A stretch of 64,000 nucleotides of DNA from Promethearchaeota archaeon (lineage in GTDB: Archaea; Asgardarchaeota; Lokiarchaeia; Sigyniarchaeales; SOKP01). Positions 1-64,000 of the stretch are shown in pieces (position 1 is the first letter of the stretch; each line of letters begins with the position of its first letter). The notes beneath the pieces are model-generated. The model made no database searches, was not told the DNA's origin, and worked only from the letters and a program-made list of their open reading frames with translations. Where the stretch lies: NCBI GenBank assembly GCA_048938025.1, contig JBHLMP010000009.1:17130-81129 (forward strand), given 5' to 3'. The translations under genes were made by a program, and so were the position numbers.

Positions 1-95
1 TAATTAAAAAATTCAATGATAATTCTTTAAACAAGGCTGATATTGAAAAATTCCAAAAAAACTTAGAAGAATTAAAAGAGACACTTAAAAAATAA
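1..95 (+). CDS. 3' end of a gene entering from the left edge (partial)
   Basis: Frame from nt 3 reads IKKFNDNSLNKADIEKFQKNLEELKETLKK* with TAA at 93-95; convergent with the next gene. Confidence 0.55.
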   Translation, partial: IKKFNDNSLNKADIEKFQKNLEELKETLKK

Positions 96-119
96 AAATT
101 CAAAAAAAATCAAGAAATT

Positions 120-1916
120 TTAAATGACCTTCTTATTTTGACCTTTAATTCTTTTAACGTAAACAACAGATATTCCTATAAAGCCAATAAGAATGATATA
201 AGTTATAAATATATCATATCCAGTAATCAGATTAGAATCCTCAGAAGAGTTTTCTTTTAGAGTTTGACTAGGCACATAACCATTTTTACTTGTTGTAAGG
301 ATCATTCCATCTAATTGATCATTTTTGTAAGGTATTTCAGATTCTCCAGATTCAGATGTATTTCCTTTCCATAAAAGATTACCATCTTTCACAACAGTTA
401 CAGTAGCATTTTCCACTGGTGATTGATTTGCTGTTACTTGAAGGGTTACAGACTCATTTGTATAAGAAGATATCATAATGTTAAGCTTTTCAGGTAAATC
501 CAACCAAATAGGTACCTCAGGGTCTCCCAATAAGTTATACTGCTTCAAAGCTTTATCTTCCCATTCTGGAAAGTCAGCAGGTACCCCAGAATCAATTCTA
601 TCAACCATGTAATCTTCTTTAGCTAAGGCGAGAGCTTTACCGGGTTGATTATTTTGGAATAATTGTTCCCAAAAACGAAAAGCGATCCCTTCAGAATACC
701 ATCCCCCATTTTCACGTTCCCACCATTGATCTTCTCCCCAAGTGACTTGACTCGATGCAATACATCCAATTGCAGTGTTTTTTAAAAAATATTCAGCTAG
801 ACAGTCCTCTTCATAATCAAATGTGCCTGTGTAACAACTTAATATGAAGAACAAGCCAAATTTGGATTCTTCAGAGTCTACTGGAAAATAATAAGTATCT
901 GTTAAATATCTCCATACTGAATCATCAATAGCTTCACCATCTCCGAAATATGGGTCATCAGTATAGTCGAATAGTCCATCTTCATCATAATCTACAGTCC
1001 ATTCTTCATAATGAAGCCCAGTTTTACTTCCATGAAAATTAAAAGTACCAATGCCACAACCGTTTTCAATAACACTTTTAAAATTCACATAGTTTGAGGA
1101 TAAGTCATAAGGGTAATCAGAGGTTTTAATACCAGTAGTAAGGGCAAGAATTGTACTACTCCAACTTTCTGGAAGATGGTTATTTAAGAAATTAAGAAAA
1201 CGATTTCCATCGCATTCTCCAAAGTCTAAACTTTCACCCCCATTATTCCAATCTTGATTAAAAGCGAGAATTGCAGAGGCATACACAGCGTGAGTCATCC
1301 AATTGCCTACTAAGGGATTTTTTTCATAATATAATAATTTTTGAACAAGATTTAACATTTCATTCTTATCATTTGCGGGTAAACGACCTACATAAACTTC
1401 TGGCTCATAATCAAACGTATCGTTATGTCTATCTCCCCAATAACCATCATCATTTAAATCCCAATTATTATTTAAATCAGTATAGAAAGAATCACAGCTT
1501 ACAAAATCACCATCATAGGGATAATTATCATCAGATATTACAAGTAGAGAGGGAATATGGTTATTATCTCCGGCTAATAGCACCCATTTAGTATTATTAT
1601 TGTTATGATATGAGATTATGCAGTTTTTAATGCGTTCTTCCGAATTTCTACCCGAATAATTGGTATAAATACTCTGAACAGTTTCAATCTTAGTGACTAA
1701 ACCCTTTTGAGTTTTCCATATTGCTAAAGGTTCCAAAGCATCTTTAAAATCATTAGTAGTAATGATTAGATAGTCAACATTTGAATTTAAAACGGAATTA
1801 TTTAAATAAGGAGAGAAAGAGATATCTATAGAAGATTTGGAATAACTTATAGATGTAGGAATTATACTGAAAAGAATAATTATTAGGAAAATAGTCAATT
1901 TTTTTTCTTTAATCAT
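120..1916 (-). CDS. Secreted C25 (gingipain-family) cysteine peptidase with C-terminal Loki-CTERM-like membrane anchor
   Basis: N-terminal signal peptide; YLIIT, WVLLAGD and VYVGRLP C25 motifs; His (FHGS) and Cys (LSCYTG) dyad; YNLLGDP; tail ITGYD + hydrophobic helix + KRIK. Confidence 0.88.
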   Translation of the reverse strand: MIKEKKLTIFLIIILFSIIPTSISYSKSSIDISFSPYLNNSVLNSNVDYLIITTNDFKDALEPLAIWKTQKGLVTKIETVQSIYTNYSGRNSEERIKNCIISYHNNNNTKWVLLAGDNNHIPSLLVISDDNYPYDGDFVSCDSFYTDLNNNWDLNDDGYWGDRHNDTFDYEPEVYVGRLPANDKNEMLNLVQKLLYYEKNPLVGNWMTHAVYASAILAFNQDWNNGGESLDFGECDGNRFLNFLNNHLPESWSSTILALTTGIKTSDYPYDLSSNYVNFKSVIENGCGIGTFNFHGSKTGLHYEEWTVDYDEDGLFDYTDDPYFGDGEAIDDSVWRYLTDTYYFPVDSEESKFGLFFILSCYTGTFDYEEDCLAEYFLKNTAIGCIASSQVTWGEDQWWERENGGWYSEGIAFRFWEQLFQNNQPGKALALAKEDYMVDRIDSGVPADFPEWEDKALKQYNLLGDPEVPIWLDLPEKLNIMISSYTNESVTLQVTANQSPVENATVTVVKDGNLLWKGNTSESGESEIPYKNDQLDGMILTTSKNGYVPSQTLKENSSEDSNLITGYDIFITYIILIGFIGISVVYVKRIKGQNKKVI

Positions 1917-2115
1917 ATTTTATTCATTATCGAATTCGTCCAGTTTAACATTATTGTGCAGATCTTAATATTTATAATTTATGAATGTCATAACTTGTTT
2001 TAATAAAATAATGACAATTCCAAATAATACCCATTTTTATTACACTGATTAAATAGAATGGTTAATTAAAAGAATATTAAGATGACTTAAATCAAAATGA
2101 GTATTTAGTGTATCT

Positions 2116-2976
2116 ATGAAAGTAGAATTTTATGCAGATATTAATAAATTCAATGAGCTAGTATTCCCATTCTTATTAAAACATGAAGCAGAGAATAATC
2201 TTCTTTTCTCAATTCTTAATTCTCTAAAGGAAAACATAAATACATATGGAGATAAAAAATCAATTTTAACATTCATTACTGAAAATGATAATATAAAATT
2301 AGTTTCTATAAGAACTCCACCCCATAACCAAATTATATCGTATACAGATGACTTGGAAACTATTGATGTTTTAATTGATATGCTTATTAAAAAAAACATT
2401 GATATCCCTGGTGTTTTAGGTTATAAAGAAGGAGTCAAAAAATTTGTTAAGTTATGGTGTGAAAAGAAAGGAGTTAAATCACATTTAACTACTAATGAAA
2501 GAATTTATAAATTAGAACATGTGGAAGAAAAAACTTTAGGTAAAAAGAAATTTGTTAAGGCTACAAAGTCAAATGAAAAAATTGTAATTCAATGGGCAAA
2601 AGAGTTTATGTCAGAAGCTTTCCCTGAAAGATCCCAAGAAATGATAGAACAATCGATGAAAAGGTTAAAGAAAGCGATTTTGAAAGGCAAAATTTATCTA
2701 TTATTAGATAATAATAAACCAGTTTCAATGGCACAGAAAGCAGGTAAAACACCTAATGGTAATTCTGTTAATTTCGTGTATACACCCGCAGCATTAAGGA
2801 GAAGAGGTTATGCAACTGAATGTGTGGCTAAATTAAGTAAAGAAATTTTGAAAGAAGGAAATAAGTTTTGTTTCTTATTTACAGACTTAAAGAATCCAAC
2901 TTCGAATAGCATTTATCAAAAAGTCGGTTATCGCTCTGTAATTGATGTAGATGAATTTCAATTTATCCCTAAATAA
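2116..2976 (+). CDS. GNAT-family N-acetyltransferase (C-terminal GNAT/FR47-like domain)
   Basis: VYTPAALRRRGYA acetyl-CoA motif A and NPTSNSIYQKVGY motif B. Confidence 0.88.
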   Translation: MKVEFYADINKFNELVFPFLLKHEAENNLLFSILNSLKENINTYGDKKSILTFITENDNIKLVSIRTPPHNQIISYTDDLETIDVLIDMLIKKNIDIPGVLGYKEGVKKFVKLWCEKKGVKSHLTTNERIYKLEHVEEKTLGKKKFVKATKSNEKIVIQWAKEFMSEAFPERSQEMIEQSMKRLKKAILKGKIYLLLDNNKPVSMAQKAGKTPNGNSVNFVYTPAALRRRGYATECVAKLSKEILKEGNKFCFLFTDLKNPTSNSIYQKVGYRSVIDVDEFQFIPK

Positions 2977-3059
2977 CCAATTCTTTTAAAATAATAAAAT
3001 AAAAAAAAGATACGAGAAAGTCTCCTGATTTTCTCCTGAAAATTTTTAACTAATTATTT

Positions 3060-3344
3060 TTATTTCTTTTTTGGTGGTAAGATTTCAATCTCGATTGATG
3101 AGACGTTGTTAGAAGTCCCATCATCATTAGTAATTGTCTCAGTAGCAATTATAATTTCTCCATAAGTACTCCCTTTAATAAAGTTATTAATAAGAATTTC
3201 TGCTACGTCAACTGCTCGGGATATAGATCGACCTCGGGCTAATAATCTCACTGCTTTTTCATTTAGAACAACCATAGCAGCCATTACATAATTCATTGAC
3301 TTCTTTTTACCAATAAAAACTTTTGAGTCATCATCTCTAGCCAT
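3060..3344 (-). CDS. albA: DNA/RNA-binding protein Alba
   Basis: VFIGKKKSMNYV, ARGRSISRAVDVAE and VSSIEI are hallmark Alba segments; AAGGTG SD-like sequence upstream. Confidence 0.93.
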   Translation of the reverse strand: MARDDDSKVFIGKKKSMNYVMAAMVVLNEKAVRLLARGRSISRAVDVAEILINNFIKGSTYGEIIIATETITNDDGTSNNVSSIEIEILPPKKK

Positions 3345-3616
3345 TAATTCTCACCTTTTCTATGCTTGGTTTATACCTTTCTTTTTTATGCTTTCTAATC
3401 TTTTGTATTCCTTATATGTGTTTTAAATGCCAATTATCTATAGATAATTATATGTTATAAACCATATTCAGTTTTTAAGATTTTGTAATTTTATAATAAC
3501 TTTGAAAAAATTAGGACAACATAATGACTCAATGAATTATAGAGTGAAATAATCTTAATATTTTAAATTAAACCTTAATTCATTAAAAAGAAAAAAAATG
3601 AATTTTGAATTTATTT

Positions 3617-5332
3617 TTACTCCTCGCGTAATAACTTTTTATCAATCTTTCCCACAACCGTAAGAGGGAGCTCTTTTGAAAATTCAATTACTTTAGGAAC
3701 TTCATAAGGGGAACAATTCTCTTTAGCAAATTTTATTATATCTTCTTTTAATGCATCCACATTTCCATCAAATTCGTACTCAGGGCTTATTTGTATATAA
3801 GCTTTCACTATTTCGGAACCCGGCCTATCTGGATTTGGTAACCCGATTAGAGCAATCATACCTACAGCAGGATGCTTAGATAAAATATCTTCAACCTTTG
3901 TAGAAAATAATTTATAACCCCCCACTATTATCATATCTTTTGTACGATCTACAATTCTAAGGTACCCTCTTTCATCCATAATTGCGACATCTCCGGAATG
4001 CATATATCCATCTTGGTCAATAGCTTTTTTAGTTTCTTCAGGTTTATTATAATATCCTTTCATCACCATAGGACCTTTTGTACATATTTCTCCTGGCTCC
4101 CCTAAGGGAACTACTTCATTAGTATCAGGATCAACTAGTTTTAGTTCTGTATTCAATAATGGTAATCCAATTGAACCCAATTTCCTCTCCTTTAAGAAAG
4201 GATTCATTGTAGTAAGAGGAGATGTCTCTGTCATTCCATAAACCTCTAGTAATTTACCCTCACCTACAATACTTTCTAATTGTTTCTGCGATTCTACTGG
4301 GAATGGAGACGCAGCTGACATGCAGACTTCCAGACTTGAATGGTCCAACCGCTTAAATTTTCGAGTATTAATCAATATTTGATAAAGCGAAGGTACATTT
4401 ACAAGAGCAGTTGGTTTATATTTCTTAATCTCATTACAAATAGTTAAGGTATCTCTAGGATCTGGTATAAGCACTTGCCCCCATCCAAGATAAATACAAT
4501 TTTCACAAAAAAAGGTACCTGCTATATGAAAAAATGGAAAACCTGATAATGCAATTTTAGCTCCTCTATCCCAACTAAGCCACTTTTGGACAATAAGTAT
4601 ATCAGAAACACAATTTCTGTGCGTTAACATTGCCCCTTTTGGAGGGCCAGTCGTTCCTCCCGTATATTGGATAAGTGCTATATCATCAGGTGTTACAATG
4701 ACATTTGGCGGATCTGTAGGATATTGAGCTAAAACATCATCATGAAAATTAAGAACTGTTTTATTTTCCAATTGAGTAACTTCTCCTGAAGGAATTTCTC
4801 TGACAGCTCGAATTTTTTCTTGTTGTTCTTTTGGAAACATTCCAATAACACTAGTCCATATTACTAATTTCAATTGAGGCAATTTTGATTCAACATTCAT
4901 TAATCTATGTTGGAAAATTGCATCTAAGGTCACCAAAGCAACTTTTTTGTCAACAGTACCTAAATCATTTAATTGGTAATGCATTTGGACATCTGACATA
5001 AGCGGACTTACTCCAGAAACTATACATCCTGCTTTAAGAGTTCCAAGAAATGCAATCACATATTCAGGTATATTTGGTAAATTAATTCCCACTACGTCTC
5101 CTCTCTTAAATCCTTGTTTAATTAGCATATTTGCGAATTGATTTGAGTACTTATCCAATTTTCCATATGTAATCTCTAAACCCTGATATGTCAAAGCCAT
5201 TTTTTCAGGAAACGTTTCAATAGTATCTTTCACTGCTTCTGTAAATGAAATTTCAAATAAACTAGGATCTAAATCAGTTAATCCTTCATCCCAATTTTTG
5301 CGCCAGAATCGATCTTCATAAGGATTTGACAT
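3617..5332 (-). CDS. Long-chain fatty-acid--CoA ligase (AMP-binding)
   Basis: YTGGTTGPPKG P-loop, YGMTE, SGD...DRTKD, C-terminal PLTVVGK. Confidence 0.93.
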   Translation of the reverse strand: MSNPYEDRFWRKNWDEGLTDLDPSLFEISFTEAVKDTIETFPEKMALTYQGLEITYGKLDKYSNQFANMLIKQGFKRGDVVGINLPNIPEYVIAFLGTLKAGCIVSGVSPLMSDVQMHYQLNDLGTVDKKVALVTLDAIFQHRLMNVESKLPQLKLVIWTSVIGMFPKEQQEKIRAVREIPSGEVTQLENKTVLNFHDDVLAQYPTDPPNVIVTPDDIALIQYTGGTTGPPKGAMLTHRNCVSDILIVQKWLSWDRGAKIALSGFPFFHIAGTFFCENCIYLGWGQVLIPDPRDTLTICNEIKKYKPTALVNVPSLYQILINTRKFKRLDHSSLEVCMSAASPFPVESQKQLESIVGEGKLLEVYGMTETSPLTTMNPFLKERKLGSIGLPLLNTELKLVDPDTNEVVPLGEPGEICTKGPMVMKGYYNKPEETKKAIDQDGYMHSGDVAIMDERGYLRIVDRTKDMIIVGGYKLFSTKVEDILSKHPAVGMIALIGLPNPDRPGSEIVKAYIQISPEYEFDGNVDALKEDIIKFAKENCSPYEVPKVIEFSKELPLTVVGKIDKKLLREE

Positions 5333-5468
5333 GTATAATATCCACCTTTAATTTTTAATAAAAAAATGAAGTTATTATAATTAATATTGATTGAATTAGT
5401 TAAAAAGTTTTAATTAATTTGAGATCTTTGACCTTTTTGATCAATTTTTAGGGGTCAATATGTATTTT

Positions 5469-6245
5469 TTAATAAAATTTTCTTCTAAAATCTTTAATAT
5501 ATTGATCTTTATCTTCATATTCATACCAAGCAGAACCATATTTTTCTAATTCATACGCATCTTTATATGATTTATCCATTAAATGGTTACTACATAATTT
5601 AATAGCATTTAGGACAGTTTGATTTTTTGGGAAGAGAAATTTAGCTTTATCCATAGCAGCTTCCATTAATTCTTCTTGGGAATCAACTATTTGATCAATT
5701 AATCCAATTTCTAATGCCTTTGTAGAACTGATCTTTTCAGCAAACATTAGAATTCTTTTTGTCCAAGTAATTCCTATAACTCTTGTCATTAACACAATTG
5801 TACCGGTACCAGGAAAAATACCTAAATTTATTTCAGGCATCATGAAAATACTATCTTTAACAGCTATTCGATAATCAGAGCAGAGGGAATAGGCAACACC
5901 GTCACCCATCGCCTTACCATTAATAGCACAAATGGTTGGCTTTCCATAATATATTAATTTCACAATAGAAGCAGCAGTTTGTTCATATTCCTTAACAGCA
6001 GCATGATTACTTCCATCTACAGAATCTATATCCATCCCTGTTGTAAAACTTGAACCATTTCCAGTTAAGATAATTCCTCTTATTTTTTCATTATGTATAC
6101 AAAACTCAATTGCTTTTTTAAGCTCCTTAAGCATTTTAATAGTTAAAGCATTTGCTCGTTCTACTCGATTTAAGGTAATTATACCAAATCTTTTTTTTAT
6201 TGAAAATTCAATAAATTCTCCAAGTTCTAAACCTTCAAATGACAT
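5469..6245 (-). CDS. Enoyl-CoA hydratase/isomerase (crotonase) family protein
   Basis: ITLNR..NAL, FTTGMD oxyanion motif, KPTICAING, PE..G..P, ALEIGLID. Confidence 0.9.
   Translation of the reverse strand: MSFEGLELGEFIEFSIKKRFGIITLNRVERANALTIKMLKELKKAIEFCIHNEKIRGIILTGNGSSFTTGMDIDSVDGSNHAAVKEYEQTAASIVKLIYYGKPTICAINGKAMGDGVAYSLCSDYRIAVKDSIFMMPEINLGIFPGTGTIVLMTRVIGITWTKRILMFAEKISSTKALEIGLIDQIVDSQEELMEAAMDKAKFLFPKNQTVLNAIKLCSNHLMDKSYKDAYELEKYGSAWYEYEDKDQYIKDFRRKFY
5661..5717. repeat. 57-nt near-identical segment shared by the two crotonase genes (copy 2 at 6488-6544)
   Basis: ttccattaa(t/a)tcttcttgggaatcaactatttgatcaa(t/c)taatccaatttctaatgc, 2 mismatches by direct comparison. Confidence 0.8.
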
Positions 6246-6289
6246 TTTTATTCCTTTTTATTCTTCTTTAGTTGAAAAATTTTTTAAAA

Positions 6290-7072
6290 TTATAGTAATG
6301 ATAATTTTTCTCTAAAATCATTTATAAATTTACTTTTATTAGCATATTCAAACCAGCTTGAAGCTTCTTTTTCTAATTCATAAGCATTATGATAATTTTT
6401 ATCAAGTAAATGATTTGAACATAATTTAATAGCATTTAGAACAATCTGGTTTTTAGGAAAGAGAAATTTTGCTTGATCTAAGGCAGTTTCCATTAAATCT
6501 TCTTGGGAATCAACTATTTGATCAACTAATCCAATTTCTAATGCTTTTTCAGAGCTAATCTTTTCAGCTAGCATTAACATCTTTTTTGTCCAAGGAATCC
6601 CGATAATTCTTGTCATTAATATTATACAACCAGTGCCCGGAAAAATACCAGAAAAGATTTCAGGATATTGAAAATAACTATCTTTGACACCTATTCTATA
6701 ATCACAACATAAAAGAAATACAACACCTTCACCCAAACAACGACCATTTATAGCAGCAATCGCGGGTTTTCCATTAAATAATAACATACAAATCTCCGCA
6801 GCAGTTCTTTCAAGGTCTTTTACTGCAGTATTGTCACTACCATCAATAAAACCCAAGTCCATACCTGTACTAAAAGTTGTCCCATTCGCAGTTAGGATTA
6901 AACCTCGAATTTTTTCTGAATTTTGACAGTATTCAATTGCTTTTTTTAAAAATCTCAATTGTTCAACTGTAAAAGCGTTAGATCTATGAACCCTATTAAG
7001 TGTTATTATAGCAAATCTCTTTTTTACATCAAATTCGATGTATTCTCCAAATTCAAGATCTTTTAGAGACAT
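6290..7072 (-). CDS. Enoyl-CoA hydratase/isomerase (crotonase) family protein, tandem paralog
   Basis: Same motifs (FSTGMD, KPAIAAING, YPE..GIFPG); clearly homologous end to end to 5469-6245. Confidence 0.9.
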   Translation of the reverse strand: MSLKDLEFGEYIEFDVKKRFAIITLNRVHRSNAFTVEQLRFLKKAIEYCQNSEKIRGLILTANGTTFSTGMDLGFIDGSDNTAVKDLERTAAEICMLLFNGKPAIAAINGRCLGEGVVFLLCCDYRIGVKDSYFQYPEIFSGIFPGTGCIILMTRIIGIPWTKKMLMLAEKISSEKALEIGLVDQIVDSQEDLMETALDQAKFLFPKNQIVLNAIKLCSNHLLDKNYHNAYELEKEASSWFEYANKSKFINDFREKLSLL

Positions 7073-7159
7073 AAATAAAATTAATTTTCATTTAATAAAA
7101 AATAATAATAGTCTTAATGAATATAGTGAGTAATAGGTAATTTTTAATATGTAAAAAAT

Positions 7160-9244
7160 ATGCCTGTTCATATTACTGATTTCTTAGAAATAGAGTCTAA
7201 TGGAATAAGAAAAAAAGATTTAATAAAAGCTCCAAGTTTAAAAAAAACCTTCATCTCAATTAATCAACATTTATATGCAAAATTAAAACAAACTGATACA
7301 GATACGCGGACTAGATCAAAAGAAATAATCAATCTCTTACTTTGTAAATTAAATGATGAAATTAATAAGGATGATAATGAAATTTTAGACTTTTGTATTA
7401 AAAAAGGTGAATCAATAGAAGATTTGTATGATAGAATACAAAAGTTATTCGAGAAAAATGTTAAAGAGAAGTATATAGAAATCATAGGGGAAAATGAGCA
7501 AATCAGCTTAAATAAGGAACTCTTATATCTTATTGTGAATGAATTACAACACATATCGTTATTAAAATCTTCTAAAGATATATTGAGTGATGCGTTTGAG
7601 ATTTTTGTAAGTAAGATTTTAAAAGATGAGGGAGGGCAATTCTTTACTCCTCCAAATATTATTGAATTCATGGTACATTATTTAGATCCTCCTGTTGATT
7701 CAAAAATATTGGACCCTGCCTGTGGTCATGGAGGATTTCTTCTTGAAGCAAAAGAACTGTTATGGTTAAAAATAACCTCAGAAGATAAAAGAATAATTTC
7801 AATCTCAAATTTGTTTGGTATTGATAAAGACCTCTTCTTAGCAAAGATTAGTAAATTATACTTAGAAATATTGAGTAAGGGAAAGTCTTATATTTTTTGT
7901 GAAGATTCATTGGATCCTAAGAGTTATGGAACTCAAGCAAAAGAAGAAATAAAAGATAATTTATTTGATTATATTTTTACTAATCCTCCATTCGGGGTTA
8001 AAATTCCTATAAACGATAAAGAAATTTTAAAAGATTACAAACTTGGTCATATTTGGAAAAATATTGGTGATGGCTGGAAAATGCAAGAAAAGTTAGTAAA
8101 ACAACAACCACCTCAAGTTTTATTTATTGAAAGGTGTATTCAGTTACTTAAAGACGGAGGAAAGCTAGGTATTGTCTTACCGGAAGGAATATTCGGAAAT
8201 CCTACAGATCGCTATATTTGGGAATATTTAACTTCTAATGGTAAAATATTAGCTATTGTCTCATTGGATCAGAATACCTTTCAACCTTATACATGTAATA
8301 AAACAAGTATTTTATTCTTTCAGAAATTGAATAATATTCCAGCAGATTATACAATTGATTTTGCAATTGTGGAAAATGTGGGACATGATAAAGATGGAAA
8401 GGTTTTATATAAATTGAATAAAGATGGAACTAAAAAATTAGATTCTGCAGGCTATCCAATAATAAACGATGACCTCATAGGGTTACACTTAAAAATAAAA
8501 AAGGCTGAAGAATTTAACTATTTAATGGAACAAAAAATCTTTAAGATTAAATTTAGCCAGATTAAAGATAAAATTTTCATCCCGATTTATTATATCGGTG
8601 TAGAAAAAACTTTAAAAAAACTAGCAAACGATAAGAATTTCACACTTTTAAGTATTAAAAAGTTAGCAAAACAAAAAATAATTTATACTAATAAGAGCGG
8701 TTATCTCCCACGAGGAGATGAAATAGGATCTCATGTATATGGTTTAGGAGATATCCCATTTATGAGGACGAGTGATATAAATAATTGGGAAATAAATTTA
8801 GATTCATATAAAAAGACAAGCGAAGAAGTTTATAAGCAATATAAACTAAAACAGAATATAGAAGAAGGAGATATCCTATTAGTTAAAGATGGTGGGCCTA
8901 ATTTGATTGGTAAAACTGCTTATATAACTAGGTTAGATACCCAAATAATAATTCAGAGTCATATATTCCAGATAAAAGTATTAGAAAATAATGAATTTCT
9001 TGATTCTTATCTTCTTTTGTATTTATTGAATTTAGATATTGTGCAAAAACAAATTCAAGCAATTACTTTTGTTCAAGGAACAATAGCAACAATTGGAAAT
9101 AGAATTATGGAAGTAATCTTACCAATCCCCTCGGATATTGAAAAAAGAAAAGAAATCTCAAGATATATAAAAAAGATTATTGATGAGAAAACAGAAATAA
9201 GGAAGAATATATCCAGATTATCTATAGGATCTTTTAATGACTAA
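7160..9244 (+). CDS. N6-adenine DNA methyltransferase (HsdM-like) fused to a C-terminal HsdS-like target recognition domain
   Basis: GQFFTP, motif I LDPACGHGGFL, motif IV TNPPFG, IVLPEG; C-terminal IPFMRTSDI, GDILLVKDG..IGKTA and ILPIP are typical of HsdS TRDs. Confidence 0.88.
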   Translation: MPVHITDFLEIESNGIRKKDLIKAPSLKKTFISINQHLYAKLKQTDTDTRTRSKEIINLLLCKLNDEINKDDNEILDFCIKKGESIEDLYDRIQKLFEKNVKEKYIEIIGENEQISLNKELLYLIVNELQHISLLKSSKDILSDAFEIFVSKILKDEGGQFFTPPNIIEFMVHYLDPPVDSKILDPACGHGGFLLEAKELLWLKITSEDKRIISISNLFGIDKDLFLAKISKLYLEILSKGKSYIFCEDSLDPKSYGTQAKEEIKDNLFDYIFTNPPFGVKIPINDKEILKDYKLGHIWKNIGDGWKMQEKLVKQQPPQVLFIERCIQLLKDGGKLGIVLPEGIFGNPTDRYIWEYLTSNGKILAIVSLDQNTFQPYTCNKTSILFFQKLNNIPADYTIDFAIVENVGHDKDGKVLYKLNKDGTKKLDSAGYPIINDDLIGLHLKIKKAEEFNYLMEQKIFKIKFSQIKDKIFIPIYYIGVEKTLKKLANDKNFTLLSIKKLAKQKIIYTNKSGYLPRGDEIGSHVYGLGDIPFMRTSDINNWEINLDSYKKTSEEVYKQYKLKQNIEEGDILLVKDGGPNLIGKTAYITRLDTQIIIQSHIFQIKVLENNEFLDSYLLLYLLNLDIVQKQIQAITFVQGTIATIGNRIMEVILPIPSDIEKRKEISRYIKKIIDEKTEIRKNISRLSIGSFND

Positions 9245-9292
9245 GTTATTCCTTATAAAAAATTTAAAAAGTTTGTTAAATATCTCAATAAG

Positions 9293-9730
9293 ATGAAAAT
9301 TGAAAAATTTTCTATGGAATTATATGAAAATATAATTAATCTTTGGAGAAAGGCAGGAATTAATGTAGGGTCCACTGATACGAAAGAAGAAATAGAAAGA
9401 ATGCTTAAAAGAAATCCAAATCTTTTCCTAATAGGTAGATTAAATGAAAAAATTATTGGTGTTGTGATGGGAGGATTCGATGGAAGAAGAGGATATATCC
9501 ATCATCTGGCAGTAGAACCTGATTATCAAAAAAGAGGATATGGTAAAATGTTGGTAGATGAATTAATTGTGAGGTTTCATCAGATGAGAGTACATAAAAT
9601 TCATTTATTCATTGAAAAATATAATAGGACTGTTGTTGATTTCTATAGAAATTTGGGTTGGGAAATTAGAGATGATTTGATTATGATGAGTTATGTACCT
9701 GATAAAAATTTATACAAGATGAGAATATAA
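9293..9730 (+). CDS. GNAT acetyltransferase (YpeA-like)
   Basis: GGFDGRRGYIHHLAVEPDYQKRGYG; N..VVDFYRNLGW. Confidence 0.88.
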   Translation: MKIEKFSMELYENIINLWRKAGINVGSTDTKEEIERMLKRNPNLFLIGRLNEKIIGVVMGGFDGRRGYIHHLAVEPDYQKRGYGKMLVDELIVRFHQMRVHKIHLFIEKYNRTVVDFYRNLGWEIRDDLIMMSYVPDKNLYKMRI

Positions 9731-9849
9731 CTTAGGTATTGTTCTATATTAATATATATATTCTGAAATTGACTCTGATTTTTATTATAGTTTTAAATAT
9801 CATTGAATTAATATTATTCATATTTACAGAAAATTCAAATTGATTTAAT

Positions 9850-11628
9850 ATGAGTAATGAAATTAACGAATATTGGATGAAATTATGGCCCAAAGAAACA
9901 CCTCGCCATGTTGACTATGATAAAATATCCTTAGGAGAGATGTTAAGAAACACTGCTGAAACTTACCCTGAAAGTAAAGCAATATATTTTGAAGGTTTTA
10001 GAATGACATATAAAGAATTAGATAAAGCAGTAGATCAATTTGCTACAGCTCTTGCAAGGATGGGAATTAAAAAGGGTGATGTTGTTCTTATAGATTTACC
10101 TAATGTCCCCCAATTTGTAATAGCATACTATGGTATAGTTCGAATTGGTGCAATAGCAAATCCCATTATTCCTTTAAATAGATTTACCGAAATTGTGCAT
10201 CAAACAAATGATTCTAAAGGAAAAATGCTTATAATTTTAGATGTTCTTTATGAAGAACATTTGCATAAAAATGATTTGACTAAAATGCCCACTTTGAAAG
10301 ATATTATACTGACTGGAATTGCCGAATATCTACCCCCAATGAAAGCTAAATTAGGAACTGCTTTAGGAAAGGTACCGAGAATGAAGAAATGGCCAAAAAA
10401 AGTAGGAGATGTGAATTTTCATGAATTTCAAGATTTTTTGTCAAGAGGATTTCCAATCGATTTACCTGATGTAAAAATTGACCCGATTAATGATGTTTCA
10501 ACTTTAATATACACGGGTGGTACTACAGGGCTTCCAAAAGGGTGTATGATGTCACATTTTAATTTTGTGGTAAATGCGCAACAGGGTAGTACTTTTGTGC
10601 GAACTCAATTACCAAAAGTAGAAGAAACTTTAGGTAAAGGGGGAATGTTTGTGGTTTTGCCTTTAGCACATGAATTCGCATTATCAATAGCTATGAATAT
10701 TGGAGTATATCATAGTTATAATCTTATATTATTCCCACAACCTCCTGCCAAGCTTTCAAAAATATTAAAAATGATTAAAAAGGAAAATGTAACTTTTGGC
10801 CCTGGAGTGCCAACTTTATGGAATAAGATTAGCCAAGACCCCGATTCTATTAAATATAAAGGGAAACTTGATTCTCTTATTGCATGCTTAAGTGGGGCTT
10901 CTGCTCTTCCTTTAGAAGTGAAACAAGAATTTGAGGATATTACTGGTGCATTAATCGTAGAAGGTTTTGGAATGAGTGAGACCAGTCCAATATTAACAGT
11001 CACCCCATTCCATAAATATAAAGAAAATACAGTAGGTTTCCCAGTGTCAGATACATTGATAAAAATTGTTGATCCTGAAGATGGTACTAAAATCTTACCC
11101 CAATGCCCCAATGAATCCTGCGAAGATTGTGGTACAAATGAAGCACAATACATTGGTGAGATTTGCGGATGTGGACCCCAGGTATTTCTAGGGTATTTAA
11201 ATAGACCAGATGCTACTGAATATGCATTGAGAAAAGATTCAAAAGGAAGAACCTGGTATTATACTACAGATATTGGTTGTATAGACCGTGATGGATATCT
11301 ACATATTAAGGACCGTAAAAGAGATATGATTAAATATAAGGCACATAGTGTATTTCCAAGAGAAGTAGAAGATTTGATGTATCTTCATGAAGCTATTAAT
11401 GAAGTTGGCGTTGTTGGGGTTCCAGATCCAGAAGTGGGAGAAAATATTAAAGCTTATGTATCCCTCAAACCAGAATATCAAGGTAAGATATCAGAAGGTG
11501 ATCTAAGAGAATGGTGTAAAGCAAATATTTCGGCATTTAAATATCCTAGAATTATTGAGATTATCCCAGAATTGCCTAAGTCTGTAGTAGGTAAAATATT
11601 ACGGCGTGAATTAAGAACTAAAGAATAA
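9850..11628 (+). CDS. Long-chain fatty-acid--CoA ligase (AMP-binding)
   Basis: YTGGTTGLPKG, GFGMSE, TDIG..DRKRD, PKSVVGKILRR. Confidence 0.93.
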   Translation: MSNEINEYWMKLWPKETPRHVDYDKISLGEMLRNTAETYPESKAIYFEGFRMTYKELDKAVDQFATALARMGIKKGDVVLIDLPNVPQFVIAYYGIVRIGAIANPIIPLNRFTEIVHQTNDSKGKMLIILDVLYEEHLHKNDLTKMPTLKDIILTGIAEYLPPMKAKLGTALGKVPRMKKWPKKVGDVNFHEFQDFLSRGFPIDLPDVKIDPINDVSTLIYTGGTTGLPKGCMMSHFNFVVNAQQGSTFVRTQLPKVEETLGKGGMFVVLPLAHEFALSIAMNIGVYHSYNLILFPQPPAKLSKILKMIKKENVTFGPGVPTLWNKISQDPDSIKYKGKLDSLIACLSGASALPLEVKQEFEDITGALIVEGFGMSETSPILTVTPFHKYKENTVGFPVSDTLIKIVDPEDGTKILPQCPNESCEDCGTNEAQYIGEICGCGPQVFLGYLNRPDATEYALRKDSKGRTWYYTTDIGCIDRDGYLHIKDRKRDMIKYKAHSVFPREVEDLMYLHEAINEVGVVGVPDPEVGENIKAYVSLKPEYQGKISEGDLREWCKANISAFKYPRIIEIIPELPKSVVGKILRRELRTKE

Positions 11629-11665
11629 TTAAAAAACATTTTTTTTTTATAATATCAAATTTCAC

Positions 11666-12706
11666 TTAAGATGATTTTACAAATTCATTTGAATTTTTAA
11701 GATAAATTTCTGCTTCTTTTACCATATTTTCAATAATATCTTTTACATTATCGAGACTATTGATTATCCCACAACTTTGACCTAACGGAACGGCGCCATT
11801 TTCTATATCTCCATAATATACAATTTCATAATTCTTTTGATCATCAAGAAAGTCTTGGATTGACATTGCACTCTCCTTCGCAATTTTCTCGTTTTTAGTT
11901 TTAACAGAATCATGATGAGCAGTATATTTATTCTTCCATAACCTTATCGGAGCTATGAATCCTGTTACAACTGTGGTATCTTGAGGTTTTGATGGGGATA
12001 CAATCTGTTTGTAATTTTCATGAAATTCACTATCATTTGAGGCAATAAATCTAGTTCCCATGGCGATTGCTCCCGCTCCCATTGCTAATGCTCCAGCAAG
12101 CCCTACACCAGTTGCAAAACCTCCACATAAAATTATGGGAATGTCAGGGAATGTTTGTTTTACCTGTTGAATCAAAACTAATGTTGATGTTTTCTCATAA
12201 GATTGATGTCCTCCACCCTCAAAACCGGTAACTACAAGTCCATCGACTCCTGCATCTACACACTTTCTAGCTAGCCAATATGCTGGAGCTACATGGTAAT
12301 TTTTAATTTCAGACACTTTTTTTAGTTTCTGATAATTGTTACTTTTTTGTAACATACGAGCGGAACCAGCAGAAGTTATTGCATACCTCACTTGTTCTCT
12401 TAATTTTGGTTTGCTCATAATGAACTTGGGTATTTCTCTGCAAAGCTTTAAGGCATCCATCTGCAACCTTGCTGTTCTAATATTGAAACCAAATGGTTTG
12501 TCTGTATGCTCAATAACATATTCCATATTTTTCTTCATTTCCTCAGTACTACTTTTACCGAATAAATTAGTGTGACTTAAAACTCCCATTCCTCCAGCTT
12601 CAGATACTGCTACTGTTAATTCCGTGGTATAAAAAGGTCCCATTGGTGCTGCAACAATTGGATGCTTAATTCCTAACATTTTGGTTACGTTTGTCTCTAA
12701 TACCAA
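11666..12706 (-). CDS. Nitronate monooxygenase / FabK-like FMN-dependent enoyl-thioester reductase
   Basis: LGIKHPIVAAPM, VSEAGGMG, GFEGGGH, ILCGG, GAIAMGTRF, GQSCG. Confidence 0.88.
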   Translation of the reverse strand: MVLETNVTKMLGIKHPIVAAPMGPFYTTELTVAVSEAGGMGVLSHTNLFGKSSTEEMKKNMEYVIEHTDKPFGFNIRTARLQMDALKLCREIPKFIMSKPKLREQVRYAITSAGSARMLQKSNNYQKLKKVSEIKNYHVAPAYWLARKCVDAGVDGLVVTGFEGGGHQSYEKTSTLVLIQQVKQTFPDIPIILCGGFATGVGLAGALAMGAGAIAMGTRFIASNDSEFHENYKQIVSPSKPQDTTVVTGFIAPIRLWKNKYTAHHDSVKTKNEKIAKESAMSIQDFLDDQKNYEIVYYGDIENGAVPLGQSCGIINSLDNVKDIIENMVKEAEIYLKNSNEFVKSS

Positions 12707-12866
12707 TTTTTTTCACTTTTGTTAAAACTGTTAATTATAATAATATTATAGAATTAAATAATGTAAGATTTAAACTTTTAACGATTTGCTCGTTAAAAAT
12801 AAAAAGGGAAAAGAATATATATTGAAAACATCAAAAAGCATAAAATAATATAAAATGTGAAAAAAT

Positions 12867-14108
12867 GTGAAGAAAGTTGCAATTATAGGGATAGGGATTA
12901 CTCCTTTTAAAGCGAGATATTTAGACAAAACCTACTTTGAATTGGCTTATGATGCAACGAAACTTGCACTAAATGATGCAAATAATAATGGAGCAGAAAT
13001 AACTCATAAGGATCTGCAATCCACAGTATATGGAATTTATAATGAATTATTTGAACGTCAATTTATGCCAGATATTTTTATAAATTCATACATAGGTATG
13101 AATAATAAACCAGGCACACGTATAGCAACAGGAGGGGCAACAGGAGGATATACTGTAAGGATGGCATATGCAGAAGTAGCTTCTGGCTTATCTGACTTAT
13201 GTCTATGTATAGGAGTCGAAAAATGTAACGATTGCTATGACGAACAAACAGGTACAACTACGCCAGAGGTATTGAACGCTATTGCATATTCTGCTGATAT
13301 GACTTATGAATATCCTATGGGAATGCTGGCTGCCAGTTCTTATGTCTCGATGGTAAATGCACATTATGAGGAATTTGGGAATCCAACAGAAGAGCAAATG
13401 GCTTTGGTATCTGTTAAAAATCATGGAAATGCTATAAATAACCCAAAAGCACAATCTCCAATGAAAATAACAGTTGAAGATGTAATGAACTCAAGAATAA
13501 TATGCTATCCATTTAAAATGTTAGATTGTTGTTTATATTCAGAAGCATCAGCAGCTTTAATTCTCGCAAATGAAGATAAAGTAAAGGATCTAAAAATTGA
13601 GAACCCAATCTGGATTACTGGTGTGGCAGCAACAAATACTGATTGCTTTATAGGAAACAGAGAAGATATGGGACGTCTCTATTCTAATATTTATGCTGCA
13701 AAAGCAGCTTATAAAATGGCAGGATTAGATTATAACAAAATTAAGACACAAATTGATTTAGCGGAACTTCATGATGCTTTTAGTGGACAAGAGGTTATCA
13801 GCTATGAGGAGCTTGGGTTTGTTCCATTTGGGGAAGGAGGCAATTGGATAGAAACAGGTGGTCCTTTTATCGATGGTGAATTACCATGTTGTCCTAGCGG
13901 TGGATTGATTGGATGTGGTCATGCTGTGGGCGCTACAGGAATTATGTCCACAGGGGAAGCAGCTCTTCAGCTTCGAGAGGATGCTGGGAAGCATCAAGTA
14001 AAATCAATTGAAAATGGTAGAGCTATTGCTCATTCAATCGGAGGACCTGGAGCAGCATATGCAGCGGTTATAGTAATGTCAAATGAGGAGGGGTTGAGAA
14101 AGGCGTGA
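12867..14108 (+). CDS. Thiolase-fold protein (SCP-x type) lacking the nucleophilic Cys
   Basis: KVAIIGIG, KNHGNAINNPKA, ELHDAF, SGGLIGCGHAVGATG; the Cys loop reads TGGATGG. Confidence 0.88.
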   Translation: MKKVAIIGIGITPFKARYLDKTYFELAYDATKLALNDANNNGAEITHKDLQSTVYGIYNELFERQFMPDIFINSYIGMNNKPGTRIATGGATGGYTVRMAYAEVASGLSDLCLCIGVEKCNDCYDEQTGTTTPEVLNAIAYSADMTYEYPMGMLAASSYVSMVNAHYEEFGNPTEEQMALVSVKNHGNAINNPKAQSPMKITVEDVMNSRIICYPFKMLDCCLYSEASAALILANEDKVKDLKIENPIWITGVAATNTDCFIGNREDMGRLYSNIYAAKAAYKMAGLDYNKIKTQIDLAELHDAFSGQEVISYEELGFVPFGEGGNWIETGGPFIDGELPCCPSGGLIGCGHAVGATGIMSTGEAALQLREDAGKHQVKSIENGRAIAHSIGGPGAAYAAVIVMSNEEGLRKA

Positions 14109-14599
14109 GTGAAGAATTTCAAGATCATCAAGTAAGAGATATAATAAAAATCAATTACAAATATACGATGGGAGGACAATCTAAATTTTTTCTTGAAGTT
14201 ATGAATAACAAGAAATTATTAGGTACTAAATGTACCAAATGTGGGAAAACTTGGATGCCTCCAAGAATTAATTGCTCTGATTGTTTTGTTCCTGCTGAAT
14301 GGGTGGAATTGAACCAAACAGGAACCATCCAAGTCAGCACCATAGTTTGGTATACCACTTCTGCTTTCATTAAAGCAATCCCATATGGTATAGGGTTTAT
14401 AAAATTAGATGGCGCAGAAACCGCATTACTTCAAGGAATTTTTTCAGAAAATTTAGTCCCTTCTAAGATTAAGAGAGGAAGAAGAGTTAGAGCAGTTTTT
14501 AACAAAGTAAGAGAAGGGAAAATGACAGATTTTTTCTTTGTTCCAGAAGATGAATATGAAAACTGGATAAATAAACCTGAATATGAAGGAGGGAACTAA
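14105..14599 (+). CDS. DUF35 Zn-ribbon/OB-fold thiolase partner protein
   Basis: CTKC...PPR..CSDC followed by OB fold; GTGA overlap with the thiolase stop. Confidence 0.9.
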   Translation: MSEEFQDHQVRDIIKINYKYTMGGQSKFFLEVMNNKKLLGTKCTKCGKTWMPPRINCSDCFVPAEWVELNQTGTIQVSTIVWYTTSAFIKAIPYGIGFIKLDGAETALLQGIFSENLVPSKIKRGRRVRAVFNKVREGKMTDFFFVPEDEYENWINKPEYEGGN

Positions 14600-14601
14600 A
14601 A

Positions 14602-14973
14602 ATGGGTATAGCAAGAGATAATTTAACAAAAATTATTGAAAACATAAACCACAATGAAAAAGCTCAAGTTGTTTTTGTAACTAATATTGCTGGGAAGGAT
14701 GTTGATTGGGAAATGTCATTTCAATTCAACCTTGATAATGAAGACCCTTTTTATGTAGATATTAAAAACCGCAAAGCAATTTTGTTAGAAGGGACCAAAT
14801 CAGATTCAGTTATAGTTATGTCTGGAGATCCTAATTCAATTGTTAAAATCTGCAACGGCAAGGGTGATTTCACTCACGCAATCAGTCGTGAAGAGATTAC
14901 TGTAGAAAAAGGTAGGGTTATGGATGTTATTAGACTAACAAGAGCAATAACAATCGTTTTAAAAACAAAATAA
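14602..14973 (+). CDS. SCP2 sterol/lipid-binding domain protein
   Basis: 123 aa; FQFNL...FYVDIK...EG...G.F..AI....I.V..G pattern; third gene of the thiolase operon with GGAGG SD. Confidence 0.68.
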   Translation: MGIARDNLTKIIENINHNEKAQVVFVTNIAGKDVDWEMSFQFNLDNEDPFYVDIKNRKAILLEGTKSDSVIVMSGDPNSIVKICNGKGDFTHAISREEITVEKGRVMDVIRLTRAITIVLKTK

Positions 14974-15014
14974 TTACTTTTTTACAATTTTTTTTATTAT
15001 TTTTATTAATAGAA

Positions 15015-15401
15015 TTAAATATTTGAAAAATCTTCCATAAACCAATTGAATACAGGGGGAATATTTTCAATGATTCTATATTTAATTTTTTTATGTAAAA
15101 TTACAATAAAAATCTCATCTTGTTTTCGCACAAATTGATAATATTCATTATTGGAGATCTCTTTTAATTTATTTTTATCAGTGGTATCAATATGGAAAAG
15201 TAAATAATCATTTATATCTGCATATTCTGGACCCCAAGAGTATTCAATTTCTTTTTGTAAAAAAGAAAGAAAAGTATTAAGAGTTTGGTCTAGTGCGATC
15301 CACCCATATAAGTAAATATCTTGATCTTCATAAACTACGATGAAATTACCGGTAACTTCTGGAAAGCGTACATTTTCTTCAATCTTTTTAAAATTATCCA
15401 T
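15015..15401 (-). CDS. Hypothetical protein (128 aa)
   Basis: Real start likely ATG at 15401 (MDNFKK); the upstream part of the listed ORF is antisense to the threonine aldolase gene. Confidence 0.55.
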   Translation of the reverse strand: MDNFKKIEENVRFPEVTGNFIVVYEDQDIYLYGWIALDQTLNTFLSFLQKEIEYSWGPEYADINDYLLFHIDTTDKNKLKEISNNEYYQFVRKQDEIFIVILHKKIKYRIIENIPPVFNWFMEDFSNI

Positions 15402-15486
15402 ATTAAAAACTTCAATGAAAAATACTGTTAATAATTTTTTATTTAAATGATTCATTATAAAAACACAAAATATTATACTTAAGATT

Positions 15487-16542
15487 TTGATTAAATTGAA
15501 AATTGTTGATCTCCGTTCCGATACGGTAACAAAGCCATCTCCTGAAATGTGGGAAGTAGTTAAATCATTAGATAATACTAAGATAGGTGATGATGTTGAA
15601 AAAGAAGATCCAACTGTTAATGAATTAGAAGATAAAGCAGCAAAGATAGTGGGAAAAGAGGCAGCATTATTTGTCACTTCAGGAACACAAGGAAACCTTG
15701 TCTCTTTATTATCCCAAACCACACCTGGAGATGAGATAATGGTTGAGGAACTTAGTCATATTTATGGTCATGAAGTAGGAAGTGCTGCTCGAATCGGAGG
15801 ATTAATGATTTGTACCTATCCTTCAAATAAAGGTATCCCAAACTTAGATGACCTTCAGAACATGATTCGAGATAAGGAAGATATTCATGAACCTCCAACA
15901 ACTCTTTTTTGTGCTGAAAATACTCATAATTTTCATGGAGGTATTATAATCAAACCTGAAGATCTTAATAAAATGAAAAAATTTGCAGGAAAAAACAATT
16001 TAAGATTTCATCTTGATGGTGCAAGAATATTTAATGCTTCGATAGCCCTCAACCGACCTGCTTCAGATTTCACTCAATATGTTGATAGCGTTATGTTTTG
16101 TCTATCCAAAGGCCTTTCCTGCCCAGTTGGTTCTATTGTTGCTGGTTCATACGATTTTATTGAAAGAGCGAGAAGATATAGAAAAATGTTAGGAGGAGGG
16201 ATGAGGCAAGCAGGAGTTATTGCTTGTTTTGGGTTAGTGGCACTCGAACCGAAATGGATAAAAAGATTAGAGGAAGATCATAAGAATGCTAAATTGCTTG
16301 CTGAAGGTCTTAAGAATCTAGAATTATCAATTAAAGTTCAACAACCAGAAACTAATATTTTCTGGGTAGATTTTCCACTTAATATACCAATGGATAAACT
16401 AATGACTAATTTATCTGAAAATGGGATTAAAACCTTCAATTTTAACCATAGAATACGTTTCGTTACTCATTATGGACTAAATGAAGATGATATTCAATAT
16501 AGCATAGGAATAATTGAAAAAATTTTACTTAGTTTGTTCTAA
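15487..16542 (+). CDS. ltaE: Low-specificity L-threonine aldolase (PLP)
   Basis: DLRSDTVTKP, GDD..EDPTV, SGTQGN, ENTHN, HLDGARIFNA, CLSKGL, GGGMRQAG. Confidence 0.93.
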   Translation: MIKLKIVDLRSDTVTKPSPEMWEVVKSLDNTKIGDDVEKEDPTVNELEDKAAKIVGKEAALFVTSGTQGNLVSLLSQTTPGDEIMVEELSHIYGHEVGSAARIGGLMICTYPSNKGIPNLDDLQNMIRDKEDIHEPPTTLFCAENTHNFHGGIIIKPEDLNKMKKFAGKNNLRFHLDGARIFNASIALNRPASDFTQYVDSVMFCLSKGLSCPVGSIVAGSYDFIERARRYRKMLGGGMRQAGVIACFGLVALEPKWIKRLEEDHKNAKLLAEGLKNLELSIKVQQPETNIFWVDFPLNIPMDKLMTNLSENGIKTFNFNHRIRFVTHYGLNEDDIQYSIGIIEKILLSLF

Positions 16543-16581
16543 AATAAAAAAATAGAATAAATAATTAAATAAAAATAATAA

Positions 16582-17112
16582 TTACTCTTTGCTGATATCT
16601 AAATCCTTTGCGTCATCTTCTACTAAATCATAGTATTCTATGTCATTTAATCCGCCAGTGATATTTTCTGCCCAATGAACTTTAACTGGCATTCCAATAT
16701 AAGTATCTTTTAAATCCACTTCAGGATTTAACTCACCCATCTCTGTTGTATCAGCTCCATCTTGGCGGATCAATACCATTGGCTTTTCCCGAATTTCACC
16801 TGTTTCTGGATCTTTTAGATAAGCTATTGCATATGTAGAAACTTCACCTGTTTCTCGTAAATCAACCCATTGATCTGGTTTTATCATACATTTTCCACAC
16901 ACATATCTAGGAGGGAAAAAAACTCTATTACATCCTGGACATTTCAAACCAATCAATTTCTTCTCTTTTAATTTTTCTAAAAAAGGTTGAAAATGAGTAA
17001 TATTAAATTTAAAATTATAACTGGTCAAATACCAATTACTTGGCATTGTTCTAGTCCTTTTATAGTCTCTTTTAACGTAGTCCAAAGATTTCCTTTGAGT
17101 TAATTTTGACAG
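16582..17112 (-). CDS. DUF35 Zn-ribbon/OB-fold protein
   Basis: CPGC..FPPR..CGKC, IGMPV; in-frame CTG at 17112 follows a GGAGGTGA SD (listed TTG start at 17085). Confidence 0.88.
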   Translation of the reverse strand: MSKLTQRKSLDYVKRDYKRTRTMPSNWYLTSYNFKFNITHFQPFLEKLKEKKLIGLKCPGCNRVFFPPRYVCGKCMIKPDQWVDLRETGEVSTYAIAYLKDPETGEIREKPMVLIRQDGADTTEMGELNPEVDLKDTYIGMPVKVHWAENITGGLNDIEYYDLVEDDAKDLDISKE

Positions 17113-17118
17113 CTTAAT

Positions 17119-18366
17119 TCACCTCCATTTTCTCTGGGGTTCATCTGACATCACCATCATTGTACATAAATTAAGTATTCCGCCCCACCCATGCCCGATA
17201 GCAGTATGAACCGTTTTAGGTACTTGATTACTGGCTTTTCCCATTATCTGTAAGGCAGCAACAGCAGGTCTCTCTAATGCAGATGCTCCAATTGCATTAG
17301 TAGAATTAACACCTCCTGAACAGCATATTGGCAATTCACCATTTAACGCAGTTACTCCATTTTCGTACATCTGTGGAGCTGTAGTTTCTTCAAATAAACC
17401 CAATTTTTCAACCCACATGAGTTCCTGATTAGGGAATGGAGCATAAACTTCAGCATAATCTATTTCTTTTCGAGGAAAGGAGATCCCTGCCTGATTATAA
17501 GCCAATTCAGATGATTTCATTGCCCCTAATTGTTCTGAGGGATCTATTTGTCCTGATCCACTACAGTCATATCCAAGAACAGCTGTCTCATGAGCAATAC
17601 TAGCCACACCATTTACATAAACGGGAATATCACACACATCTTTAGCTTTTTCTTCTGTTGTAAATAAAACCGCACAAGCACCATCACTTGCAGGACAAAC
17701 CATCCCATATCTTAAGGGATAGGATATATAGGGCGTGTCCAAAACTTCTTCAATGGTAACATTTGGCATTTTTAAATGAGCCCACCAAGTTTTTGCAGCA
17801 TTACGTCTATTTTGTACCACCACTCTAGCCAAATCTTCTTCAGTTATCTTTGATTTACTCATATAATTAGTTGCTTGATATGAGGCTACACCAATAGCTG
17901 CACCTGCTGATAAAATACGTGTTAATCGTTCATAATCAATTCCTAGAGTATTGTAAATAGTAATTTCCCCATAGGCTACACTAGCTAAACCAGTAGCAGT
18001 GTTACCCTGGCTTTGTTGTTCAAAGCCAACGGCAAGTACTGTATCAATTCCGGGTAATCCTGCTGCAACAGTATAATAACCGGCAATTGCAACAGTACCT
18101 CCTGTGGTACCCCCAGTTGTAACTCGCATTAATGGTTTATTTCTCGCTCCCATCCAATCGGTCATCCATAATTCCGGAATATTTGACCCTTCAAAGGCAG
18201 GCATATTTCCATTTACATAAGCATCAATATCTTCAAAACTTACGCTTGGAACTTTCTTTAAGCAATCTTCTATTGCTTCACTCACTAATTCAGGCATACT
18301 AACATCAGATCGTTTTGACGCATGTTCACTAAATCCTGCTGAAACTATTGCCACTTGCCTTCCCAT
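17119..18366 (-). CDS. Ltp3-like thiolase-fold protein (putative aldolase subunit)
   Basis: RVTTGGTTGG (no Cys), AEVYAPF replacing HDAF, GGVNSTNAIGASA replacing GHP, GHGWGG; start at MGRQVAIV. Confidence 0.82.
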   Translation of the reverse strand: MGRQVAIVSAGFSEHASKRSDVSMPELVSEAIEDCLKKVPSVSFEDIDAYVNGNMPAFEGSNIPELWMTDWMGARNKPLMRVTTGGTTGGTVAIAGYYTVAAGLPGIDTVLAVGFEQQSQGNTATGLASVAYGEITIYNTLGIDYERLTRILSAGAAIGVASYQATNYMSKSKITEEDLARVVVQNRRNAAKTWWAHLKMPNVTIEEVLDTPYISYPLRYGMVCPASDGACAVLFTTEEKAKDVCDIPVYVNGVASIAHETAVLGYDCSGSGQIDPSEQLGAMKSSELAYNQAGISFPRKEIDYAEVYAPFPNQELMWVEKLGLFEETTAPQMYENGVTALNGELPICCSGGVNSTNAIGASALERPAVAALQIMGKASNQVPKTVHTAIGHGWGGILNLCTMMVMSDEPQRKWR

Positions 18367-18367
18367 T

Positions 18368-19510
18368 TTAATTACTCCCCTCCAATACATACACGATATT
18401 ATTTTGAGCACACATACCTATTTGACCAGAGGCTACAGCTTTTTTTGCCCCTTTAACTTGATATTGATTCCCTTCTCCTTTTAATTGTTTAGCAGCTTCG
18501 ATTATTCTTATTAATCCTGTTGCACATGGTGGATTCCCTCCTATTGCTCCTCCAGAAGGATTTATTGGTAATTCGCCATTTATATTTGAATCAATATTTA
18601 AACCTTTACCTTTTTCAGCAAACCCCAACGCCTCAGTAAATATTAGTTCTTCATGAGCATAAGCCTCAAATAATTCAGCGATATCTATTTCGTCTCGTGG
18701 ATTTTTAATTCTAGCCGATTTAAATGCCATTTTGCCAGCTAATTCCATTGATTTACTTGTTGATAAATCTCTATCACCAAGATAATAACCTTCTTGACTA
18801 TAGCCTACACCCGTGATCCAGACAGGATTTTCTGTTATTTTTAAAGCTTGTTTCTCAGGTGCTAATAATAAAGCAGCAACTCCATCACAAGGTTGAGCAA
18901 CCATTAATTCTGTTACTGGATCAGCATAAATTTCTGACTCTAACACATCTTTAACGGTAAGGTTTGGATTTTGAGATTCTGCTAAGGATAATGGATTTTT
19001 AGCGGCATTTTTCCTATTTTTTACAGCGATTTTAGCAATATCTTCAGCACTAATGCCATACTTCTCCATATATGCTCGCATTTGAAATCCAGCAGCAGTA
19101 ATATCATTAACATAAGCAACGGGTCTTTCCCAAGTTGGATCTGTTTCATATAATCGAGCAGAGTGATATGGAAAGCATGAAGCCATACTTCCACCCCAAA
19201 CAACTGCTAGTTTATGATTACCAGATAATATCCTCATTAATCCATACAAAACAGCATGAGCACCATCCATTTCTACTTTACTCTCATCGCTCATATATCC
19301 TCCACCAACTTCAACAGTAAAGCAATTTGATATCGTGCGTCCTTCATAATAATCATTAGTGCAAGAGATAACAGTTGTAATATCCTTTTTCTTTAAACCA
19401 ACCATGTCAAGTGCACCTCTAACAGCTTCAAAAATCATTTCATACCGACCATAATTAGCATCTGAATACAATTTTACTTGATTATATCCTACAATACCTA
19501 CTTTTTGCAT
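18368..19510 (-). CDS. Ltp4-like thiolase-fold protein (putative aldolase subunit)
   Basis: DYYEGR, ESKVEMDGAHA (no Cys), AELFEAYAHEE, NPSGGAIGGNPPCATGLIR. Confidence 0.82.
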   Translation of the reverse strand: MQKVGIVGYNQVKLYSDANYGRYEMIFEAVRGALDMVGLKKKDITTVISCTNDYYEGRTISNCFTVEVGGGYMSDESKVEMDGAHAVLYGLMRILSGNHKLAVVWGGSMASCFPYHSARLYETDPTWERPVAYVNDITAAGFQMRAYMEKYGISAEDIAKIAVKNRKNAAKNPLSLAESQNPNLTVKDVLESEIYADPVTELMVAQPCDGVAALLLAPEKQALKITENPVWITGVGYSQEGYYLGDRDLSTSKSMELAGKMAFKSARIKNPRDEIDIAELFEAYAHEELIFTEALGFAEKGKGLNIDSNINGELPINPSGGAIGGNPPCATGLIRIIEAAKQLKGEGNQYQVKGAKKAVASGQIGMCAQNNIVYVLEGSN

Positions 19511-19528
19511 GGTTCTTTTTACCTCCCA

Positions 19529-19993
19529 CTATAATTTTCTGAAACCCTTAATATCTGAAGGGTCACCTTTTGTTTTTTCTTCCCATACAGCTTTTACTTT
19601 CATTCCAGTTTTGATCTCTTCTGGGTTTATATCCAAAAGACGATAAACTATCCCTGTATTGCTACCATCAATTTGTATCATCCCGATTATTTGAGGTTTT
19701 TTTACTTTTCGAGTAGTTCTATCATTCACCTTATAATATGTGACAGTGTAATTTAGCAAAATTCCTGTTTCAGGCAAATTAATCCAGTTTTGGTCCAAAG
19801 GAATTGTAATATTACATATTCCACAGATTTTTCTTGGAGGTACAAAAATTTTTCCACATTTCGGACATTTATTTCCAATGAATTTCTTGTTTTCAAGAGC
19901 ATCATAGAATTTATCCATGTACTGACCAACCCAAAAATTAAATTCCGCTCTTATAAGTCCCTTATTAGCTACTATTACCTTTTCTTCACTCAT
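19529..19993 (-). CDS. DUF35 Zn-ribbon/OB-fold protein
   Basis: CPKC..VPPR..CGIC, IKTGMKVKAVW. Confidence 0.9.
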   Translation of the reverse strand: MSEEKVIVANKGLIRAEFNFWVGQYMDKFYDALENKKFIGNKCPKCGKIFVPPRKICGICNITIPLDQNWINLPETGILLNYTVTYYKVNDRTTRKVKKPQIIGMIQIDGSNTGIVYRLLDINPEEIKTGMKVKAVWEEKTKGDPSDIKGFRKL

Positions 19994-20207
19994 TTTAATT
20001 TCTACTCTTATGAATTTTAATATTATTAATAGTAGTAAATAGTTTTAAAATAATTTGAAAATGCTTTATCCAAAAGTGTCTGGTTTAAAAAAAGCAACTT
20101 AAGTAAATAGGTTCCTAAATATTTTATTTTATAATTTTTTTTTCTATTTAATTTAAATTTGAAATTATTAATAAGAAAAATAAGGAAAAAAAAATTTTAA
20201 AATAGGA

Positions 20208-20810
20208 TTAAAATGTAAAACCCTCTGGTAGTTCTGACTCGTGTGTACCTTTAACAACAAACATTAAATCCATAATTGTATAGGTTGGATTCTTGGTTCG
20301 AAAGATTGGCACAACACTTTTTCCTATTTCTGGTTCTCCGACAACTAACACGCTCATAAGAATAGTGACTACTTCTTCGTCAAATTCAACGTTTATGAAT
20401 TTGATTGGTTTTGGCAAGACATTAAAAGCTCCAGAACGATGAGTAATAATAAATGAGTGGATTTTTGCAGTTTTCTGAGCTTTTTCAGTAATATCTATAA
20501 CGGTATTTTTTCTTAGGCAATCTGGGCAATAAATTCTAAAAGGCAAGTGAATTGATCCTTTAAATTCACATTGATCATTATCACATCTTGTCGCCATTAG
20601 TTTTCCCTTTCCAAGAGATTCGAAAAAAATAGCCTCACCACCATAAGAGTGGATATACGTCATATCTCTTGGATTTGTAACTCCAGCCAATTTTCCAGTA
20701 TCTTCGTTAAAAATGGGTTGATTTGCCTCTATAATATGAAATTTTCCTTTTGGTTTGTATCTTCTATTAATTATGGAAACAAAACCTTTTTCTTCTTCAG
20801 TTTTTGGCAT
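20208..20810 (-). CDS. DUF35-like Zn-ribbon/OB-fold protein with N-terminal extension
   Basis: CDNDQC...P.R.YCPDC, OB fold; start MPKTEEE after GGAGG SD, directly behind the thiolase. Confidence 0.82.
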   Translation of the reverse strand: MPKTEEEKGFVSIINRRYKPKGKFHIIEANQPIFNEDTGKLAGVTNPRDMTYIHSYGGEAIFFESLGKGKLMATRCDNDQCEFKGSIHLPFRIYCPDCLRKNTVIDITEKAQKTAKIHSFIITHRSGAFNVLPKPIKFINVEFDEEVVTILMSVLVVGEPEIGKSVVPIFRTKNPTYTIMDLMFVVKGTHESELPEGFTF

Positions 20811-20815
20811 CTTTT

Positions 20816-22237
20816 TTATTCCTCCTTTATTAAGTGATTTGGATGCATTAAAATCGTACAAGTCACATGTGATCCTACTCCAGCGTGACTTATTGCTAAA
20901 CCTCTTTTTGCACCTTTTACTTGAAGACTTGTCCAATCCTTTGGTTTTTCACGACCAAATTCTTTCCATTTTTCTTCAGGCTCATGAATTTCATCCCATC
21001 GATTCCAGAGATGATATCCTATTTCAGCAATTTGCATAAGACCAGTTGCTCCTACAGCATGCATACAACCGATTAATCCACCACATAAATTGCTAGGTAA
21101 TTTACCTGGTTTTTTAGTATTTGGGTTTGTATGATATGCATCACCTGTTTCGATATAATCACGTCCATCTCCATACGAACGAATACCAATATCTTCATAA
21201 GTTTGAATATCACTAATTGTAAAGGCATCATGGAGTTCCACAACATCAAGATCGTCAGTTGGATCAATAATCCCCGTCATATTATATGCATAATAAGCTG
21301 CTATACGTGCAGCTAAAAAACTGCTAAAACCGGGATATCTATCACCCCCGGGAAATCTTTTACCTAAATTATCATATTGTCCTGGCTTTTCATTTGGTAA
21401 AAGGGGTATTTTCATATTACGACGATCAGCCACTCTTAAAGTGTGGCTTCCTGCACCAATCCAAATCCGAAGTGGATTATCTGTTATTTCATATGCTGTT
21501 TTTTCATCACAAACAATACCACATGCAGCTCCAACACTCATTAGACAACAATCTAACGCACGTAAGGGATAAGCAATAACAGGAGAATTAATTACATCCT
21601 CAACCGTGATTTTCATAGGCCCATGTGCGTGAGGATTCATTCTGGCATAACCACGATTTTTAACTGCAATTTCAGCCATAGTTTTTCTAAAAGAATCTTC
21701 TGCTTTACCAAAAATTTGCCAATATCTTTGAGCCATTACAGCATAATAACCAGTATAAATATGACCCAATGGTGTTTCCCAATCTTTATCAGCAGCACAA
21801 GATATAAGGTGGTTTCCCTCGTCAGTTGGGACTTCATCCATTCTCTCCCACCCCATAGCTAGAGCGCAATCACTATATCCAGAAGCAACAGTTTTAATTG
21901 CTTCCCACATCGTTGAACCTCCTGTAGCTCCACCTGTTTTGACACCAATGGTTCCTAATGGATCTAAACCCAATCTATCGTGAATAACTGCTTCTCCTAG
22001 TAATTGATCTCCAAAATGATCTGCAAAATGCCCATAATAAGCAGTATGTATGAAACTCTTCAGTTCAGCAGGTGTCATTTTAACAAAATCTGCTGCAGCT
22101 GTTAATGCTTGGATGCATAATTCTTCAGTTCGCGTTTCTGGAAAAGCTCTGTCGAATTTTGACATACCAACTGTAGCTAAATAAACTGGTCGCATTAATT
22201 TCGGTATTTTTAATTGTTTATCACTAAATTTAATCAT
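20816..22237 (-). CDS. Thiolase-fold protein (SCP-x type) lacking the nucleophilic Cys
   Basis: VKTGGATGG, AVKNRGYARMNPHA, ELHDAF, GGLIGCMHAVGATG. Confidence 0.88.
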   Translation of the reverse strand: MIKFSDKQLKIPKLMRPVYLATVGMSKFDRAFPETRTEELCIQALTAAADFVKMTPAELKSFIHTAYYGHFADHFGDQLLGEAVIHDRLGLDPLGTIGVKTGGATGGSTMWEAIKTVASGYSDCALAMGWERMDEVPTDEGNHLISCAADKDWETPLGHIYTGYYAVMAQRYWQIFGKAEDSFRKTMAEIAVKNRGYARMNPHAHGPMKITVEDVINSPVIAYPLRALDCCLMSVGAACGIVCDEKTAYEITDNPLRIWIGAGSHTLRVADRRNMKIPLLPNEKPGQYDNLGKRFPGGDRYPGFSSFLAARIAAYYAYNMTGIIDPTDDLDVVELHDAFTISDIQTYEDIGIRSYGDGRDYIETGDAYHTNPNTKKPGKLPSNLCGGLIGCMHAVGATGLMQIAEIGYHLWNRWDEIHEPEEKWKEFGREKPKDWTSLQVKGAKRGLAISHAGVGSHVTCTILMHPNHLIKEE

Positions 22238-22406
22238 ATTGATTACACTTTTTAGAGCTTCACGCCTTTTTATTTTTAGTATTTAGTTTTCAAATATATT
22301 TGATAATTTATTGTTATGTTTTATTTTGATTAATAACTTACTATTGAAACTAATAAATTTAGATGGGAAATAAATCCTACTCAATTTAAAAAAAATTTAA
22401 AATCTT

Positions 22407-23714
22407 ATGAAGATTGTCTTATTTATTATGGATAAAAGAGTCCCAGAATTACCAAAACTTGAAATTAGCGGATATATTGCTGAATTAGACTTATTAAATA
22501 ACCCAATATTTACAGTTAAAGAGAAAGAATTTATATCTGAATTTTATGACTTTATGGAAGAAAATCTTGAAAGAGATCTGAAGACCTTAGAAGAACTAAA
22601 TTATTTGGCAGAAGAACCGATACAAGAGAAGAAACGGGAAATTGTTGTTAATTTAATAAAAAAATTAGCAGAAAAAGGTTATTACAGTACGGTTATTGAT
22701 TCAGAAGATTATGACCTTGGTAAAGTAACTCGAAATGCTCTTATAGCATTAGCCCTAAGCGGAGGTTTTTGGTCAACAAATAGTGATAGGTATATTAATG
22801 GTAATTGGAGTGTTGAGATGGGTAGATTAGCAGGAGGAACTCTTTACTGCAATCCAGTAAATTATAAAGCAAATGACTATCAGAGAAGAGAATTTTTAAA
22901 TCCTGTTGTTAAATATGGCGCAATGGCAGCTTCAGCTATGACAGAATTTAATGCCGGTAGTGATATTATTAGAATTGAACTAAGACTAGATGAAAAAGAT
23001 AATGAAGTAATTGCAAATGGCAAGAAACTCTTTATAGTAAACGGAATGTTAGCAGATTATATTATGTTATATGGTAGATTAAATAATGGAAAATTAGGAG
23101 CAATTATTGTAGATACGGAAAATCAACAACTGAAAAATTTTGAATCATCACGGGTAATTATGTATGGTATGAGAGACGCCTTTGTCAGTCGCTTAGTATT
23201 TGATGATGTAAGACTCCCTAAAGAAAATCTTCTTGAAGGGGATGGTTTAGATATTATGTTTCATCAATTAACTGAAGAACGACTGGTAATTAGTTCAGAA
23301 GCTTTGGGAGATAGCATAAAAAAATTATTCTATTCTCATAGTTTTGCACTTCAACGTGAACAATTTCAACGAAAACTATATCAATATCAAATAATTCGAT
23401 TTCCAATTACTAAGAATATGCGTGAAGTGAATCTATATCTTTCAGCATTGTTGAATTATACTCGAGAAATTGATAACAAACCACAATTAGGAAGTTCAAA
23501 AATAATGGCTTCTCAGGCAATGGGTTTGAAAATTGAAACTTGTGAATTGGCTTTTCAAAGCTCAATTGATTTATTTAGAACTATGGGTGGTCGTGGATTT
23601 ACAGAACAATACTGTAATCAAATTGGGCTTCTTGATGCTTATTGTATGATACATGGCGGAGGTAGTCATTATATTTTAGGAGATTCAGAATCTCGAAAGT
23701 TTTTTAAGCGGTAA
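22407..23714 (+). CDS. Acyl-CoA dehydrogenase family protein
   Basis: AMTEFNAGSD, NGKKLFIVNG, FDDVRLP, REQFQRKL, MGGRGF. Confidence 0.88.
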   Translation: MKIVLFIMDKRVPELPKLEISGYIAELDLLNNPIFTVKEKEFISEFYDFMEENLERDLKTLEELNYLAEEPIQEKKREIVVNLIKKLAEKGYYSTVIDSEDYDLGKVTRNALIALALSGGFWSTNSDRYINGNWSVEMGRLAGGTLYCNPVNYKANDYQRREFLNPVVKYGAMAASAMTEFNAGSDIIRIELRLDEKDNEVIANGKKLFIVNGMLADYIMLYGRLNNGKLGAIIVDTENQQLKNFESSRVIMYGMRDAFVSRLVFDDVRLPKENLLEGDGLDIMFHQLTEERLVISSEALGDSIKKLFYSHSFALQREQFQRKLYQYQIIRFPITKNMREVNLYLSALLNYTREIDNKPQLGSSKIMASQAMGLKIETCELAFQSSIDLFRTMGGRGFTEQYCNQIGLLDAYCMIHGGGSHYILGDSESRKFFKR

Positions 23715-23818
23715 CAATCTAAAAAGAATTTAACTTTTGATTATTAAATTTATTCAATTATATAATAAACTTTCAGAGAATGCATTATTAAATAAAGTGT
23801 CTTATTTTAGAATAGGTA

Positions 23819-24790
23819 ATGGATAACTATAATTTCGCAAGTTTCAATATTTCTCCATTATTAGAACAATATGTAGGTAAAAACTTAAAGGAAATTTTTG
23901 ACAATTCTCAAGTTATAACAAATGAGATGGGTAAATTCATAGAAATAATTTGGGAAGAAAAAGATTTCCCCTGTGATTTAGGTTTATTAACAGCTAAGAA
24001 AAAAGTTATCCAAAATCTTAAAACTGTGCATAATATTGGAGATAAAATTGAGAAGAAATTAAAACGAAGGGGAGTTCAAACTCTTAATGACCTAAAAATT
24101 AATTTAAGATATCAAAATTCAGCAAACCAGATCTTGAAATTAATTAGAAATAAGGATTATAAAAATCTTAAAAAAAATCGATATATAGACGATTTAGACT
24201 TGAGTTTTTGCTTTAAAATTGAAGATTTTCTCTTTTTAGATATTGAAACTTTAGGTTTATATGATAGTCCAATGGTTATAGTTGGTTTGGGATATTATAA
24301 TAATAGTAAATTTGAAATTCATATTCTTTTTGCACGGGATTTGGAGGAAGAAATTGCTATATGTAACCATCTAAGAAATGAGATCTTATCGAATTTTAAA
24401 TGTTTTGTTACTTATAATGGGAAGACTTTTGATATTCCCTATATCGCAAATCGCTTTTTATATTATTTTGATGAAAATCCCATGATTTCGGAAAATGAAG
24501 AACCATATGAGATTAATAATACTAAATATCATCATATAGATTTATATCACAATTGTCGTCGGAGGTTAAAAGGTAAATTCAATAACTATACTCTTACAAA
24601 CATGGAAAAGAATTTATTAAATTGGAGAAGGGAAAATGAATTACCTAGCAGTCTAGTAGGGATATGCTATAAAAAATATCAGAAAGATCCAAGTCGATAT
24701 ATAGGGTTAATAAAAGAAATAATTGAACACAATTACTACGATATCTACTCAATGCCACTAATTCTCAAAAAACTATTATACAAAGAATGA
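23819..24790 (+). CDS. RNase H-like (YprB/RNase_H_2) 3'-5' exonuclease with HhH-like segment
   Basis: FLDIETLGL, VTYNGKTFDIPY, HIDLY, HNYYDI; NIGDKIEKKL HhH. Confidence 0.85.
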   Translation: MDNYNFASFNISPLLEQYVGKNLKEIFDNSQVITNEMGKFIEIIWEEKDFPCDLGLLTAKKKVIQNLKTVHNIGDKIEKKLKRRGVQTLNDLKINLRYQNSANQILKLIRNKDYKNLKKNRYIDDLDLSFCFKIEDFLFLDIETLGLYDSPMVIVGLGYYNNSKFEIHILFARDLEEEIAICNHLRNEILSNFKCFVTYNGKTFDIPYIANRFLYYFDENPMISENEEPYEINNTKYHHIDLYHNCRRRLKGKFNNYTLTNMEKNLLNWRRENELPSSLVGICYKKYQKDPSRYIGLIKEIIEHNYYDIYSMPLILKKLLYKE

Positions 24791-24879
24791 ATATTAATTA
24801 AGATAAGCTCTTAAGATCAAACTATTAAGTATATTATTAATTAATTAATTTTAAATTAATTTCACTAATTTTTGAAAAA

Positions 24880-26562
24880 ATGACTAAATTAGAAGATAAA
24901 ATATTTGATCTTAGATGGAGTTATAAGAATAGAGATAATATAATAAAGAGATTAAAAGAAAAAAAATACGATGTTATTGTCATAGGAGCAGGCATTACAG
25001 GGGCAGGGGTTGCAAGGGAAGCTGCAATGAGAGAATTAAAAGTTGCGTGCGTAGATATGCAGGATTTTGCTGCTGGAACCTCATCAAGGAGTTCAAAATT
25101 AGCACATGGTGGAATAAGATATCTGGGTCATGGAGACATGGATTTAGTAAAAGAATCCGCAACCGAGAGAAATTGGATGTTAGCACATTTACCACATTTA
25201 GTAAGACCAATTCCTTTCCTTTTTGTTGAATTAGAAGGAGGGAAATATAAAAAACGGGACATTGTAGGTGCTTGTAGAATTTATGATTTTTTAAGTGATA
25301 ATGGATCAGAATTTAAAACATACAAAAAACATAAATGGTACAAACCAGAAGAGATCTTTGAAATGGAACCTGAATTTATAAGAGAAGGTAATAAAGGTGG
25401 AGCAGTATATTATGATAATAATGTAGATGACGCTAGATTAACAATCGAGGTCCTTAAGGAAGCTGTTGTGAGGGGAGCGGATATAATTAACTATTGCAAA
25501 GTTACCGGATACATGAAAGATAATGGAAAAATATCTGGTGTTAAATGTAAAGATCTGGAAAATAATGATGAATTTGAAATAAAAGGAACATTAATAGTGA
25601 ACGCAACCGGAGTATGGACAGATGAATTGTTAGAAAATTACCCCGATGAAATCCCAAAACCATTAATTAGACCAACTAAAGGAGTTCATTTACAATTTAA
25701 GCGTGAACATGTTAAAAATAATATGGCTACTATTATCCGATCAATTACTGATGATAGGGCATTTTTTGTATTACCACGTAATAAGAATTTTACTATTATA
25801 GGTACTACCGATACAGATTATAAAGGCAATTTAGCAGATCCTTTTTGTAATAAAGATGATGCTGATTATTTAATCATTTCAGTTAAGCATTATTTTCCAA
25901 ATGCAGAATTAGATTATAATAATATCATTTCTACGTATGCTGGAATAAGACCTTTAGTTATGCAAAAAGGAAAATCTGAAAGTGAAGTTTCCCGAAAGCA
26001 TATAATATTTTTCTCTGATGACGGATTATTGACTATAACTGGAGGAAAGTTAACAGCATGGCGAAGTATGGCTGAAGATTTATTTAAGAGAGTTGAAGAA
26101 AAAGATATTTTTCCTAATATAAAAAGAGAAGAGGGTTTTTCTAAACAAAAGTTTTTAGTTAGTATTGATAAAGAAAGTTGGCTTAAAGATTTAAAAAATT
26201 CAGGTAAAAAATTAGATGATGGCATTAGTGACCATTTGTATCACCAATATGGTAGAGGAGCCTTAAAAATTCTTGAATTGATAAAAGAAGAGAAATCTCT
26301 TTATGATAGAATTATAGATGAAAATGATTTTATTAAAGCAGAGATTATCTACTGCCTTAGATTTGAATTAACTCCACATTTAATTGATGTTTTTTGCAGA
26401 AGAACTGAAATGTCTCTCTGGATTAGTCATAAAAAAGCTTTTGAAGCTGCTAAAAAAGTTGCTGACCTTATGGCAAAAGAATATAATTGGAATGAAGAAA
26501 AAATAACTCAAGAAATCAATACTTACGTGGATTATGTTAGAAAAACAGTTTCTTTTATCTAA
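24880..26562 (+). CDS. glpA: FAD-dependent glycerol-3-phosphate dehydrogenase (GlpA/GlpD)
   Basis: GAGITG, DFAAGTSSRSSKLAHGGIRYL, DDARL, GTTD, AGIRPL, GGKLT, RRT. Confidence 0.92.
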   Translation: MTKLEDKIFDLRWSYKNRDNIIKRLKEKKYDVIVIGAGITGAGVAREAAMRELKVACVDMQDFAAGTSSRSSKLAHGGIRYLGHGDMDLVKESATERNWMLAHLPHLVRPIPFLFVELEGGKYKKRDIVGACRIYDFLSDNGSEFKTYKKHKWYKPEEIFEMEPEFIREGNKGGAVYYDNNVDDARLTIEVLKEAVVRGADIINYCKVTGYMKDNGKISGVKCKDLENNDEFEIKGTLIVNATGVWTDELLENYPDEIPKPLIRPTKGVHLQFKREHVKNNMATIIRSITDDRAFFVLPRNKNFTIIGTTDTDYKGNLADPFCNKDDADYLIISVKHYFPNAELDYNNIISTYAGIRPLVMQKGKSESEVSRKHIIFFSDDGLLTITGGKLTAWRSMAEDLFKRVEEKDIFPNIKREEGFSKQKFLVSIDKESWLKDLKNSGKKLDDGISDHLYHQYGRGALKILELIKEEKSLYDRIIDENDFIKAEIIYCLRFELTPHLIDVFCRRTEMSLWISHKKAFEAAKKVADLMAKEYNWNEEKITQEINTYVDYVRKTVSFI

Positions 26563-26674
26563 TAATTTACTTTCTTTTTTATTTTGAAATATTGGACTAT
26601 ATATTTTTAATAAATTATTGTTTATATATTCATTATAATAATTTATCCAAAATTAAATTAAAGTGTGAAATAAA

Positions 26675-27346
26675 TTGATTTTTAATTGGGATTTTACGGA
26701 TGATTTTTTGAAACCCCTTGCAGAGTTTGGGGGTTTATTTATGCTAATTCTGGGGATAATTTGGGCAATTTACGTTGCATATGAAACCAAAAGAAGAGGA
26801 TCATTTAAGACAAGAAAGTCAGAGGACTGGGAATTTAAAATAACTAAGTTCCTCAAAGGATTAACCTATTTGGGCTTTCTTGTTGGCTTATTTGCCATTT
26901 TAACAGGAGCTGCAGAATTGATGTTTGATAGACCACCAACTAATAGATACGAAGATGTAACCGAAAATGCAGTTAATATTTTTACAGCATTAATGTTAAT
27001 CATTTTAGGAATTTTGACATTTGTGAAACCTGGAAATGATCTTCCGCTTGCTAGTTTATTTGGTCTTGTTGCTGCTTCAGCTGTTATAATAATTATTACA
27101 CTTGTACTTCCACCTGAAGTTGAACAAGTTATTGGCGCTTTTATAAACTTTCGATTGTTTCTATTCATTGTTTTCATAATTATATTTGCATTAATCGCTC
27201 TTATCATAAAATTTTATACATCCGGATTTATGGCTGTTTCAAAAGCACTCTCATGGCCTCCTCTCGCTGTAATTGTTGCTGCTTTCTGCTTTTTACAAGC
27301 ATTTCTATTGTTAGTTTTCGGAGTTTCAATTTCAGGAGTATTTTAA
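26675..27346 (+). CDS. Integral membrane protein (about 6 TM), unknown function
   Basis: Six hydrophobic stretches, 223 aa. Confidence 0.75.
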   Translation: MIFNWDFTDDFLKPLAEFGGLFMLILGIIWAIYVAYETKRRGSFKTRKSEDWEFKITKFLKGLTYLGFLVGLFAILTGAAELMFDRPPTNRYEDVTENAVNIFTALMLIILGILTFVKPGNDLPLASLFGLVAASAVIIIITLVLPPEVEQVIGAFINFRLFLFIVFIIIFALIALIIKFYTSGFMAVSKALSWPPLAVIVAAFCFLQAFLLLVFGVSISGVF

Positions 27347-27421
27347 TTCTAATTTAATTTTTTTATTTTTATTTTTAAAGTAATTAAGTAACTCTACAAT
27401 TTTCACTAACAGCATATAGTT

Positions 27422-28543
27422 TCAAAAAAAGGAAAACCTATGAGATGGTTTTTTATTTATTTCTCCAATTATATCATTAAGTAAGTTATATCCACAATTT
27501 GGGCATGTATTATTATCATTAACATTGATTTTTGTAAACATATATCCAGAACGACCTAACAACAAATGTTCACAATTAGGACAATAAGTATTACTCCCTT
27601 CATCATGTCTTATATTTCCAACGTAAGGAAAGAATACTCCCATATCTTTTGCAATATTATAAGCTTTATCTAATGTTTCATATGGAGTTCTTTTATTGGA
27701 AGGCATTTTAAAATCTGGATGATAAGCTGAAAAATGTATAGGTGTATTTTTACCTAAATTCTCAACTATCCATTCGCATAATTTTTTAATATCTTCTCTA
27801 CTATCATTTAATTCGGGTATTATTAAGTTAGTAATTTCTACATGAATACCATTTTCTTTGAATCGTTTAGCAGTATCCAAAACAGGTTGCACTGATGTTA
27901 CTCCACATATTTTCTTATAAAAATCGTTTGACATAGCTTTTATATCAATATTTGCTGCATCAATTCCTACTTCAATTAATTCTTTTGAGGCTTCTGGAGT
28001 TGAATATCCATTAGTTACCAATATTGTTTTTATATCATGTTTTTTAAGTAATGGAACAGTATCCATAATCCATTCATGCCATATTAGTGGTTCATTATAA
28101 GTGTAAGCTAGAGTTTTTGCTCCACTTTTTACAACTCGTTTTTCAAGTTGTTCAGGTGTCACTTCAATTAAAGACATTCCTTGCCCTTTATAATCTTCTA
28201 AATCGAAGAATCCATTTTTTCCATTATCTGTTGGGCTTGCTTGTGAAATAGACCAGTTCTGGCAATTCTGACATTTAAATGAACATCCTATTGATGCAAT
28301 CGAGTATGCTGTTGCGCCGGGCCAGAAATTGTAAAGTGGTTTTTTTTCAATAGGATCTAAACTTCCAGAAGAGATCATTGAACCATAAATTAAAGTATAT
28401 AATTCTCCATCAAAATTTTTTCGAGTCCTACAAATCCCAATCTTCTCTGGCATTATTAAGCATTTATTTGCACATACATGACATTTAACTTTCTTATCAT
28501 CAAGAGATTCATATAATCTTGCTTTTACTTTCAAATAACTCAC
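27422..28543 (-). CDS. AmmeMemoRadiSam-system radical SAM enzyme
   Basis: CHVC..C N-terminus, DPIEKKPL, CSFKCQNC, YTYNEP, C-terminal CPNC pairs. Confidence 0.9.
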   Translation of the reverse strand: MSYLKVKARLYESLDDKKVKCHVCANKCLIMPEKIGICRTRKNFDGELYTLIYGSMISSGSLDPIEKKPLYNFWPGATAYSIASIGCSFKCQNCQNWSISQASPTDNGKNGFFDLEDYKGQGMSLIEVTPEQLEKRVVKSGAKTLAYTYNEPLIWHEWIMDTVPLLKKHDIKTILVTNGYSTPEASKELIEVGIDAANIDIKAMSNDFYKKICGVTSVQPVLDTAKRFKENGIHVEITNLIIPELNDSREDIKKLCEWIVENLGKNTPIHFSAYHPDFKMPSNKRTPYETLDKAYNIAKDMGVFFPYVGNIRHDEGSNTYCPNCEHLLLGRSGYMFTKINVNDNNTCPNCGYNLLNDIIGEINKKPSHRFSFF

Positions 28544-28656
28544 TTTTTTTCGTTAATTATTAGCATAATGTATCTCTAAATATATAATAGATAAGAAATT
28601 TTATATTTCTTATAGATTTAGATTAGATTTTTCGGACTAAAAAGTAGGTAGTCAAA

Positions 28657-29091
28657 ATGTCAAGAATAGAAAAAGCAGTTTCTCTCTTTAAGGATAAATT
28701 TAACTGTGCCCAATCAATATTGAGTAGTTATGGTATTCAATATGGACTAGATCAGGATACAGCTCTAAAATTAGCTACGGGTTTTGGAGGTGGGATAGCT
28801 CGATTCGGCAGGACTTGTGGAGCAGTGTCAGGAGCGTGTATGGTTATTGGTTTAAAATATGGTATGGGGATAAATGAGGAGATAGAACTGAAAGAAAATA
28901 CATATCAGCTTATAAGAAAATTTTCCGATCGATTTCAAGAAATTAATGGTTCTGTGATTTGCAAGGAATTACTTGGCTGCGATATTAACACCCATGAGGG
29001 TAAAGACTATTACATTCAAAATGAATTCTTTGAAAAAAAATGCCTTCACTATGTGAAGAACGCTGCAGAAGTTTTAGAAGAAATATTATGA
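28657..29091 (+). CDS. C_GCAxxG_C_C family putative redox protein
   Basis: NCAQS, GFGGG, TCGAVSG, C..LLG, KC. Confidence 0.9.
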   Translation: MSRIEKAVSLFKDKFNCAQSILSSYGIQYGLDQDTALKLATGFGGGIARFGRTCGAVSGACMVIGLKYGMGINEEIELKENTYQLIRKFSDRFQEINGSVICKELLGCDINTHEGKDYYIQNEFFEKKCLHYVKNAAEVLEEIL

Positions 29092-29125
29092 TAGAATTAA
29101 AGAAAGAAATTACAATTTATAAAGA

Positions 29126-30064
29126 ATGTCAATGACTGAAAATGAAAGAGAGCTTAAAAAAGAGGATTTACAACATTTATTGAAGGAAAAGCTGCAAAAT
29201 CTGAAAGAATTAGAACAAATTGCCAAAGATTCGAATTATATTAAGGAGTTAAGCGATATTGCTCTTATACAATTAGAATTAGGGATGTATAATGACTCTG
29301 AAAACAATTATTTAACTTGCCTAAAGCATTTTAAGAAACAGAAAGATAGATTTGGACAAGCTGCTACTTATGGAGTATTAGCTACTTTATCTTTTAAAAT
29401 AAACGATTATCTAAAATCAATAGAATTTTATGAAAAAGCTTATGAAATTTATAAGGAATTAAAACAAGTCCAAGAGCAGATTGCTTGTTTGAAAGGAATT
29501 GGAAATAATTTAATTAAGTTAAATAAATTGGAGGAAGCATGCGACATATTTTTAGATTGTAGCGCAATATGCTCCGATCATAATGATATTTACAATTTGT
29601 TAGATTGTTTAGGAAATTTAATTTTTATTCATGAAAAAAGTGAAGAATGGGATATCGTTTTCGAGCTATATAAAAAAACATTAAAGGCTTTTAAGGAACT
29701 TAAAGATAATCGTGGAATAATAACTTCATATTTTAATTTAGGAATTATTAGAAAAAAAGATAATAAACTAGAGGCACTAAGGTATTTCAAAAAAGGAACA
29801 AATGTTGCTATTGATAGCAATTATACTGAATTAATCATTAGAGGTTTAGGTTACGTAGGTGAAACATTATTCTATCTTGGAAAGATGAAAGAAGCTAAAA
29901 ACCAATATGTAAGAGCTTTACATTTAGCTGAGAAAATAAAGGCAAATAACGCTATTATTCAATTACGGATTCTGTTGCAATCAATTGGATTACAAGATAA
30001 AGACATCTTTGATGATTTAAAGAAATATAAAGAAAGTTGGAAAAAGAAGAATAATTTATCTTAG
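29126..30064 (+). CDS. Tetratricopeptide-repeat protein
   Basis: Repeated LG..Y...G...A..Y..AL helices. Confidence 0.85.
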   Translation: MSMTENERELKKEDLQHLLKEKLQNLKELEQIAKDSNYIKELSDIALIQLELGMYNDSENNYLTCLKHFKKQKDRFGQAATYGVLATLSFKINDYLKSIEFYEKAYEIYKELKQVQEQIACLKGIGNNLIKLNKLEEACDIFLDCSAICSDHNDIYNLLDCLGNLIFIHEKSEEWDIVFELYKKTLKAFKELKDNRGIITSYFNLGIIRKKDNKLEALRYFKKGTNVAIDSNYTELIIRGLGYVGETLFYLGKMKEAKNQYVRALHLAEKIKANNAIIQLRILLQSIGLQDKDIFDDLKKYKESWKKKNNLS

Positions 30065-30085
30065 ATGCTATTCAATTAAAATAAT

Positions 30086-30241
30086 CTATCCATGATGTTT
30101 TAACTTCTTATAATCATCTCTTGTAGCTTTCCTAAGTGAATTCTTATCATATTTTTCAAAGAATTCAGTTAAAGCATGAGTAAATTCTCCACAAGAGTCA
30201 CAAACAAACTGATATGTTTTTTTAAATAATTTACTATCCAT
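30086..30241 (-). CDS. Small 51-aa protein with one CxxC knuckle (not in ORF track)
   Basis: Manual translation MDSKLFKKTYQFVCDSCGEFTHALTEFFEKYDKNSLRKATRDDYKKLKHHG*; fills the intergenic gap. Confidence 0.55.
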   Translation of the reverse strand: MDSKLFKKTYQFVCDSCGEFTHALTEFFEKYDKNSLRKATRDDYKKLKHHG

Positions 30242-30319
30242 AATTTACCATTTTTTATTTATATTGTTTCTATCTGTAAAAAAATGATCCTTTACATTAT
30301 TAGTTAAATTACAAATGTT

Positions 30320-31036
30320 ATGATTCAAGCAATTACTTTTGATCTGTGGAATACTTTATTCACCAACAAATTTTATTCAGATATGCGAATATCTTTTTTC
30401 ACTAATTTTTTGGAAACAAGAGGAATTATTCATTCTTTTAAAATGGTAAAAGAAGCTTTTTCTTTAGCCTTTAATTTACCGCCAAGAAATTTAGAAAGGA
30501 TTAAATATCACCATATTTATACCATGACAAGAATTTCAAAAATGCTCGAAATTCTTGAAATCAAATTTTCTGAATCTGATAAGAATCTTATTAAACAAAA
30601 TTTTGAAGAAGTTATGTTAATAGATCCTCCACCATTAAAAACTGGCGTAAAACAAACATTAAAAAAACTATCTTCTAATTATAAACTTGGGCTTATTTCT
30701 AATACAGGAGTTACACCAGGTAGAATTATAAAGAAAGTTTTTGAAAACTATAAAATACTCCAATATTTTCACATCACACTTTTCTCTGATGAGACGGGAT
30801 TTTATAAACCTAGCCCTATAATGTTTGAAACAGCATTAAAGAACTTAAATTGTGAACCACAGAATGCAATCCATGTAGGAGATCTTTTAGAAACCGATAT
30901 TAAAGGAGCAAAAGAATATAATATGTTAACAATATGGATTAATGATTCATTTTCATCACGATCTATAAATATTCAACCTGATTTTGAAATACAACAAATC
31001 CCAGAACTAATTGAAATAATTGAGAGATTAAAATAG
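30320..31036 (+). CDS. HAD-superfamily hydrolase
   Basis: FDLWNTL, ISNT, KP, HVGD...DIKGA. Confidence 0.92.
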   Translation: MIQAITFDLWNTLFTNKFYSDMRISFFTNFLETRGIIHSFKMVKEAFSLAFNLPPRNLERIKYHHIYTMTRISKMLEILEIKFSESDKNLIKQNFEEVMLIDPPPLKTGVKQTLKKLSSNYKLGLISNTGVTPGRIIKKVFENYKILQYFHITLFSDETGFYKPSPIMFETALKNLNCEPQNAIHVGDLLETDIKGAKEYNMLTIWINDSFSSRSINIQPDFEIQQIPELIEIIERLK

Positions 31037-31192
31037 AATAAATAAAATTGTTTTTCAAGTTAGTGGTTTTAAATCAGTAAATATCATTAGATATAATTTC
31101 TTAAAATTAGAACTAAATAATTATAAATAAGGTAATTTTCATTTTAAATTAAAGAAATTTTGAAAAGTAATAATTATTTTTTTCGAATTTCT

Positions 31193-32644
31193 ATGAAAAC
31201 TTGCCCTTATTGTAAAAAGTACATTGAAGATCATTGGAAATATTGTTATAACTGTAATAAACCATTAATCACTAATATCGATGATGATTTAAGTAGAACT
31301 ATAAAACATTCTTATATTGAAGAGCCGCACTATAGCTCCAAATTAGAAGAATTAGAAGAGAATAATTTACAATATGATAATATCGTTATTAATAATGAGG
31401 AAATTGAGCGAAAAGTTAAAGAGATTGATGAAGCTTTAAAAGAGAAAGAAGCATTGGGAGATCCTATACCCGGCTCTTTATTATTGGAAAAATCTAGTCT
31501 ATATTATAAAAAAAGAGATCTACCTAGTGCTCTTAAGTATCTTGAATTAGCGTTAAAAAATTTCAAAGCGGAAGAGGATCTAGTCAATGAGGCGATTTGT
31601 CACAATGAAATAGGGATAATTCAAGAAGATTCAGGATATTTTGATCAAGCTATTTACCATTTTAATAGAGCTTTAGAAATTTTAAAAGAAGTAAATGATT
31701 TTCAAAAGTTAATCAAGGTTTTAAACAATTTAGGAAACATTTATCTCTTAATAAAAGATTTAGAAAATTCTCACAAATATTACCAGGAAGCGCTTAATCT
31801 TTCAGAACAAGAAGATCTCATCACTGAAGAAATAAAATCAGCTAGTAATTTAGTTGAAGTTCTTTTCATGTTAAAAGACGGAGGGAGGATTAAAAAAATC
31901 TTATCAAGAAATTCTGAGTTCTTTAAAGAGAGAGAAGATATCTATGGGATGATTCAAACACATATTAAATACGGGAAATTGTACTATAATCTAGAAGGAG
32001 ATTATGATCGAGCATTTCAAAGTTTAAATGATGCATTAGAATTAATAAATAGAATAAAAGATAACGGTTCAGTTTTTATTAAGGCAAAACTTGAGTGGGA
32101 ATGTTTTCTTTATCTTGGAAAATTACATCTTTTATGGGAAAACACTTTAGAAGCCGAAAGTTTATTATTAAAAAGTCTTGAAGCAATTAGAATTTTCGAA
32201 ATATCAGAGGATATTAAAGAAGGAATAGTTTTAGAAAATCTTGCTAATTTGTATGAATTTAAAGAGGAATATCTTAAATCAATTGAATATTATAATTATT
32301 CTATTGAAATTTATGAGAAATATGGTGATAAATCTAAGATTGCTGAATTAAAAACAGCTATTGCTCAATTATATTTAGATTTTCTTGACAATAATTCAGA
32401 AGCAATTAAACATTTTGAAAGTGCACTTGAGATTTTTGAAGCTTTAAAATATTTTAAGGAATGTGCTGATATTCTTCAGAAATTGGGAGATGTCGCCGTG
32501 GAAAGAGGAAAAATTGAGTCTGCTTTAATTAATTTTAAAAGAGCAAAAAATTATTATAAAGAACTCCAGGATGATTATAATGAGAAGAATGTAAATGAGA
32601 AAATAAATTCTATATCTGAACCAAAATTTAATTTAGATGATTAA
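31193..32644 (+). CDS. Zn-ribbon + TPR protein
   Basis: MKTCPYC...YCYNC N-terminus followed by multiple TPRs. Confidence 0.85.
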   Translation: MKTCPYCKKYIEDHWKYCYNCNKPLITNIDDDLSRTIKHSYIEEPHYSSKLEELEENNLQYDNIVINNEEIERKVKEIDEALKEKEALGDPIPGSLLLEKSSLYYKKRDLPSALKYLELALKNFKAEEDLVNEAICHNEIGIIQEDSGYFDQAIYHFNRALEILKEVNDFQKLIKVLNNLGNIYLLIKDLENSHKYYQEALNLSEQEDLITEEIKSASNLVEVLFMLKDGGRIKKILSRNSEFFKEREDIYGMIQTHIKYGKLYYNLEGDYDRAFQSLNDALELINRIKDNGSVFIKAKLEWECFLYLGKLHLLWENTLEAESLLLKSLEAIRIFEISEDIKEGIVLENLANLYEFKEEYLKSIEYYNYSIEIYEKYGDKSKIAELKTAIAQLYLDFLDNNSEAIKHFESALEIFEALKYFKECADILQKLGDVAVERGKIESALINFKRAKNYYKELQDDYNEKNVNEKINSISEPKFNLDD

Positions 32645-32649
32645 AGGAT

Positions 32650-33306
32650 TTATTCTAATTCTTTATCTAATGCAAAATCATTTCTTTTATAAACTTTAAC
32701 GCCATATTCTTCAAATCCCATTGAATTTATGAAAAATTGTGAAGCAGAATTCTTTTCATACACCTCGCAACGAAGCTCAGACACACCTTTTTCTTTGAAG
32801 TAATTCCATGCTTCAAGCCCAAGGACAGTTCCTAGTCCTTTTCTCTGATAGCGTATCTCTACTCCTAATCCGCAGATGATTCCATATTCCTTATTCGGAC
32901 CTTCTCGATCAAGGATAATAAAACCAGCATCATTACCGTAAACCCTTGCGATAAGAATTACGGTATCTTGATAGTTATAGATATCTTTTAAAGCCTCAAT
33001 AGTAATAGGTGAATATGGTTCGTTTGAAGTCAACCACGCTCTATTATATATATTTTTTATATTTTCTAGATCTTCTAATTTAGCTTCTCTGATCTTAGCA
33101 CGAAGCATATTTTGCTCAACTTTTTTTTTAATTTTAAGTTCAAAATCAGAGGTAATTTTTTCAATGGGTAACCTCATTTGGATGTACTTTAAACCAACAT
33201 TAATTAATTCATCCTCTATATCTTCTTTGCTTTTAGAAGATTTTTCATAAGTTAAGAAAAGGCTTCTAATTCTTTTCTTTTTTAAACTTAATTTTGATTC
33301 AGACAT
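32650..33306 (-). CDS. GNAT acetyltransferase
   Basis: GVEIRYQRKGLG, N.ASQFF..MGF. Confidence 0.85.
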   Translation of the reverse strand: MSESKLSLKKKRIRSLFLTYEKSSKSKEDIEDELINVGLKYIQMRLPIEKITSDFELKIKKKVEQNMLRAKIREAKLEDLENIKNIYNRAWLTSNEPYSPITIEALKDIYNYQDTVILIARVYGNDAGFIILDREGPNKEYGIICGLGVEIRYQRKGLGTVLGLEAWNYFKEKGVSELRCEVYEKNSASQFFINSMGFEEYGVKVYKRNDFALDKELE

Positions 33307-33369
33307 AATAATCTATTAAAAAAAGATAACATTTAATGAATGAGACTTAATCAAGACAAAAAAAGTTTA

Positions 33370-34056
33370 CTAACCATTATCATCAAAATCAAAATCTCCC
33401 TTCTTATATGCCTTAGTTCCATATTCTTCAAATCCTATCCATTTAATAAAGGAATAGGATGTTTTATTGTCTTTATAAACCTCACATTTAAGTTCTTTAA
33501 CATATTTATAATTTTCCTTAAGAAAATTCCATGCCGCCATCCCTAATATCGTACCAAGTCCTCTTCTTTGATAACGAGGCAATACTGCTAAAGCGGCAAT
33601 TACAGCACACTCTTTATATTCTCCTTCAAAATCAAGAATCACAAAAGCAGCATCTTTACCATATACTTTACCAATCAAAAACACTGTATCTGGGTCTTCA
33701 AAAATCTGTAATAAAGATGTTTTTGTTATTGGTCTAAAAGGAGTATTTGATGTTAACCAACTTTTATTATATAAATGCTTAATGCTGTCAAGATCACTAG
33801 TATTAGCCTCGCGTATGTTTGCATGCAAAATGTTGTGATTAATTTTGTACTTTAATTTATCTTCAAATTCTTCAGTGATTTTATTAACAGGAAGCCTCAT
33901 TTGAACATAAACCATGCCATCTCGATATAATTCCTCTGCTGTTTTATCTAATTCTTCTTTACGTTTTTTTTTCGCTTCTATAGAATGAAAAAATGCCCTA
34001 ATCCTTTTCTTTTTTAGATCTAATCTATTTTTGAAATCTAATTTCGATCCTGACAT
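33370..34056 (-). CDS. GNAT acetyltransferase, tandem paralog
   Basis: AVLPRYQRRGLG; shares KKKRIR, Y.QMRLP and WLTSN.P with the neighbour. Confidence 0.85.
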   Translation of the reverse strand: MSGSKLDFKNRLDLKKKRIRAFFHSIEAKKKRKEELDKTAEELYRDGMVYVQMRLPVNKITEEFEDKLKYKINHNILHANIREANTSDLDSIKHLYNKSWLTSNTPFRPITKTSLLQIFEDPDTVFLIGKVYGKDAAFVILDFEGEYKECAVIAALAVLPRYQRRGLGTILGMAAWNFLKENYKYVKELKCEVYKDNKTSYSFIKWIGFEEYGTKAYKKGDFDFDDNG

Positions 34057-34078
34057 GATTTAAGAAAAAAATTAAGAT

Positions 34079-35710
34079 TTAGGGTAAAAATACGATATTT
34101 TCTCGTATTTTTCTTTCAATTAAATCATTTATGAAAAGTTTATTCCTTAATTTAGAAATGCCTGTCTGAATTATTTTCTTAAGATTAAGATCTTTAATCA
34201 AATTTTTCTTTTCGCATGAAAATTCAAAGTTAGACCTAATAGCCATATCATCTTCAAGTCTTTTAGTTAATGTATTTTTTAAGCTGGTAAAAGCATCAGA
34301 GACGGGTTCATAAAGATTATTAGGATCACTTCGGATAAAACCTGGAAAAACGATATTCATATATTCTTCCATTTTACCTTCATCCTCGATAAACATGGCA
34401 TATATAGGCATATAAATCCATTGTATTGGCCTAGAAAACAATTCTGATTGATCATCAGTTAAAGACCATCCTACTAAAGCTTGAGTTTCATGCAAACAAT
34501 TATCTTGTTTAATTTGTATAATTTTTTTAATATTTTCAAAAGATTTCTCAATTTTATTTTTTAAAAACTCTAATTTAGATATATTTTCTTCTTTCTCGCT
34601 TTGAAATTCGGTTAATAATTTATTTCTATCTTTTAATTTGTTATCCAAAGACTCTTTAATACTTTCTAATTTACGATATGCTTCGTTATCTATTTGAATC
34701 GCTCGTTCTTTTAGCTCAATAAATTTTTGGTTTAAATTATCTAATGAATCTATAAATTTTTGACCTTCTTTATTTAAGTAAGAAAAATGATTTTCAAAAT
34801 GAGGTAAAAGATCCTTGAAAACTTTAGATTTTAAAGTATCTCCATGACTATAGAATTTATTATTTTTAAGTATTTCCTCCAAATGATGTTCTACAGTTTT
34901 AAATAGAGTTGAAATGCTTTCAATTACTTTCTTTTTCTCATTTACATTCCATTGATCAATTTTATCTTGTTCGAATTTTACTTGATCATTAATTTGAGTT
35001 GGGTCTATTGTCGATGTTGTTTTACTTATTTGACTAGAATAACGTAAATTAATATCCTTAAGTTGAACATTTAGGTCTATTAGCCATTTTTCAACCTCTT
35101 TTCCAATTAACTCAATTTGAGTTTTCCACCTTAATGAGTTACCTTTCATAGTATTTATTAGATCGCGATATTGCTCTGCAATATCTAAAGCGCTCTCTGT
35201 AGTAATACTAGTATCTAAAACCGTATATTCAGTAATAGGTTTATATTCTATAAAGGGAATTATTTTTATTAAAGCTTGAAGAAATTCTGGATTAATTAAA
35301 CCATTTATAATGAGCGTATGGTATTCAGATTCTTCAGTTTCTCCAATCTCTTCCGCTTCAATATCCTTATATGTTAATACTTCTATTATTTTATTCAATT
35401 GTTCTGTTTTCGTTCTATTATCAATATTTCTTAAAAGATGTCCTATTAATGGTTGGCGTGGTGGATTCGAGAACTTATCTTTCTTACTAAATAGTAATAA
35501 ACCATCTAAAATTATATGAGTACTAACAACACCTTGAACACATAATAATGGCCAGAGAAGTCTCGAAAAAGAAAGAATTTTTTCATTTTTGTTTAAATCT
35601 TTCGATAAAAGATAAAATGCAAGAGTTAATTCATCATTTTCTTGAATAGCTGGTTGATGAATATCTTCTCTAATAAAAAATGGTAATAAATATTGATTTC
35701 CGTGGATCAT
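34079..35710 (-). CDS. Hypothetical long coiled-coil protein
   Basis: Central heptad-rich region of roughly 230 aa flanked by globular N- and C-terminal segments. Confidence 0.7.
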   Translation of the reverse strand: MIHGNQYLLPFFIREDIHQPAIQENDELTLAFYLLSKDLNKNEKILSFSRLLWPLLCVQGVVSTHIILDGLLLFSKKDKFSNPPRQPLIGHLLRNIDNRTKTEQLNKIIEVLTYKDIEAEEIGETEESEYHTLIINGLINPEFLQALIKIIPFIEYKPITEYTVLDTSITTESALDIAEQYRDLINTMKGNSLRWKTQIELIGKEVEKWLIDLNVQLKDINLRYSSQISKTTSTIDPTQINDQVKFEQDKIDQWNVNEKKKVIESISTLFKTVEHHLEEILKNNKFYSHGDTLKSKVFKDLLPHFENHFSYLNKEGQKFIDSLDNLNQKFIELKERAIQIDNEAYRKLESIKESLDNKLKDRNKLLTEFQSEKEENISKLEFLKNKIEKSFENIKKIIQIKQDNCLHETQALVGWSLTDDQSELFSRPIQWIYMPIYAMFIEDEGKMEEYMNIVFPGFIRSDPNNLYEPVSDAFTSLKNTLTKRLEDDMAIRSNFEFSCEKKNLIKDLNLKKIIQTGISKLRNKLFINDLIERKIRENIVFLP

Positions 35711-35872
35711 TAAAAAAGCCTTCTAAAATAATCTAGTTATTCTTTATTTTATAATTTTAAATATATTTTAATTATAAAAGATTCAATTTTAAAACTTTGG
35801 TCTTTTTTTACATAAAAAAACAAAGTTGGAATGAATGAAAAAACTACAGTAATTGTAAGTTTTTAAACCTAT

Positions 35873-36736
35873 TTATTTAAGTTGTTCGTAATTATTAGCT
35901 ATAACCATTATTAATAAGGCTAATAGAATTATCAGGGGTGGCGTTATTGCTTGAAAATGGGGTAGATTAGCTATTTCAAGAGCTCCTTGTAATATTCTTC
36001 CAATGAAGTAGAGTAAAAATCCAATAGCATTTAGAGCATAAGATTTTCTTAAAACTCCAAAAGTTTTCCATGCTAAATATATAAATATAAATGGTATTAG
36101 AGCAACAAATATGGGTAAGAACACAAAATTAAGTAAAAATCTACCTATTGGATATTCCCAGCCAAAAATATCTACATTGATAGGGTAATCAGAACTTATC
36201 CCATAATCATCTACAAAATCTGGATCTATGAATAATCTATCTGATAATGTCAATGCTAGGATGCCTATGATAACAGGAATTACAATTAAACACCCTCTAA
36301 TAATATATTTAATATTATTTTTATTTCTAAACCAATCTTTAATGGTTCCAGAAGATTTTTCTTCAATTTGCGTATCAGGTGGAAATAATAATATTCCAAG
36401 TATTCCTACTGCACAAGCAATACCCATCCAAGTGAAAAATGTCGCAAGTCTATAATTTAACATTAAAAATTCTATCAGTTCATCAATACTAATTGATCCT
36501 TCAAGTTCTGGAGCATAATAATAATAAACAATGAAGAACACCCTTCCAATACCTAAACATAAAAATAAAAGGCTAAAAAACAACCAATACAATTTTTTTG
36601 AAGTTCGAAATCTTATTAATGTGAAGTAAAAGAATAGAAGGAAGAAATAACCAACAATTATCCCATAAAGAAGCATCTCTATAGATGACCAGAAGGTAAT
36701 TTTTGTGAAATAATCTTGCAAGATCATAATCATCAA
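35873..36736 (-). CDS. 7-TM integral membrane protein
   Basis: Seven hydrophobic helices counted; no soluble output domain. Confidence 0.72.
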   Translation of the reverse strand: MMIMILQDYFTKITFWSSIEMLLYGIIVGYFFLLFFYFTLIRFRTSKKLYWLFFSLLFLCLGIGRVFFIVYYYYAPELEGSISIDELIEFLMLNYRLATFFTWMGIACAVGILGILLFPPDTQIEEKSSGTIKDWFRNKNNIKYIIRGCLIVIPVIIGILALTLSDRLFIDPDFVDDYGISSDYPINVDIFGWEYPIGRFLLNFVFLPIFVALIPFIFIYLAWKTFGVLRKSYALNAIGFLLYFIGRILQGALEIANLPHFQAITPPLIILLALLIMVIANNYEQLK

Positions 36737-36884
36737 TCTATTATTTTATAATCTAATTAAATTTGATATTATAACTTAAAATTATATTAATACTATCTTT
36801 TAATTATATAAAAATTTATATTATAAATTTGAATTTAAGGAATTCTTAAAATACAAATATTATCAAAGATTTTTTAAATCAACT

Positions 36885-38378
36885 ATGAAAATAAAAGACA
36901 GCGTTGAGACATTTAATTCATTGATTAAGCGGCGTGGCTTTATATGGGGCCCTTCACCAGAGATTTATGGTGGATTAGCTGGTTTTTATTCATATGGACC
37001 AGCCGGAATGGAATTTAAAAACAATATTCTCTCTCTATTTAGGAAAGAATTGCGATATTTTGGATTTGGAGAGGTTGAGTGCCCCACTATTATGCCAAGT
37101 ATAGTTTGGGAAGCCTCAGGTCATCTGGAGAGATTTATTGATCCTGTTATAAGGTGTTCTAAATGTAACACTTTATATAGAGTGGATAAATTCCTTCAAG
37201 AAGTGCTGCCAGATCTAATGGTTGATGGATTATCCAATGAAGAAATGGAAAAATTAATAGAGCAATATAATCTTACGTGCCCAAAATGTGGAACACCATT
37301 TGATAAAATAGAAAAGTATAATTTAATGTTGAAGACCCAAGTAGGAAATAATATAGATGCATATTTACGTCCAGAAACAGCAACTACCACATATTTATTA
37401 TTTAATCGTTTAGATCAAGATGCACGACGACAATATCCTATAAAAGTCTATCAATTTGGTAAGGTTTATCGAAACGAGATATCTCCGAGGCAAGGAGTCC
37501 TTCGAATGAGAGCTTTTGATCAGTTTGAACTTCAGTTGTTCATAAGCAAACAACAAGAAATGGATTTTGAAGATTATGAGGAAATTAAAACCAATAAACT
37601 TCCGCTATTGGATTGGACACTTCAAGAAAAAAACACTGATAAACCACAATTAATTTCTCTTGAGAATGCTATTAAAAAAGGCCTTCTCAAAAAACCTGCT
37701 TATGCATATTGTCTTTATATAAGCTATTATTTAATTAAAATTTTAGGCATTCCAGAACAATTAATTAGATTTAGACAACATTCTATTAATGAGAGAGCTC
37801 ACTATGCTGATGATGCTTGGGATTTAGAAATTGAAACAAAACAATTTGGGTGGGTTGAGATATGTGGAGTACATGATAGAACTGATTATGATTTAAGAAG
37901 GCATTCTGAATTTTCGAAACAAAATTTTGAAGTAAGTATGGGATCTGATCCTAAAATTAAAGAAATTCCACAAATCCTTGAAATTGCATTTGGAATCGAT
38001 AGAATCATATACACTCTACTTGAAAACGCTTTTAATGTAGAAGAAGGCAGAATTGTATTAAAATTAGATCCACAATTAGCACCAAATACCGTAGCGGTAT
38101 TTCCTCTTGTAAGAAATAAGGAGGATATAAGAAATTTAGCTATTAAAATCCATAGAGATTTATTAGAAAATCGTTTAGGTTCGTTCTACGATTCTGCAGG
38201 TTCTATTGGTAAAAGATATAGAAGACAAGATGAGTTGGGTACTCCATTTTGTATTACAATTGATTATGAATCCTTAGAAGATAACTCTATTACTATTAGA
38301 GAAAGAGATACAATGGAACAAGAAAGAGTGAATATTTCAAAAATTTCTAAAGCAATTAAATTAAGATTGAAAATATGA
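36885..38378 (+). CDS. glyS: Glycine--tRNA ligase (archaeal/eukaryotic homodimeric type)
   Basis: RRGF, YLRPETA, GKVYRNEISPR, AHYA, EIAFGIDR, IGKRYRRQDELGTP anticodon-binding domain. Confidence 0.96.
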   Translation: MKIKDSVETFNSLIKRRGFIWGPSPEIYGGLAGFYSYGPAGMEFKNNILSLFRKELRYFGFGEVECPTIMPSIVWEASGHLERFIDPVIRCSKCNTLYRVDKFLQEVLPDLMVDGLSNEEMEKLIEQYNLTCPKCGTPFDKIEKYNLMLKTQVGNNIDAYLRPETATTTYLLFNRLDQDARRQYPIKVYQFGKVYRNEISPRQGVLRMRAFDQFELQLFISKQQEMDFEDYEEIKTNKLPLLDWTLQEKNTDKPQLISLENAIKKGLLKKPAYAYCLYISYYLIKILGIPEQLIRFRQHSINERAHYADDAWDLEIETKQFGWVEICGVHDRTDYDLRRHSEFSKQNFEVSMGSDPKIKEIPQILEIAFGIDRIIYTLLENAFNVEEGRIVLKLDPQLAPNTVAVFPLVRNKEDIRNLAIKIHRDLLENRLGSFYDSAGSIGKRYRRQDELGTPFCITIDYESLEDNSITIRERDTMEQERVNISKISKAIKLRLKI

Positions 38379-38536
38379 AATATTAACCTTGTTAATAAAT
38401 ATTCTATTTTTGCGTAATATTTGGATCTTTTTATTATGTTCCAAAAAAATTTTAAAGAGAAGGATTTTTTAAAAATATAATTCAAATATAAATCTTTAGT
38501 TTGACAATTTATTATAAAAATTGAATACAAATTACA

Positions 38537-41305
38537 ATGAATCTTTTTAATTCTACTAATTTTGGTAAGAATAGTAGACGTAATCAACAAACTCTGAAAA
38601 AGATATTTTGTCTTTTCTTTTTGATAATTATTATTTTTAGTTTTATAGATATTAAAGAAATTTTCACAGTTTCATCTAATTTTGATTCTCCTTCGGATAT
38701 CCAAAATACTTTCGATACTACTCCTAATTTGGCAACAGATACTTCAATGCTTCAAGATCCTTTTACTAAAAACTTTGATGGAATACAACAATTTTTTGAA
38801 AGTAAATATAAGTCAGATTTGGATCTACGTATTGATCTGTATTTTAGATATGGAGACAATTCTGGTAATATTGTAGATGATACCATATTTTCTGAGGATA
38901 ATTTATTATTATATAAATCATTGATGGGAACAGATCTTAGCCATATAGAAATATATGAAAAATACTTAGATTTAAAATCAACTCCTTTGTGGTATGAGGA
39001 GAGTCTAAATCAATTTCAATATGGATTTATGAGATCTTTTGATAATACAACAGAGACTATAAAAGATGATAATAGATATCTTATTGACAACTTAATGCCT
39101 GTATTCCTATTAATTGACAGTATTGGAACAGATATGAAAAATATTAATATTAATGGAGATACACCTATAGGATCTATAGTAGAAATTTTTAATCTTATTA
39201 ATTCTTCTGAATTTTGGGATAGTACTAATTTTGGCTTCAATTATCGTAATTCTACTGCAGATGTTAAATATACTAAGTATAATTTATATGGGGTTCTAGC
39301 TAATTTATATATTCATAGACTTTTTGGGGAGCTAGGAGAGGAAAGTGAGATAAAAGATAGAGCATATGAAGATTTAGCAATTCCAACTATGGCAAAATTG
39401 ATTGTTAATATGTGGGATGCCCCTCTATATTTAGGTTTCTACTATAACGCTACAGGTTCATGGAATACAGGAGGAGCATTTGCTAAAGATAAATATTTAG
39501 ATGTAAATGCCTTAGGAATAATAACATTATTAGAATATTGGGTTGAAACTGGGAAAAAAAATGATTCTTCTTATCTCCAAAAAGCAATTTATCTTTATAA
39601 CAAGTTAGATGAAAAATTATGGGTATCTGGTCCTGCTTATATGTATAAAGCAGACCGAGATTGGAGCAATGCTGACCCAGAATATAATCTTGAAGCAAAC
39701 TCTATTATGATGAGTGCTTGTTTAAAATTATTTGAATTAACTGGAAATATTACCTATTATAATAGGGCAATAGAAATATTTGATTATTTTGAAAATAATT
39801 TGTATGATGGTCCTTTAAATAAGGCGTATGATTCTTCAAATAGCGATCCAAGTAAGAATTTACACTCTAATCTCAAATTGAGTGAGGCTTATTTAAACGC
39901 TTTTGAAATTTATAATAGCACTAATTTAAGATCAGTTTATAATGTTTCTGATGATGTTCCTAATTTTATATTTTTTCAAGATCGTATGAATTTAACTACT
40001 ACATATTCTTTTGAGAAATTAATGCTATATTACAATCCCGTTAATTCGTCTTTTGCACCGACTAAAATAAGATATGATATTATTAATGCCGATATTCATT
40101 ACCTTTTTAAATATCCAAATGGAACTTTCTTTAAGCAATTTGAATATCCTAGTAATCCAGATACTTCACACACTCTTTTATATGATATTCCAGAGACTCT
40201 ATCTATTGGAAATGGATATAACATATATGTATGGGCTAATACAACTTATTTTAGTTTCGCTGAGATTATTAAGACATTTAATGTGAATTCTGGTTTAGTG
40301 AATTATACAATAAAAGGAATGGTTGGAACATTATATCAGGGTTTAGTTTTAAATGTAACTGTTCCAATTAACAATACTCGTAATGAAGATGTGACTTTAT
40401 CAACAATTTTAGAAGGAGAGCAAATTAACAATTATCCTACTCAAATTATAAATTTCACATCATTCGAAATTACAGAAGTATCTTTTAATCTCACTGCAAA
40501 ATTTGGTGCAGTTCTTGGAAGTACTGAAATACACTTTAAATTTATAAAAGGAAATAATATTTATTTAGAAATTACAAAAATTATAGAAATTGGACATTCA
40601 TTTGCCTATGAAGGTTTTATGTATGACGGTAAAATTGTGAGTGGAGATAAAATTTCAGTAGGTATGAATTTGGTTAATTTCTTACCAAATGCTACACAAT
40701 CATTAAATGTAAGTTTTATGGGAGAATTTATTGACGATTTCATTAGCGAGGAGTATTTAGCTGAAAGACAGATAAAAACAGTACACTATGAATTAAACTC
40801 CTCTGAGAATATCATATATGATACCATTGATATTGAAATGAGTATTACTATCAATAAAACTACCTATTATACAGAAACTATGGTTATTGAAATACTCCCT
40901 ATATATGAAATTATTAGTGTATCATTCCCAGATAAGGTTTCTCAAGGAAGTACAGTCTATTTTATTCTGATTATAAAGAATAATCGTGAAGAATCAGAAG
41001 TTTTTTCATTATACGTAAATAATAAAAAAAGTAGCACCAATATAAACCAGTTAGCTCCTGGAGATAATAGGATTGTTAAAAAAATAACACTACCATTTGA
41101 TCCTTACGATTTTGGCTCAAAAACCTACAGTTTTTTATTAGAAGATAGTTCTGGAGAGTCTATTGCATTATTTTATTTTGAAGTTACTATAGAATTATCC
41201 ACATTTAATTTAATAATATTTTATATCTTACCCATAATAGTTCCGATTGGAATAATATTATATTTTAAGAATAAAGATATAAAAGTTAAAAAATTGAGGA
41301 GATGA
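38537..41305 (+). CDS. Large membrane-anchored surface glycoprotein (helical alpha/alpha-toroid-like domain plus beta-rich Ig-like domains)
   Basis: N-terminal hydrophobic helix, GH76-like repeats (YLQKAI.LY..L...LW; LFELTGN.TY), beta-rich C-terminal half, C-terminal TM + basic tail; about 22 NxS/T sequons. Confidence 0.7.
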   Translation: MNLFNSTNFGKNSRRNQQTLKKIFCLFFLIIIIFSFIDIKEIFTVSSNFDSPSDIQNTFDTTPNLATDTSMLQDPFTKNFDGIQQFFESKYKSDLDLRIDLYFRYGDNSGNIVDDTIFSEDNLLLYKSLMGTDLSHIEIYEKYLDLKSTPLWYEESLNQFQYGFMRSFDNTTETIKDDNRYLIDNLMPVFLLIDSIGTDMKNININGDTPIGSIVEIFNLINSSEFWDSTNFGFNYRNSTADVKYTKYNLYGVLANLYIHRLFGELGEESEIKDRAYEDLAIPTMAKLIVNMWDAPLYLGFYYNATGSWNTGGAFAKDKYLDVNALGIITLLEYWVETGKKNDSSYLQKAIYLYNKLDEKLWVSGPAYMYKADRDWSNADPEYNLEANSIMMSACLKLFELTGNITYYNRAIEIFDYFENNLYDGPLNKAYDSSNSDPSKNLHSNLKLSEAYLNAFEIYNSTNLRSVYNVSDDVPNFIFFQDRMNLTTTYSFEKLMLYYNPVNSSFAPTKIRYDIINADIHYLFKYPNGTFFKQFEYPSNPDTSHTLLYDIPETLSIGNGYNIYVWANTTYFSFAEIIKTFNVNSGLVNYTIKGMVGTLYQGLVLNVTVPINNTRNEDVTLSTILEGEQINNYPTQIINFTSFEITEVSFNLTAKFGAVLGSTEIHFKFIKGNNIYLEITKIIEIGHSFAYEGFMYDGKIVSGDKISVGMNLVNFLPNATQSLNVSFMGEFIDDFISEEYLAERQIKTVHYELNSSENIIYDTIDIEMSITINKTTYYTETMVIEILPIYEIISVSFPDKVSQGSTVYFILIIKNNREESEVFSLYVNNKKSSTNINQLAPGDNRIVKKITLPFDPYDFGSKTYSFLLEDSSGESIALFYFEVTIELSTFNLIIFYILPIIVPIGIILYFKNKDIKVKKLRR

Positions 41306-41312
41306 CCTAAGA

Positions 41313-43019
41313 GTGAAAAAGATACAATATATCAGCGTAGTCTTTATATTTCTAGTATTATCAAGTCTTTCATTTTACTTTTTACCATTCTCAGGGTTTA
41401 ATTTACAAAAAGATTATTTTCAAACTCAAAATGAAGAAAATAAAGATTTGATTGAATCTGCCGATGTTGGAGATCCAATACCTGAAGAAGGTTATATTAC
41501 CCTAAATGTGACAGAAGTTTATCGATTATTTGAATCTATTAATATTACCATTTATGCCCCAGACTTTCTTTTTCCTACTATTGATAAATCCGTTTTGGAA
41601 ATTTCCTTTACAAATGGATCAGTAATAACTTATAATATGACTGGTTTTGGAGTTGAAGAATTTATATATGTATACCGACCAGAATATAATGCACCATTGG
41701 GAGTCCAAAATGTTAGTTTTCTGCTTTATAATTCAAATTGGAATCTATTGAATGCCCATACAACATATAAAAACTTTACAATTAAAACAAATTACATGCT
41801 TAATTTTAATAGCTCTGAATATTATGTAGAAGATAATTTATCTGCTGAATTGACTGTAAATGACTTTAAAACTTACCAATTTGATTGGAATATTACCATC
41901 GTTGATAGTGCAAATGAAGCAACGCAAACAAATTTATTTGACCTTGAAAATAACCTTGTTCAATTTTCTTTTATGATAGAAAACGACACATTCGATCAAG
42001 TAGATAAAACCTATTATGTTAAAGTTAATATATCAGATGTTGGTACTGGAGAAGTATATCCTACGTACTTTCCATTTGATGTATTGAATTCACTCCCTCG
42101 GATAATACCTTCAACTATTAATTTCTCTTTAGAAGAAGTCCCTAGAACTGAATCATGTGAAATTTCATTAAATGTGACAGATATTGAAAATATACCAGCA
42201 GAACTTATTGTTAACATGGATCTTGAAGATCCTAATGGTAATGTGCTTAAAGTGAGTATTTCTCATAAAGAAGGAATGTCATTTTCTACAAGTTTTTCTA
42301 TTCCCGCAGATAGACCAATAGGAAAATATAGGGTAAATTTTACAGCAAAAGATCTCGATAATGGAGTTGGTTCTTATTTAACTTTTTTAACTGTAGAAAA
42401 TAATCCTCCTGATATTCATAGTTATAAAATAAATGGTCATTCAATGGATGAGAGTATATCAGTATTATATGGAGATGATTTAACTTTTACATTTAATGTA
42501 TCAGATGTGGAAGGAATTGCTTATATAACTGTTGCCCTTATTAATAAGAATAATGATTGGTATAATATTACGAGAGCTTATACGGGTGAAGATATGAGAA
42601 TTCGTATTAGAACTGCTGAGTTAGTAAAAGGAACATGGTATGTTTATATTTATGTCACTGACACTGATTGGAAAACAACAAGCCTTATCGATGATTATAA
42701 TTTAGCTCCGCAACAAATAAGAATTATTTCTGATGTTTTTTCTGATATTTTACCATGGGTGACATTTATTGTTGGAATAATTTTTGGTATATTAGCAGGG
42801 ATTGGTGGATCCTACAAACTATTAAAGGCAAGATCATTAGAAGCACAAAAAGTAAGTTTAGTGAAGAAAGAACCTATTAAATCAATCAAAAAATCAGAAA
42901 AGAAAGGAGTAAAACCAAAAAAAGAAGAGCCTATTAAAGAAGTGGAGAGAGAACCGTCTAAAGAGGAAGAAGAAAAACAAAAAGCACCTTATCGCAAAAT
43001 AAAAAGAAAATTAAACTAA
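41313..43019 (+). CDS. Membrane-anchored beta-rich surface glycoprotein with charged cytoplasmic tail
   Basis: Signal peptide, Ig-like strands (G.Y.V.F.A.D), TM near the C-terminus, K/E-rich tail; about 16 sequons; 7 nt downstream of the previous gene. Confidence 0.7.
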   Translation: MKKIQYISVVFIFLVLSSLSFYFLPFSGFNLQKDYFQTQNEENKDLIESADVGDPIPEEGYITLNVTEVYRLFESINITIYAPDFLFPTIDKSVLEISFTNGSVITYNMTGFGVEEFIYVYRPEYNAPLGVQNVSFLLYNSNWNLLNAHTTYKNFTIKTNYMLNFNSSEYYVEDNLSAELTVNDFKTYQFDWNITIVDSANEATQTNLFDLENNLVQFSFMIENDTFDQVDKTYYVKVNISDVGTGEVYPTYFPFDVLNSLPRIIPSTINFSLEEVPRTESCEISLNVTDIENIPAELIVNMDLEDPNGNVLKVSISHKEGMSFSTSFSIPADRPIGKYRVNFTAKDLDNGVGSYLTFLTVENNPPDIHSYKINGHSMDESISVLYGDDLTFTFNVSDVEGIAYITVALINKNNDWYNITRAYTGEDMRIRIRTAELVKGTWYVYIYVTDTDWKTTSLIDDYNLAPQQIRIISDVFSDILPWVTFIVGIIFGILAGIGGSYKLLKARSLEAQKVSLVKKEPIKSIKKSEKKGVKPKKEEPIKEVEREPSKEEEEKQKAPYRKIKRKLN

Positions 43020-43060
43020 AGGAAAAATATTTATATTAATTCAATCTAGCTTCTTTTATA

Positions 43061-43984
43061 TTACTCTAAGCCAATCTCATAAAGTCTATAGTGAAATTTT
43101 CCTAGTTTACCACCATAGTTACCTGCTGAGATTCTATTTATTCCATTAACTTTTACAGCTGCCTTGATTCCTAGATTTAATGCTTTTTTTACGGCATCTT
43201 CAGTAGCTCCATCTAAAACAATCTCAAAAACCGCCCCATCTCCCTCTCTTAATTGAGTATCTTCTACCTTCGTTCTTAAAGTTGGACAATAAGCATGGTT
43301 AGTGCTTGCAAAAAGTCCTGGAATGTTTTCATATTGGGTTCCAACTTTTGATCCTGATGCTACAACTCCCCCTGGAAAAGGAGCGATAACATTTTCCACA
43401 TCTTTTATAGCCTCAATTGCTTTCTCTGCAGCTTCTAATGTAGATTCTTGGTCTTTTCCGATTATTAAAAAATTTCCACCGGCTATTCCTTTCCCAACTT
43501 TAAAAGAACTCTGAATAATAAATTCTCCTCCCATAATAGGAATTTTCCATGCGGGAAATGGAAAAACACCTTCAATCTTTTCTTCATACTTATCTCCAAA
43601 AAATTTAAGGAAATAACCTGTTTTTACTTCAAATTCCTTTTCTGGTTCTAAAGAACCTCCTATTGCATCAAAACAAGCAGTGGTAGGGCATGGTAGAATG
43701 CATTGTCCAACACGGTGCAGCATTACATTACTAACTTTATCCTTATTCCTAATAAAAAACATCAATACAACTCCAGGACGATTATCGGGTGTTTTATTTG
43801 CAGGTACTAATACATCTATTCCAGCCTCTGCGTCACAACCAATCCCTGATGTACCATAACCCGTTGCTTCTTGAGCTGCTATTTTAACCCATTTTTCATT
43901 TTTAGCAGTTATTAAAATTCTTGTAAAGAAGCCTCCAAATGCTTCACAATAGGTATCTTCAATTTCTACTCCATTTAATTGCAT
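43061..43984 (-). CDS. ftr: Formylmethanofuran--tetrahydromethanopterin N-formyltransferase
   Basis: NGVEIEDTYCEAF, GCDAEAG, TPDNRPG, GIAGGN, PFPGG, SAGNYGGKLG. Confidence 0.96.
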   Translation of the reverse strand: MQLNGVEIEDTYCEAFGGFFTRILITAKNEKWVKIAAQEATGYGTSGIGCDAEAGIDVLVPANKTPDNRPGVVLMFFIRNKDKVSNVMLHRVGQCILPCPTTACFDAIGGSLEPEKEFEVKTGYFLKFFGDKYEEKIEGVFPFPAWKIPIMGGEFIIQSSFKVGKGIAGGNFLIIGKDQESTLEAAEKAIEAIKDVENVIAPFPGGVVASGSKVGTQYENIPGLFASTNHAYCPTLRTKVEDTQLREGDGAVFEIVLDGATEDAVKKALNLGIKAAVKVNGINRISAGNYGGKLGKFHYRLYEIGLE

Positions 43985-44143
43985 TTTTTACACCTTTTTT
44001 AGTTTTAATTAATTTTAGTCATTATTAAATTAGACATCTATTTTATATAAAATTTTAAAATAAAATTAATAACATTGAAAAATTGTTAGAGATAAATAGT
44101 AATTATAATTAAATTTCTGAAATTATAAATTTAATTGATTAAA

Positions 44144-44989
44144 ATGAGCGACGATAAGATTCTTAAAATTGGAATTTTGAAGAATGGAACAATTGGTTCG
44201 TCTTTATTACTAGCTTTCTTAATGGATGAAAGAGCTGAAGCCACCAGAATCAATGTTTATGAGATAACCTCTGGAGCCAAAATGCATCCACCAGAAATGT
44301 GTACCGAAACTATGAAGGACTTATTAAAATGGGAGCCAGAATTGATTTTAATGTCAAGCCCGAATGCTGCACTTAAAGGTCCTAAAGAGGCTAGAGATAT
44401 GGTTAAAGACACCGGGATACCTACAATTATAATCTCAGACGCTCCCGCTAGGAACGCAGTAGAAGAAATTCAAGAGAAGGGAATGGGGTATATTCTTGTA
44501 AATTGTGATAGTATGATTGGTGCGAGGAGACCATTTTTAGATCCTATTGAAATGAGTTGCTTCAATGCGGATTTATTAAAAGTGCTGGCAATAACTGGCG
44601 CTCTTCAAGTTATTGCTGAAGAGTTAAATAAAGTAATTCTAGATATGCTAGAAGGTAGAACACCAATTTTACCACAGATTATCATTGATGCTATAACTGC
44701 TATAAAGGCTGCTAAATTTTCTAACCCATATGCAGAAGCTAAAGCTATAGCTGCTTTTGAATTAGCTGCTTCAGTTTCAAAAATTACAGGAAAAGCTTGT
44801 TTTGTACTTAAAGAGAGATCTGAATATATGCCATTACTAGCAACTGCCCATGAAATGATGAGAACAGCAGCACTTATGTGTGATGAAGCGCGAGAAATAG
44901 AAAAATATAATGATTCAGTTTTAAGAAGACCTCACCATGTTAAACAGCACTTCTTAACAAAAAGGGGGCTTCACGAGAAAGAAAAATAA
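44144..44989 (+). CDS. mtd: F420-dependent methylene-H4MPT dehydrogenase
   Basis: MDERA, SGAKM, SPNAA..GP..AR, DSMIGARR.FLDP.EM..FN, HEMMR.AA, R.PH. Confidence 0.95.
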   Translation: MSDDKILKIGILKNGTIGSSLLLAFLMDERAEATRINVYEITSGAKMHPPEMCTETMKDLLKWEPELILMSSPNAALKGPKEARDMVKDTGIPTIIISDAPARNAVEEIQEKGMGYILVNCDSMIGARRPFLDPIEMSCFNADLLKVLAITGALQVIAEELNKVILDMLEGRTPILPQIIIDAITAIKAAKFSNPYAEAKAIAAFELAASVSKITGKACFVLKERSEYMPLLATAHEMMRTAALMCDEAREIEKYNDSVLRRPHHVKQHFLTKRGLHEKEK

Positions 44990-45105
44990 ATTATTATCAA
45001 TATTTCTTCTAAAATTTATTTTTTTATTTTGCTAATTCTAATCTCAAGAATAGAATTACATAAAAACATATAATTTCACAAGAAAATAGAATAAAATGAC
45101 TATGT

Positions 45106-46053
45106 TTAAGTTATTAAGAATTCCTTTAAATTCTCAAATTCTTCTCCACTCAGGGCATTCATTACACCAGAGAAGACTTCAGTTTGTCTATTTTTCGTAA
45201 TTGCCATTAAAACTGCTCCATTGCTCACCTCTTTCACTAAGATATAACAATTATCAGATTCATAAACAATAGTAGATAAATATAAAGCAGAATAATTAGA
45301 TATATTTTGTAACTCCATAACTTGCTGATAAATGTTATAAATATTTGAATCTAAAGTTCCTATTTCAAACTTCATGAACTGTAGGGGCTTTAGATCGAGC
45401 TTTCCAAAAGTAGAGGCAATTAATAATCCATCAGGCTGATTAAATAAAAGATACTCAGATAATGTATTAATTTTTAACTGATCAAGTAAATTTCGTATCT
45501 TTCCTAAACGTTGCATTGATAATGTATTCTTCTGGATTTCATAATCTAATATTTCAATTAATCTGTGTTGCGCACTGCCTTCTTTTACTGATACTGGCGT
45601 AAAAGCGAGTTTCTTCATTAAATCCTCATTTAACTCATTAGATAAAACTTTAAAAAAATCATCCTCTCTTGATTCTGGTAAATCTATTTTATTTAATAAT
45701 ACATAAATGTTCTCAATATTGGGAGAGAATTCAAGTAGATATTTTAAAAAATTATCGAAAATTTCTCGAACATTTGGATCAATTACTACAGAATCAACCA
45801 TGAAAACCGCTGTTGTAGATTCTGAAAATATACGCTCTCTTTGGGATTCAGAAAAGTACCGCTCCATATACCGTTCTTGTCCTCCTAGATCCCAGACGTT
45901 AAGTTCCATTATACCCCGAAATATAAAATTTTCTCTTGAAACACCTTTAGTAGGTTTCAAATTTAAAACCTTCATAAAATTATATCCTAAACAAGTAGTT
46001 CTCATTAGACTGGTTTTCCCTGCACCTGCAGGGCCAAAAAGCAGTATTTTCAT
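45106..46053 (-). CDS. Rag/Gtr1-like small GTPase with C-terminal roadblock-like domain
   Basis: G1 GPAGAGKTS, G2 PT, G3 WDLGGQ, G4 NKID, G5 SVK; C-terminal LFNQPDGLLIAS roadblock-like motif. Confidence 0.85.
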   Translation of the reverse strand: MKILLFGPAGAGKTSLMRTTCLGYNFMKVLNLKPTKGVSRENFIFRGIMELNVWDLGGQERYMERYFSESQRERIFSESTTAVFMVDSVVIDPNVREIFDNFLKYLLEFSPNIENIYVLLNKIDLPESREDDFFKVLSNELNEDLMKKLAFTPVSVKEGSAQHRLIEILDYEIQKNTLSMQRLGKIRNLLDQLKINTLSEYLLFNQPDGLLIASTFGKLDLKPLQFMKFEIGTLDSNIYNIYQQVMELQNISNYSALYLSTIVYESDNCYILVKEVSNGAVLMAITKNRQTEVFSGVMNALSGEEFENLKEFLIT

Positions 46054-46256
46054 AGGGATTCTCTTTTTGAATTTAAATTAATTTTAATTACAGTTCTAAT
46101 ATATTTTTTATACTTTAATCGTTATTTAATTTTTTCTAATTAATTAAAAGAAATATTCTGTTTTAAAGGGGATTGATCTGATGACGATTCAATTCAATTA
46201 AATATGATTTTAAATTAACTAAAATAAAAAATAAATTTAAATTGGAATTGATATAA

Positions 46257-46784
46257 ATGAACTTGGAAGAATTTATTCGTAATGTACCGGGCTTCCCAAA
46301 ACCAGGTATACAATTCAAAGACGTTACAACATTGTGTAAAGTACATGCTCCCTTTAAAGAATCATGCAATAGAATAATAGAATATTTCAAGAATAAAGGG
46401 ATAACTAAAGTTGCTGCTATTGAAGCTCGTGGATATGTTTGGGGAGGGGTTCTAGCATATCAATTAGGCGCTGGATTTGTATTAATGAGAAAGCCAGGTA
46501 AATTGCCCGCAGAGACATTAAGCGAAACATATGAGCTTGAATATGGAACAGATACAATTGAGATGCACAAGGATGCGATTGAGAGAGACGAAAAAGTTTT
46601 AGTTTTTGATGATCTATTAGCAACTGGGGGTACTGCTAAAGCAGCATGTAATTTAGTGGAAAAAGCAGGAGGACAAGTCATTGGAGTTGCTTTTGTTATT
46701 GAACTTACCGGCAGTTTACATGGTAGAGATAAGTTAGAAGGTTATGATATTCTTTCTCTAATTAAAATCCCAGTTGAAGAGTAA
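46257..46784 (+). CDS. apt: Adenine phosphoribosyltransferase
   Basis: FPKPGIQFKD, EARG, RKPGKLP, LEYG, VFDDLLATGGT. Confidence 0.96.
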   Translation: MNLEEFIRNVPGFPKPGIQFKDVTTLCKVHAPFKESCNRIIEYFKNKGITKVAAIEARGYVWGGVLAYQLGAGFVLMRKPGKLPAETLSETYELEYGTDTIEMHKDAIERDEKVLVFDDLLATGGTAKAACNLVEKAGGQVIGVAFVIELTGSLHGRDKLEGYDILSLIKIPVEE

Positions 46785-46836
46785 ATCCTTTATTATGAAT
46801 TCAAGATTTTTTAAAATCAATGAATAATCTTTTTTT

Positions 46837-47835
46837 TTATAGATTTTCTAATTCAGTAGGAGTATAGCCAAATGTATTAAAAAACCGTTTTCTAACTTGT
46901 TTAATATTAAAGATTTGTGTTTGAGCTCCTGTAGTTTCAACCACAAAGGAGCCGATAATAGATCCTAATCTACAAGAATCTAATATTGTCATGTTCAGCA
47001 CTAATCCCGTAAGTATTCCAGCACGGTATCCATCTCCAGCCCCAGTTGTATCTTCAATTTTCATAGGAGTTGCAATCGGGATATTAATTTTATATATTTT
47101 ATTATTTTCGTCTCTATAGATTAATTCAGAACCTTCAGATCCTTTTGTGATAATTATTGCCTTAACATATTCGAGAATAGACTCTTCAGCTAATTCGGAT
47201 CTCTCTTTAATTTGTCTTATCTCATGATTATTACCAATTAATATATCTGATCTTTTGAGTATATCAATTAAATTTTCTCTCTGAAAAAGAGGTGTAATTT
47301 GACCAGGATCAAATATAGAAGGTATTTGTAAGTCATTCAATTGAGCGGCAAAATTAGTCATAGCTTCTACGCTTTGTGTTGAGTTTATTGCATAAACAAA
47401 CTCTTCTGGGTTTGATACTTTTTCTCTTAAATCAATATCTTTACACCTATCTAAAGCACCACCATGAAAAATAATCATTTGATTTGATTTAATGTCATTA
47501 ACTATGTAACAAGCCGCTGTAAAAAGATTATCATGGACATCAACTTTAAGATCTACATTTTTAAACTTTTTTATATGATCCTTATATCCCAATGTCTCAA
47601 AATCATTCCCTACTGACCCTAATATAGAAACTTTAGCTATACTGAGTAATCCTAGATTATAAGCAATATTGCCTGCTGTTCCACCAAAAAATTGATGACG
47701 ACTATCTGCGGTAATGGTACTTTGATATTCTTCCTTATCATGATCAATCGATACAGCGCTAATAAAATTCTCTTTAAAACTCATAATATAATCAAAAGCT
47801 AATGATCCAAGTACGAGGACTTTGTTTTTTAGCAT
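46837..47835 (-). CDS. PfkB-family nucleoside/carbohydrate kinase
   Basis: GSLAFD, GGTAGNIAY, DPGQ, DTTGAGDGYRAG. Confidence 0.9.
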   Translation of the reverse strand: MLKNKVLVLGSLAFDYIMSFKENFISAVSIDHDKEEYQSTITADSRHQFFGGTAGNIAYNLGLLSIAKVSILGSVGNDFETLGYKDHIKKFKNVDLKVDVHDNLFTAACYIVNDIKSNQMIIFHGGALDRCKDIDLREKVSNPEEFVYAINSTQSVEAMTNFAAQLNDLQIPSIFDPGQITPLFQRENLIDILKRSDILIGNNHEIRQIKERSELAEESILEYVKAIIITKGSEGSELIYRDENNKIYKINIPIATPMKIEDTTGAGDGYRAGILTGLVLNMTILDSCRLGSIIGSFVVETTGAQTQIFNIKQVRKRFFNTFGYTPTELENL

Positions 47836-47986
47836 AAGACAAGAAATTAAATTTTAGAACTATATTTTACACTAATCAATATTGTGTTAAAACTTTATAG
47901 AATTTAGCAGGAGTGGGTAAGTTTTTTAAAAAATAATTTATTAAATTTTTAATTTTATAATTTAAATACTGTAAAAGTTGAAAATT

Positions 47987-48736
47987 ATGGTAAAAATCGG
48001 AATTATTGGTGGATCAGGATTAGATAATCCGAAAATTTTAAAGGATGCAAAAGATATATATGTTGATACACCATATGGAAAACCTACTTCTCCTCTAAAA
48101 TTAGGAAAAATCAACGATGTTGATGTAGTACTCATAGCGAGACATGGAAGAGAGCATACTATTCCTCCAACGCAAGTAAATTATAGAGCTAACATACATG
48201 CATTAAAAGATCAAGGTTGTTCTCATATCCTCGCTACAACTGCTTGCGGGAGTTTGAGAGAGAAGATAGATAGAGGGGATCTCGTTATTCTTGATCAATT
48301 TATAGACTTCACTCGACTCAGGAAAATATCTTTTTTTGAAGAATTTGCCCCTGGAGATATGAAGCATACCCCAATGGCTGATCCTTATTCAGAAGAATTA
48401 AGAAAAATTCTTATTGAAACTGCAAAGGAACTGAATCTTAAATATCATGAAACAGGAACTGTTGTTACAATTGAAGGTCCAAGGTTTTCTACAAGAGCAG
48501 AATCAAATATGTTTCGGATATGGGGTGCAGATGTGGTAAATATGAGCATAGCTCCTGAAACAATTTTAGCAAATGAAGCAGGTATCCCATATGCTGCTGT
48601 TGCTATGTCTACAGATTATGACTGCTGGAAAGAGGACGAAGTACCCGTTACTTGGGAGGAAATATTAGAAATATTTGGCAAAAATGTTAACAATGTTATT
48701 GCATTATTAACTAACACTATAAGAAAAATAAGATAA
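47987..48736 (+). CDS. mtnP: 5'-methylthioadenosine phosphorylase
   Basis: IGIIGGSG, TPYG, RHG..H, EGPRFSTRAES, VNMS, TDYDCW. Confidence 0.94.
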   Translation: MVKIGIIGGSGLDNPKILKDAKDIYVDTPYGKPTSPLKLGKINDVDVVLIARHGREHTIPPTQVNYRANIHALKDQGCSHILATTACGSLREKIDRGDLVILDQFIDFTRLRKISFFEEFAPGDMKHTPMADPYSEELRKILIETAKELNLKYHETGTVVTIEGPRFSTRAESNMFRIWGADVVNMSIAPETILANEAGIPYAAVAMSTDYDCWKEDEVPVTWEEILEIFGKNVNNVIALLTNTIRKIR

Positions 48737-48877
48737 TTTATCAATTATTTATTAAAATTTTTTGGAACAAAAAAAAATAAAAATATACAAGATATTTTGA
48801 TAAAATTATTATCTTTTATTTGTTTACTCTATACAAATAATGCTTTGAAGCATAAAAGAATCTAGAGAATTTCGAAA

Positions 48878-50182
48878 ATGGTTTCTATTTCTTTTTTAGG
48901 GGGATGTAGGGAAGTTGGTCGCTCAGCTATTTTAATAGAATCTAAGAGCGGAGTTAAATGTATCTTAGACTATGGTATTAGATTTGAGAATGAAGACAGA
49001 CTACCTTATGATACTAACTTAAACAATCTAAAAGCAGTTGCATTAACTCATAGTCATATTGACCATTCTGGAGCTTTACCATTCTTATATAAAACCTATG
49101 AAGGTCCATTCTTTACTAATCCAGTATCACTAGCAATTGTAGAAGTTCTTATTAGAGATATGATAAAAATATCTGATTTTCCTTATCCATTTGGTTTCAA
49201 GGAATTGGAAAAATTAAAACAGCATGCAAATTTTCTTAAAAATGAAGTTCGCCATAAAATTAAGGATAATTTTTTCATAACGTTTATTAATGCAGGACAT
49301 ATACCTGGAAGCGTTTCCATTCTTATAGAAGTAGATAATAAAAAAATTCTCTATTCGGGAGATATTAATACTCAACTAACGAACTTAATTAACCCCGCGA
49401 ATTCTTTAGATATTCCTGAATTAGATGCATTAATTATTGAATCAACTTATTCACTTAAAGAGCATCCTGATAGGGATCAACTCGAGAAAAATTTTGTAGA
49501 GAAAATAACTGATATTACTGAAAATGGAGGTAGTGTTTTAATTCCTGCTTTTGGAGTGGCTCGTTCACAAGAAGTCCTTTTAATTTTGGATAAATATAAT
49601 TATCTAGGTAAGATTTTTATAGATGGTTTAGCAAGAAAAGTCTCTATGGTATATTTAGATTACCCAGAGTCTATTAGGAGTCAAAGAATCCTTAAAAATG
49701 CTTTAAAAAAAACTCAATTTGTTATAAGAAGGAAGTTACGAAATGTCGCAAAAAATTCAAATGGAGTCATAATTACTCCTTCAGGTATGCTTAAAGGAGG
49801 TGCGGCAATTGAGTATATTCAAACAATTTTAAAAGATCCAACCTCTGCTGTTTATTTAGTTGGATATCAAGTAGAAGGATCTCCTGGAAGAGGACTTTTA
49901 GAAAATGGTATTTTTGAATTTCGAGAACGAGGACTCAAAAAACATACAATTGATAATATAAAAATAAGAGCTAAATGTGAATATGATTATTTTGATTTTT
50001 CAAGTCATGCTGATAATCTACATCTTTATGATTATATAGACAATTTAAATTTTTATGATAACTCAAATGATATTTTCTGTGTTCATGGTGATAATAGATC
50101 AACAACAAGTTTTGCAAGTGAGTTAGTAAAAAAAGGGTATAACTCAGTTGCTCCAGAGATAGGGGAAGTTTATAAAGTGTAA
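48878..50182 (+). CDS. Metallo-beta-lactamase / beta-CASP ribonuclease (aCPSF2-like)
   Basis: GGCREVGRS, THSHIDHSG, AGHIPGS, YSGD, ESTY, FSSHAD, VHGD. Confidence 0.9.
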   Translation: MVSISFLGGCREVGRSAILIESKSGVKCILDYGIRFENEDRLPYDTNLNNLKAVALTHSHIDHSGALPFLYKTYEGPFFTNPVSLAIVEVLIRDMIKISDFPYPFGFKELEKLKQHANFLKNEVRHKIKDNFFITFINAGHIPGSVSILIEVDNKKILYSGDINTQLTNLINPANSLDIPELDALIIESTYSLKEHPDRDQLEKNFVEKITDITENGGSVLIPAFGVARSQEVLLILDKYNYLGKIFIDGLARKVSMVYLDYPESIRSQRILKNALKKTQFVIRRKLRNVAKNSNGVIITPSGMLKGGAAIEYIQTILKDPTSAVYLVGYQVEGSPGRGLLENGIFEFRERGLKKHTIDNIKIRAKCEYDYFDFSSHADNLHLYDYIDNLNFYDNSNDIFCVHGDNRSTTSFASELVKKGYNSVAPEIGEVYKV

Positions 50183-50205
50183 CTATATTTAATTTGTTAC
50201 ATTAA

Positions 50206-51729
50206 TTAGGCCTTTATTTGTAATTGTTTTTTGATTATATTATTACAATTTTCAAGAAAAATTTCTATTTTATTAACAGGTACTTTTGTTCCGGCGGCAG
50301 GTGGATGTCCTCCTCCTAGTACATCTATATTTGAAAGTTTGCACGCGTCTCTGATAGCTTGTGAAAGGTTCACTCCTCTTTTTACAATTTTTTTATGTGC
50401 CCTTCCAGAAATTTTATATACCTCCTCATCTTCTCTTTTAACTACCCCAAAGATAGGTTTAGTTTTATCTATTCTATTACTTTTTTCAAAGATTAACATT
50501 GAGGTTATTGTTCCTATTATACTCTCTGGAATTATGTCTTCTCCAAAATAATACTGAATATATTCTTTTTCTTGAATTTTATTTTGCTCAAAAAGCCATG
50601 ATAAGCTTTTTACCAATATTTTTTTATATTCTATTAAATTATCATGAGATTTTTCATACGCAATTTTTCTATCTCCCATTGCTATTGCTATTCCTAACGA
50701 GGCACTATTTGTACGTCCACATGCATTTAATAGATTAGAAAATTCAGCTATATCATGAAGCTCAGAACCAACCTTTTCCTTTATTAATAGGTATCTATTA
50801 ATTATTAGTTTTTCTATGATTTGACTTGGTTCTATATTGAATTTAACTGAAGCATATTCAATTATTGTTGATGATATCTTTTGTTTTTCTTCTTGGTTTA
50901 AATCATTTAATGTTTTGATTTTTCCTTCAGAATTTTCCATTAAAATTCCCGAAGTTTGTAAAAGTTTTAAAGATCTATTAGCATCATTAGTTAGTCCTGG
51001 TAAATTTATATCCTTAGAAAATGCTAATGCTTCATTCAAAGGTTTTATCGCTGAAAAGTTCAAATCATTTACAACTTCAATTAAATTAACACTCTTAGCA
51101 TCTTCTAAAATTAAAGAATTGATTCCAATAAATGATTTATTAGGTCCCTGATTTTGAATATCTCCATTAGCACCTATTAATGCAATAGGTGAGAGGTCGA
51201 TATTTTTCTCATTTAAGCACTTTGAGAAATAATAACAAATTCCTGCTCCAGAAATCTCATAACTTCCGTCGATCCCATAAAAATAAGGATTTATATGCCA
51301 AGGACTAGTTTCTTCATAGAGTTTTCTAAGCATATCAATTTCATTTTTATCAGAAATTTTTTGAGGGAGGTGGTGATCAAATATTATTAAGTTATGGAAC
51401 TCTTTCTCATGGAATAATTGTTTTTGAAGTTCCAAGTATTGACCACTCCCAAAATCTGAGAATATTAGTAAATTATTATAATTATTGACCTGATCAGAGA
51501 TTTTACTAATTTCTTCTCTTTCTAACTGTTTTAGAACTATAATTTGATACGGAATCCTTTCTCGATAAAAAGTTTTGCCAAGAATTGCTCCAGAACTTAA
51601 ACCATCAGCATCCAAATGAGTATAAATACGAATTGATGATTCTAATTCTTTTATTTGTTCATAGAAATATTGTTTCACCTTATTTAAATCCTTCTCCAAT
51701 TTATTTAATTTCTTGATAGTATCGCTCAT
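50206..51729 (-). CDS. RecJ/Cdc45-like DHH phosphoesterase (GAN-like)
   Basis: HLDADG, SDFGSG, FDHH, GD.Q, LNACGR, DHHA1 GGGHPPAAG. Confidence 0.9.
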   Translation of the reverse strand: MSDTIKKLNKLEKDLNKVKQYFYEQIKELESSIRIYTHLDADGLSSGAILGKTFYRERIPYQIIVLKQLEREEISKISDQVNNYNNLLIFSDFGSGQYLELQKQLFHEKEFHNLIIFDHHLPQKISDKNEIDMLRKLYEETSPWHINPYFYGIDGSYEISGAGICYYFSKCLNEKNIDLSPIALIGANGDIQNQGPNKSFIGINSLILEDAKSVNLIEVVNDLNFSAIKPLNEALAFSKDINLPGLTNDANRSLKLLQTSGILMENSEGKIKTLNDLNQEEKQKISSTIIEYASVKFNIEPSQIIEKLIINRYLLIKEKVGSELHDIAEFSNLLNACGRTNSASLGIAIAMGDRKIAYEKSHDNLIEYKKILVKSLSWLFEQNKIQEKEYIQYYFGEDIIPESIIGTITSMLIFEKSNRIDKTKPIFGVVKREDEEVYKISGRAHKKIVKRGVNLSQAIRDACKLSNIDVLGGGHPPAAGTKVPVNKIEIFLENCNNIIKKQLQIKA

Positions 51730-51845
51730 TTTTCTTGAGTTAAATCAAATCATAATTTTAAAATCAATAATATATTATAGATTATCAAAATAATAATAAA
51801 TACTCAATTATTAATTCAAAAAGTAAACTTTTGAAGTGAAATATA

Positions 51846-52841
51846 TTGCATCATGTAAAAATTAATGAGCTAAGCCTAACATTAGTCAATGACATAATTA
51901 AAAATAAAGAGTTATATGGTGCACAAGTAACAAAACTAAACAGTGGTCATACAGTTATAGATATGACAAATGCATCATGGATTGGAGGCAAGTTAGTAGG
52001 AGAAATTTGTATGGGAGGATTAGGGGCTGTAGATTTTACTAGTTACAATTTAGATGGACATTATCTTCCGGCTGTAAATGTTTATACTTCATTTCCTATT
52101 ATTTCTTGTATGGCATCTCAATTAGCAGGTTGGAATCTAAAATTGAAAAAGGAAGTTGAAAAGAATGGTGAATTAAAAAAGAAAGTTGTTTTTCAATCTC
52201 TAGGTTCTGGTCCAGCACGAGCTAAAGCAAAAACAGAAAGATTGTTTGAAGAAATTAATTATATTGATGAATCAGACTGTGCTATTGTCTTTTTTGAAAC
52301 AAGAAAAATGCCAAATGAGGAGGTTATGGCAATTGTCTCTAATAAATGTAAGGTAGAAGCAGAAAAAACATTTGCTGTATGTGCCCCTACCGCTTGTCTA
52401 ACTGGATCAATTCAAGTTGCAGCTAGAATAGTTGAAACCGGTATACATAAATTACATGAAATCCATTTTCCATTAGAAGTTATAAAGGATGGATTTGGAA
52501 CTACAGCAATTGCTCCTATAGCTAAAGATGATTTTGCAGCTATGGGGGCTACAAATGATTCCATTATTGCTGCTGGAATGACATTCTATACTATTGAAGT
52601 AGATAAAGAGAAAGAATCAGAATTATTTGATCTTCTTAAAAAAGCTCCTGCTAGCCAATCTTCAAGTTACGGAAAACCATTTAATGAGATCTTTAAAGAA
52701 GCTAACTTTGATTTCTACAAAATAGACCCAGGATTATTTGCTCCAGCACTTTACACAATAAATAATATCAAAACAGGAAAATCAATAACGTTGGGAAAAA
52801 TAAACCATGAATTATTAAAACAATCCTATGGATTTATTTAA
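51846..52841 (+). CDS. mch: Methenyl-H4MPT cyclohydrolase
   Basis: EICMGGLG, CMASQLAGW, GSGPARA, ARIVETG.HK, TND, FYKIDP.LFAPA. Confidence 0.95.
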   Translation: MHHVKINELSLTLVNDIIKNKELYGAQVTKLNSGHTVIDMTNASWIGGKLVGEICMGGLGAVDFTSYNLDGHYLPAVNVYTSFPIISCMASQLAGWNLKLKKEVEKNGELKKKVVFQSLGSGPARAKAKTERLFEEINYIDESDCAIVFFETRKMPNEEVMAIVSNKCKVEAEKTFAVCAPTACLTGSIQVAARIVETGIHKLHEIHFPLEVIKDGFGTTAIAPIAKDDFAAMGATNDSIIAAGMTFYTIEVDKEKESELFDLLKKAPASQSSSYGKPFNEIFKEANFDFYKIDPGLFAPALYTINNIKTGKSITLGKINHELLKQSYGFI

Positions 52842-52912
52842 TTAAAAATAAGCTAAATAATTAGAAATATGTAAATTCAAATTTTTTTTATTTTTCTTTA
52901 ACAGATTTATAC

Positions 52913-53956
52913 TTAAATATTGGTTAATTCTTCTTGATATTTTAAAATTTCAGCTACTGGAATATCACTATCAAACACAATTTTTTCCTGAATCCCTAAA
53001 TATGCACATGCAATTTTTGCGGCAGCAACAATTTCAGCTTTCTTAAGTGTTATTGAATACTCATCTTGCTGAACTTGATCTTCTTGAAAATGATTTTCTT
53101 GAAATTGTCTATCTTGTAGATGGTAAGCTCTTTCACTTTTCATTTTATATAACAATGAGCCCATTTTTTCAGCAACTTTAAAAGGCAATTGATTTTTTAC
53201 TACTACTCGAATGATATTATTAATATCAAAATAATTTAGGGTTTCAAACTTGGCACGTAAAAAGCTTTTTAAATTTTCAGAGTTTTGTTCACATTCTTTT
53301 TCTGTCCAATCGTAAATAGCTAACTTTCTTCTAAAAAATATTAATTCCCAATTAATATTCATTTCTTTTAATAGTTCAAGTAATTTATCATCATTAGCTT
53401 TTTTAGATTCTATAATAATATAAAGTTGAAGTCCATAATATTTATGTTCCTGCTGAAGAAAAAATCCTCTTTGTTGCATAGAGGCAAGGATGAGGAGTTT
53501 AAATGAATAAATATTGTCTGATATATTCTTTTTTCCACAATTCAAATATATTACATTTCCCTCTTCACTAACATATTCACTATCCAAAAAACCTAGTATA
53601 CTTTCACTATTTTCTCTAATAAAATCTCGCAATCCGCTTAAGGTAGGTTTAACATCAAATTTTATTAAATCACTTTCTGCAACCGTAACATAATCATTAT
53701 TGTTGCTTCCGATAGCTAATTTAATTGAATTTAATTTTAGTTCTTTATCAGTTCCAAAAACTTTTTTAAAAACTTTATTAATTGGAAATACTTCATTCTC
53801 CAAAATTTTTAGATCTGCCATAGAACTCTCATAAGGTTCAGGATCATTTAATAGTTTATTTAAAATAGGAGCTTCTGAAGCGTCAACTTCAATTTCATAA
53901 GATTTTGCTAAGTCCTTACGAATAGTACAAACAGATCGGTTCTTTTTATTATACAT
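52913..53956 (-). CDS. Hypothetical protein, possible C-terminal TFB/cyclin-like helices
   Basis: 347-aa ORF; frame stays open 32 codons further upstream; the C-terminal LP..VAE and IVAAAKIAC segments loosely resemble a TFB cyclin repeat. Confidence 0.6.
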   Translation of the reverse strand: MYNKKNRSVCTIRKDLAKSYEIEVDASEAPILNKLLNDPEPYESSMADLKILENEVFPINKVFKKVFGTDKELKLNSIKLAIGSNNNDYVTVAESDLIKFDVKPTLSGLRDFIRENSESILGFLDSEYVSEEGNVIYLNCGKKNISDNIYSFKLLILASMQQRGFFLQQEHKYYGLQLYIIIESKKANDDKLLELLKEMNINWELIFFRRKLAIYDWTEKECEQNSENLKSFLRAKFETLNYFDINNIIRVVVKNQLPFKVAEKMGSLLYKMKSERAYHLQDRQFQENHFQEDQVQQDEYSITLKKAEIVAAAKIACAYLGIQEKIVFDSDIPVAEILKYQEELTNI

Positions 53957-54187
53957 TGAAATAGATGTATGATCATCAATTACCGCTCGAAATTTTTCAA
54001 TGTATTTATTTTCCGTACTTTCCGAGAGAGTCCTTCTACGACGAATTCTTAATCAACTTATTGATATTAAAAAATTTCATGTAAGTTATTTTAAATAAAA
54101 AAATCCAATCTTAAATTCTTATCTAAAAAAAAAAATAACATTTCTCTTTAAATTTTAAGTTGAAATTAAATAATATTCAAAATTTTC

Positions 54188-54367
54188 TTATTCCTTATTT
54201 TGCTCAATAAAATAATTATCTCCTTTTTTAATATACACAATTGTAGAGCCAAAATTATTACGTACAGTATATTTAGCACCTTGAACATCTAAAATCTCTA
54301 TAGAATAAGATAGTCTCCGCTTTTTTAAGATATCATCAATTATCCTTTTTTCTTCTTCCGAGTCCAT
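54188..54367 (-). CDS. Small 59-aa hypothetical protein (not in ORF track)
   Basis: Manual translation MDSEEEKRIIDDILKKRRLSYSIEILDVQGAKYTVRNNFGSTIVYIKKGDNYFIEQNKE*; protein-like composition within an AT-rich gap. Confidence 0.7.
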   Translation of the reverse strand: MDSEEEKRIIDDILKKRRLSYSIEILDVQGAKYTVRNNFGSTIVYIKKGDNYFIEQNKE

Positions 54368-54730
54368 AATTTTGTTTCATTTCACAATACAAAAAAAGGT
54401 TATGATTTTAATTCATCAATAACAAACAAAAATTATAATCCAATAAATCTATGAATTATTAAAGATTTATATTTATAAATTTGATGATCATTAAATAATC
54501 TAAATATAGAATTGTCAAAATTGAGATAGGAATAAACAAATAATCGCTTTTGCTTTTAAGTTTTTTCCGTCTTTGTCTTATTAAAAATTCGCCCATTTTT
54601 TAATAAAAGAAATGATTTAATAATTAGATAATCTTTTGATTAAATATTACCAGAAATTGTTTTACAATTTTTAATTGATCAAATATTTCAATAGCGCATT
54701 TAAACTACTTTTAACTGCCGAGGCAATTAT

Positions 54731-55981
54731 ATGGCTAAGGATAAACTGAATATCGGTTTTTTCACGAGTATGTATAGTCAAATTAACGGAACTGCAATTT
54801 CAGTTCGAAATCTAGCTGAAGCAATGGCAAAACACACTCATCATAATATACATGTTTTCGCACCAGGAATTCAAAAGCCTAAAAACGGACCAAAAAATCT
54901 TCACCTTCATAACTTTTTTGGAGCTAAAATTAGTCCTAAAACGGGATTTGTACTAAGTTTTCCAATACATAAATATTTTTTCTGCAATAAAAACTATTTA
55001 GATATTGCTCACATCCATACACATGCCACAGTTGGAAGTATGGCAATTAATTGGGCTAAATATCTTGGTATACCAATGGTGGGGACACATAATTCTCCAT
55101 TATCATTTTACACATCACAATATATTCCTGTAGTTGGAAAACTTCTTTCAAAAATGGACTGGGTGTGGCGATATGAAAGACATATATTAGATAAATACGA
55201 TTTAGTAGCTGTTCCAACAAAATCTAAAAAAGATCTACTTATAAAACAAAGATTTAAAGAACCAATTGTTTGTTTAACCAATGGAATAAATGATATTTAT
55301 TATAATGATTTAAAGGAAAACGGTATTCGCGATCAATACAATCTAGGAGATAAAAAAGTGTTGTTATATGCTTCTAGATTATCTCCTGAAAAACATCAAA
55401 TAAATATTATTAAATCATTTAAAAAGATTCACAGAGAAGTACCAGATTCTCATTTACTCTTAGTAGGAAGTGATGGTCCCTCAAGTGATCATGTGAAAAA
55501 ATTAATAAGAAAAAAGAATTACAGGGAATTTGTTTCATATGCTGGCAGAGTTCCATTCAATGATCTATTAAAGCTTTATAATACTGTCGATCTATCTTGT
55601 TTATGGTCTTGGGTTGAGGCAGAAGGATTAGTATTAATTGAAGCAATGGCTCAAGGAACTCCAAGTGTAGGAGCTAATGCATGTGGAATTTCAAATGTAA
55701 TTAGACATGGAAAAACAGGTTATCTTGCCAATAATTTAGAAGATTTCAAAGAAAAAGTAGTGAAATTATTTAAAGATGATGATCTTAGAACTGAGTTTGG
55801 TGAAAATGCTAAGAGAGTTGCTGAAAGTTATAGAATGAGTAATGTAGCTAAAACTTGGATAAAGCTTTATGAGTTTATAATAGAAGAACTGTATCCATTG
55901 AGGTATTACAGAAAAGATAGAAAATATCGAGTAGAATTAGTCAAGGAGTTTGTTAAAGAATTACCAATTGTACGGTTCTAA
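54731..55981 (+). CDS. GT4-family glycosyltransferase
   Basis: Y..QING, HIHT, SRLSPEK, EAEGLVLIEAMAQG.P. Confidence 0.92.
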   Translation: MAKDKLNIGFFTSMYSQINGTAISVRNLAEAMAKHTHHNIHVFAPGIQKPKNGPKNLHLHNFFGAKISPKTGFVLSFPIHKYFFCNKNYLDIAHIHTHATVGSMAINWAKYLGIPMVGTHNSPLSFYTSQYIPVVGKLLSKMDWVWRYERHILDKYDLVAVPTKSKKDLLIKQRFKEPIVCLTNGINDIYYNDLKENGIRDQYNLGDKKVLLYASRLSPEKHQINIIKSFKKIHREVPDSHLLLVGSDGPSSDHVKKLIRKKNYREFVSYAGRVPFNDLLKLYNTVDLSCLWSWVEAEGLVLIEAMAQGTPSVGANACGISNVIRHGKTGYLANNLEDFKEKVVKLFKDDDLRTEFGENAKRVAESYRMSNVAKTWIKLYEFIIEELYPLRYYRKDRKYRVELVKEFVKELPIVRF

Positions 55982-55997
55982 ATTGTTTCAAAAATTT

Positions 55998-56768
55998 TTA
56001 GAAATTAAAATTAATACGTTTTCTTTCTAATTTTTGCTCACATTTTTCACATAAATAAACTGATTTTTTATCAATATCCTCAATATTGACAGAAAAACGC
56101 ATTACACATAAATTGTTGTCACAATGTTCAGGACCTAATACCAGATGCCCAATTTCATGTATTGTTTCTTTAATCACTCTTTCATTAAATAAATCTTGAT
56201 TATCTTGCCTTTTATAAAAATTCTCTTTTAAAATTAGTGTAGACACTATCGAACATTGATGTCTTAAGTGAGTTTCTCCAAACAAGAAGAAAATATTATC
56301 TTCACTACTTGAATAAATAGGAAGGTTTGTAATGGCAAGTATCATATCAATGTTCTCTTCTTTTTTTTTATTTATTAAAATTTGATAAAATTTATTTGTT
56401 GGATGAAGTCCTATTCTTTCATTATTTTCTGTCATTTTAAATTCATTTTTTACCCCTTTATTGAAAATTTCTTTAGAAAAGGTATAATCACCTAAATTTC
56501 TAAAATCATAAAAGAAAGAATCAAATATCAGATTTAGATTCATTTTAATTGTGTTAAATAACGTATCCTTAAAATCTCCGCAAAATAATACTCCTAAATG
56601 ACATGGAAAAATTAATTGCTTTGGTGATTCTGCAATTAATTCAAACTCTTCTTGATGATAAATACCTATTCGAAAAACTAATCTTTTTAATTTGTCTTTA
56701 AATTTTATTTCAGATAATCTCTGAAAATATTTAGATAATTTTTCTTCGTATTTTTGAAATTTTACCAT
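55998..56768 (-). CDS. Archaemetzincin (M54) zinc metalloprotease
   Basis: HEIGHLVLGPEHC...CVMRFS...D.K...LCEKC. Confidence 0.88.
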   Translation of the reverse strand: MVKFQKYEEKLSKYFQRLSEIKFKDKLKRLVFRIGIYHQEEFELIAESPKQLIFPCHLGVLFCGDFKDTLFNTIKMNLNLIFDSFFYDFRNLGDYTFSKEIFNKGVKNEFKMTENNERIGLHPTNKFYQILINKKKEENIDMILAITNLPIYSSSEDNIFFLFGETHLRHQCSIVSTLILKENFYKRQDNQDLFNERVIKETIHEIGHLVLGPEHCDNNLCVMRFSVNIEDIDKKSVYLCEKCEQKLERKRINFNF

Positions 56769-56978
56769 TATTAGAATTAAATAAAGAAATATCCAATTAA
56801 ATAATTTCTTATAATAATTTAAAGAGATAAAAACCTTAAGAGAGATGTATTAATTTTATCAACCTACGTTTCTTTTAATCAGAAGAAAAATTAGCATACA
56901 AGAATTTAATTTATTATCTATAGGTATTTAAATTATTAAAGATATTAAAAATTAAAATATAAAAATTTTGCTTAAGTC

Positions 56979-58019
56979 ATGTCAGAGAAATCAGAAAATT
57001 CAGATAATTTAAAACTAAATGAAGAGAGAGTTATTACGACTATGGAAGATAAAGCTTCAGAAAAAGATATTGTTGAAAAAGATTTTATTCCGCACTTTTT
57101 TCCAACATATAGAATCAAAAGAAAATTATATTCTCTCCCAATAATTATTGTAGTGCTAGTAGCTGGATTATTAGCTTATTTAACATATATTGAAGCGGGC
57201 GTTCAGATAGAAGGCGGTTATTTTTCTGAAAGTGAATTGGGAGCTCTAGGTGGTTTATTAAATGGCTTAATATATACAGCTTTAGCAGTAGTATCTGCAT
57301 TTGTAATAATTTATTTTGTAAAACGAAAAGGAATTGATATTTTAAGATTCATATTTGGGATAAGTTTTGGTTTAGTTGGATTTTTTCAAACTTGGTTTTT
57401 TGGACAGATTATAATATTTCTAATTTTTTATAAATCTCCTATATTGTTTTATCTTTTTTATTTTGAGCTAATCTTTTTTTCAGCTGTCTTAGTAATGGTT
57501 ATGCTCTATAAATATTTTACTTCTGTCTCAATTAATACAAAAAATTTTATAGTCTTATATATTGGATTATTAATAGGTGCTTCAATGGGAGTATTAATGC
57601 CACTTTGGACTACTTTGGCCATTTTAATTGGTATTTCTTGTTGGGATATATATGCTGTGTTGTCTAAAAAGGGACCAATTAAACAGATGATTGATTTTGC
57701 TTCTAATTCTGGTGATCCAGAAAATTTACTTGAAGAAGAACAGAAAGAGAAAATTAAAAGTGGGGATCTTATCTATGATACTTCTAAATTAGAAATTGGA
57801 ATAGGTGATTTAGCATTCTATAGTATGCTCACATCAAGCGCACTTGTACAGACAAATAATATAATTGTTATGCTTTTTACTGCGATTGCAATAATAATTG
57901 GTACAGGAATAACCATTAATGGATTAAAACGCAATAAAATATTACCTGGTTTGCCTATTTCTATCTTTCTTGGTATTGGAACGATGTTAATATCTTGGTA
58001 TTTATTCTCAATATTATGA
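56979..58019 (+). CDS. Presenilin-family intramembrane aspartyl protease
   Basis: About 9 TM; catalytic WD (ISCWDIYAVL), GIGD (GxGD) and LPGLPISI (PALP-like) motifs. Confidence 0.9.
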   Translation: MSEKSENSDNLKLNEERVITTMEDKASEKDIVEKDFIPHFFPTYRIKRKLYSLPIIIVVLVAGLLAYLTYIEAGVQIEGGYFSESELGALGGLLNGLIYTALAVVSAFVIIYFVKRKGIDILRFIFGISFGLVGFFQTWFFGQIIIFLIFYKSPILFYLFYFELIFFSAVLVMVMLYKYFTSVSINTKNFIVLYIGLLIGASMGVLMPLWTTLAILIGISCWDIYAVLSKKGPIKQMIDFASNSGDPENLLEEEQKEKIKSGDLIYDTSKLEIGIGDLAFYSMLTSSALVQTNNIIVMLFTAIAIIIGTGITINGLKRNKILPGLPISIFLGIGTMLISWYLFSIL

Positions 58020-58106
58020 TTTTAAAACTTTAAAGTTTAATTCATATTAATTTATTAAATAACATACTTCTAAAAATAATATAGATAAGAAAAATAGTTG
58101 AATATT

Positions 58107-59294
58107 ATGGTTGATACTAGTTATATCAAAAAAATCGCAGTAGTAGGGGCTGGAACAATGGGACGCGAGATTGCCCAGGTTGCACTTATGGGGGGTTTTG
58201 AGAAGGTCTTTTTATATAGTAGATCGATCGAAACAATTACTAAAGCAAAAATTTTTATTGAAAATGGTTTAAAAAAACTTAAATCAAAAGGTATTCTTGA
58301 TGAGGGAGTTACTCCAAAGTTGTTAATGGAAAATCTGATACTAAATAGGGACCTAGAAAAAACTGTTGAGAATGCTGACTTTGTGATTGAATCTGTACCA
58401 GAAAATATGGATCTCAAACAAGAAATTTTTAAAAAATTAGGGAACTTCGCTCCCAAGCATGCTATTCTAGCAACAAATACATCAACAATGAGTATAACAA
58501 AAATAGCAGAGACTTCTAGAAGAGCCGATAAGGTTATTGGTATGCATTTTTTCACCCCTATTGTAGTTCTAAGGTTGATTGAAGTTATTAAGGGGGGTAA
58601 AACTTCCCAAGAAACATTTGATATTAGTATTGCAATTGGTGAGAAATTTCCCGCGTTAAAAGGTAAAAGATACATAGCAAAAATTGAAAAAGAAAGTCCT
58701 GGCTTCATTGTTAATAGATTAACTATTAGTACTAGTTTATATCTAAATTGGCTTCTTGACATGGCTATGGAAAAAGGCATTCCAATAGAAAATATTGATA
58801 ATGATGTTGTCTCTTATCCTGGTATAGGACCATTTGCAAAATGGGATTATTTCGGTATTGATGTAGTGTGTGATACTCGTAATTATTTCGCTAAAGAATT
58901 ATCCCCTGAATTTGCTCCAGGAAAAACTCTTAAAACTTTATTAAAAGAGGGGGAATTAGGAAAAAAGACAGGAAAAGGACTCTATGAGTGGAAAGAAGGT
59001 AAACATATCATTACTAGCAATGAAAAAGCAAACCTTTTCAACTTAGAATTATTTTATGCAATACAATTAAATGAGGGTTGTAGACTTTTAGAGGAAGGTA
59101 TTGTTAGTAGTTATAAGATCATAGATGATACTATGCTCGCAGGTATGGATATGCCAGGACCATTTAGTGCTGGAAAAAGAAAATATAAAGAGTGGGCAAA
59201 ATTGTTAGAGGATTTTGTGGAAAAAAGTGGAATAACATATCTTAAACCATGTGATTTAATGAAATCAGGTGGTTTTCTTAACATGAGAAAATAA
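58107..59294 (+). CDS. 3-hydroxyacyl-CoA dehydrogenase (duplicated C-terminal domain)
   Basis: VVGAGTMG, VIESVPE, ATNTST, GMHFF.P, PGFIVNR, GKKTGKG. Confidence 0.92.
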   Translation: MVDTSYIKKIAVVGAGTMGREIAQVALMGGFEKVFLYSRSIETITKAKIFIENGLKKLKSKGILDEGVTPKLLMENLILNRDLEKTVENADFVIESVPENMDLKQEIFKKLGNFAPKHAILATNTSTMSITKIAETSRRADKVIGMHFFTPIVVLRLIEVIKGGKTSQETFDISIAIGEKFPALKGKRYIAKIEKESPGFIVNRLTISTSLYLNWLLDMAMEKGIPIENIDNDVVSYPGIGPFAKWDYFGIDVVCDTRNYFAKELSPEFAPGKTLKTLLKEGELGKKTGKGLYEWKEGKHIITSNEKANLFNLELFYAIQLNEGCRLLEEGIVSSYKIIDDTMLAGMDMPGPFSAGKRKYKEWAKLLEDFVEKSGITYLKPCDLMKSGGFLNMRK

Positions 59295-59389
59295 AGTAAA
59301 ATTACCAACCTAAACCTTAATAATTAAATAATTAATTAACTATTATTATAGCATTAACTCTATATAATTAATATTTTTCTTGTATTTCT

Positions 59390-59992
59390 ATGGATTCTAA
59401 TTTGTTTGATTATGAGGACCTCTTGAAGAAACTTAAATATTCAATTCCAGAAATACAAGCTGTAGCAATCATAACAAATGAAGGGATGCCCATTGCTTCA
59501 GTACTCCCCCTTGAAATAGATGATGTTAAAATATCAGCTATGACTTCTGCTCTTCTATCATTAGCAGAAATGACCGTTGCTGAAATGGAGAAAGGAGATT
59601 TTGAAGAATTATATGTTAAAGGGAAGGATGGTTATTTAATATATTTACAAGCAGGTCCAAGGGCAGTTCTTGCAGTTTCTACAACCATAGATGTTAAATT
59701 AGGTCTAGTATTTTTAGAATGTAAGACAACATGTGAAAAAATTTTCCCTATACTAACTCTACAGATTTTATCAGAGAAAGCTATAAGTAAAATATCATAC
59801 TTAATGAAAGAAAAACAGGCAAATGAGATGGAAGTTGAGAGAAAGTACCTTTCTGAATTAATTAGCCATGAATTAATACAACAAGATGAATCAGATAATT
59901 TACCACTAATAAAACCTTCTGTAAAATCCTTTTTTGAAAAGCATCGTATTAAAGTAGAATACGATGGTATTTTGATTAAATTCTTTAAATAA
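59390..59992 (+). CDS. Roadblock/LC7 (MglB-like) domain protein with C-terminal extension
   Basis: AVAIITNEGMPIAS, ISAMTSALLSLAE, YVKGKDGY, KLGLVF. Confidence 0.88.
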   Translation: MDSNLFDYEDLLKKLKYSIPEIQAVAIITNEGMPIASVLPLEIDDVKISAMTSALLSLAEMTVAEMEKGDFEELYVKGKDGYLIYLQAGPRAVLAVSTTIDVKLGLVFLECKTTCEKIFPILTLQILSEKAISKISYLMKEKQANEMEVERKYLSELISHELIQQDESDNLPLIKPSVKSFFEKHRIKVEYDGILIKFFK

Positions 59993-60013
59993 CTTTCCAG
60001 AAAAAGTTAGTTC

Positions 60014-61273
60014 TTATATCCATAAATCGATATTGTTCTCCTTTAAGAATTCTGGAACTTTTTGAATATTATTTTCACTTATATCAAAAGTCTCTAAATT
60101 ATATAATTTCTTCATAGTTTTAGGTATAATTTTAATTCGATTTCTCATTAAATCTAATCTTTTTAACGATTTAATTTTATAAATAATCTCTGGAATTTGC
60201 TTAATGTTTTGGTCTCTTAAGACAAGTTCTTCTAAAAATTCTAAGAAACAGAGATGCCTAGGAAAAATACAAGTTTGAAAAATGGGGTATCCATATAGGT
60301 AAATCCCTATAACATGCCCAGATTCACTAATCTTATAATTACATGCATAATGTGGGTATAAACGATCATTGTTTTCAGATTTTTTTAATTTCATTCCTGT
60401 AAAAAATTCTAACAATCCTAGGACAGGTGCTTCCAAAGCAATAACTTCCTCTTTGATATATTTTTTAGAAAAGTTTTGTTTAGCAAGTCTAAATAGGGAA
60501 TCTGGAACACTTTTTATCAAAATATTATTGTTTAGGTTAAGTTTTTTTAGGGACTTTAATTTTTCCCATTTTATTTCAGGAATAATTGAAAAATTATTCC
60601 AATCTAAATATAGTGATTTCAGTTTAGAGAGAAATTCAATTGATTCTGGTAAGGATGTTAAATTATTATTCCATAAATTTAAATGTTCCAAATGTGAGAG
60701 TAAACCAATAGACTCCGGGATAGTTGTTAATTTCTGACCTGCAAGATCAAGAGCTATAATATGACCTTTGCTTGTCACGGGCTTATAGAAACCTATGTTC
60801 CTTTCATTATTTATCAAACTCTCTATTTCCAATAGAAACTTTATTTCCTCGTGAACAATATTATAAGCTTTAACAAGATGGAGTGTTAATTCTTTTTTTA
60901 ATTCATTAGAATACTGATTTTGTTGAGTTTCTAAAAAATCAAAGAATGATTTCAATACTAAGATGGATTTATCATTATGTAACATAAATTTTAATGGAAT
61001 TAAGCTCAATTTCGGAAATTTAAGAAATATATTTTCAATGGTGGCACTTCTTACAAGCGGACTTTCGTCTGAAATTAAACAGTTTTCAAGAATTTTAAAA
61101 GTAGAAGTATTTTTTGGAGCAATTCTTCTAAACTCTTTAATACACTCTGTTCGAAAATTTGCATTATCACTTCCTTCTATTAATGAAGCTAAAAGTGAGG
61201 TTGCTTCTTCTTGAGTTAACTTTTTATTCTTAAAATCATGATTTATCTTTTTTAGAGTAAACGAATCGCTCAA
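60014..61273 (-). CDS. Leucine-rich repeat protein with N-terminal HEAT-like segment
   Basis: LxxLxLxxN.L..LP repeats in two blocks; ENCLISDESPLVRS. Confidence 0.88.
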   Translation of the reverse strand: MSDSFTLKKINHDFKNKKLTQEEATSLLASLIEGSDNANFRTECIKEFRRIAPKNTSTFKILENCLISDESPLVRSATIENIFLKFPKLSLIPLKFMLHNDKSILVLKSFFDFLETQQNQYSNELKKELTLHLVKAYNIVHEEIKFLLEIESLINNERNIGFYKPVTSKGHIIALDLAGQKLTTIPESIGLLSHLEHLNLWNNNLTSLPESIEFLSKLKSLYLDWNNFSIIPEIKWEKLKSLKKLNLNNNILIKSVPDSLFRLAKQNFSKKYIKEEVIALEAPVLGLLEFFTGMKLKKSENNDRLYPHYACNYKISESGHVIGIYLYGYPIFQTCIFPRHLCFLEFLEELVLRDQNIKQIPEIIYKIKSLKRLDLMRNRIKIIPKTMKKLYNLETFDISENNIQKVPEFLKENNIDLWI

Positions 61274-61495
61274 GATGAACTGATTTTATGGATGATTTTT
61301 ATTAGAATAATTAAACAGGAAATGGTATTTATATTTAATTGTAATATAAATAAAGCAATAGGTTAATTTCTTCACACATAATTTCAATATTACTAATTAA
61401 AACTCCAGAATAGTTTAAATAGGAGTATTTTTATTTAAATTGTTTCAGAATAGGATAAATTTAATTTTTTGAATTCTTTTATATAATCACCTAAA

Positions 61496-61786
61496 ATGAC
61501 CCATACAAATTCTTCTCCTAAAACAGGATTTGAAAAAATTATTGACTATTTTAATGAAAGGCTCGATGTGAATCATCCGATTGCAATTGCAGAAATAGTT
61601 GAGGATACTGGTTTTTCATGGAGTTTTGTCAAAAAGACATTAGCAAAGATAAAAGACGAATATGATGGATTTCATTTTGAAAAATCAGGAAATACGTGGA
61701 TCTCTTGGAAAGACCGTGATCACATTATTAAAAAATTAGATGATACTTGTTCCCGTTTTCTCAAAAATAATGGAAAAGAATGTTAG
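61496..61786 (+). CDS. Small winged-helix-like protein
   Basis: IAEIVEDTGFSWSFVKKTL HTH followed by a beta hairpin (FEKSGNTW). Confidence 0.68.
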   Translation: MTHTNSSPKTGFEKIIDYFNERLDVNHPIAIAEIVEDTGFSWSFVKKTLAKIKDEYDGFHFEKSGNTWISWKDRDHIIKKLDDTCSRFLKNNGKEC

Positions 61787-61823
61787 ATTTATTAGAAAAA
61801 TAAATTTAAAGCTATTTATGATT

Positions 61824-64000
61824 TTATTTTCTATTTTCGATCTCAGTTAAAAGTTCCTCTTTCATTTTCTTCCATTTCTTTCTTGTTTCTATATCACAAA
61901 AACATGTAAAAGTGGCCATTTCTCCTTTCTCTAAACTTTCTATTGCTAAATCATACTTACCTTTTGCTACATAACACTTCGCTAAATTTAGATATGTATT
62001 ATAGGTATACCAACCATATGGTGCGATTTTTAGCGCTGTATTTATTTCTTTAATTGCTTCATCATACTTCCCAAATTCAGTTAAAATCTCGCCATAAGAA
62101 TCATGAAAATTTCCATCATTTGGATCTGATTCTGTCAGTAATTTCCCTGCTTCTATTGCTCCTTCTTTATCTCCCTTATATAAATGAAAATACACTTTAT
62201 GATTAAGCAGTTCAAGGTCTTCAGGATGTTTTGCTATTAATTCATCATATAATTTTATTGCTTCATCAAATTTGTTCATATTCTTATAGAGATATGCTTT
62301 ATGTACTAAAAATTCCTCTTCTTCTTCTGGAAAACCTTTCATATCTTTTTCTAATAATTCTAAAGCTTTATCAGCTTCTTCATTAGCCTCTAAAGCTTTA
62401 TATTTATAGAAGTATAATTTGCTGTCCTTTGGACCCAGCTCAATAGCACGATTAAAAGCTTCAAGGGCTTCCTCAGACTTATTTAATAATTTCAAAATAA
62501 GACCCTCAAATTGATAATATTTAGCTTTATTTGATCGATTGGAATCTAAATTAATAGCATTTTCTATTTCATATAAGACAGAATCGCTCTTGGATTCGTC
62601 AAGATCTAATTCATAAATAACTTTATAACCTAATACTAATGCTTTTGCTATATAGGACGCTGGATGTTCAGGAAATACTTTTTCTATTCTATCACTAAAT
62701 TTTTGTGCTTTTTCGAAATTCCCAAATGTTAAATAACAGAAAATCAATATGAAGTGATAAGAGAAAAAAGAATCCTCATCTTGGACTTCAATTTTCATTT
62801 TCACTTCCTCTTTCAAAAATTCAATAGCTTCTTGATGTCTATTTAATAGACTCAATACAATCGCTTTTAGAAAATATAAGTCTAAATTTTCTTGATCTTG
62901 TTCCATAGCACTATTTACTTTTTCTAAGGCATCATCAAGCTTCTTTTTTTTCATTAGAACTTTAGAATCCTTATAAATTTCTTCGATTTTAGGAGAAGAA
63001 AAGATCTTTAAAATCCTCAATATATTAGGATCAATATAATATTTGGATTTCATCTGCTCCACTAATCCCTGCCGAGAACCATAGGATTGAAATACTTCTG
63101 GAATATATCTCCATGCAACTCCTTCTAATTTGTCAAGAGTGTCGACTAATTCTCTTTCAGTCTCTATCTTATACGCTAAATAATTAATATAATCTGGTAA
63201 GAAGTTCCTTAGGGCTTCTTTCAAACCTTCATTAAAGATATTTTCACAAATTTCATTTAAGATACCATCTACAGTAGAATCCATAGCTAAAGATGGAGTT
63301 CCGTTTATAAATTTATTATATAATTTGTTTAAATATGTAAACTTAGTAATATGATCTTCCGTAATAGCACGAAGCACTTTTTCTAATTTCTCGTTCGCTT
63401 GAAAAAAATAAATCCTATCTCCCTCACCTTCTAATTTAAAGAACTTTATCGGGTAAAAATCCTCCTCTACAATCTTATCTACAAAAAAACTAAGCGTTGA
63501 TTGTTTAATGTCATATTTATCAGAAAATTCTTTTGATGATAAAGAGTAAGGATATTGATTTGGATGATTAAGTGATAGATATAATAATATTTTATCAAAT
63601 TCCTCCTTTGTTAATAAATCTTTAACACGACTATAATCTAATTTTAAAACATTGTTTAAAAATCGAAACTTTACATTATCATCTTCAATATCAAATTTCT
63701 CAAAAAATCCAATAGTCTTCTTAGTTACCTCCTCAATCCTCTTGGTTTCTTCCTTTAGAATTGATTGTCTGTCTAAATCATAAAACCTTAGCATATTTGA
63801 ATATTCTGATTTCCCTTCTTGGGTAATTTTATACTCTCCGTCCTCTTTCCTTACTAATCCACTCTCCATTAATAAATTCAAATTTTTTGATAAAGAAGAT
63901 TGGTTTATAGAAAGCGGATCTGTTAAGAAATCTGACCACTTGCATGAATTATTATTGTAAACCATCCAAAGAATCCAATGATCGTAATTTCTTTCCTTTA
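61824..64000 (-). CDS. wHTH + TPR protein (5' end beyond the window)
   Basis: Frame is open to the window edge (KERNYDHWILWMVYNN); INQSSLSKNL..L...GLV.K....Y.IT..G wHTH; many C-terminal TPRs. Confidence 0.82.
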   Translation of the reverse strand, partial: KERNYDHWILWMVYNNNSCKWSDFLTDPLSINQSSLSKNLNLLMESGLVRKEDGEYKITQEGKSEYSNMLRFYDLDRQSILKEETKRIEEVTKKTIGFFEKFDIEDDNVKFRFLNNVLKLDYSRVKDLLTKEEFDKILLYLSLNHPNQYPYSLSSKEFSDKYDIKQSTLSFFVDKIVEEDFYPIKFFKLEGEGDRIYFFQANEKLEKVLRAITEDHITKFTYLNKLYNKFINGTPSLAMDSTVDGILNEICENIFNEGLKEALRNFLPDYINYLAYKIETERELVDTLDKLEGVAWRYIPEVFQSYGSRQGLVEQMKSKYYIDPNILRILKIFSSPKIEEIYKDSKVLMKKKKLDDALEKVNSAMEQDQENLDLYFLKAIVLSLLNRHQEAIEFLKEEVKMKIEVQDEDSFFSYHFILIFCYLTFGNFEKAQKFSDRIEKVFPEHPASYIAKALVLGYKVIYELDLDESKSDSVLYEIENAINLDSNRSNKAKYYQFEGLILKLLNKSEEALEAFNRAIELGPKDSKLYFYKYKALEANEEADKALELLEKDMKGFPEEEEEFLVHKAYLYKNMNKFDEAIKLYDELIAKHPEDLELLNHKVYFHLYKGDKEGAIEAGKLLTESDPNDGNFHDSYGEILTEFGKYDEAIKEINTALKIAPYGWYTYNTYLNLAKCYVAKGKYDLAIESLEKGEMATFTCFCDIETRKKWKKMKEELLTEIENRK

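Follow-up and report, generated by a model that had tools for sequence, protein, structure and literature searches.

Positions 12867-22237 of the window, the 64,000-nt stretch of contig JBHLMP010000009.1 from Promethearchaeota archaeon (GCA_048938025.1) whose numbering is used here, encode four SCP2-type thiolase-fold proteins (T1-T4), four DUF35 proteins (D1-D4) and one divergent SCP2 protein (S1). The region consists of three separate modules, T1-D1-S1, D3-T3-T2-D2 and T4-D4, from families with different distributions. Judged from their sequences, T1 and T4 are read as probable active enzymes with non-covalent C-C chemistry, most likely cleavage of the aldol type. We tentatively propose that T1-D1-S1 and T4-D4 cleave or form a C-C bond beside a CoA thioester with no covalent intermediate, most likely by a retro-aldol reaction, and that T2 would be active within a D3-T3-T2-D2 heteromer. 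The near constancy of T4-D4 across many bacteria suggests an unrecognised carbon-carbon bond enzyme routinely labelled acetyl-CoA acetyltransferase; as an earlier note on this DNA expected, homologs carry that name in one source.

Composition of the three modules

All four T proteins match Thiolase_N and Thiolase_C_1 above the curated Pfam cut-offs. T1 (12867-14108, plus strand, 413 residues) was also placed by alignment to 6ESQ_A and by its motif positions. The start of its DUF35 partner D1 (14105-14599, plus strand) shares 4 nt with the end of T1, and D1 combines a zinc ribbon (C43-x2-C46/C57-x2-C60) with an OB fold, the two Pfam halves (zf-ChsH2 and OB_ChsH2_C) both scoring above cut-off. 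The third gene of the operon, S1 (14602-14973, plus strand), scores 18.7 bits against SCP2, below the Pfam cut-off of 21.3; 17 of 18 orthologs match SCP2 at E<=0.01 (best 3.1e-7), consistent with a divergent SCP2-like lipid-binding protein. D1 lies 3' of T1 in 73/73 related loci with room for it and S1 is present in 63/63; 14 T1-D1 loci outside Asgard yielded no S1. Conservation of T1-D1-S1 is ~90% within the window's own GTDB family, and T1-D1 has relatives at 51-56% identity in Thermoplasmata and in anaerobic bacteria.

The second module lies on the minus strand and runs from D3 (19529-19993) through T3 (18368-19510, 380 residues) and T2 (17119-18366, 415 residues) to D2 (16582-17085). The start of T2 was reset to the ATG at 18366, since its best 120 homologs have 413-423 residues, mostly 415; these best 120 matches are 85-94% identical. 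In D3 both Pfam halves exceed their cut-offs, whereas in D2 the zf-ChsH2 half does (35.8 bits) and the OB half, at 18.2 bits, does not; the Cys pairs are present in both proteins.

T4 (20816-22237, minus strand, 473 residues) aligns to 6ESQ_A and scores 671 bits against NF004982 (cut-off 695). Its partner D4 (20208-20810, minus strand, 200 residues) had its start reset to 20810, as 16 orthologs span 196-200 residues. By itself D4 gives only a weak OB match (16.9 bits, cut-off 27.1) and has a conserved N-terminal extension of ~70 residues. It was accepted as a DUF35 protein because its orthologs match OB_ChsH2_C (10/17) and zf-ChsH2 (4/17) at E<=0.01, C76, C81, C95 and C98 are invariant, and its predicted model (pLDDT 84.6) finds DUF35 structures as best Foldseek matches (3IRB, E 1.9e-8; 6OK1_B; 9MYR_B). 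The pairing of every thiolase-fold protein with a DUF35 protein, claimed earlier, is thus borne out. D4 follows T4 in 16/16 loci of one set and 74/80 of another. The predicted T4-D4 complex has an ipSAE of 0.68 (0.00 for the best control), a mark also reached by 58/80 solved complexes and 2/110 mismatched pairs. At least 78% of the contacts are common to three runs, with a partner pLDDT of 85 or more; the model used our own alignments and solved thiolase-DUF35 complexes exist, so the pass may partly reflect likeness.

The region had been taken for a single dedicated archaeal system, which does not agree with the presence of three families or with the distribution of T4-D4. This pair is common to many bacterial phyla, 77-82% identical between them, Asgard and Thermoplasmatota, and found in only 20/201 sampled Asgard genomes. 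Sequence comparison places T4 in a family that spans both domains and changes very slowly. Across 121 sequences it has 177 fully conserved columns out of 473, among them GGATGG, HDAF, H393 and C231.

Catalytic loops of T1-T4

The nucleophile column was set by HMMER alignment to the solved thiolases 6ESQ_A and 7YVY_A (..EAACASG..). The column holds Gly in T1 (G90, ATGGATGG), T2 (G86, TTGGTTGG) and T4 (G103, KTGGATGG), and the loop of T3 has a three-residue deletion (VE---MDGAH), in agreement with the four Cys-less proteins and the exact strings of the earlier note. The second catalytic Cys, in HDCF of SCP2-type thiolases, is absent from all four as well (T1 H302-D-A304-F, T4 H336-D-A338-F, T2 Y308-A-P310-F, T3 F281-E-A283-Y284), a loss that the note had not recorded. 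The GHP His is present in T1 (H352) and T4 (H393) and replaced by Asn in T2 (N357) and T3 (N326). On these alignments T1-T4 cannot follow the covalent thiolase mechanism. With Gly and Ala in place of the nucleophile and acid/base Cys, T1 and T4 would therefore form no acyl-enzyme; both retain the two oxyanion-hole His, and are therefore read as active enzymes.

Among the 120 T1 homologs listed, 11 shorter than 380 residues were dropped. GG(A/S)TG, with Gly at the nucleophile column, is kept in all 109 full-length sequences, and HDAF in 108. In the T1 family, invariant columns are enriched in the four thiolase catalytic loops, which we picked from thiolase motifs (20/30 vs. 80/417 overall, odds ratio 10.9, p 3e-9), a pattern that argues for a working active site. 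Judged by such conservation, the Cys losses in the T1 and T4 families are fixed and are not decay.

These data also bear on a quite improbable alternative, namely that the proteins are catalytically dead, DUF35-bound pseudo-thiolases that organise or regulate other β-oxidation or fatty-acid enzymes. DUF35 proteins are described as organisers of archaeal thiolase/HMGCS and KT/ACR/HCD assemblies (10.1101/2024.07.05.601840), the very slow evolution is compatible with a hub engaged in many contacts, and T3, with its loop deletion, aligns to Sal (9MYR_A) and to 7YVY_A without any Sal or thiolase catalytic residue. However, conservation in T1 and T4 peaks at both His and in what used to be the catalytic loops, features that a scaffold could do without, and the GGATGG motif is fixed across families only 35-40% identical overall.

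Active relatives with a comparable substitution are Ltp2 and Sal, which carry Gly at the nucleophile position and perform a retro-aldol reaction, using a Tyr as base and Tyr344 (Ltp2) or Cys304 (Sal) as second catalytic residue (PMC12329534). Tyr308 of T2, which aligns with the His of HDxF (4YZO_A, 7YVY_A), occupies the position of this base, whereas T1, T3 and T4 lack it and would need another base, a point against a retro-aldol reaction. The counterpart of Tyr344 or Cys304 is missing from all four. The pattern [RV/RI]xxGGxxGG is kept in 119 of the best 120 T2 matches (115 RVTTGGTTGG, 3 RITTGGTTGG, 1 RVTIGGTTGG) and VY(S/A)PF in 120/120. T3 looks degenerate, being less conserved than T2 in four of five shared loci and equally so in one. 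D3-T3-T2-D2 is probably a heteromer in which T2 is the candidate catalytic subunit and T3 its non-catalytic partner. For each of T1-T4 the solved thiolases give better scores than Ltp2 or Sal do, which on this comparison puts all four proteins outside the Ltp2/Sal clade. Aldol-type cleavage remains the most plausible chemistry; membership in the Ltp2 kind is not supported. ChsH2 and Shy, moreover, have a MaoC-type hydratase fused to DUF35, and the window has no such fusion, which also counts against the retro-aldol proposal.

Metabolic setting and competing reactions

We surveyed 80 non-Asgard T4 loci on 79 distinct contigs. Within two positions of T4-D4 are acyl-CoA dehydrogenase (17 loci), crotonase (7) and ACS-type ligase (7) genes; whole loci contain dehydrogenase in 22, crotonase in 11, 3-hydroxyacyl-CoA dehydrogenase in only 4 and classical thiolase in 3. 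Loci rich in dehydrogenase and crotonase and poor in 3-hydroxyacyl-CoA dehydrogenase are expected if a lyase consumes the hydratase product. The neighbours, which also include butyryl-CoA-type dehydrogenase and acyl-CoA mutase, indicate short-chain acyl-CoA metabolism rather than steroid or hopanoid degradation. Of the branched substrates suggested earlier, steroid, hopanoid and isoprenoid chains consequently find no backing here, and a branched 3-hydroxy-3-methylacyl-CoA is possible.

Part of this setting suits thiolases with an unconventional mechanism, in which free CoA attacks the 3-oxo group or a Cys of the D-C-C loop substitutes, the two retained His stabilise the enolate, and T4-D4 is an acetoacetyl-CoA thiolase; we consider this unlikely. 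A neighbourhood of acetoacetate-CoA ligase or two-subunit CoA-transferase is the normal place of a true acetoacetyl-CoA thiolase (AtoB-type). T4-D4 adjoins acetoacetate-CoA ligase in two loci (L228 and L239; TIGR01217 939 and 901 bits, cut-off 521) and directly follows a two-subunit AtoDA-like CoA-transferase in 5-6 Thermoplasmatota loci, which speaks for a thiolase and against a retro-aldol reaction. Its company of butyryl-CoA-type dehydrogenase and crotonase genes would also suit a thiolase, as would the two retained His and the C231 that all members of the T4 family share. However, the nucleophilic elbow has no side chain, the acid/base Cys is Ala, and the D-C-C loop of the T1 family varies at both Cys (DCC, DCS, DNC, once ESS). 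We know of no Cys-free thiolase, and a literature search found none. In three loci the T4-D4 operon itself includes a classical thiolase along with a 3-hydroxyacyl-CoA dehydrogenase, which weighs on both readings: a thiolase is already present there, and a dehydrogenase-free route would be superfluous.

The host itself has four classical Cys thiolases and two SCP2-type thiolase genes with the nucleophile Cys, one of which (C37a) also has HDCF and GHP, the other (C6) being a contig-end fragment with only its N-terminal part visible. Given these, T1-T4 appear dispensable for thiolysis. Classical Cys thiolases also occur in 5/5 other T4-bearing genomes tested. The reported absence of HMG-CoA synthase holds for the window's contig, which gave no match, but not for the genome, which has two HMGCS-like genes (C37 and C46). 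On C37 a Cys thiolase adjoins an HMGCS-like gene that carries a DUF35 fused to its C-terminus; T1-T4 are distinct from the mevalonate complex, as had been supposed.

A His/His site retained while both Cys became small residues, within strongly conserved loops, could also serve another enolate reaction, such as decarboxylation of malonyl- or 3-carboxyacyl-CoA, hydrolytic retro-Claisen cleavage, or epimerisation or isomerisation at the α-carbon. The Cys-less trypanosomal SLP reportedly has weak malonyl-CoA decarboxylase activity. What SLP does is also taken up in the work on Sal, where malonyl-CoA was tried with Sal (PMC12329534). Such a reaction is nevertheless improbable here: neither T1 nor T4 has a recurrent carboxylase or decarboxylase partner (carboxyltransferase genes occur in just 2/80 T4 loci), and the neighbourhoods give no call for an epimerase.

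Proposed reactions and flanking genes

Under the retro-aldol proposal, acyl-CoA dehydrogenase and crotonase neighbours would supply a 3-hydroxyacyl-CoA to a cleft shaped by the DUF35 subunit. The two retained His of T1 and T4 would polarise the thioester and stabilise the enolate, and the substrate would split into acetyl-CoA and an aldehyde or ketone. Substrates of T4-D4 are probably short (C4-C6) and possibly 3-methyl-branched, for example HMG-CoA, which would give acetoacetate, or 3-hydroxybutyryl-CoA. For T1-D1-S1 the substrate is probably a more hydrophobic acyl-CoA, delivered by S1. In D3-T3-T2-D2, Tyr308 would serve the active subunit beside an inert T3.

In the window, two crotonase-family (enoyl-CoA hydratase) genes (5469-7072, minus strand; Pfam ECH_1) are present, and an atypical acyl-CoA dehydrogenase-like gene (22407-23714, plus strand; Pfam Acyl-CoA_dh_M and _1, weak NCBIfam matches only) is divergent from T4. 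Two Asgard loci retain the latter beside T4, at 63-76% identity, and its membership here is uncertain. Divergent from T1 is an NMO/FabK-like flavoprotein gene (11666-12706, minus strand; Pfam NMO; TIGR03151 178 bits, cut-off 453), possibly an enoyl reductase. This conserved neighbour is present on the upstream side of T1 in 32 of the 49 loci where that flank is 5.5 kb or longer. A fatty-acid-CoA ligase-like AMP-binding enzyme (9850-11628, plus strand; Pfam, with all NCBIfam long-chain-fatty-acid-CoA ligase models below cut-off) recurs in 13 of the same 49. Between the T1 and T2/T3 operons lies a threonine aldolase-type PLP enzyme (15487-16542, plus strand; Beta_elim_lyase 302.8 bits). Its link to the T modules is unproven; it is a recurrent neighbour, present on the downstream side of T1 in 11 of the 42 loci where that flank is 5.5 kb or longer.

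Active sites of the four thiolase-fold proteins

Nine genes at window 12867-22237 form three tight groups, with spacings within a group ranging from a 4-nt overlap to 33 nt. The plus-strand group encodes T1-D1-S1 and the two minus-strand groups encode D3-T3-T2-D2 and T4-D4, in which T1-T4 are SCP2-type thiolase-fold proteins, D1-D4 are their DUF35 partners and S1 is a divergent SCP2-like protein. The window has a low GC content (26-36%), and the near relatives of its genes are found in MAGs labelled Promethearchaeota (Asgard or Lokiarchaeia-type). T1, T2, T3 and T4 all exceed the Pfam cut-offs for Thiolase_N and Thiolase_C_1. None of them reaches a curated NCBIfam cut-off (322 vs. 420 for T1, 363 vs. 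514 for T2, 212 vs. 455 for T3 and 671 vs. 695 for T4), and the nearest model of T4, NF004982, is described merely as 'thiolase domain-containing protein'. A search of the ESM Atlas returned generic thiolase clusters only, and an AlphaFold2 model of T4 built from a 19-row alignment has a mean pLDDT of 54.1.

To read the nucleophile column, the proteins were aligned by HMMER to two archaeal thiolases of solved structure, 6ESQ_A and 7YVY_A. The alignment of this loop is unambiguous because its flanks align (R-V/I before; V-A-S-G and G-V-E-K after). The column of the Cys in ..xACASG.. is occupied by G90 in T1, G86 in T2 and G103 in T4, and T3 has a three-residue deletion there, which bears out the claim of the earlier note that the thiolase nucleophile is missing. 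SCP2-type thiolases have a further catalytic Cys in their HDCF loop, and this one is also gone, the loop reading HDAF in T1 and T4, YAPF in T2 and FEAY in T3. The oxyanion-hole His pair is kept in T1 (H302, H352) and T4 (H336, H393); the corresponding positions are Y308 and N357 in T2 and F281 and N326 in T3. Judged from these residues, there are two types of active site, that of T1 and T4 (Gly and Ala for the two Cys, both His kept) and that of T2 (Gly, Tyr, Asn), and T3 has no recognisable catalytic residues left.

The covalent ping-pong mechanism of thiolases needs both the nucleophile and the acid/base Cys. Since both are missing in T1-T4, this mechanism is impossible for them. In the T1 family, the invariant residues cluster where a thiolase has its four catalytic loops, 20 of the 30 positions there being invariant vs. 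80 of 417 overall. Because both His are kept and the invariance is concentrated in these loops, the alignments indicate that acyl-CoA binding and stabilisation of the enolate would be preserved in T1 and T4. The retro-aldolases Ltp2 and Sal, which likewise have a Gly at the nucleophile position and a DUF35 partner (PMC12329534), are the only thiolase-fold enzymes known to work in this way. We propose that T1-D1-S1 and T4-D4 are non-covalent C-C enzymes, most likely of the retro-aldol kind. That they instead catalyse another enolate reaction, for which the same His pair and loops would be available, seems unlikely; a purely scaffolding role, which the state of T3 would suit better than that of T1 and T4, is slightly less likely still.

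Two other explanations were rejected. Pseudogenes or assembly errors are not favoured because the motifs are fixed in 109 (T1), 120 (T4) and 119-120 (T2) database homologs among the matches listed. The alignments also give no sign of another Cys having moved to the nucleophile position, as none lies in the loop and the Cys of the D-C-C loop varies in the T1 family. For T4 a relocated Cys is less firmly rejected, as C231 is invariant in its family.

The genome of the window (3.5 Mb, 88 contigs) has nine SCP2-type thiolase-fold genes, and a nucleophile Cys is seen in two only. One of the two, on contig C37, reads NYCASG, HDCF and GHP and adjoins an HMGCS-like gene with a fused C-terminal DUF35, as is typical of the mevalonate complex; the other, which reads GACASSG, is incomplete and terminates contig C6. 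The HMGCS-like gene lies outside the window (C37:8231-9676, minus strand), its DUF35 part showing C-x2-C ... C-x2-C and an OB-like tail. The two parts are fused here, whereas the methanogen complex of known structure has them as individual proteins. The remaining seven SCP2-type genes are Cys-less and include a further T3/T2-like pair on contig C78, followed by two DUF35 genes, and a protein with NGPASGG and HDAF on contig C88. By their residues, these seven of the nine homologs could not be thiolases. The genome also has four classical thiolases with complete catalytic residues, so that thiolysis is covered by these and the Cys-bearing SCP2-type genes without T1-T4. The idea that T4-D4 is the sole thiolase of its hosts was rejected, as a classical thiolase is present in all 5 other T4-bearing genomes tested.

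Families, partners and distribution

T1 is 84-94% identical (median 89) across 80 related loci. D1 (67-90% identical) follows it in 73 of the 73 loci with room, and S1 (41-80%) comes next in 63 of 63; the flanking genes encode an NMO/FabK-like protein (51-64%) and a CoA ligase (59-90%, median 65). Among 201 sampled genomes of the phylum, T1 orthologs of at least 86% identity are confined to the GTDB family of the window, whose 40 sampled members hold 26 full-length and 4 split copies. Other Asgard families in this sample have paralogs at 35-41% and a single match at 59%. Thermoplasmata, Nitrospirota, Desulfobacterota and unclassified bacteria have remoter T1-D1 pairs, with an identity of 51-56%. 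S1 is absent from all 14 of these remoter loci, and an acyl-CoA ligase and an acyl-CoA dehydrogenase are nearby in 8 of the 14 each. Among the matches listed, Gly occupies the nucleophile column in 109 of 109 full-length T1 homologs and HDAF is found in 108. T1 copies broken near residue 130-150 were seen in several related genomes (L125:7001-8340, G176:C7, G179:C2, G191:C354 and G149:C6) and may be pseudogenes or assembly errors; the copy at locus L125 has a frameshift and an in-frame insert with stop codons, and the rest of its operon looks intact.

The T4 family has a much wider distribution. The best 120 matches of T4 are 75-89% identical and include proteins assigned by NCBI to Planctomycetes, Cytophagales, Krumholzibacteria, Fidelibacterota, Marinimicrobia, Gammaproteobacteria and Thermoplasmatota. 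A matrix of 17 sequences showed lineage clusters at 85-97% and a floor of 77-82% both between lineages and between domains. In an alignment of 121 sequences, 177 of the 473 columns do not vary. D4 accompanies T4 in 16 of 16 and 74 of 80 loci, with an identity of 58-69%. Within the Asgard archaea, T4 was found in 20 of the 201 sampled genomes, all from the order of the window. We take T4-D4 to be a module that evolves slowly and has passed from one lineage to another. The best 120 matches of T2 are 85-94% identical, and every source-named one is Asgard. The GG..GG pattern fits 119 of these (115 RVTTGGTTGG, 3 RITTGGTTGG and 1 RVTIGGTTGG), and VY(S/A)PF is present in all 120. At five loci with both T2 and T3, the conservation of T3 is below that of T2 in four and equal to it in one.

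A motif survey of 44 sequences found GG(A/T)TGG with HDAF also in families of Acidobacteria, Bacillota and Dehalococcoidia that are merely 35-40% identical to T1. Another Cys-less variant, NGPASGG with a Pro, occurs in a protein of contig C88 (C88a) and in a Jordarchaeia protein. Four Archaeoglobales loci (L131, L133, L135 and L137) carry ADASGG with HDSF, placing Asp at the nucleophile and Ser at the acid/base position, a third kind of Cys-less active site. The maximum-likelihood tree of these 44 rows, midpoint-rooted without an outgroup, comprises T2/T3, T1, and T4 joined to a group with Cys-bearing forms (support 94/90); the NGPASGG and ADASGG/HDSF variants lie inside the Cys group. A single origin of all Cys-less forms was not retained, as the tree gives three groups, and whether one or several losses took place depends on the root.

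The DUF35 partners differ in how well they match the profiles. D1 and D3 are above the Pfam cut-off for the zinc ribbon and the OB fold, and D2 is above it for the ribbon. D4 is a DUF35 protein with an additional conserved N-terminal stretch of ~70 residues. Among its 17 orthologs, 10 match the OB profile and 4 the ribbon profile, and the four ribbon Cys are invariant. The D4 model has a pLDDT of 84.6, and all eleven Foldseek matches with E ≤ 0.001 are DUF35 chains or the close relative Trf (top match 3IRB, 1.9e-8). The assignment of D4 to DUF35, weak when made on a single sequence, is therefore backed by the family scan, the invariant Cys and the Foldseek matches. Similarly, S1 alone is below the SCP2 Pfam cut-off (18.7 vs. 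21.3 bits), and the match of 17 of its 18 orthologs at E ≤ 0.01 makes its assignment to SCP2 probable.

T4+D4, the only pair modelled, gave a complex with an ipSAE of 0.68 against 0.00 for the best control. In the reference sets, 58 of 80 solved complexes but only 2 of 110 mismatched pairs attain the ipSAE mark. The runs, for which our own alignments were the input, had a contact agreement of at least 78% and a partner pLDDT of at least 85. In the model, D4 is predicted to sit on T4 residues 139-174 and 220-223, a loop region of the thiolase fold, in contacts that would include the invariant N46, H54, Y56 and E59 of the N-terminal extension. The good score of this model may partly reflect its likeness to solved thiolase-DUF35 complexes.

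Comparison with known thiolase-fold systems

The steroid side-chain aldolases Ltp2-ChsH2 (6OK1) and Sal-Shy (9MYR) resemble the proteins of the window in having a thiolase fold, a Gly at the nucleophile position and a DUF35 partner, which in the window would likewise be bound; the Gly of Sal is stated in its paper (PMC12329534). The step of Ltp2 and Sal follows those of an acyl-CoA dehydrogenase and a hydratase, an order that the window system would share. The YD(H/C)(F/Y) motif begins with the catalytic Tyr, which is found in T2 alone (Y308), with His in T1 and T4 and Phe in T3. In the alignments, T2 Tyr308 falls on the His of HDxF, where Ltp2 (YDHF), Sal (YDCY) and SLP (YDCF) are described as having their catalytic Tyr (PMC12329534). 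T2 is further like Sal in having Asn where Sal has Gln352, both being amides. Unlike Ltp2 and Sal, T1 and T4 have His-Asp-Ala-Phe and the His of GH(A) rather than Tyr/Tyr or Tyr/Cys. When T3 is aligned with Sal (9MYR_A), the catalytic Tyr302 is matched by Phe, Cys304 by Ala and Gln352 by Asn. The second catalytic residue of Ltp2 and Sal is absent in T1-T4, with Ala or Pro at Sal Cys304 and His or Asn at Ltp2 Tyr344/Sal Gln352, where Ltp2 Tyr344 was matched to the GHP His by equal spacing (50 residues) and not by a printed alignment.

The DUF35 proteins are free-standing in the window, whereas in ChsH2 and Shy the domain forms the C-terminal end of a MaoC-type hydratase. In phmmer searches, the scores of T1-T4 are 39-87 bits to 6OK1 and 57-82 bits to 9MYR, and true thiolases score higher (best 113-170 bits). 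The steroid-pathway context of Ltp2 and Sal is absent around T1-T4. As judged from the sequences, T1-T4 at most work like Ltp2 and Sal and are not members of their group, because the thiolase scores are higher, the catalytic pair is lacking and DUF35 is not fused to a hydratase. Nor are they thiolases, because the two defining residues are missing.

Solved archaeal SCP2-type thiolases with a DUF35 partner are the nearest solved sequences for T1 (170 bits) and T4 (113 bits), and the gene order, thiolase followed by DUF35, is the same. However, these proven thiolases keep the Cys (..ACASG..) and HDCF, and T1 and T4 are without both. The benzoylsuccinyl-CoA thiolase BbsAB (7PXP) is likewise a thiolase-DUF35 heteromer of anaerobes, and BbsB shares HDAF and the C-C loop. 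BbsB nevertheless keeps its nucleophile Cys (SACSAG), and the NCBIfam models of BbsB and BbsA score far under their cut-offs here. The best solved match of T2, the 'putative acyl-CoA acyltransferase' 4YZO (113 bits), is also Cys-less at the nucleophile column (NTSGSGGS, HMMER) but keeps HD.. and GHP, unlike T2; search results for the three papers that cite the entry show no published function. The adjacent, unlike T3 and T2 recall the actinobacterial Ltp3/Ltp4 gene pair, whose steroid context is absent in the window. The best or near-best NCBIfam models are NF006180 for T2 (363 vs. 514) and NF005924, a lipid-transfer protein, for T3 (193 vs. 419), both below the cut-off; we presume that these may be the Ltp3/Ltp4 families. 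Ltp3 and Ltp4 are described as aldol-lyases for C24-branched sterol side chains, a function that is proposed only (PMC10832528, citing Wilbrink 2012).

Gene neighbourhoods and the candidate reaction of T4-D4

The modules of the window are accompanied by two acyl-CoA ligases, two crotonases, an NMO/FabK-like flavoprotein, an atypical acyl-CoA dehydrogenase and a threonine aldolase. No 3-hydroxyacyl-CoA dehydrogenase or MaoC hydratase was found among the 39 ORFs scanned (window up to ~48 kb). For T4-D4, the ORFs of 80 non-Asgard loci were clustered after six Asgard loci had been taken out; the 80 loci represent 79 distinct contigs, one being present twice (L227, L279). Acyl-CoA dehydrogenases lie within two genes of T4 at 17 loci (22 anywhere in the locus), XRE-type regulators at 11 (11), crotonases at 7 (11), ACS-type ligases at 7 (12), two-subunit CoA-transferases at 5-6, in Thermoplasmatota (6), and MDR dehydrogenases at 5 (8). 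Counted anywhere in the locus, 3-hydroxyacyl-CoA dehydrogenases occur at 4 T4 loci and classical thiolases at 3. The ligase cluster has six members of 651-652 aa, and both members scanned are acetoacetate-CoA ligases (TIGR01217, 939 and 901 bits vs. a cut-off of 521). The CoA-transferase subunits are directly upstream of T4 on the same strand. These neighbours are genes of C4/C5 acyl-CoA metabolism. The earlier note had proposed steroid or hopanoid side chains, among others, as substrates; nothing in the neighbourhoods points to steroid or hopanoid degradation.

Beside T4-D4, dehydrogenase and hydratase genes are over-represented and those of 3-hydroxyacyl-CoA dehydrogenase are scarce, which fits a route from dehydrogenase to hydratase to lyase, in which T4-D4 would be the lyase. 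T4-D4 may cleave HMG-CoA to acetoacetate, which would account for the adjacent acetoacetate-activating enzymes; 3-hydroxybutyryl-CoA and 3-hydroxy-3-methylbutyryl-CoA are alternative candidate substrates. The same neighbours would be equally expected around a real acetoacetyl-CoA thiolase, so that a Cys-independent thiolase, which we hold to be unlikely, keeps some weight. We considered whether T4-D4 displaces the canonical HMG-CoA lyase, using NF004283, which we take to be the HMG-CoA lyase model. It is over the cut-off in 0 of 5 T4-bearing genomes (that of the window, G000, and G001-G004) and in only 3 of 14 controls, which is weak evidence, and the idea was set aside.

At three loci (L305, L326 and L269), T4-D4 is preceded in a shared operon by genes for a classical thiolase, a 3-hydroxyacyl-CoA dehydrogenase and a crotonase, which were assigned by Pfam scan for L305 and by cluster for L326 and L269. 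The L305 and L326 operons go on with genes for acyl-CoA dehydrogenase and for a B12 acyl-CoA mutase, in place of which L269 has two ACS-type ligase genes. In the beta-oxidation-type operon of L305, the B12-dependent mutase (large and B12-binding subunits, L305:4390-6392) is directly upstream of T4-D4; L326 has the same two mutase genes (clusters f105/f55), with one more acyl-CoA dehydrogenase gene between them and T4. What T4-D4 acts on might be hinted at by the substrate of the mutase (isobutyryl-, 2-hydroxyisobutyryl- or pivalyl-CoA).

A broader, tentative reading, which we hold to be on the unlikely side, is that GG(A/T)TGG thiolase-fold proteins with DUF35 are old, widespread and unrecognised cofactor-independent acyl-CoA C-C lyases of anaerobes. 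T4-D4 would then be a thiolase-fold analogue of HMG-CoA lyase or a 3-hydroxy-3-methylacyl-CoA lyase, releasing acetoacetate or a methyl ketone and acetyl-CoA. If the lyase reading is true, branched acyl-CoAs derived from leucine or isoprenoids would get past the stall of beta-oxidation, the acetoacetate-activating genes beside T4-D4 would be explained, and most Asgard 'ketothiolase/DUF35 pairs' would not be thiolases, so that arguments on fatty-acid synthesis and butyrate fermentation would need revisiting. The sources name such proteins acetyl-CoA acetyltransferase, as the earlier note expected, or thiolase family protein. In a preprint, 67% of 62 Asgard genomes are reported to have ketothiolase/DUF35 pairs, 3.8 on average, taken as a hint of fatty-acid synthesis, and its sections on the pair counts do not mention cysteines (10.1101/2024.07.05.601840). 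A conserved '3-ketoacyl-CoA thiolase' is described as a marker of butyrate fermentation (PMC7015854). Both inferences weaken if the genes counted are of the Cys-less kind. A search of largely open-access literature found no description of Cys-less thiolase/DUF35 pairs in archaea, nor of the GGATGG/HDAF class. With 77-82% identity between archaea and at least 8 named bacterial groups and no assigned function, T4-D4 is an unusually well-defined target for new C-C chemistry on CoA esters.

Several other genes of the window were observed. A 694-aa N6 DNA methylase with an Eco57I/MmeI-like domain (window 7160-9244, plus strand), between the crotonase genes and the T1 region, is probably a type IIG/IIL restriction-modification enzyme. 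A 235-aa ORF (window 15015-15722, minus strand) is probably spurious, as it runs antisense to the threonine aldolase gene and shares the beginning of the latter. The H4MPT C1 pathway is represented at window 43061-44989 by genes for formyltransferase (FTR) and methylene-H4MPT dehydrogenase (MTD), and a Gtr1/RagA-like small GTPase, a eukaryote-type signature protein, is encoded at window 45106-46053 (minus strand). An FAD-dependent gene of the glycerol-3-phosphate dehydrogenase/oxidase type (DAO and DAO_C; window 24880-26562, plus strand) may bear on the debate over G3P versus G1P lipids in Asgard archaea.

What the first reader, a model, noticed from the sequence alone, without database searches (positions are those of the whole stretch)
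16582..19993. DUF35-ltp4-ltp3-DUF35 cassette mirroring the actinobacterial branched-sterol side-chain aldolase locus
Seen: ESKVEMDGAHA and NPPCATGL in 18368-19510; RVTTGGTTGG, AEVYAPF and NSTNAIGAS in 17119-18366; tight coupling with strong SD sites. Established (from recall): mycobacterial Ltp4 has an ESHVEMD-type motif and Ltp3 has AEIY.PF / SNPIGAS-type motifs. They follow a DUF35 gene in the order Rv3521-ltp4-ltp3 and are needed for C24-branched sterol side-chain removal in Rhodococcus. Inference: the same order in an Asgard archaeon, with two separate flanking DUF35 genes, suggests a heteromeric aldolase acting on sterol-like or other branched lipids, possibly scavenged from necromass.
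Basis: partly seen in the sequence, partly recalled or inferred. Interest (0 to 1): 0.72.

Follow-up and report, generated by a model that had tools for sequence, protein, structure and literature searches.

The report
Cysteine-less thiolase pair with DUF35 partners
A Loki-type Asgard archaeon carries a strongly conserved four-gene operon for two thiolase-shaped proteins lacking the thiolase cysteine plus two zinc-ribbon helpers; it is a real but distant relative of the bacterial Ltp3/Ltp4 branched-sterol aldolase and likely cuts a carbon-carbon bond in an unknown, probably non-sterol, hydroxyacyl-CoA.

Summary
Four coupled minus-strand genes (DUF35, Ltp4-like, Ltp3-like, DUF35) carry all five quoted motifs; the last gene most likely starts at CTG 17112. 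The same order occurs in 72 of 80 related loci from Asgard archaea, anaerobic Actinomycetota and Desulfobacterota-type bacteria. Both thiolase-fold proteins lack the nucleophilic cysteine. The Ltp3-like one keeps an invariant Tyr308 at the catalytic-base position of Ltp2/Sal aldolases; the Ltp4-like one is variable there. A heterodimer is predicted (ipSAE 0.95, controls 0.00, possibly by likeness to thiolase dimers). Trees place both in a large Ltp3/Ltp4-like family, but they score under the NCBIfam cut-offs, and the genome holds a second cassette whose Ltp3-like gene is closer to actinobacterial Ltp3. The sterol reading is unsupported: no P450, KstD-like enzyme or acyl-CoA carboxylase was found in this 97%-complete genome, and the Rhodococcus route needs a carboxylation. 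Best reading: a heteromeric retro-aldolase for a 3-hydroxyacyl-CoA in anaerobic lipid breakdown, substrate unknown. Beta-keto-acid cleavage genes flank 22 of 70 related genes, but not here. This scan reported the same cassette in many other genomes.

The parts
19529..19993 (-). DUF35 protein 1 (zinc ribbon + OB fold, 154 aa), both CxxC pairs intact; predicted docking subunit
   Evidence: Pfam PF12172 and PF01796; best PDB sequence hit SSO2064 3IRB, E 4e-12; matches both halves of the actinobacterial tandem-DUF35 protein at 22-29%
18368..19510 (-). Ltp4-like thiolase-fold protein (380 aa); cysteine loop replaced by VEMDG, catalytic His/Tyr column variable; likely non-catalytic partner
   Evidence: NCBIfam PRK07937 193 bits, cut-off 419; 28-30% to actinobacterial Ltp4-type proteins; position 281 is F/Y/T/S/H in 25 relatives; thiolase fold, TM up to 0.88
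17119..18366 (-). Ltp3-like thiolase-fold protein (415 aa); no nucleophilic Cys (TTGG), invariant Tyr308 and Asn357; likely catalytic subunit
   Evidence: NCBIfam PRK08313 362 bits, cut-off 514; 34-38% to actinobacterial Ltp3-type proteins; Y308 in 25 of 25; aligns with the His of HDxF in solved thiolases; fold
17443..17445 (-). Codon of Tyr308, the predicted catalytic base (position of TcLtp2 Tyr294 and CtSal Tyr302)
   Evidence: motif correspondence from PMC12329534
16582..17112 (-). DUF35 protein 2 (176 aa from a CTG start 6 nt after GGAGGTGA; 167 aa from TTG 17085), CxxC pairs intact
   Evidence: Pfam PF12172 E 7.5e-9, PF01796 E 0.003; ATG at the same place in 8 of 8 relatives
19994..20207 (.). 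AT-rich intergenic stretch separating the cassette from the upstream thiolase-like/DUF35 pair; likely terminator plus promoter
   Evidence: read from the sequence; not scanned

Best explanation
The four genes encode two cysteine-less thiolase-fold proteins and two DUF35 proteins that are predicted to form one complex (DUF35-Ltp4-like-Ltp3-like-DUF35), which likely works as a retro-aldolase cutting the C2-C3 bond of a 3-hydroxyacyl-CoA whose identity is unknown and is probably not a sterol. Shown: gene content, order, loss of the thiolase cysteine, invariant Tyr308 in the Ltp3-like subunit, variable catalytic columns in the Ltp4-like subunit. Predicted: the L3-L4 heterodimer. Inferred: the two DUF35 proteins cap the dimer as in Ltp2-ChsH2(DUF35) and Sal-Shy(DUF35); Tyr308 removes the proton from the 3-hydroxyl; the products are acetyl- or propionyl-CoA plus a ketone; the substrate is most likely a beta-branched (tertiary) 3-hydroxyacyl-CoA that cannot be oxidised by ordinary beta-oxidation, supplied by CoA ligase, acyl-CoA dehydrogenase and enoyl-CoA hydratase such as those encoded nearby. 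No carboxylation step is available in this lineage.
For: Tyr308 aligns with the His of HDxF in solved thiolases, which is the YDHF/YDCY catalytic base of the two characterised aldolases of this fold (PMC12329534); it is kept in 25 of 25 close relatives and in all 28 rows of the wider pair alignment. Gly in place of the nucleophilic Cys excludes thiolysis (same paper). Ltp3-Ltp4 is described as a heteromeric aldol-lyase (PMC6678751). Heterodimer model: ipSAE 0.95, best of 3 controls 0.00; the mark was reached by 116 of 157 solved and 2 of 215 mismatched pairs; runs agree in at least 94% of contacts, partner pLDDT at least 93; may reflect likeness to solved thiolase dimers. In that model invariant R81 of L3 touches E/D80 of L4 (E 23, D 2 of 25), while L3 itself has T/A/S at the matching acidic position. 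Two DUF35 domains go with the pair as separate genes, as a tandem fusion in actinobacteria and in Asgard loci L011 and L016, and as SCP2-SCP2-DUF35 in L125. Neighbours in the window and in relatives are CoA ligases, acyl-CoA dehydrogenases, enoyl-CoA hydratases, FabK/NMO-type and BKACE genes.
Against: No enzyme assay exists here, and I found none for Ltp3/Ltp4 in the passages read. The second acid of the known aldolases is missing: Pro/Gly at Tyr+2 (His in Ltp2, Cys in Sal) and Asn357 at the GHP-His position. No neighbour is constant across loci; the commonest non-cassette neighbours in Loki loci are a SepF-like gene (23 of 80) and a nitroreductase (22 of 80). The branched-substrate step rests on analogy only. 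The genome also has classical thiolase-like genes, so the cassette is not needed for straight chains.
Confidence: 0.6

Rival explanations
1. One reading: the complex is a functional Ltp3/Ltp4 orthologue that removes C24-branched sterol side chains from scavenged sterols.
For: Same gene order; in the L4 tree the window clade, actinobacterial Ltp4 and one Desulfobacterota gene form a 96/94 set; the union of window clade and actinobacterial Ltp3 is not rejected (p-AU 0.34). An SCP2-like gene lies at 14602-14973.
Against: No P450, no PF01039 carboxyl transferase (1 of 25 family genomes), PF00890 gives only two NadB-like genes. The Rhodococcus route needs C26 oxidation and C28 carboxylation first (PMC6678751). 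Identity is only 28-38%; both proteins are under the cut-offs. Actinobacterial Ltp3 hits the C78 paralogue better (43% vs 35%) and groups with a Desulfobacterota gene (84/96). The window clade has a roughly 20-residue insertion in the loop region that actinobacterial Ltp3 lacks.
Confidence: 0.07
2. Same aldol chemistry but on an unbranched or dicarboxylic 3-hydroxyacyl-CoA, as Sal does, giving an aldehyde or a free beta-keto acid that is passed to a BKACE or an aldehyde oxidoreductase; or run in the condensing direction.
For: A BKACE gene lies within 6 kb of 22 of 70 Ltp3-like genes in the Asgard sample, about 1.2 expected, and beside cassettes in Desulfobacterota-type loci L054 and L119. 28 of 32 genomes with an Ltp3-like gene have BKACE. 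Sal cleaves secondary 3-hydroxyacyl-CoA.
Against: Only 4 of 26 window-type genes have a BKACE nearby (typed by match length). This genome has none near either cassette and no close orthologue of the linked BKACEs (best 35-41%). Genomes are related, so counts overstate. 18 of 46 BKACE genomes lack a listed Ltp3-like gene.
Confidence: 0.18
3. Not an aldolase: a cysteine-independent enzyme of another type (decarboxylase, acyl transfer) or a non-catalytic acyl-CoA-binding scaffold.
For: No second acid is identifiable. PhlC-type acyltransferases also show Tyr in this column. A trypanosomal thiolase-like protein was reported as a slow malonyl-CoA decarboxylase (PMC12329534).
Against: The closest characterised relatives act in a retro-aldol step. 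Invariant Tyr308/Asn357 and 82-94% identity across at least 120 Loki-type clusters per gene fit a catalytic role.
Confidence: 0.15

Closest known systems
Actinobacterial tandem-DUF35 protein / Ltp4 (NCBIfam PRK07937) / Ltp3 (PRK08313) of C24-branched sterol side-chain degradation (Wilbrink et al. 2012, seen only as cited in PMC6678751; Rv3521-Rv3523 numbering recalled)
   Same: Order DUF35-L4-L3; two DUF35 domains per pair; VEMD motif in L4; no Cys, E-x-Y-x-P-F and N-x-I-G-A-S in L3; same broad clades.
   Different: 28-38% identity; below both cut-offs; DUF35 split into two genes that flank the pair; loop insertion; anaerobic host without P450, KstD-like or carboxylase genes; several paralogous cassettes per genome.
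Ltp2-ChsH2(DUF35) (PDB 6OK1) and Sal-Shy(DUF35) (PDB 9MYR) steroid side-chain aldolases
   Same: SCP2-type thiolase fold (TM 0.74-0.83), Gly for the nucleophilic Cys, catalytic-base Tyr, dimer flanked by two DUF35 domains.
   Different: Those are homodimers with DUF35 fused to a MaoC hydratase and have His or Cys at Tyr+2; here a predicted heterodimer with stand-alone DUF35 proteins and Pro at Tyr+2; 18-25% identity.
Archaeal PRK06066/PRK06065 thiolase-like pair with two DUF35 genes
   Same: Same two-plus-two layout (L085, L135), Cys-less, Tyr kept in the downstream subunit.
   Different: Separate sister family (outgroup); no characterisation seen in my searches.
Archaeal acetoacetyl-CoA thiolase/HMG-CoA synthase/DUF35 complex, BbsAB, PhlABC
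   Same: Thiolase fold with DUF35 partner.
   Different: They use a catalytic cysteine (in part recalled; Cys motif visible in the 7YVY alignment). This genome's own Cys-bearing thiolase sits beside an HMG-CoA-synthase-like gene on C37.

Membership tests
Ltp3 (PRK08313) / Ltp4 (PRK07937) | Score above the curated NCBIfam cut-offs | tested here: not met
   362 of 514 and 193 of 419 bits; actinobacterial control L032 passes with 734 and 593
Ltp3 (PRK08313) / Ltp4 (PRK07937) | Gene order DUF35-ltp4-ltp3 with two DUF35 domains | tested here: met
   second DUF35 is a separate downstream gene
Ltp3 (PRK08313) / Ltp4 (PRK07937) | Shared active-site motifs (no Cys; ExYxPF and NxIG in L3; VEMD in L4) | tested here: met
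Ltp3 (PRK08313) / Ltp4 (PRK07937) | One-to-one orthology (best hits, sister clade) | tested here: inconclusive
   Ltp4 best hit is the window gene, Ltp3 best hit is the C78 paralogue; L4 tree 96/94 for a set that also holds L123, L3 tree unresolved, p-AU 0.34
Ltp3 (PRK08313) / Ltp4 (PRK07937) | Sterol pathway context (P450, acyl-CoA carboxylase, ring enzymes) | tested here: not met
   genome 96.7% complete; anaerobic steroid markers other than KstD-type were not searched
Ltp3 (PRK08313) / Ltp4 (PRK07937) | Heteromer formation | tested here: inconclusive
   model passes, ipSAE 0.95 vs 0.00, but homodimers were not modelled and a pass may come from likeness
Ltp3 (PRK08313) / Ltp4 (PRK07937) | Cleavage of C24-branched steroid side chains | not testable with these tools
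   needs assay or complementation
Thiolase-fold aldolases (Ltp2, Sal) | Catalytic-base Tyr in place of the HDxF His; no nucleophilic Cys | tested here: met
   L3 Tyr308; not met in L4
Thiolase-fold aldolases (Ltp2, Sal) | Catalytic acid (Tyr344 of Ltp2 or Cys of YDCY) | tested here: not met
   Pro/Gly at Tyr+2, Asn357; correspondence of Asn357 with Tyr344 is inferred through the GHP column, not aligned directly
SCP2-type and archaeal thiolases | Nucleophilic Cys in the N-terminal CxSG loop | tested here: not met
   TTGGTTGG in L3, VEMDG in L4

The most novel reading that the evidence does not exclude
The cassette is the core of an undescribed oxygen-free, carboxylase-free route by which sediment Asgard archaea, Desulfobacterota and Geothermincolia cut beta-branched acyl chains (isoprenoid or alicyclic lipids of dead cells) by hydration and retro-aldol cleavage, in some lineages coupled to BKACE, with actinobacterial sterol Ltp3/Ltp4 as one specialised branch of this older anaerobic family.
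Probability: 0.22. Interest if true: 0.7.

Novelty: new variant of a known kind. Interest (0 to 1): 0.4.

Why it matters
It gives a concrete, testable enzyme for how anaerobes might break acyl chains that stall beta-oxidation, and a split-DUF35, heterodimeric version of the Ltp3/Ltp4 module whose chemistry I found described only from genetics. It also bears on annotation: 7 of the 8 full-length SCP2-type 'acetyl-CoA acetyltransferases' of this genome lack the nucleophilic cysteine, so counts of thiolase/DUF35 pairs in Asgard genomes as a sign of fatty-acid synthesis (bioRxiv 2024.07.05.601840, passages) may be inflated. It is not evidence for sterol use by Asgard archaea.

Tried and rejected
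Sterol pathway markers in the genome: P450, carboxyl transferase and KstD-type searches were empty or gave NadB-like genes (NadB label from my reading of the sequence, not from a family scan). Carboxylate-then-cleave route (Rhodococcus or geranyl-CoA type): rejected, PF01039 in 1 of 25 genomes of the family, 0 of 6 and 0 of 5 in two other cassette-bearing families. Substitute for HMG-CoA synthase: rejected, a Cys-bearing thiolase and a synthase-like gene lie together on C37 (the synthase scores under the TIGR00748 cut-off). Obligate coupling to BKACE: rejected for this genome. DUF35-BKACE fusion, a lead from earlier scan notes: none among the 4 related DUF35 ORFs scanned; L125 is SCP2-SCP2-DUF35. 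Expression: no RNA holder listed. Literature for a phytol retro-aldol route or for steroid use by Lokiarchaeia: nothing relevant listed. A direct alignment of the C-terminal motifs to 6OK1 or 9MYR was not obtained. The four-subunit model exceeds the size limit of the complex tool; only L3+L4 was folded. Sulfolobus and Archaeoglobus sequences were not sampled. M. tuberculosis and R. rhodochrous sequences were not obtained; other actinobacterial loci served as references.
Full report
Observation. The minus strand of 16582-19993 holds four ORFs with gaps of 18, 1 and 6 nt. Pfam calls the outer two DUF35 (zf-ChsH2, OB_ChsH2_C) and the inner two thiolase-like. SD-like sites precede genes 2-4. Gene 4 most likely begins at CTG 17112, where 8 of 8 close relatives have ATG. 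The window is contig C71 of a 3.52-Mb, 29% GC genome, 96.7% complete. Homologues at 82-94% identity, where named, are mostly Promethearchaeota/Lokiarchaeota; only the best 120 of 600 and of 925 hits were listed.

Distribution. A scan of the species-level genome set with an alignment of the window's sub-clade confirmed 333 stretches and returned the best 80. 72 of 80 have the order DUF35-L4-L3-DUF35; six others lie at a contig edge and two read L4-L3-D-D. Hosts include Lokiarchaeia, Hermod- and Jordarchaeia-type archaea, Geothermincolia-type Actinomycetota and Desulfobacterota-type MAGs. The window's genome has a second cassette, L4'-L3'-DUF35-DUF35, on C78. One Jordarchaeia and one Desulfobacterota genome each hold several such pairs. 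In 151 genomes of the phylum, 32 carry a listed Ltp3-like gene at E 1.4e-98 or better (111 weaker matches were not listed). Two Asgard loci have the DUF35 pair fused, as actinobacteria do.

Relation to Ltp3/Ltp4. Actinobacterial loci with tandem-DUF35, ltp4-type and ltp3-type genes were fetched from the plasmid collection. L032 passes PRK07937 and PRK08313 and lies beside an EchA19, a P450 and a gene annotated as steroid 3-ketoacyl-CoA thiolase. Equating these two models with Ltp4 and Ltp3, and the Rv numbering, is recalled. The window proteins are 34-38% (L3) and 28-30% (L4) identical to them and score 362 of 514 and 193 of 419 bits. L032 Ltp4 hits the window gene best; L032 Ltp3 hits the C78 paralogue best (43% vs 35%). 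A FastTree of 151 rows (345 before removing near-duplicates, some frameshifted rows included) puts the window proteins inside broad Ltp3-like and Ltp4-like clades. IQ-TREE on 28 pairs, reduced from 128 at 76% identity, LG+G4 without mixture, rooted on PRK06065/PRK06066 pairs: for L4 the window clade, actinobacterial Ltp4 and Desulfobacterota L123 form a 96/94 set, with a long actinobacterial branch; for L3 the base is unresolved, actinobacteria join L123 (84/96) and the union with the window clade is not rejected (p-AU 0.34). So these are real relatives; one-to-one orthology is not shown.

Active sites. Neither protein has the nucleophilic cysteine. L3 has Tyr308 where solved thiolases have the His of HDxF. 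That column is the catalytic base of TcLtp2 (Tyr294, YDHF) and CtSal (Tyr302, YDCY), both of which form a dimer flanked by two DUF35 domains (PMC12329534, first part of the text and passages). Tyr308 and Asn357 are invariant in 25 relatives; in L4 the same columns vary freely. No counterpart of the known catalytic acids is seen, which counts against certainty on mechanism. AlphaFold models (pLDDT 80 and 88) match SCP2-type thiolase folds, with no preference for the aldolases over thiolases. The L3-L4 model scored ipSAE 0.95 against 0.00 for the best of 3 controls; the mark was reached by 116 of 157 solved and 2 of 215 mismatched pairs; runs agree in at least 94% of contacts, partner pLDDT at least 93. 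The pass may come from likeness to thiolase dimers, and homodimers were not modelled.

Substrate. In actinobacteria the branched side chain is oxidised by Cyp125, activated, desaturated, carboxylated at C28, hydrated and then cut by heteromeric Ltp3-Ltp4 (PMC6678751, passages; the primary paper was not read). This genome gave no P450, no carboxyl transferase and only NadB-like PF00890 genes. Carboxyl transferase is found in 1 of 25 other genomes of the family. Anaerobic steroid enzymes other than KstD-type were not searched. The surroundings are those of general acyl-CoA metabolism: two CoA ligases, two enoyl-CoA hydratases, a FabK/NMO-type gene, an acyl-CoA dehydrogenase, two more Cys-less thiolase-like/DUF35 pairs and an SCP2-like gene within about 13 kb. 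In relatives the neighbours vary, with the same enzyme classes recurring (one search scanned 85 of 97 selected ORFs). BKACE lies within 6 kb of 22 of 70 Ltp3-like genes against about 1.2 expected, mostly beside the paralogous type (4 of 26 for the window type, typed by match length), in 10 of the 80 loci, and not in this genome. BKACE converts a free beta-keto acid and acetyl-CoA to an acyl-CoA and acetoacetate (PMC11961710, passages showing this for one substrate; generality recalled), which would suit a keto-acid product of an aldol cleavage. Kin are not independent in these counts.

Mechanism. Most likely (0.6) a DUF35-L4-L3-DUF35 retro-aldolase with one working site, cutting a 3-hydroxyacyl-CoA, probably beta-branched, after plain hydration. 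Rivals: secondary or dicarboxylic substrates, or the condensing direction, with BKACE (0.18); another chemistry or a scaffold (0.15); sterol side chains (0.07).

Novelty. Searches for ltp3/ltp4 with DUF35, with Rv3521 or archaea, for Asgard with thiolase and DUF35, for SSO2064 and for BKACE listed no paper on this cassette in archaea or anaerobes; most subscription journals are not covered, and the supplements of the bioRxiv preprint on archaeal KT/DUF35 pairs were not seen and may bear on this. Passages of PMC10398937, PMC2954200, PMC1995591 and bioRxiv 2023.02.15.528638 were also read and add only context. Earlier notes of this scan describe the same cassette and the BKACE link in many other genomes; my reading and the BKACE count were made from my own calls. 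Verdict: a real, conserved, untested variant of the Ltp3/Ltp4 module, without support for sterols. Interest 0.4.

Noticed in passing
window 20816-22237 (-) and 20208-20807 (-): A third Cys-less thiolase-like gene (PRK06365, 671 of 695 bits; keeps HDAF and MHA histidines) with a divergent DUF35-like gene, about 89% conserved in relatives.
   Followed up: partly
window 12867-14973 (+): A fourth Cys-less thiolase-like gene (best PRK06064, 322 of 420 bits) followed by DUF35 and an SCP2-like gene; often within 10 kb of the cassette in Loki relatives.
   Followed up: partly
L031 1307-4567 (G000 C78): Second Ltp4/Ltp3-like cassette with two trailing DUF35 genes and a divergent enoyl-CoA hydratase; its Ltp3-like gene is closer to actinobacterial Ltp3 than the window's.
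   Followed up: partly
window 17110-17112 (-): CTG in place of the ATG start of relatives, with an intact SD; non-canonical start or strain variant.
   Followed up: yes
window 15487-16542 (+): Low-specificity threonine-aldolase-like gene converging on the cassette in 20 of 80 loci; probably positional.
   Followed up: no
L125 5781-7031: SCP2-SCP2-DUF35 fusion directly after an L4-L3 pair in a Desulfobacterota-type genome, hinting at a hydrophobic substrate.
   Followed up: partly
L085 799-4278; L089 2744-6193; L135 4304-7657: PRK06066/PRK06065 pair with two DUF35 genes, in L085 and L089 directly upstream of the window-type cassette.
   Followed up: partly
L064 3734-4996 and L083 2685-3722: 2-hydroxyacyl-CoA dehydratase (HGD-D) genes beside the cassette in 10-13 Loki loci; orthologues are on C33 in this genome.
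   Followed up: no
G000 C37 7030-9676: The only Cys-bearing SCP2-type thiolase, next to a 481-aa HMG-CoA-synthase-like gene whose extra length may be a fused DUF35 (not tested).
   Followed up: partly
window 7160-9244 (+): A 694-aa restriction-modification methylase-like gene (NPPF motif, label from recall) inside the lipid gene region.
   Followed up: no
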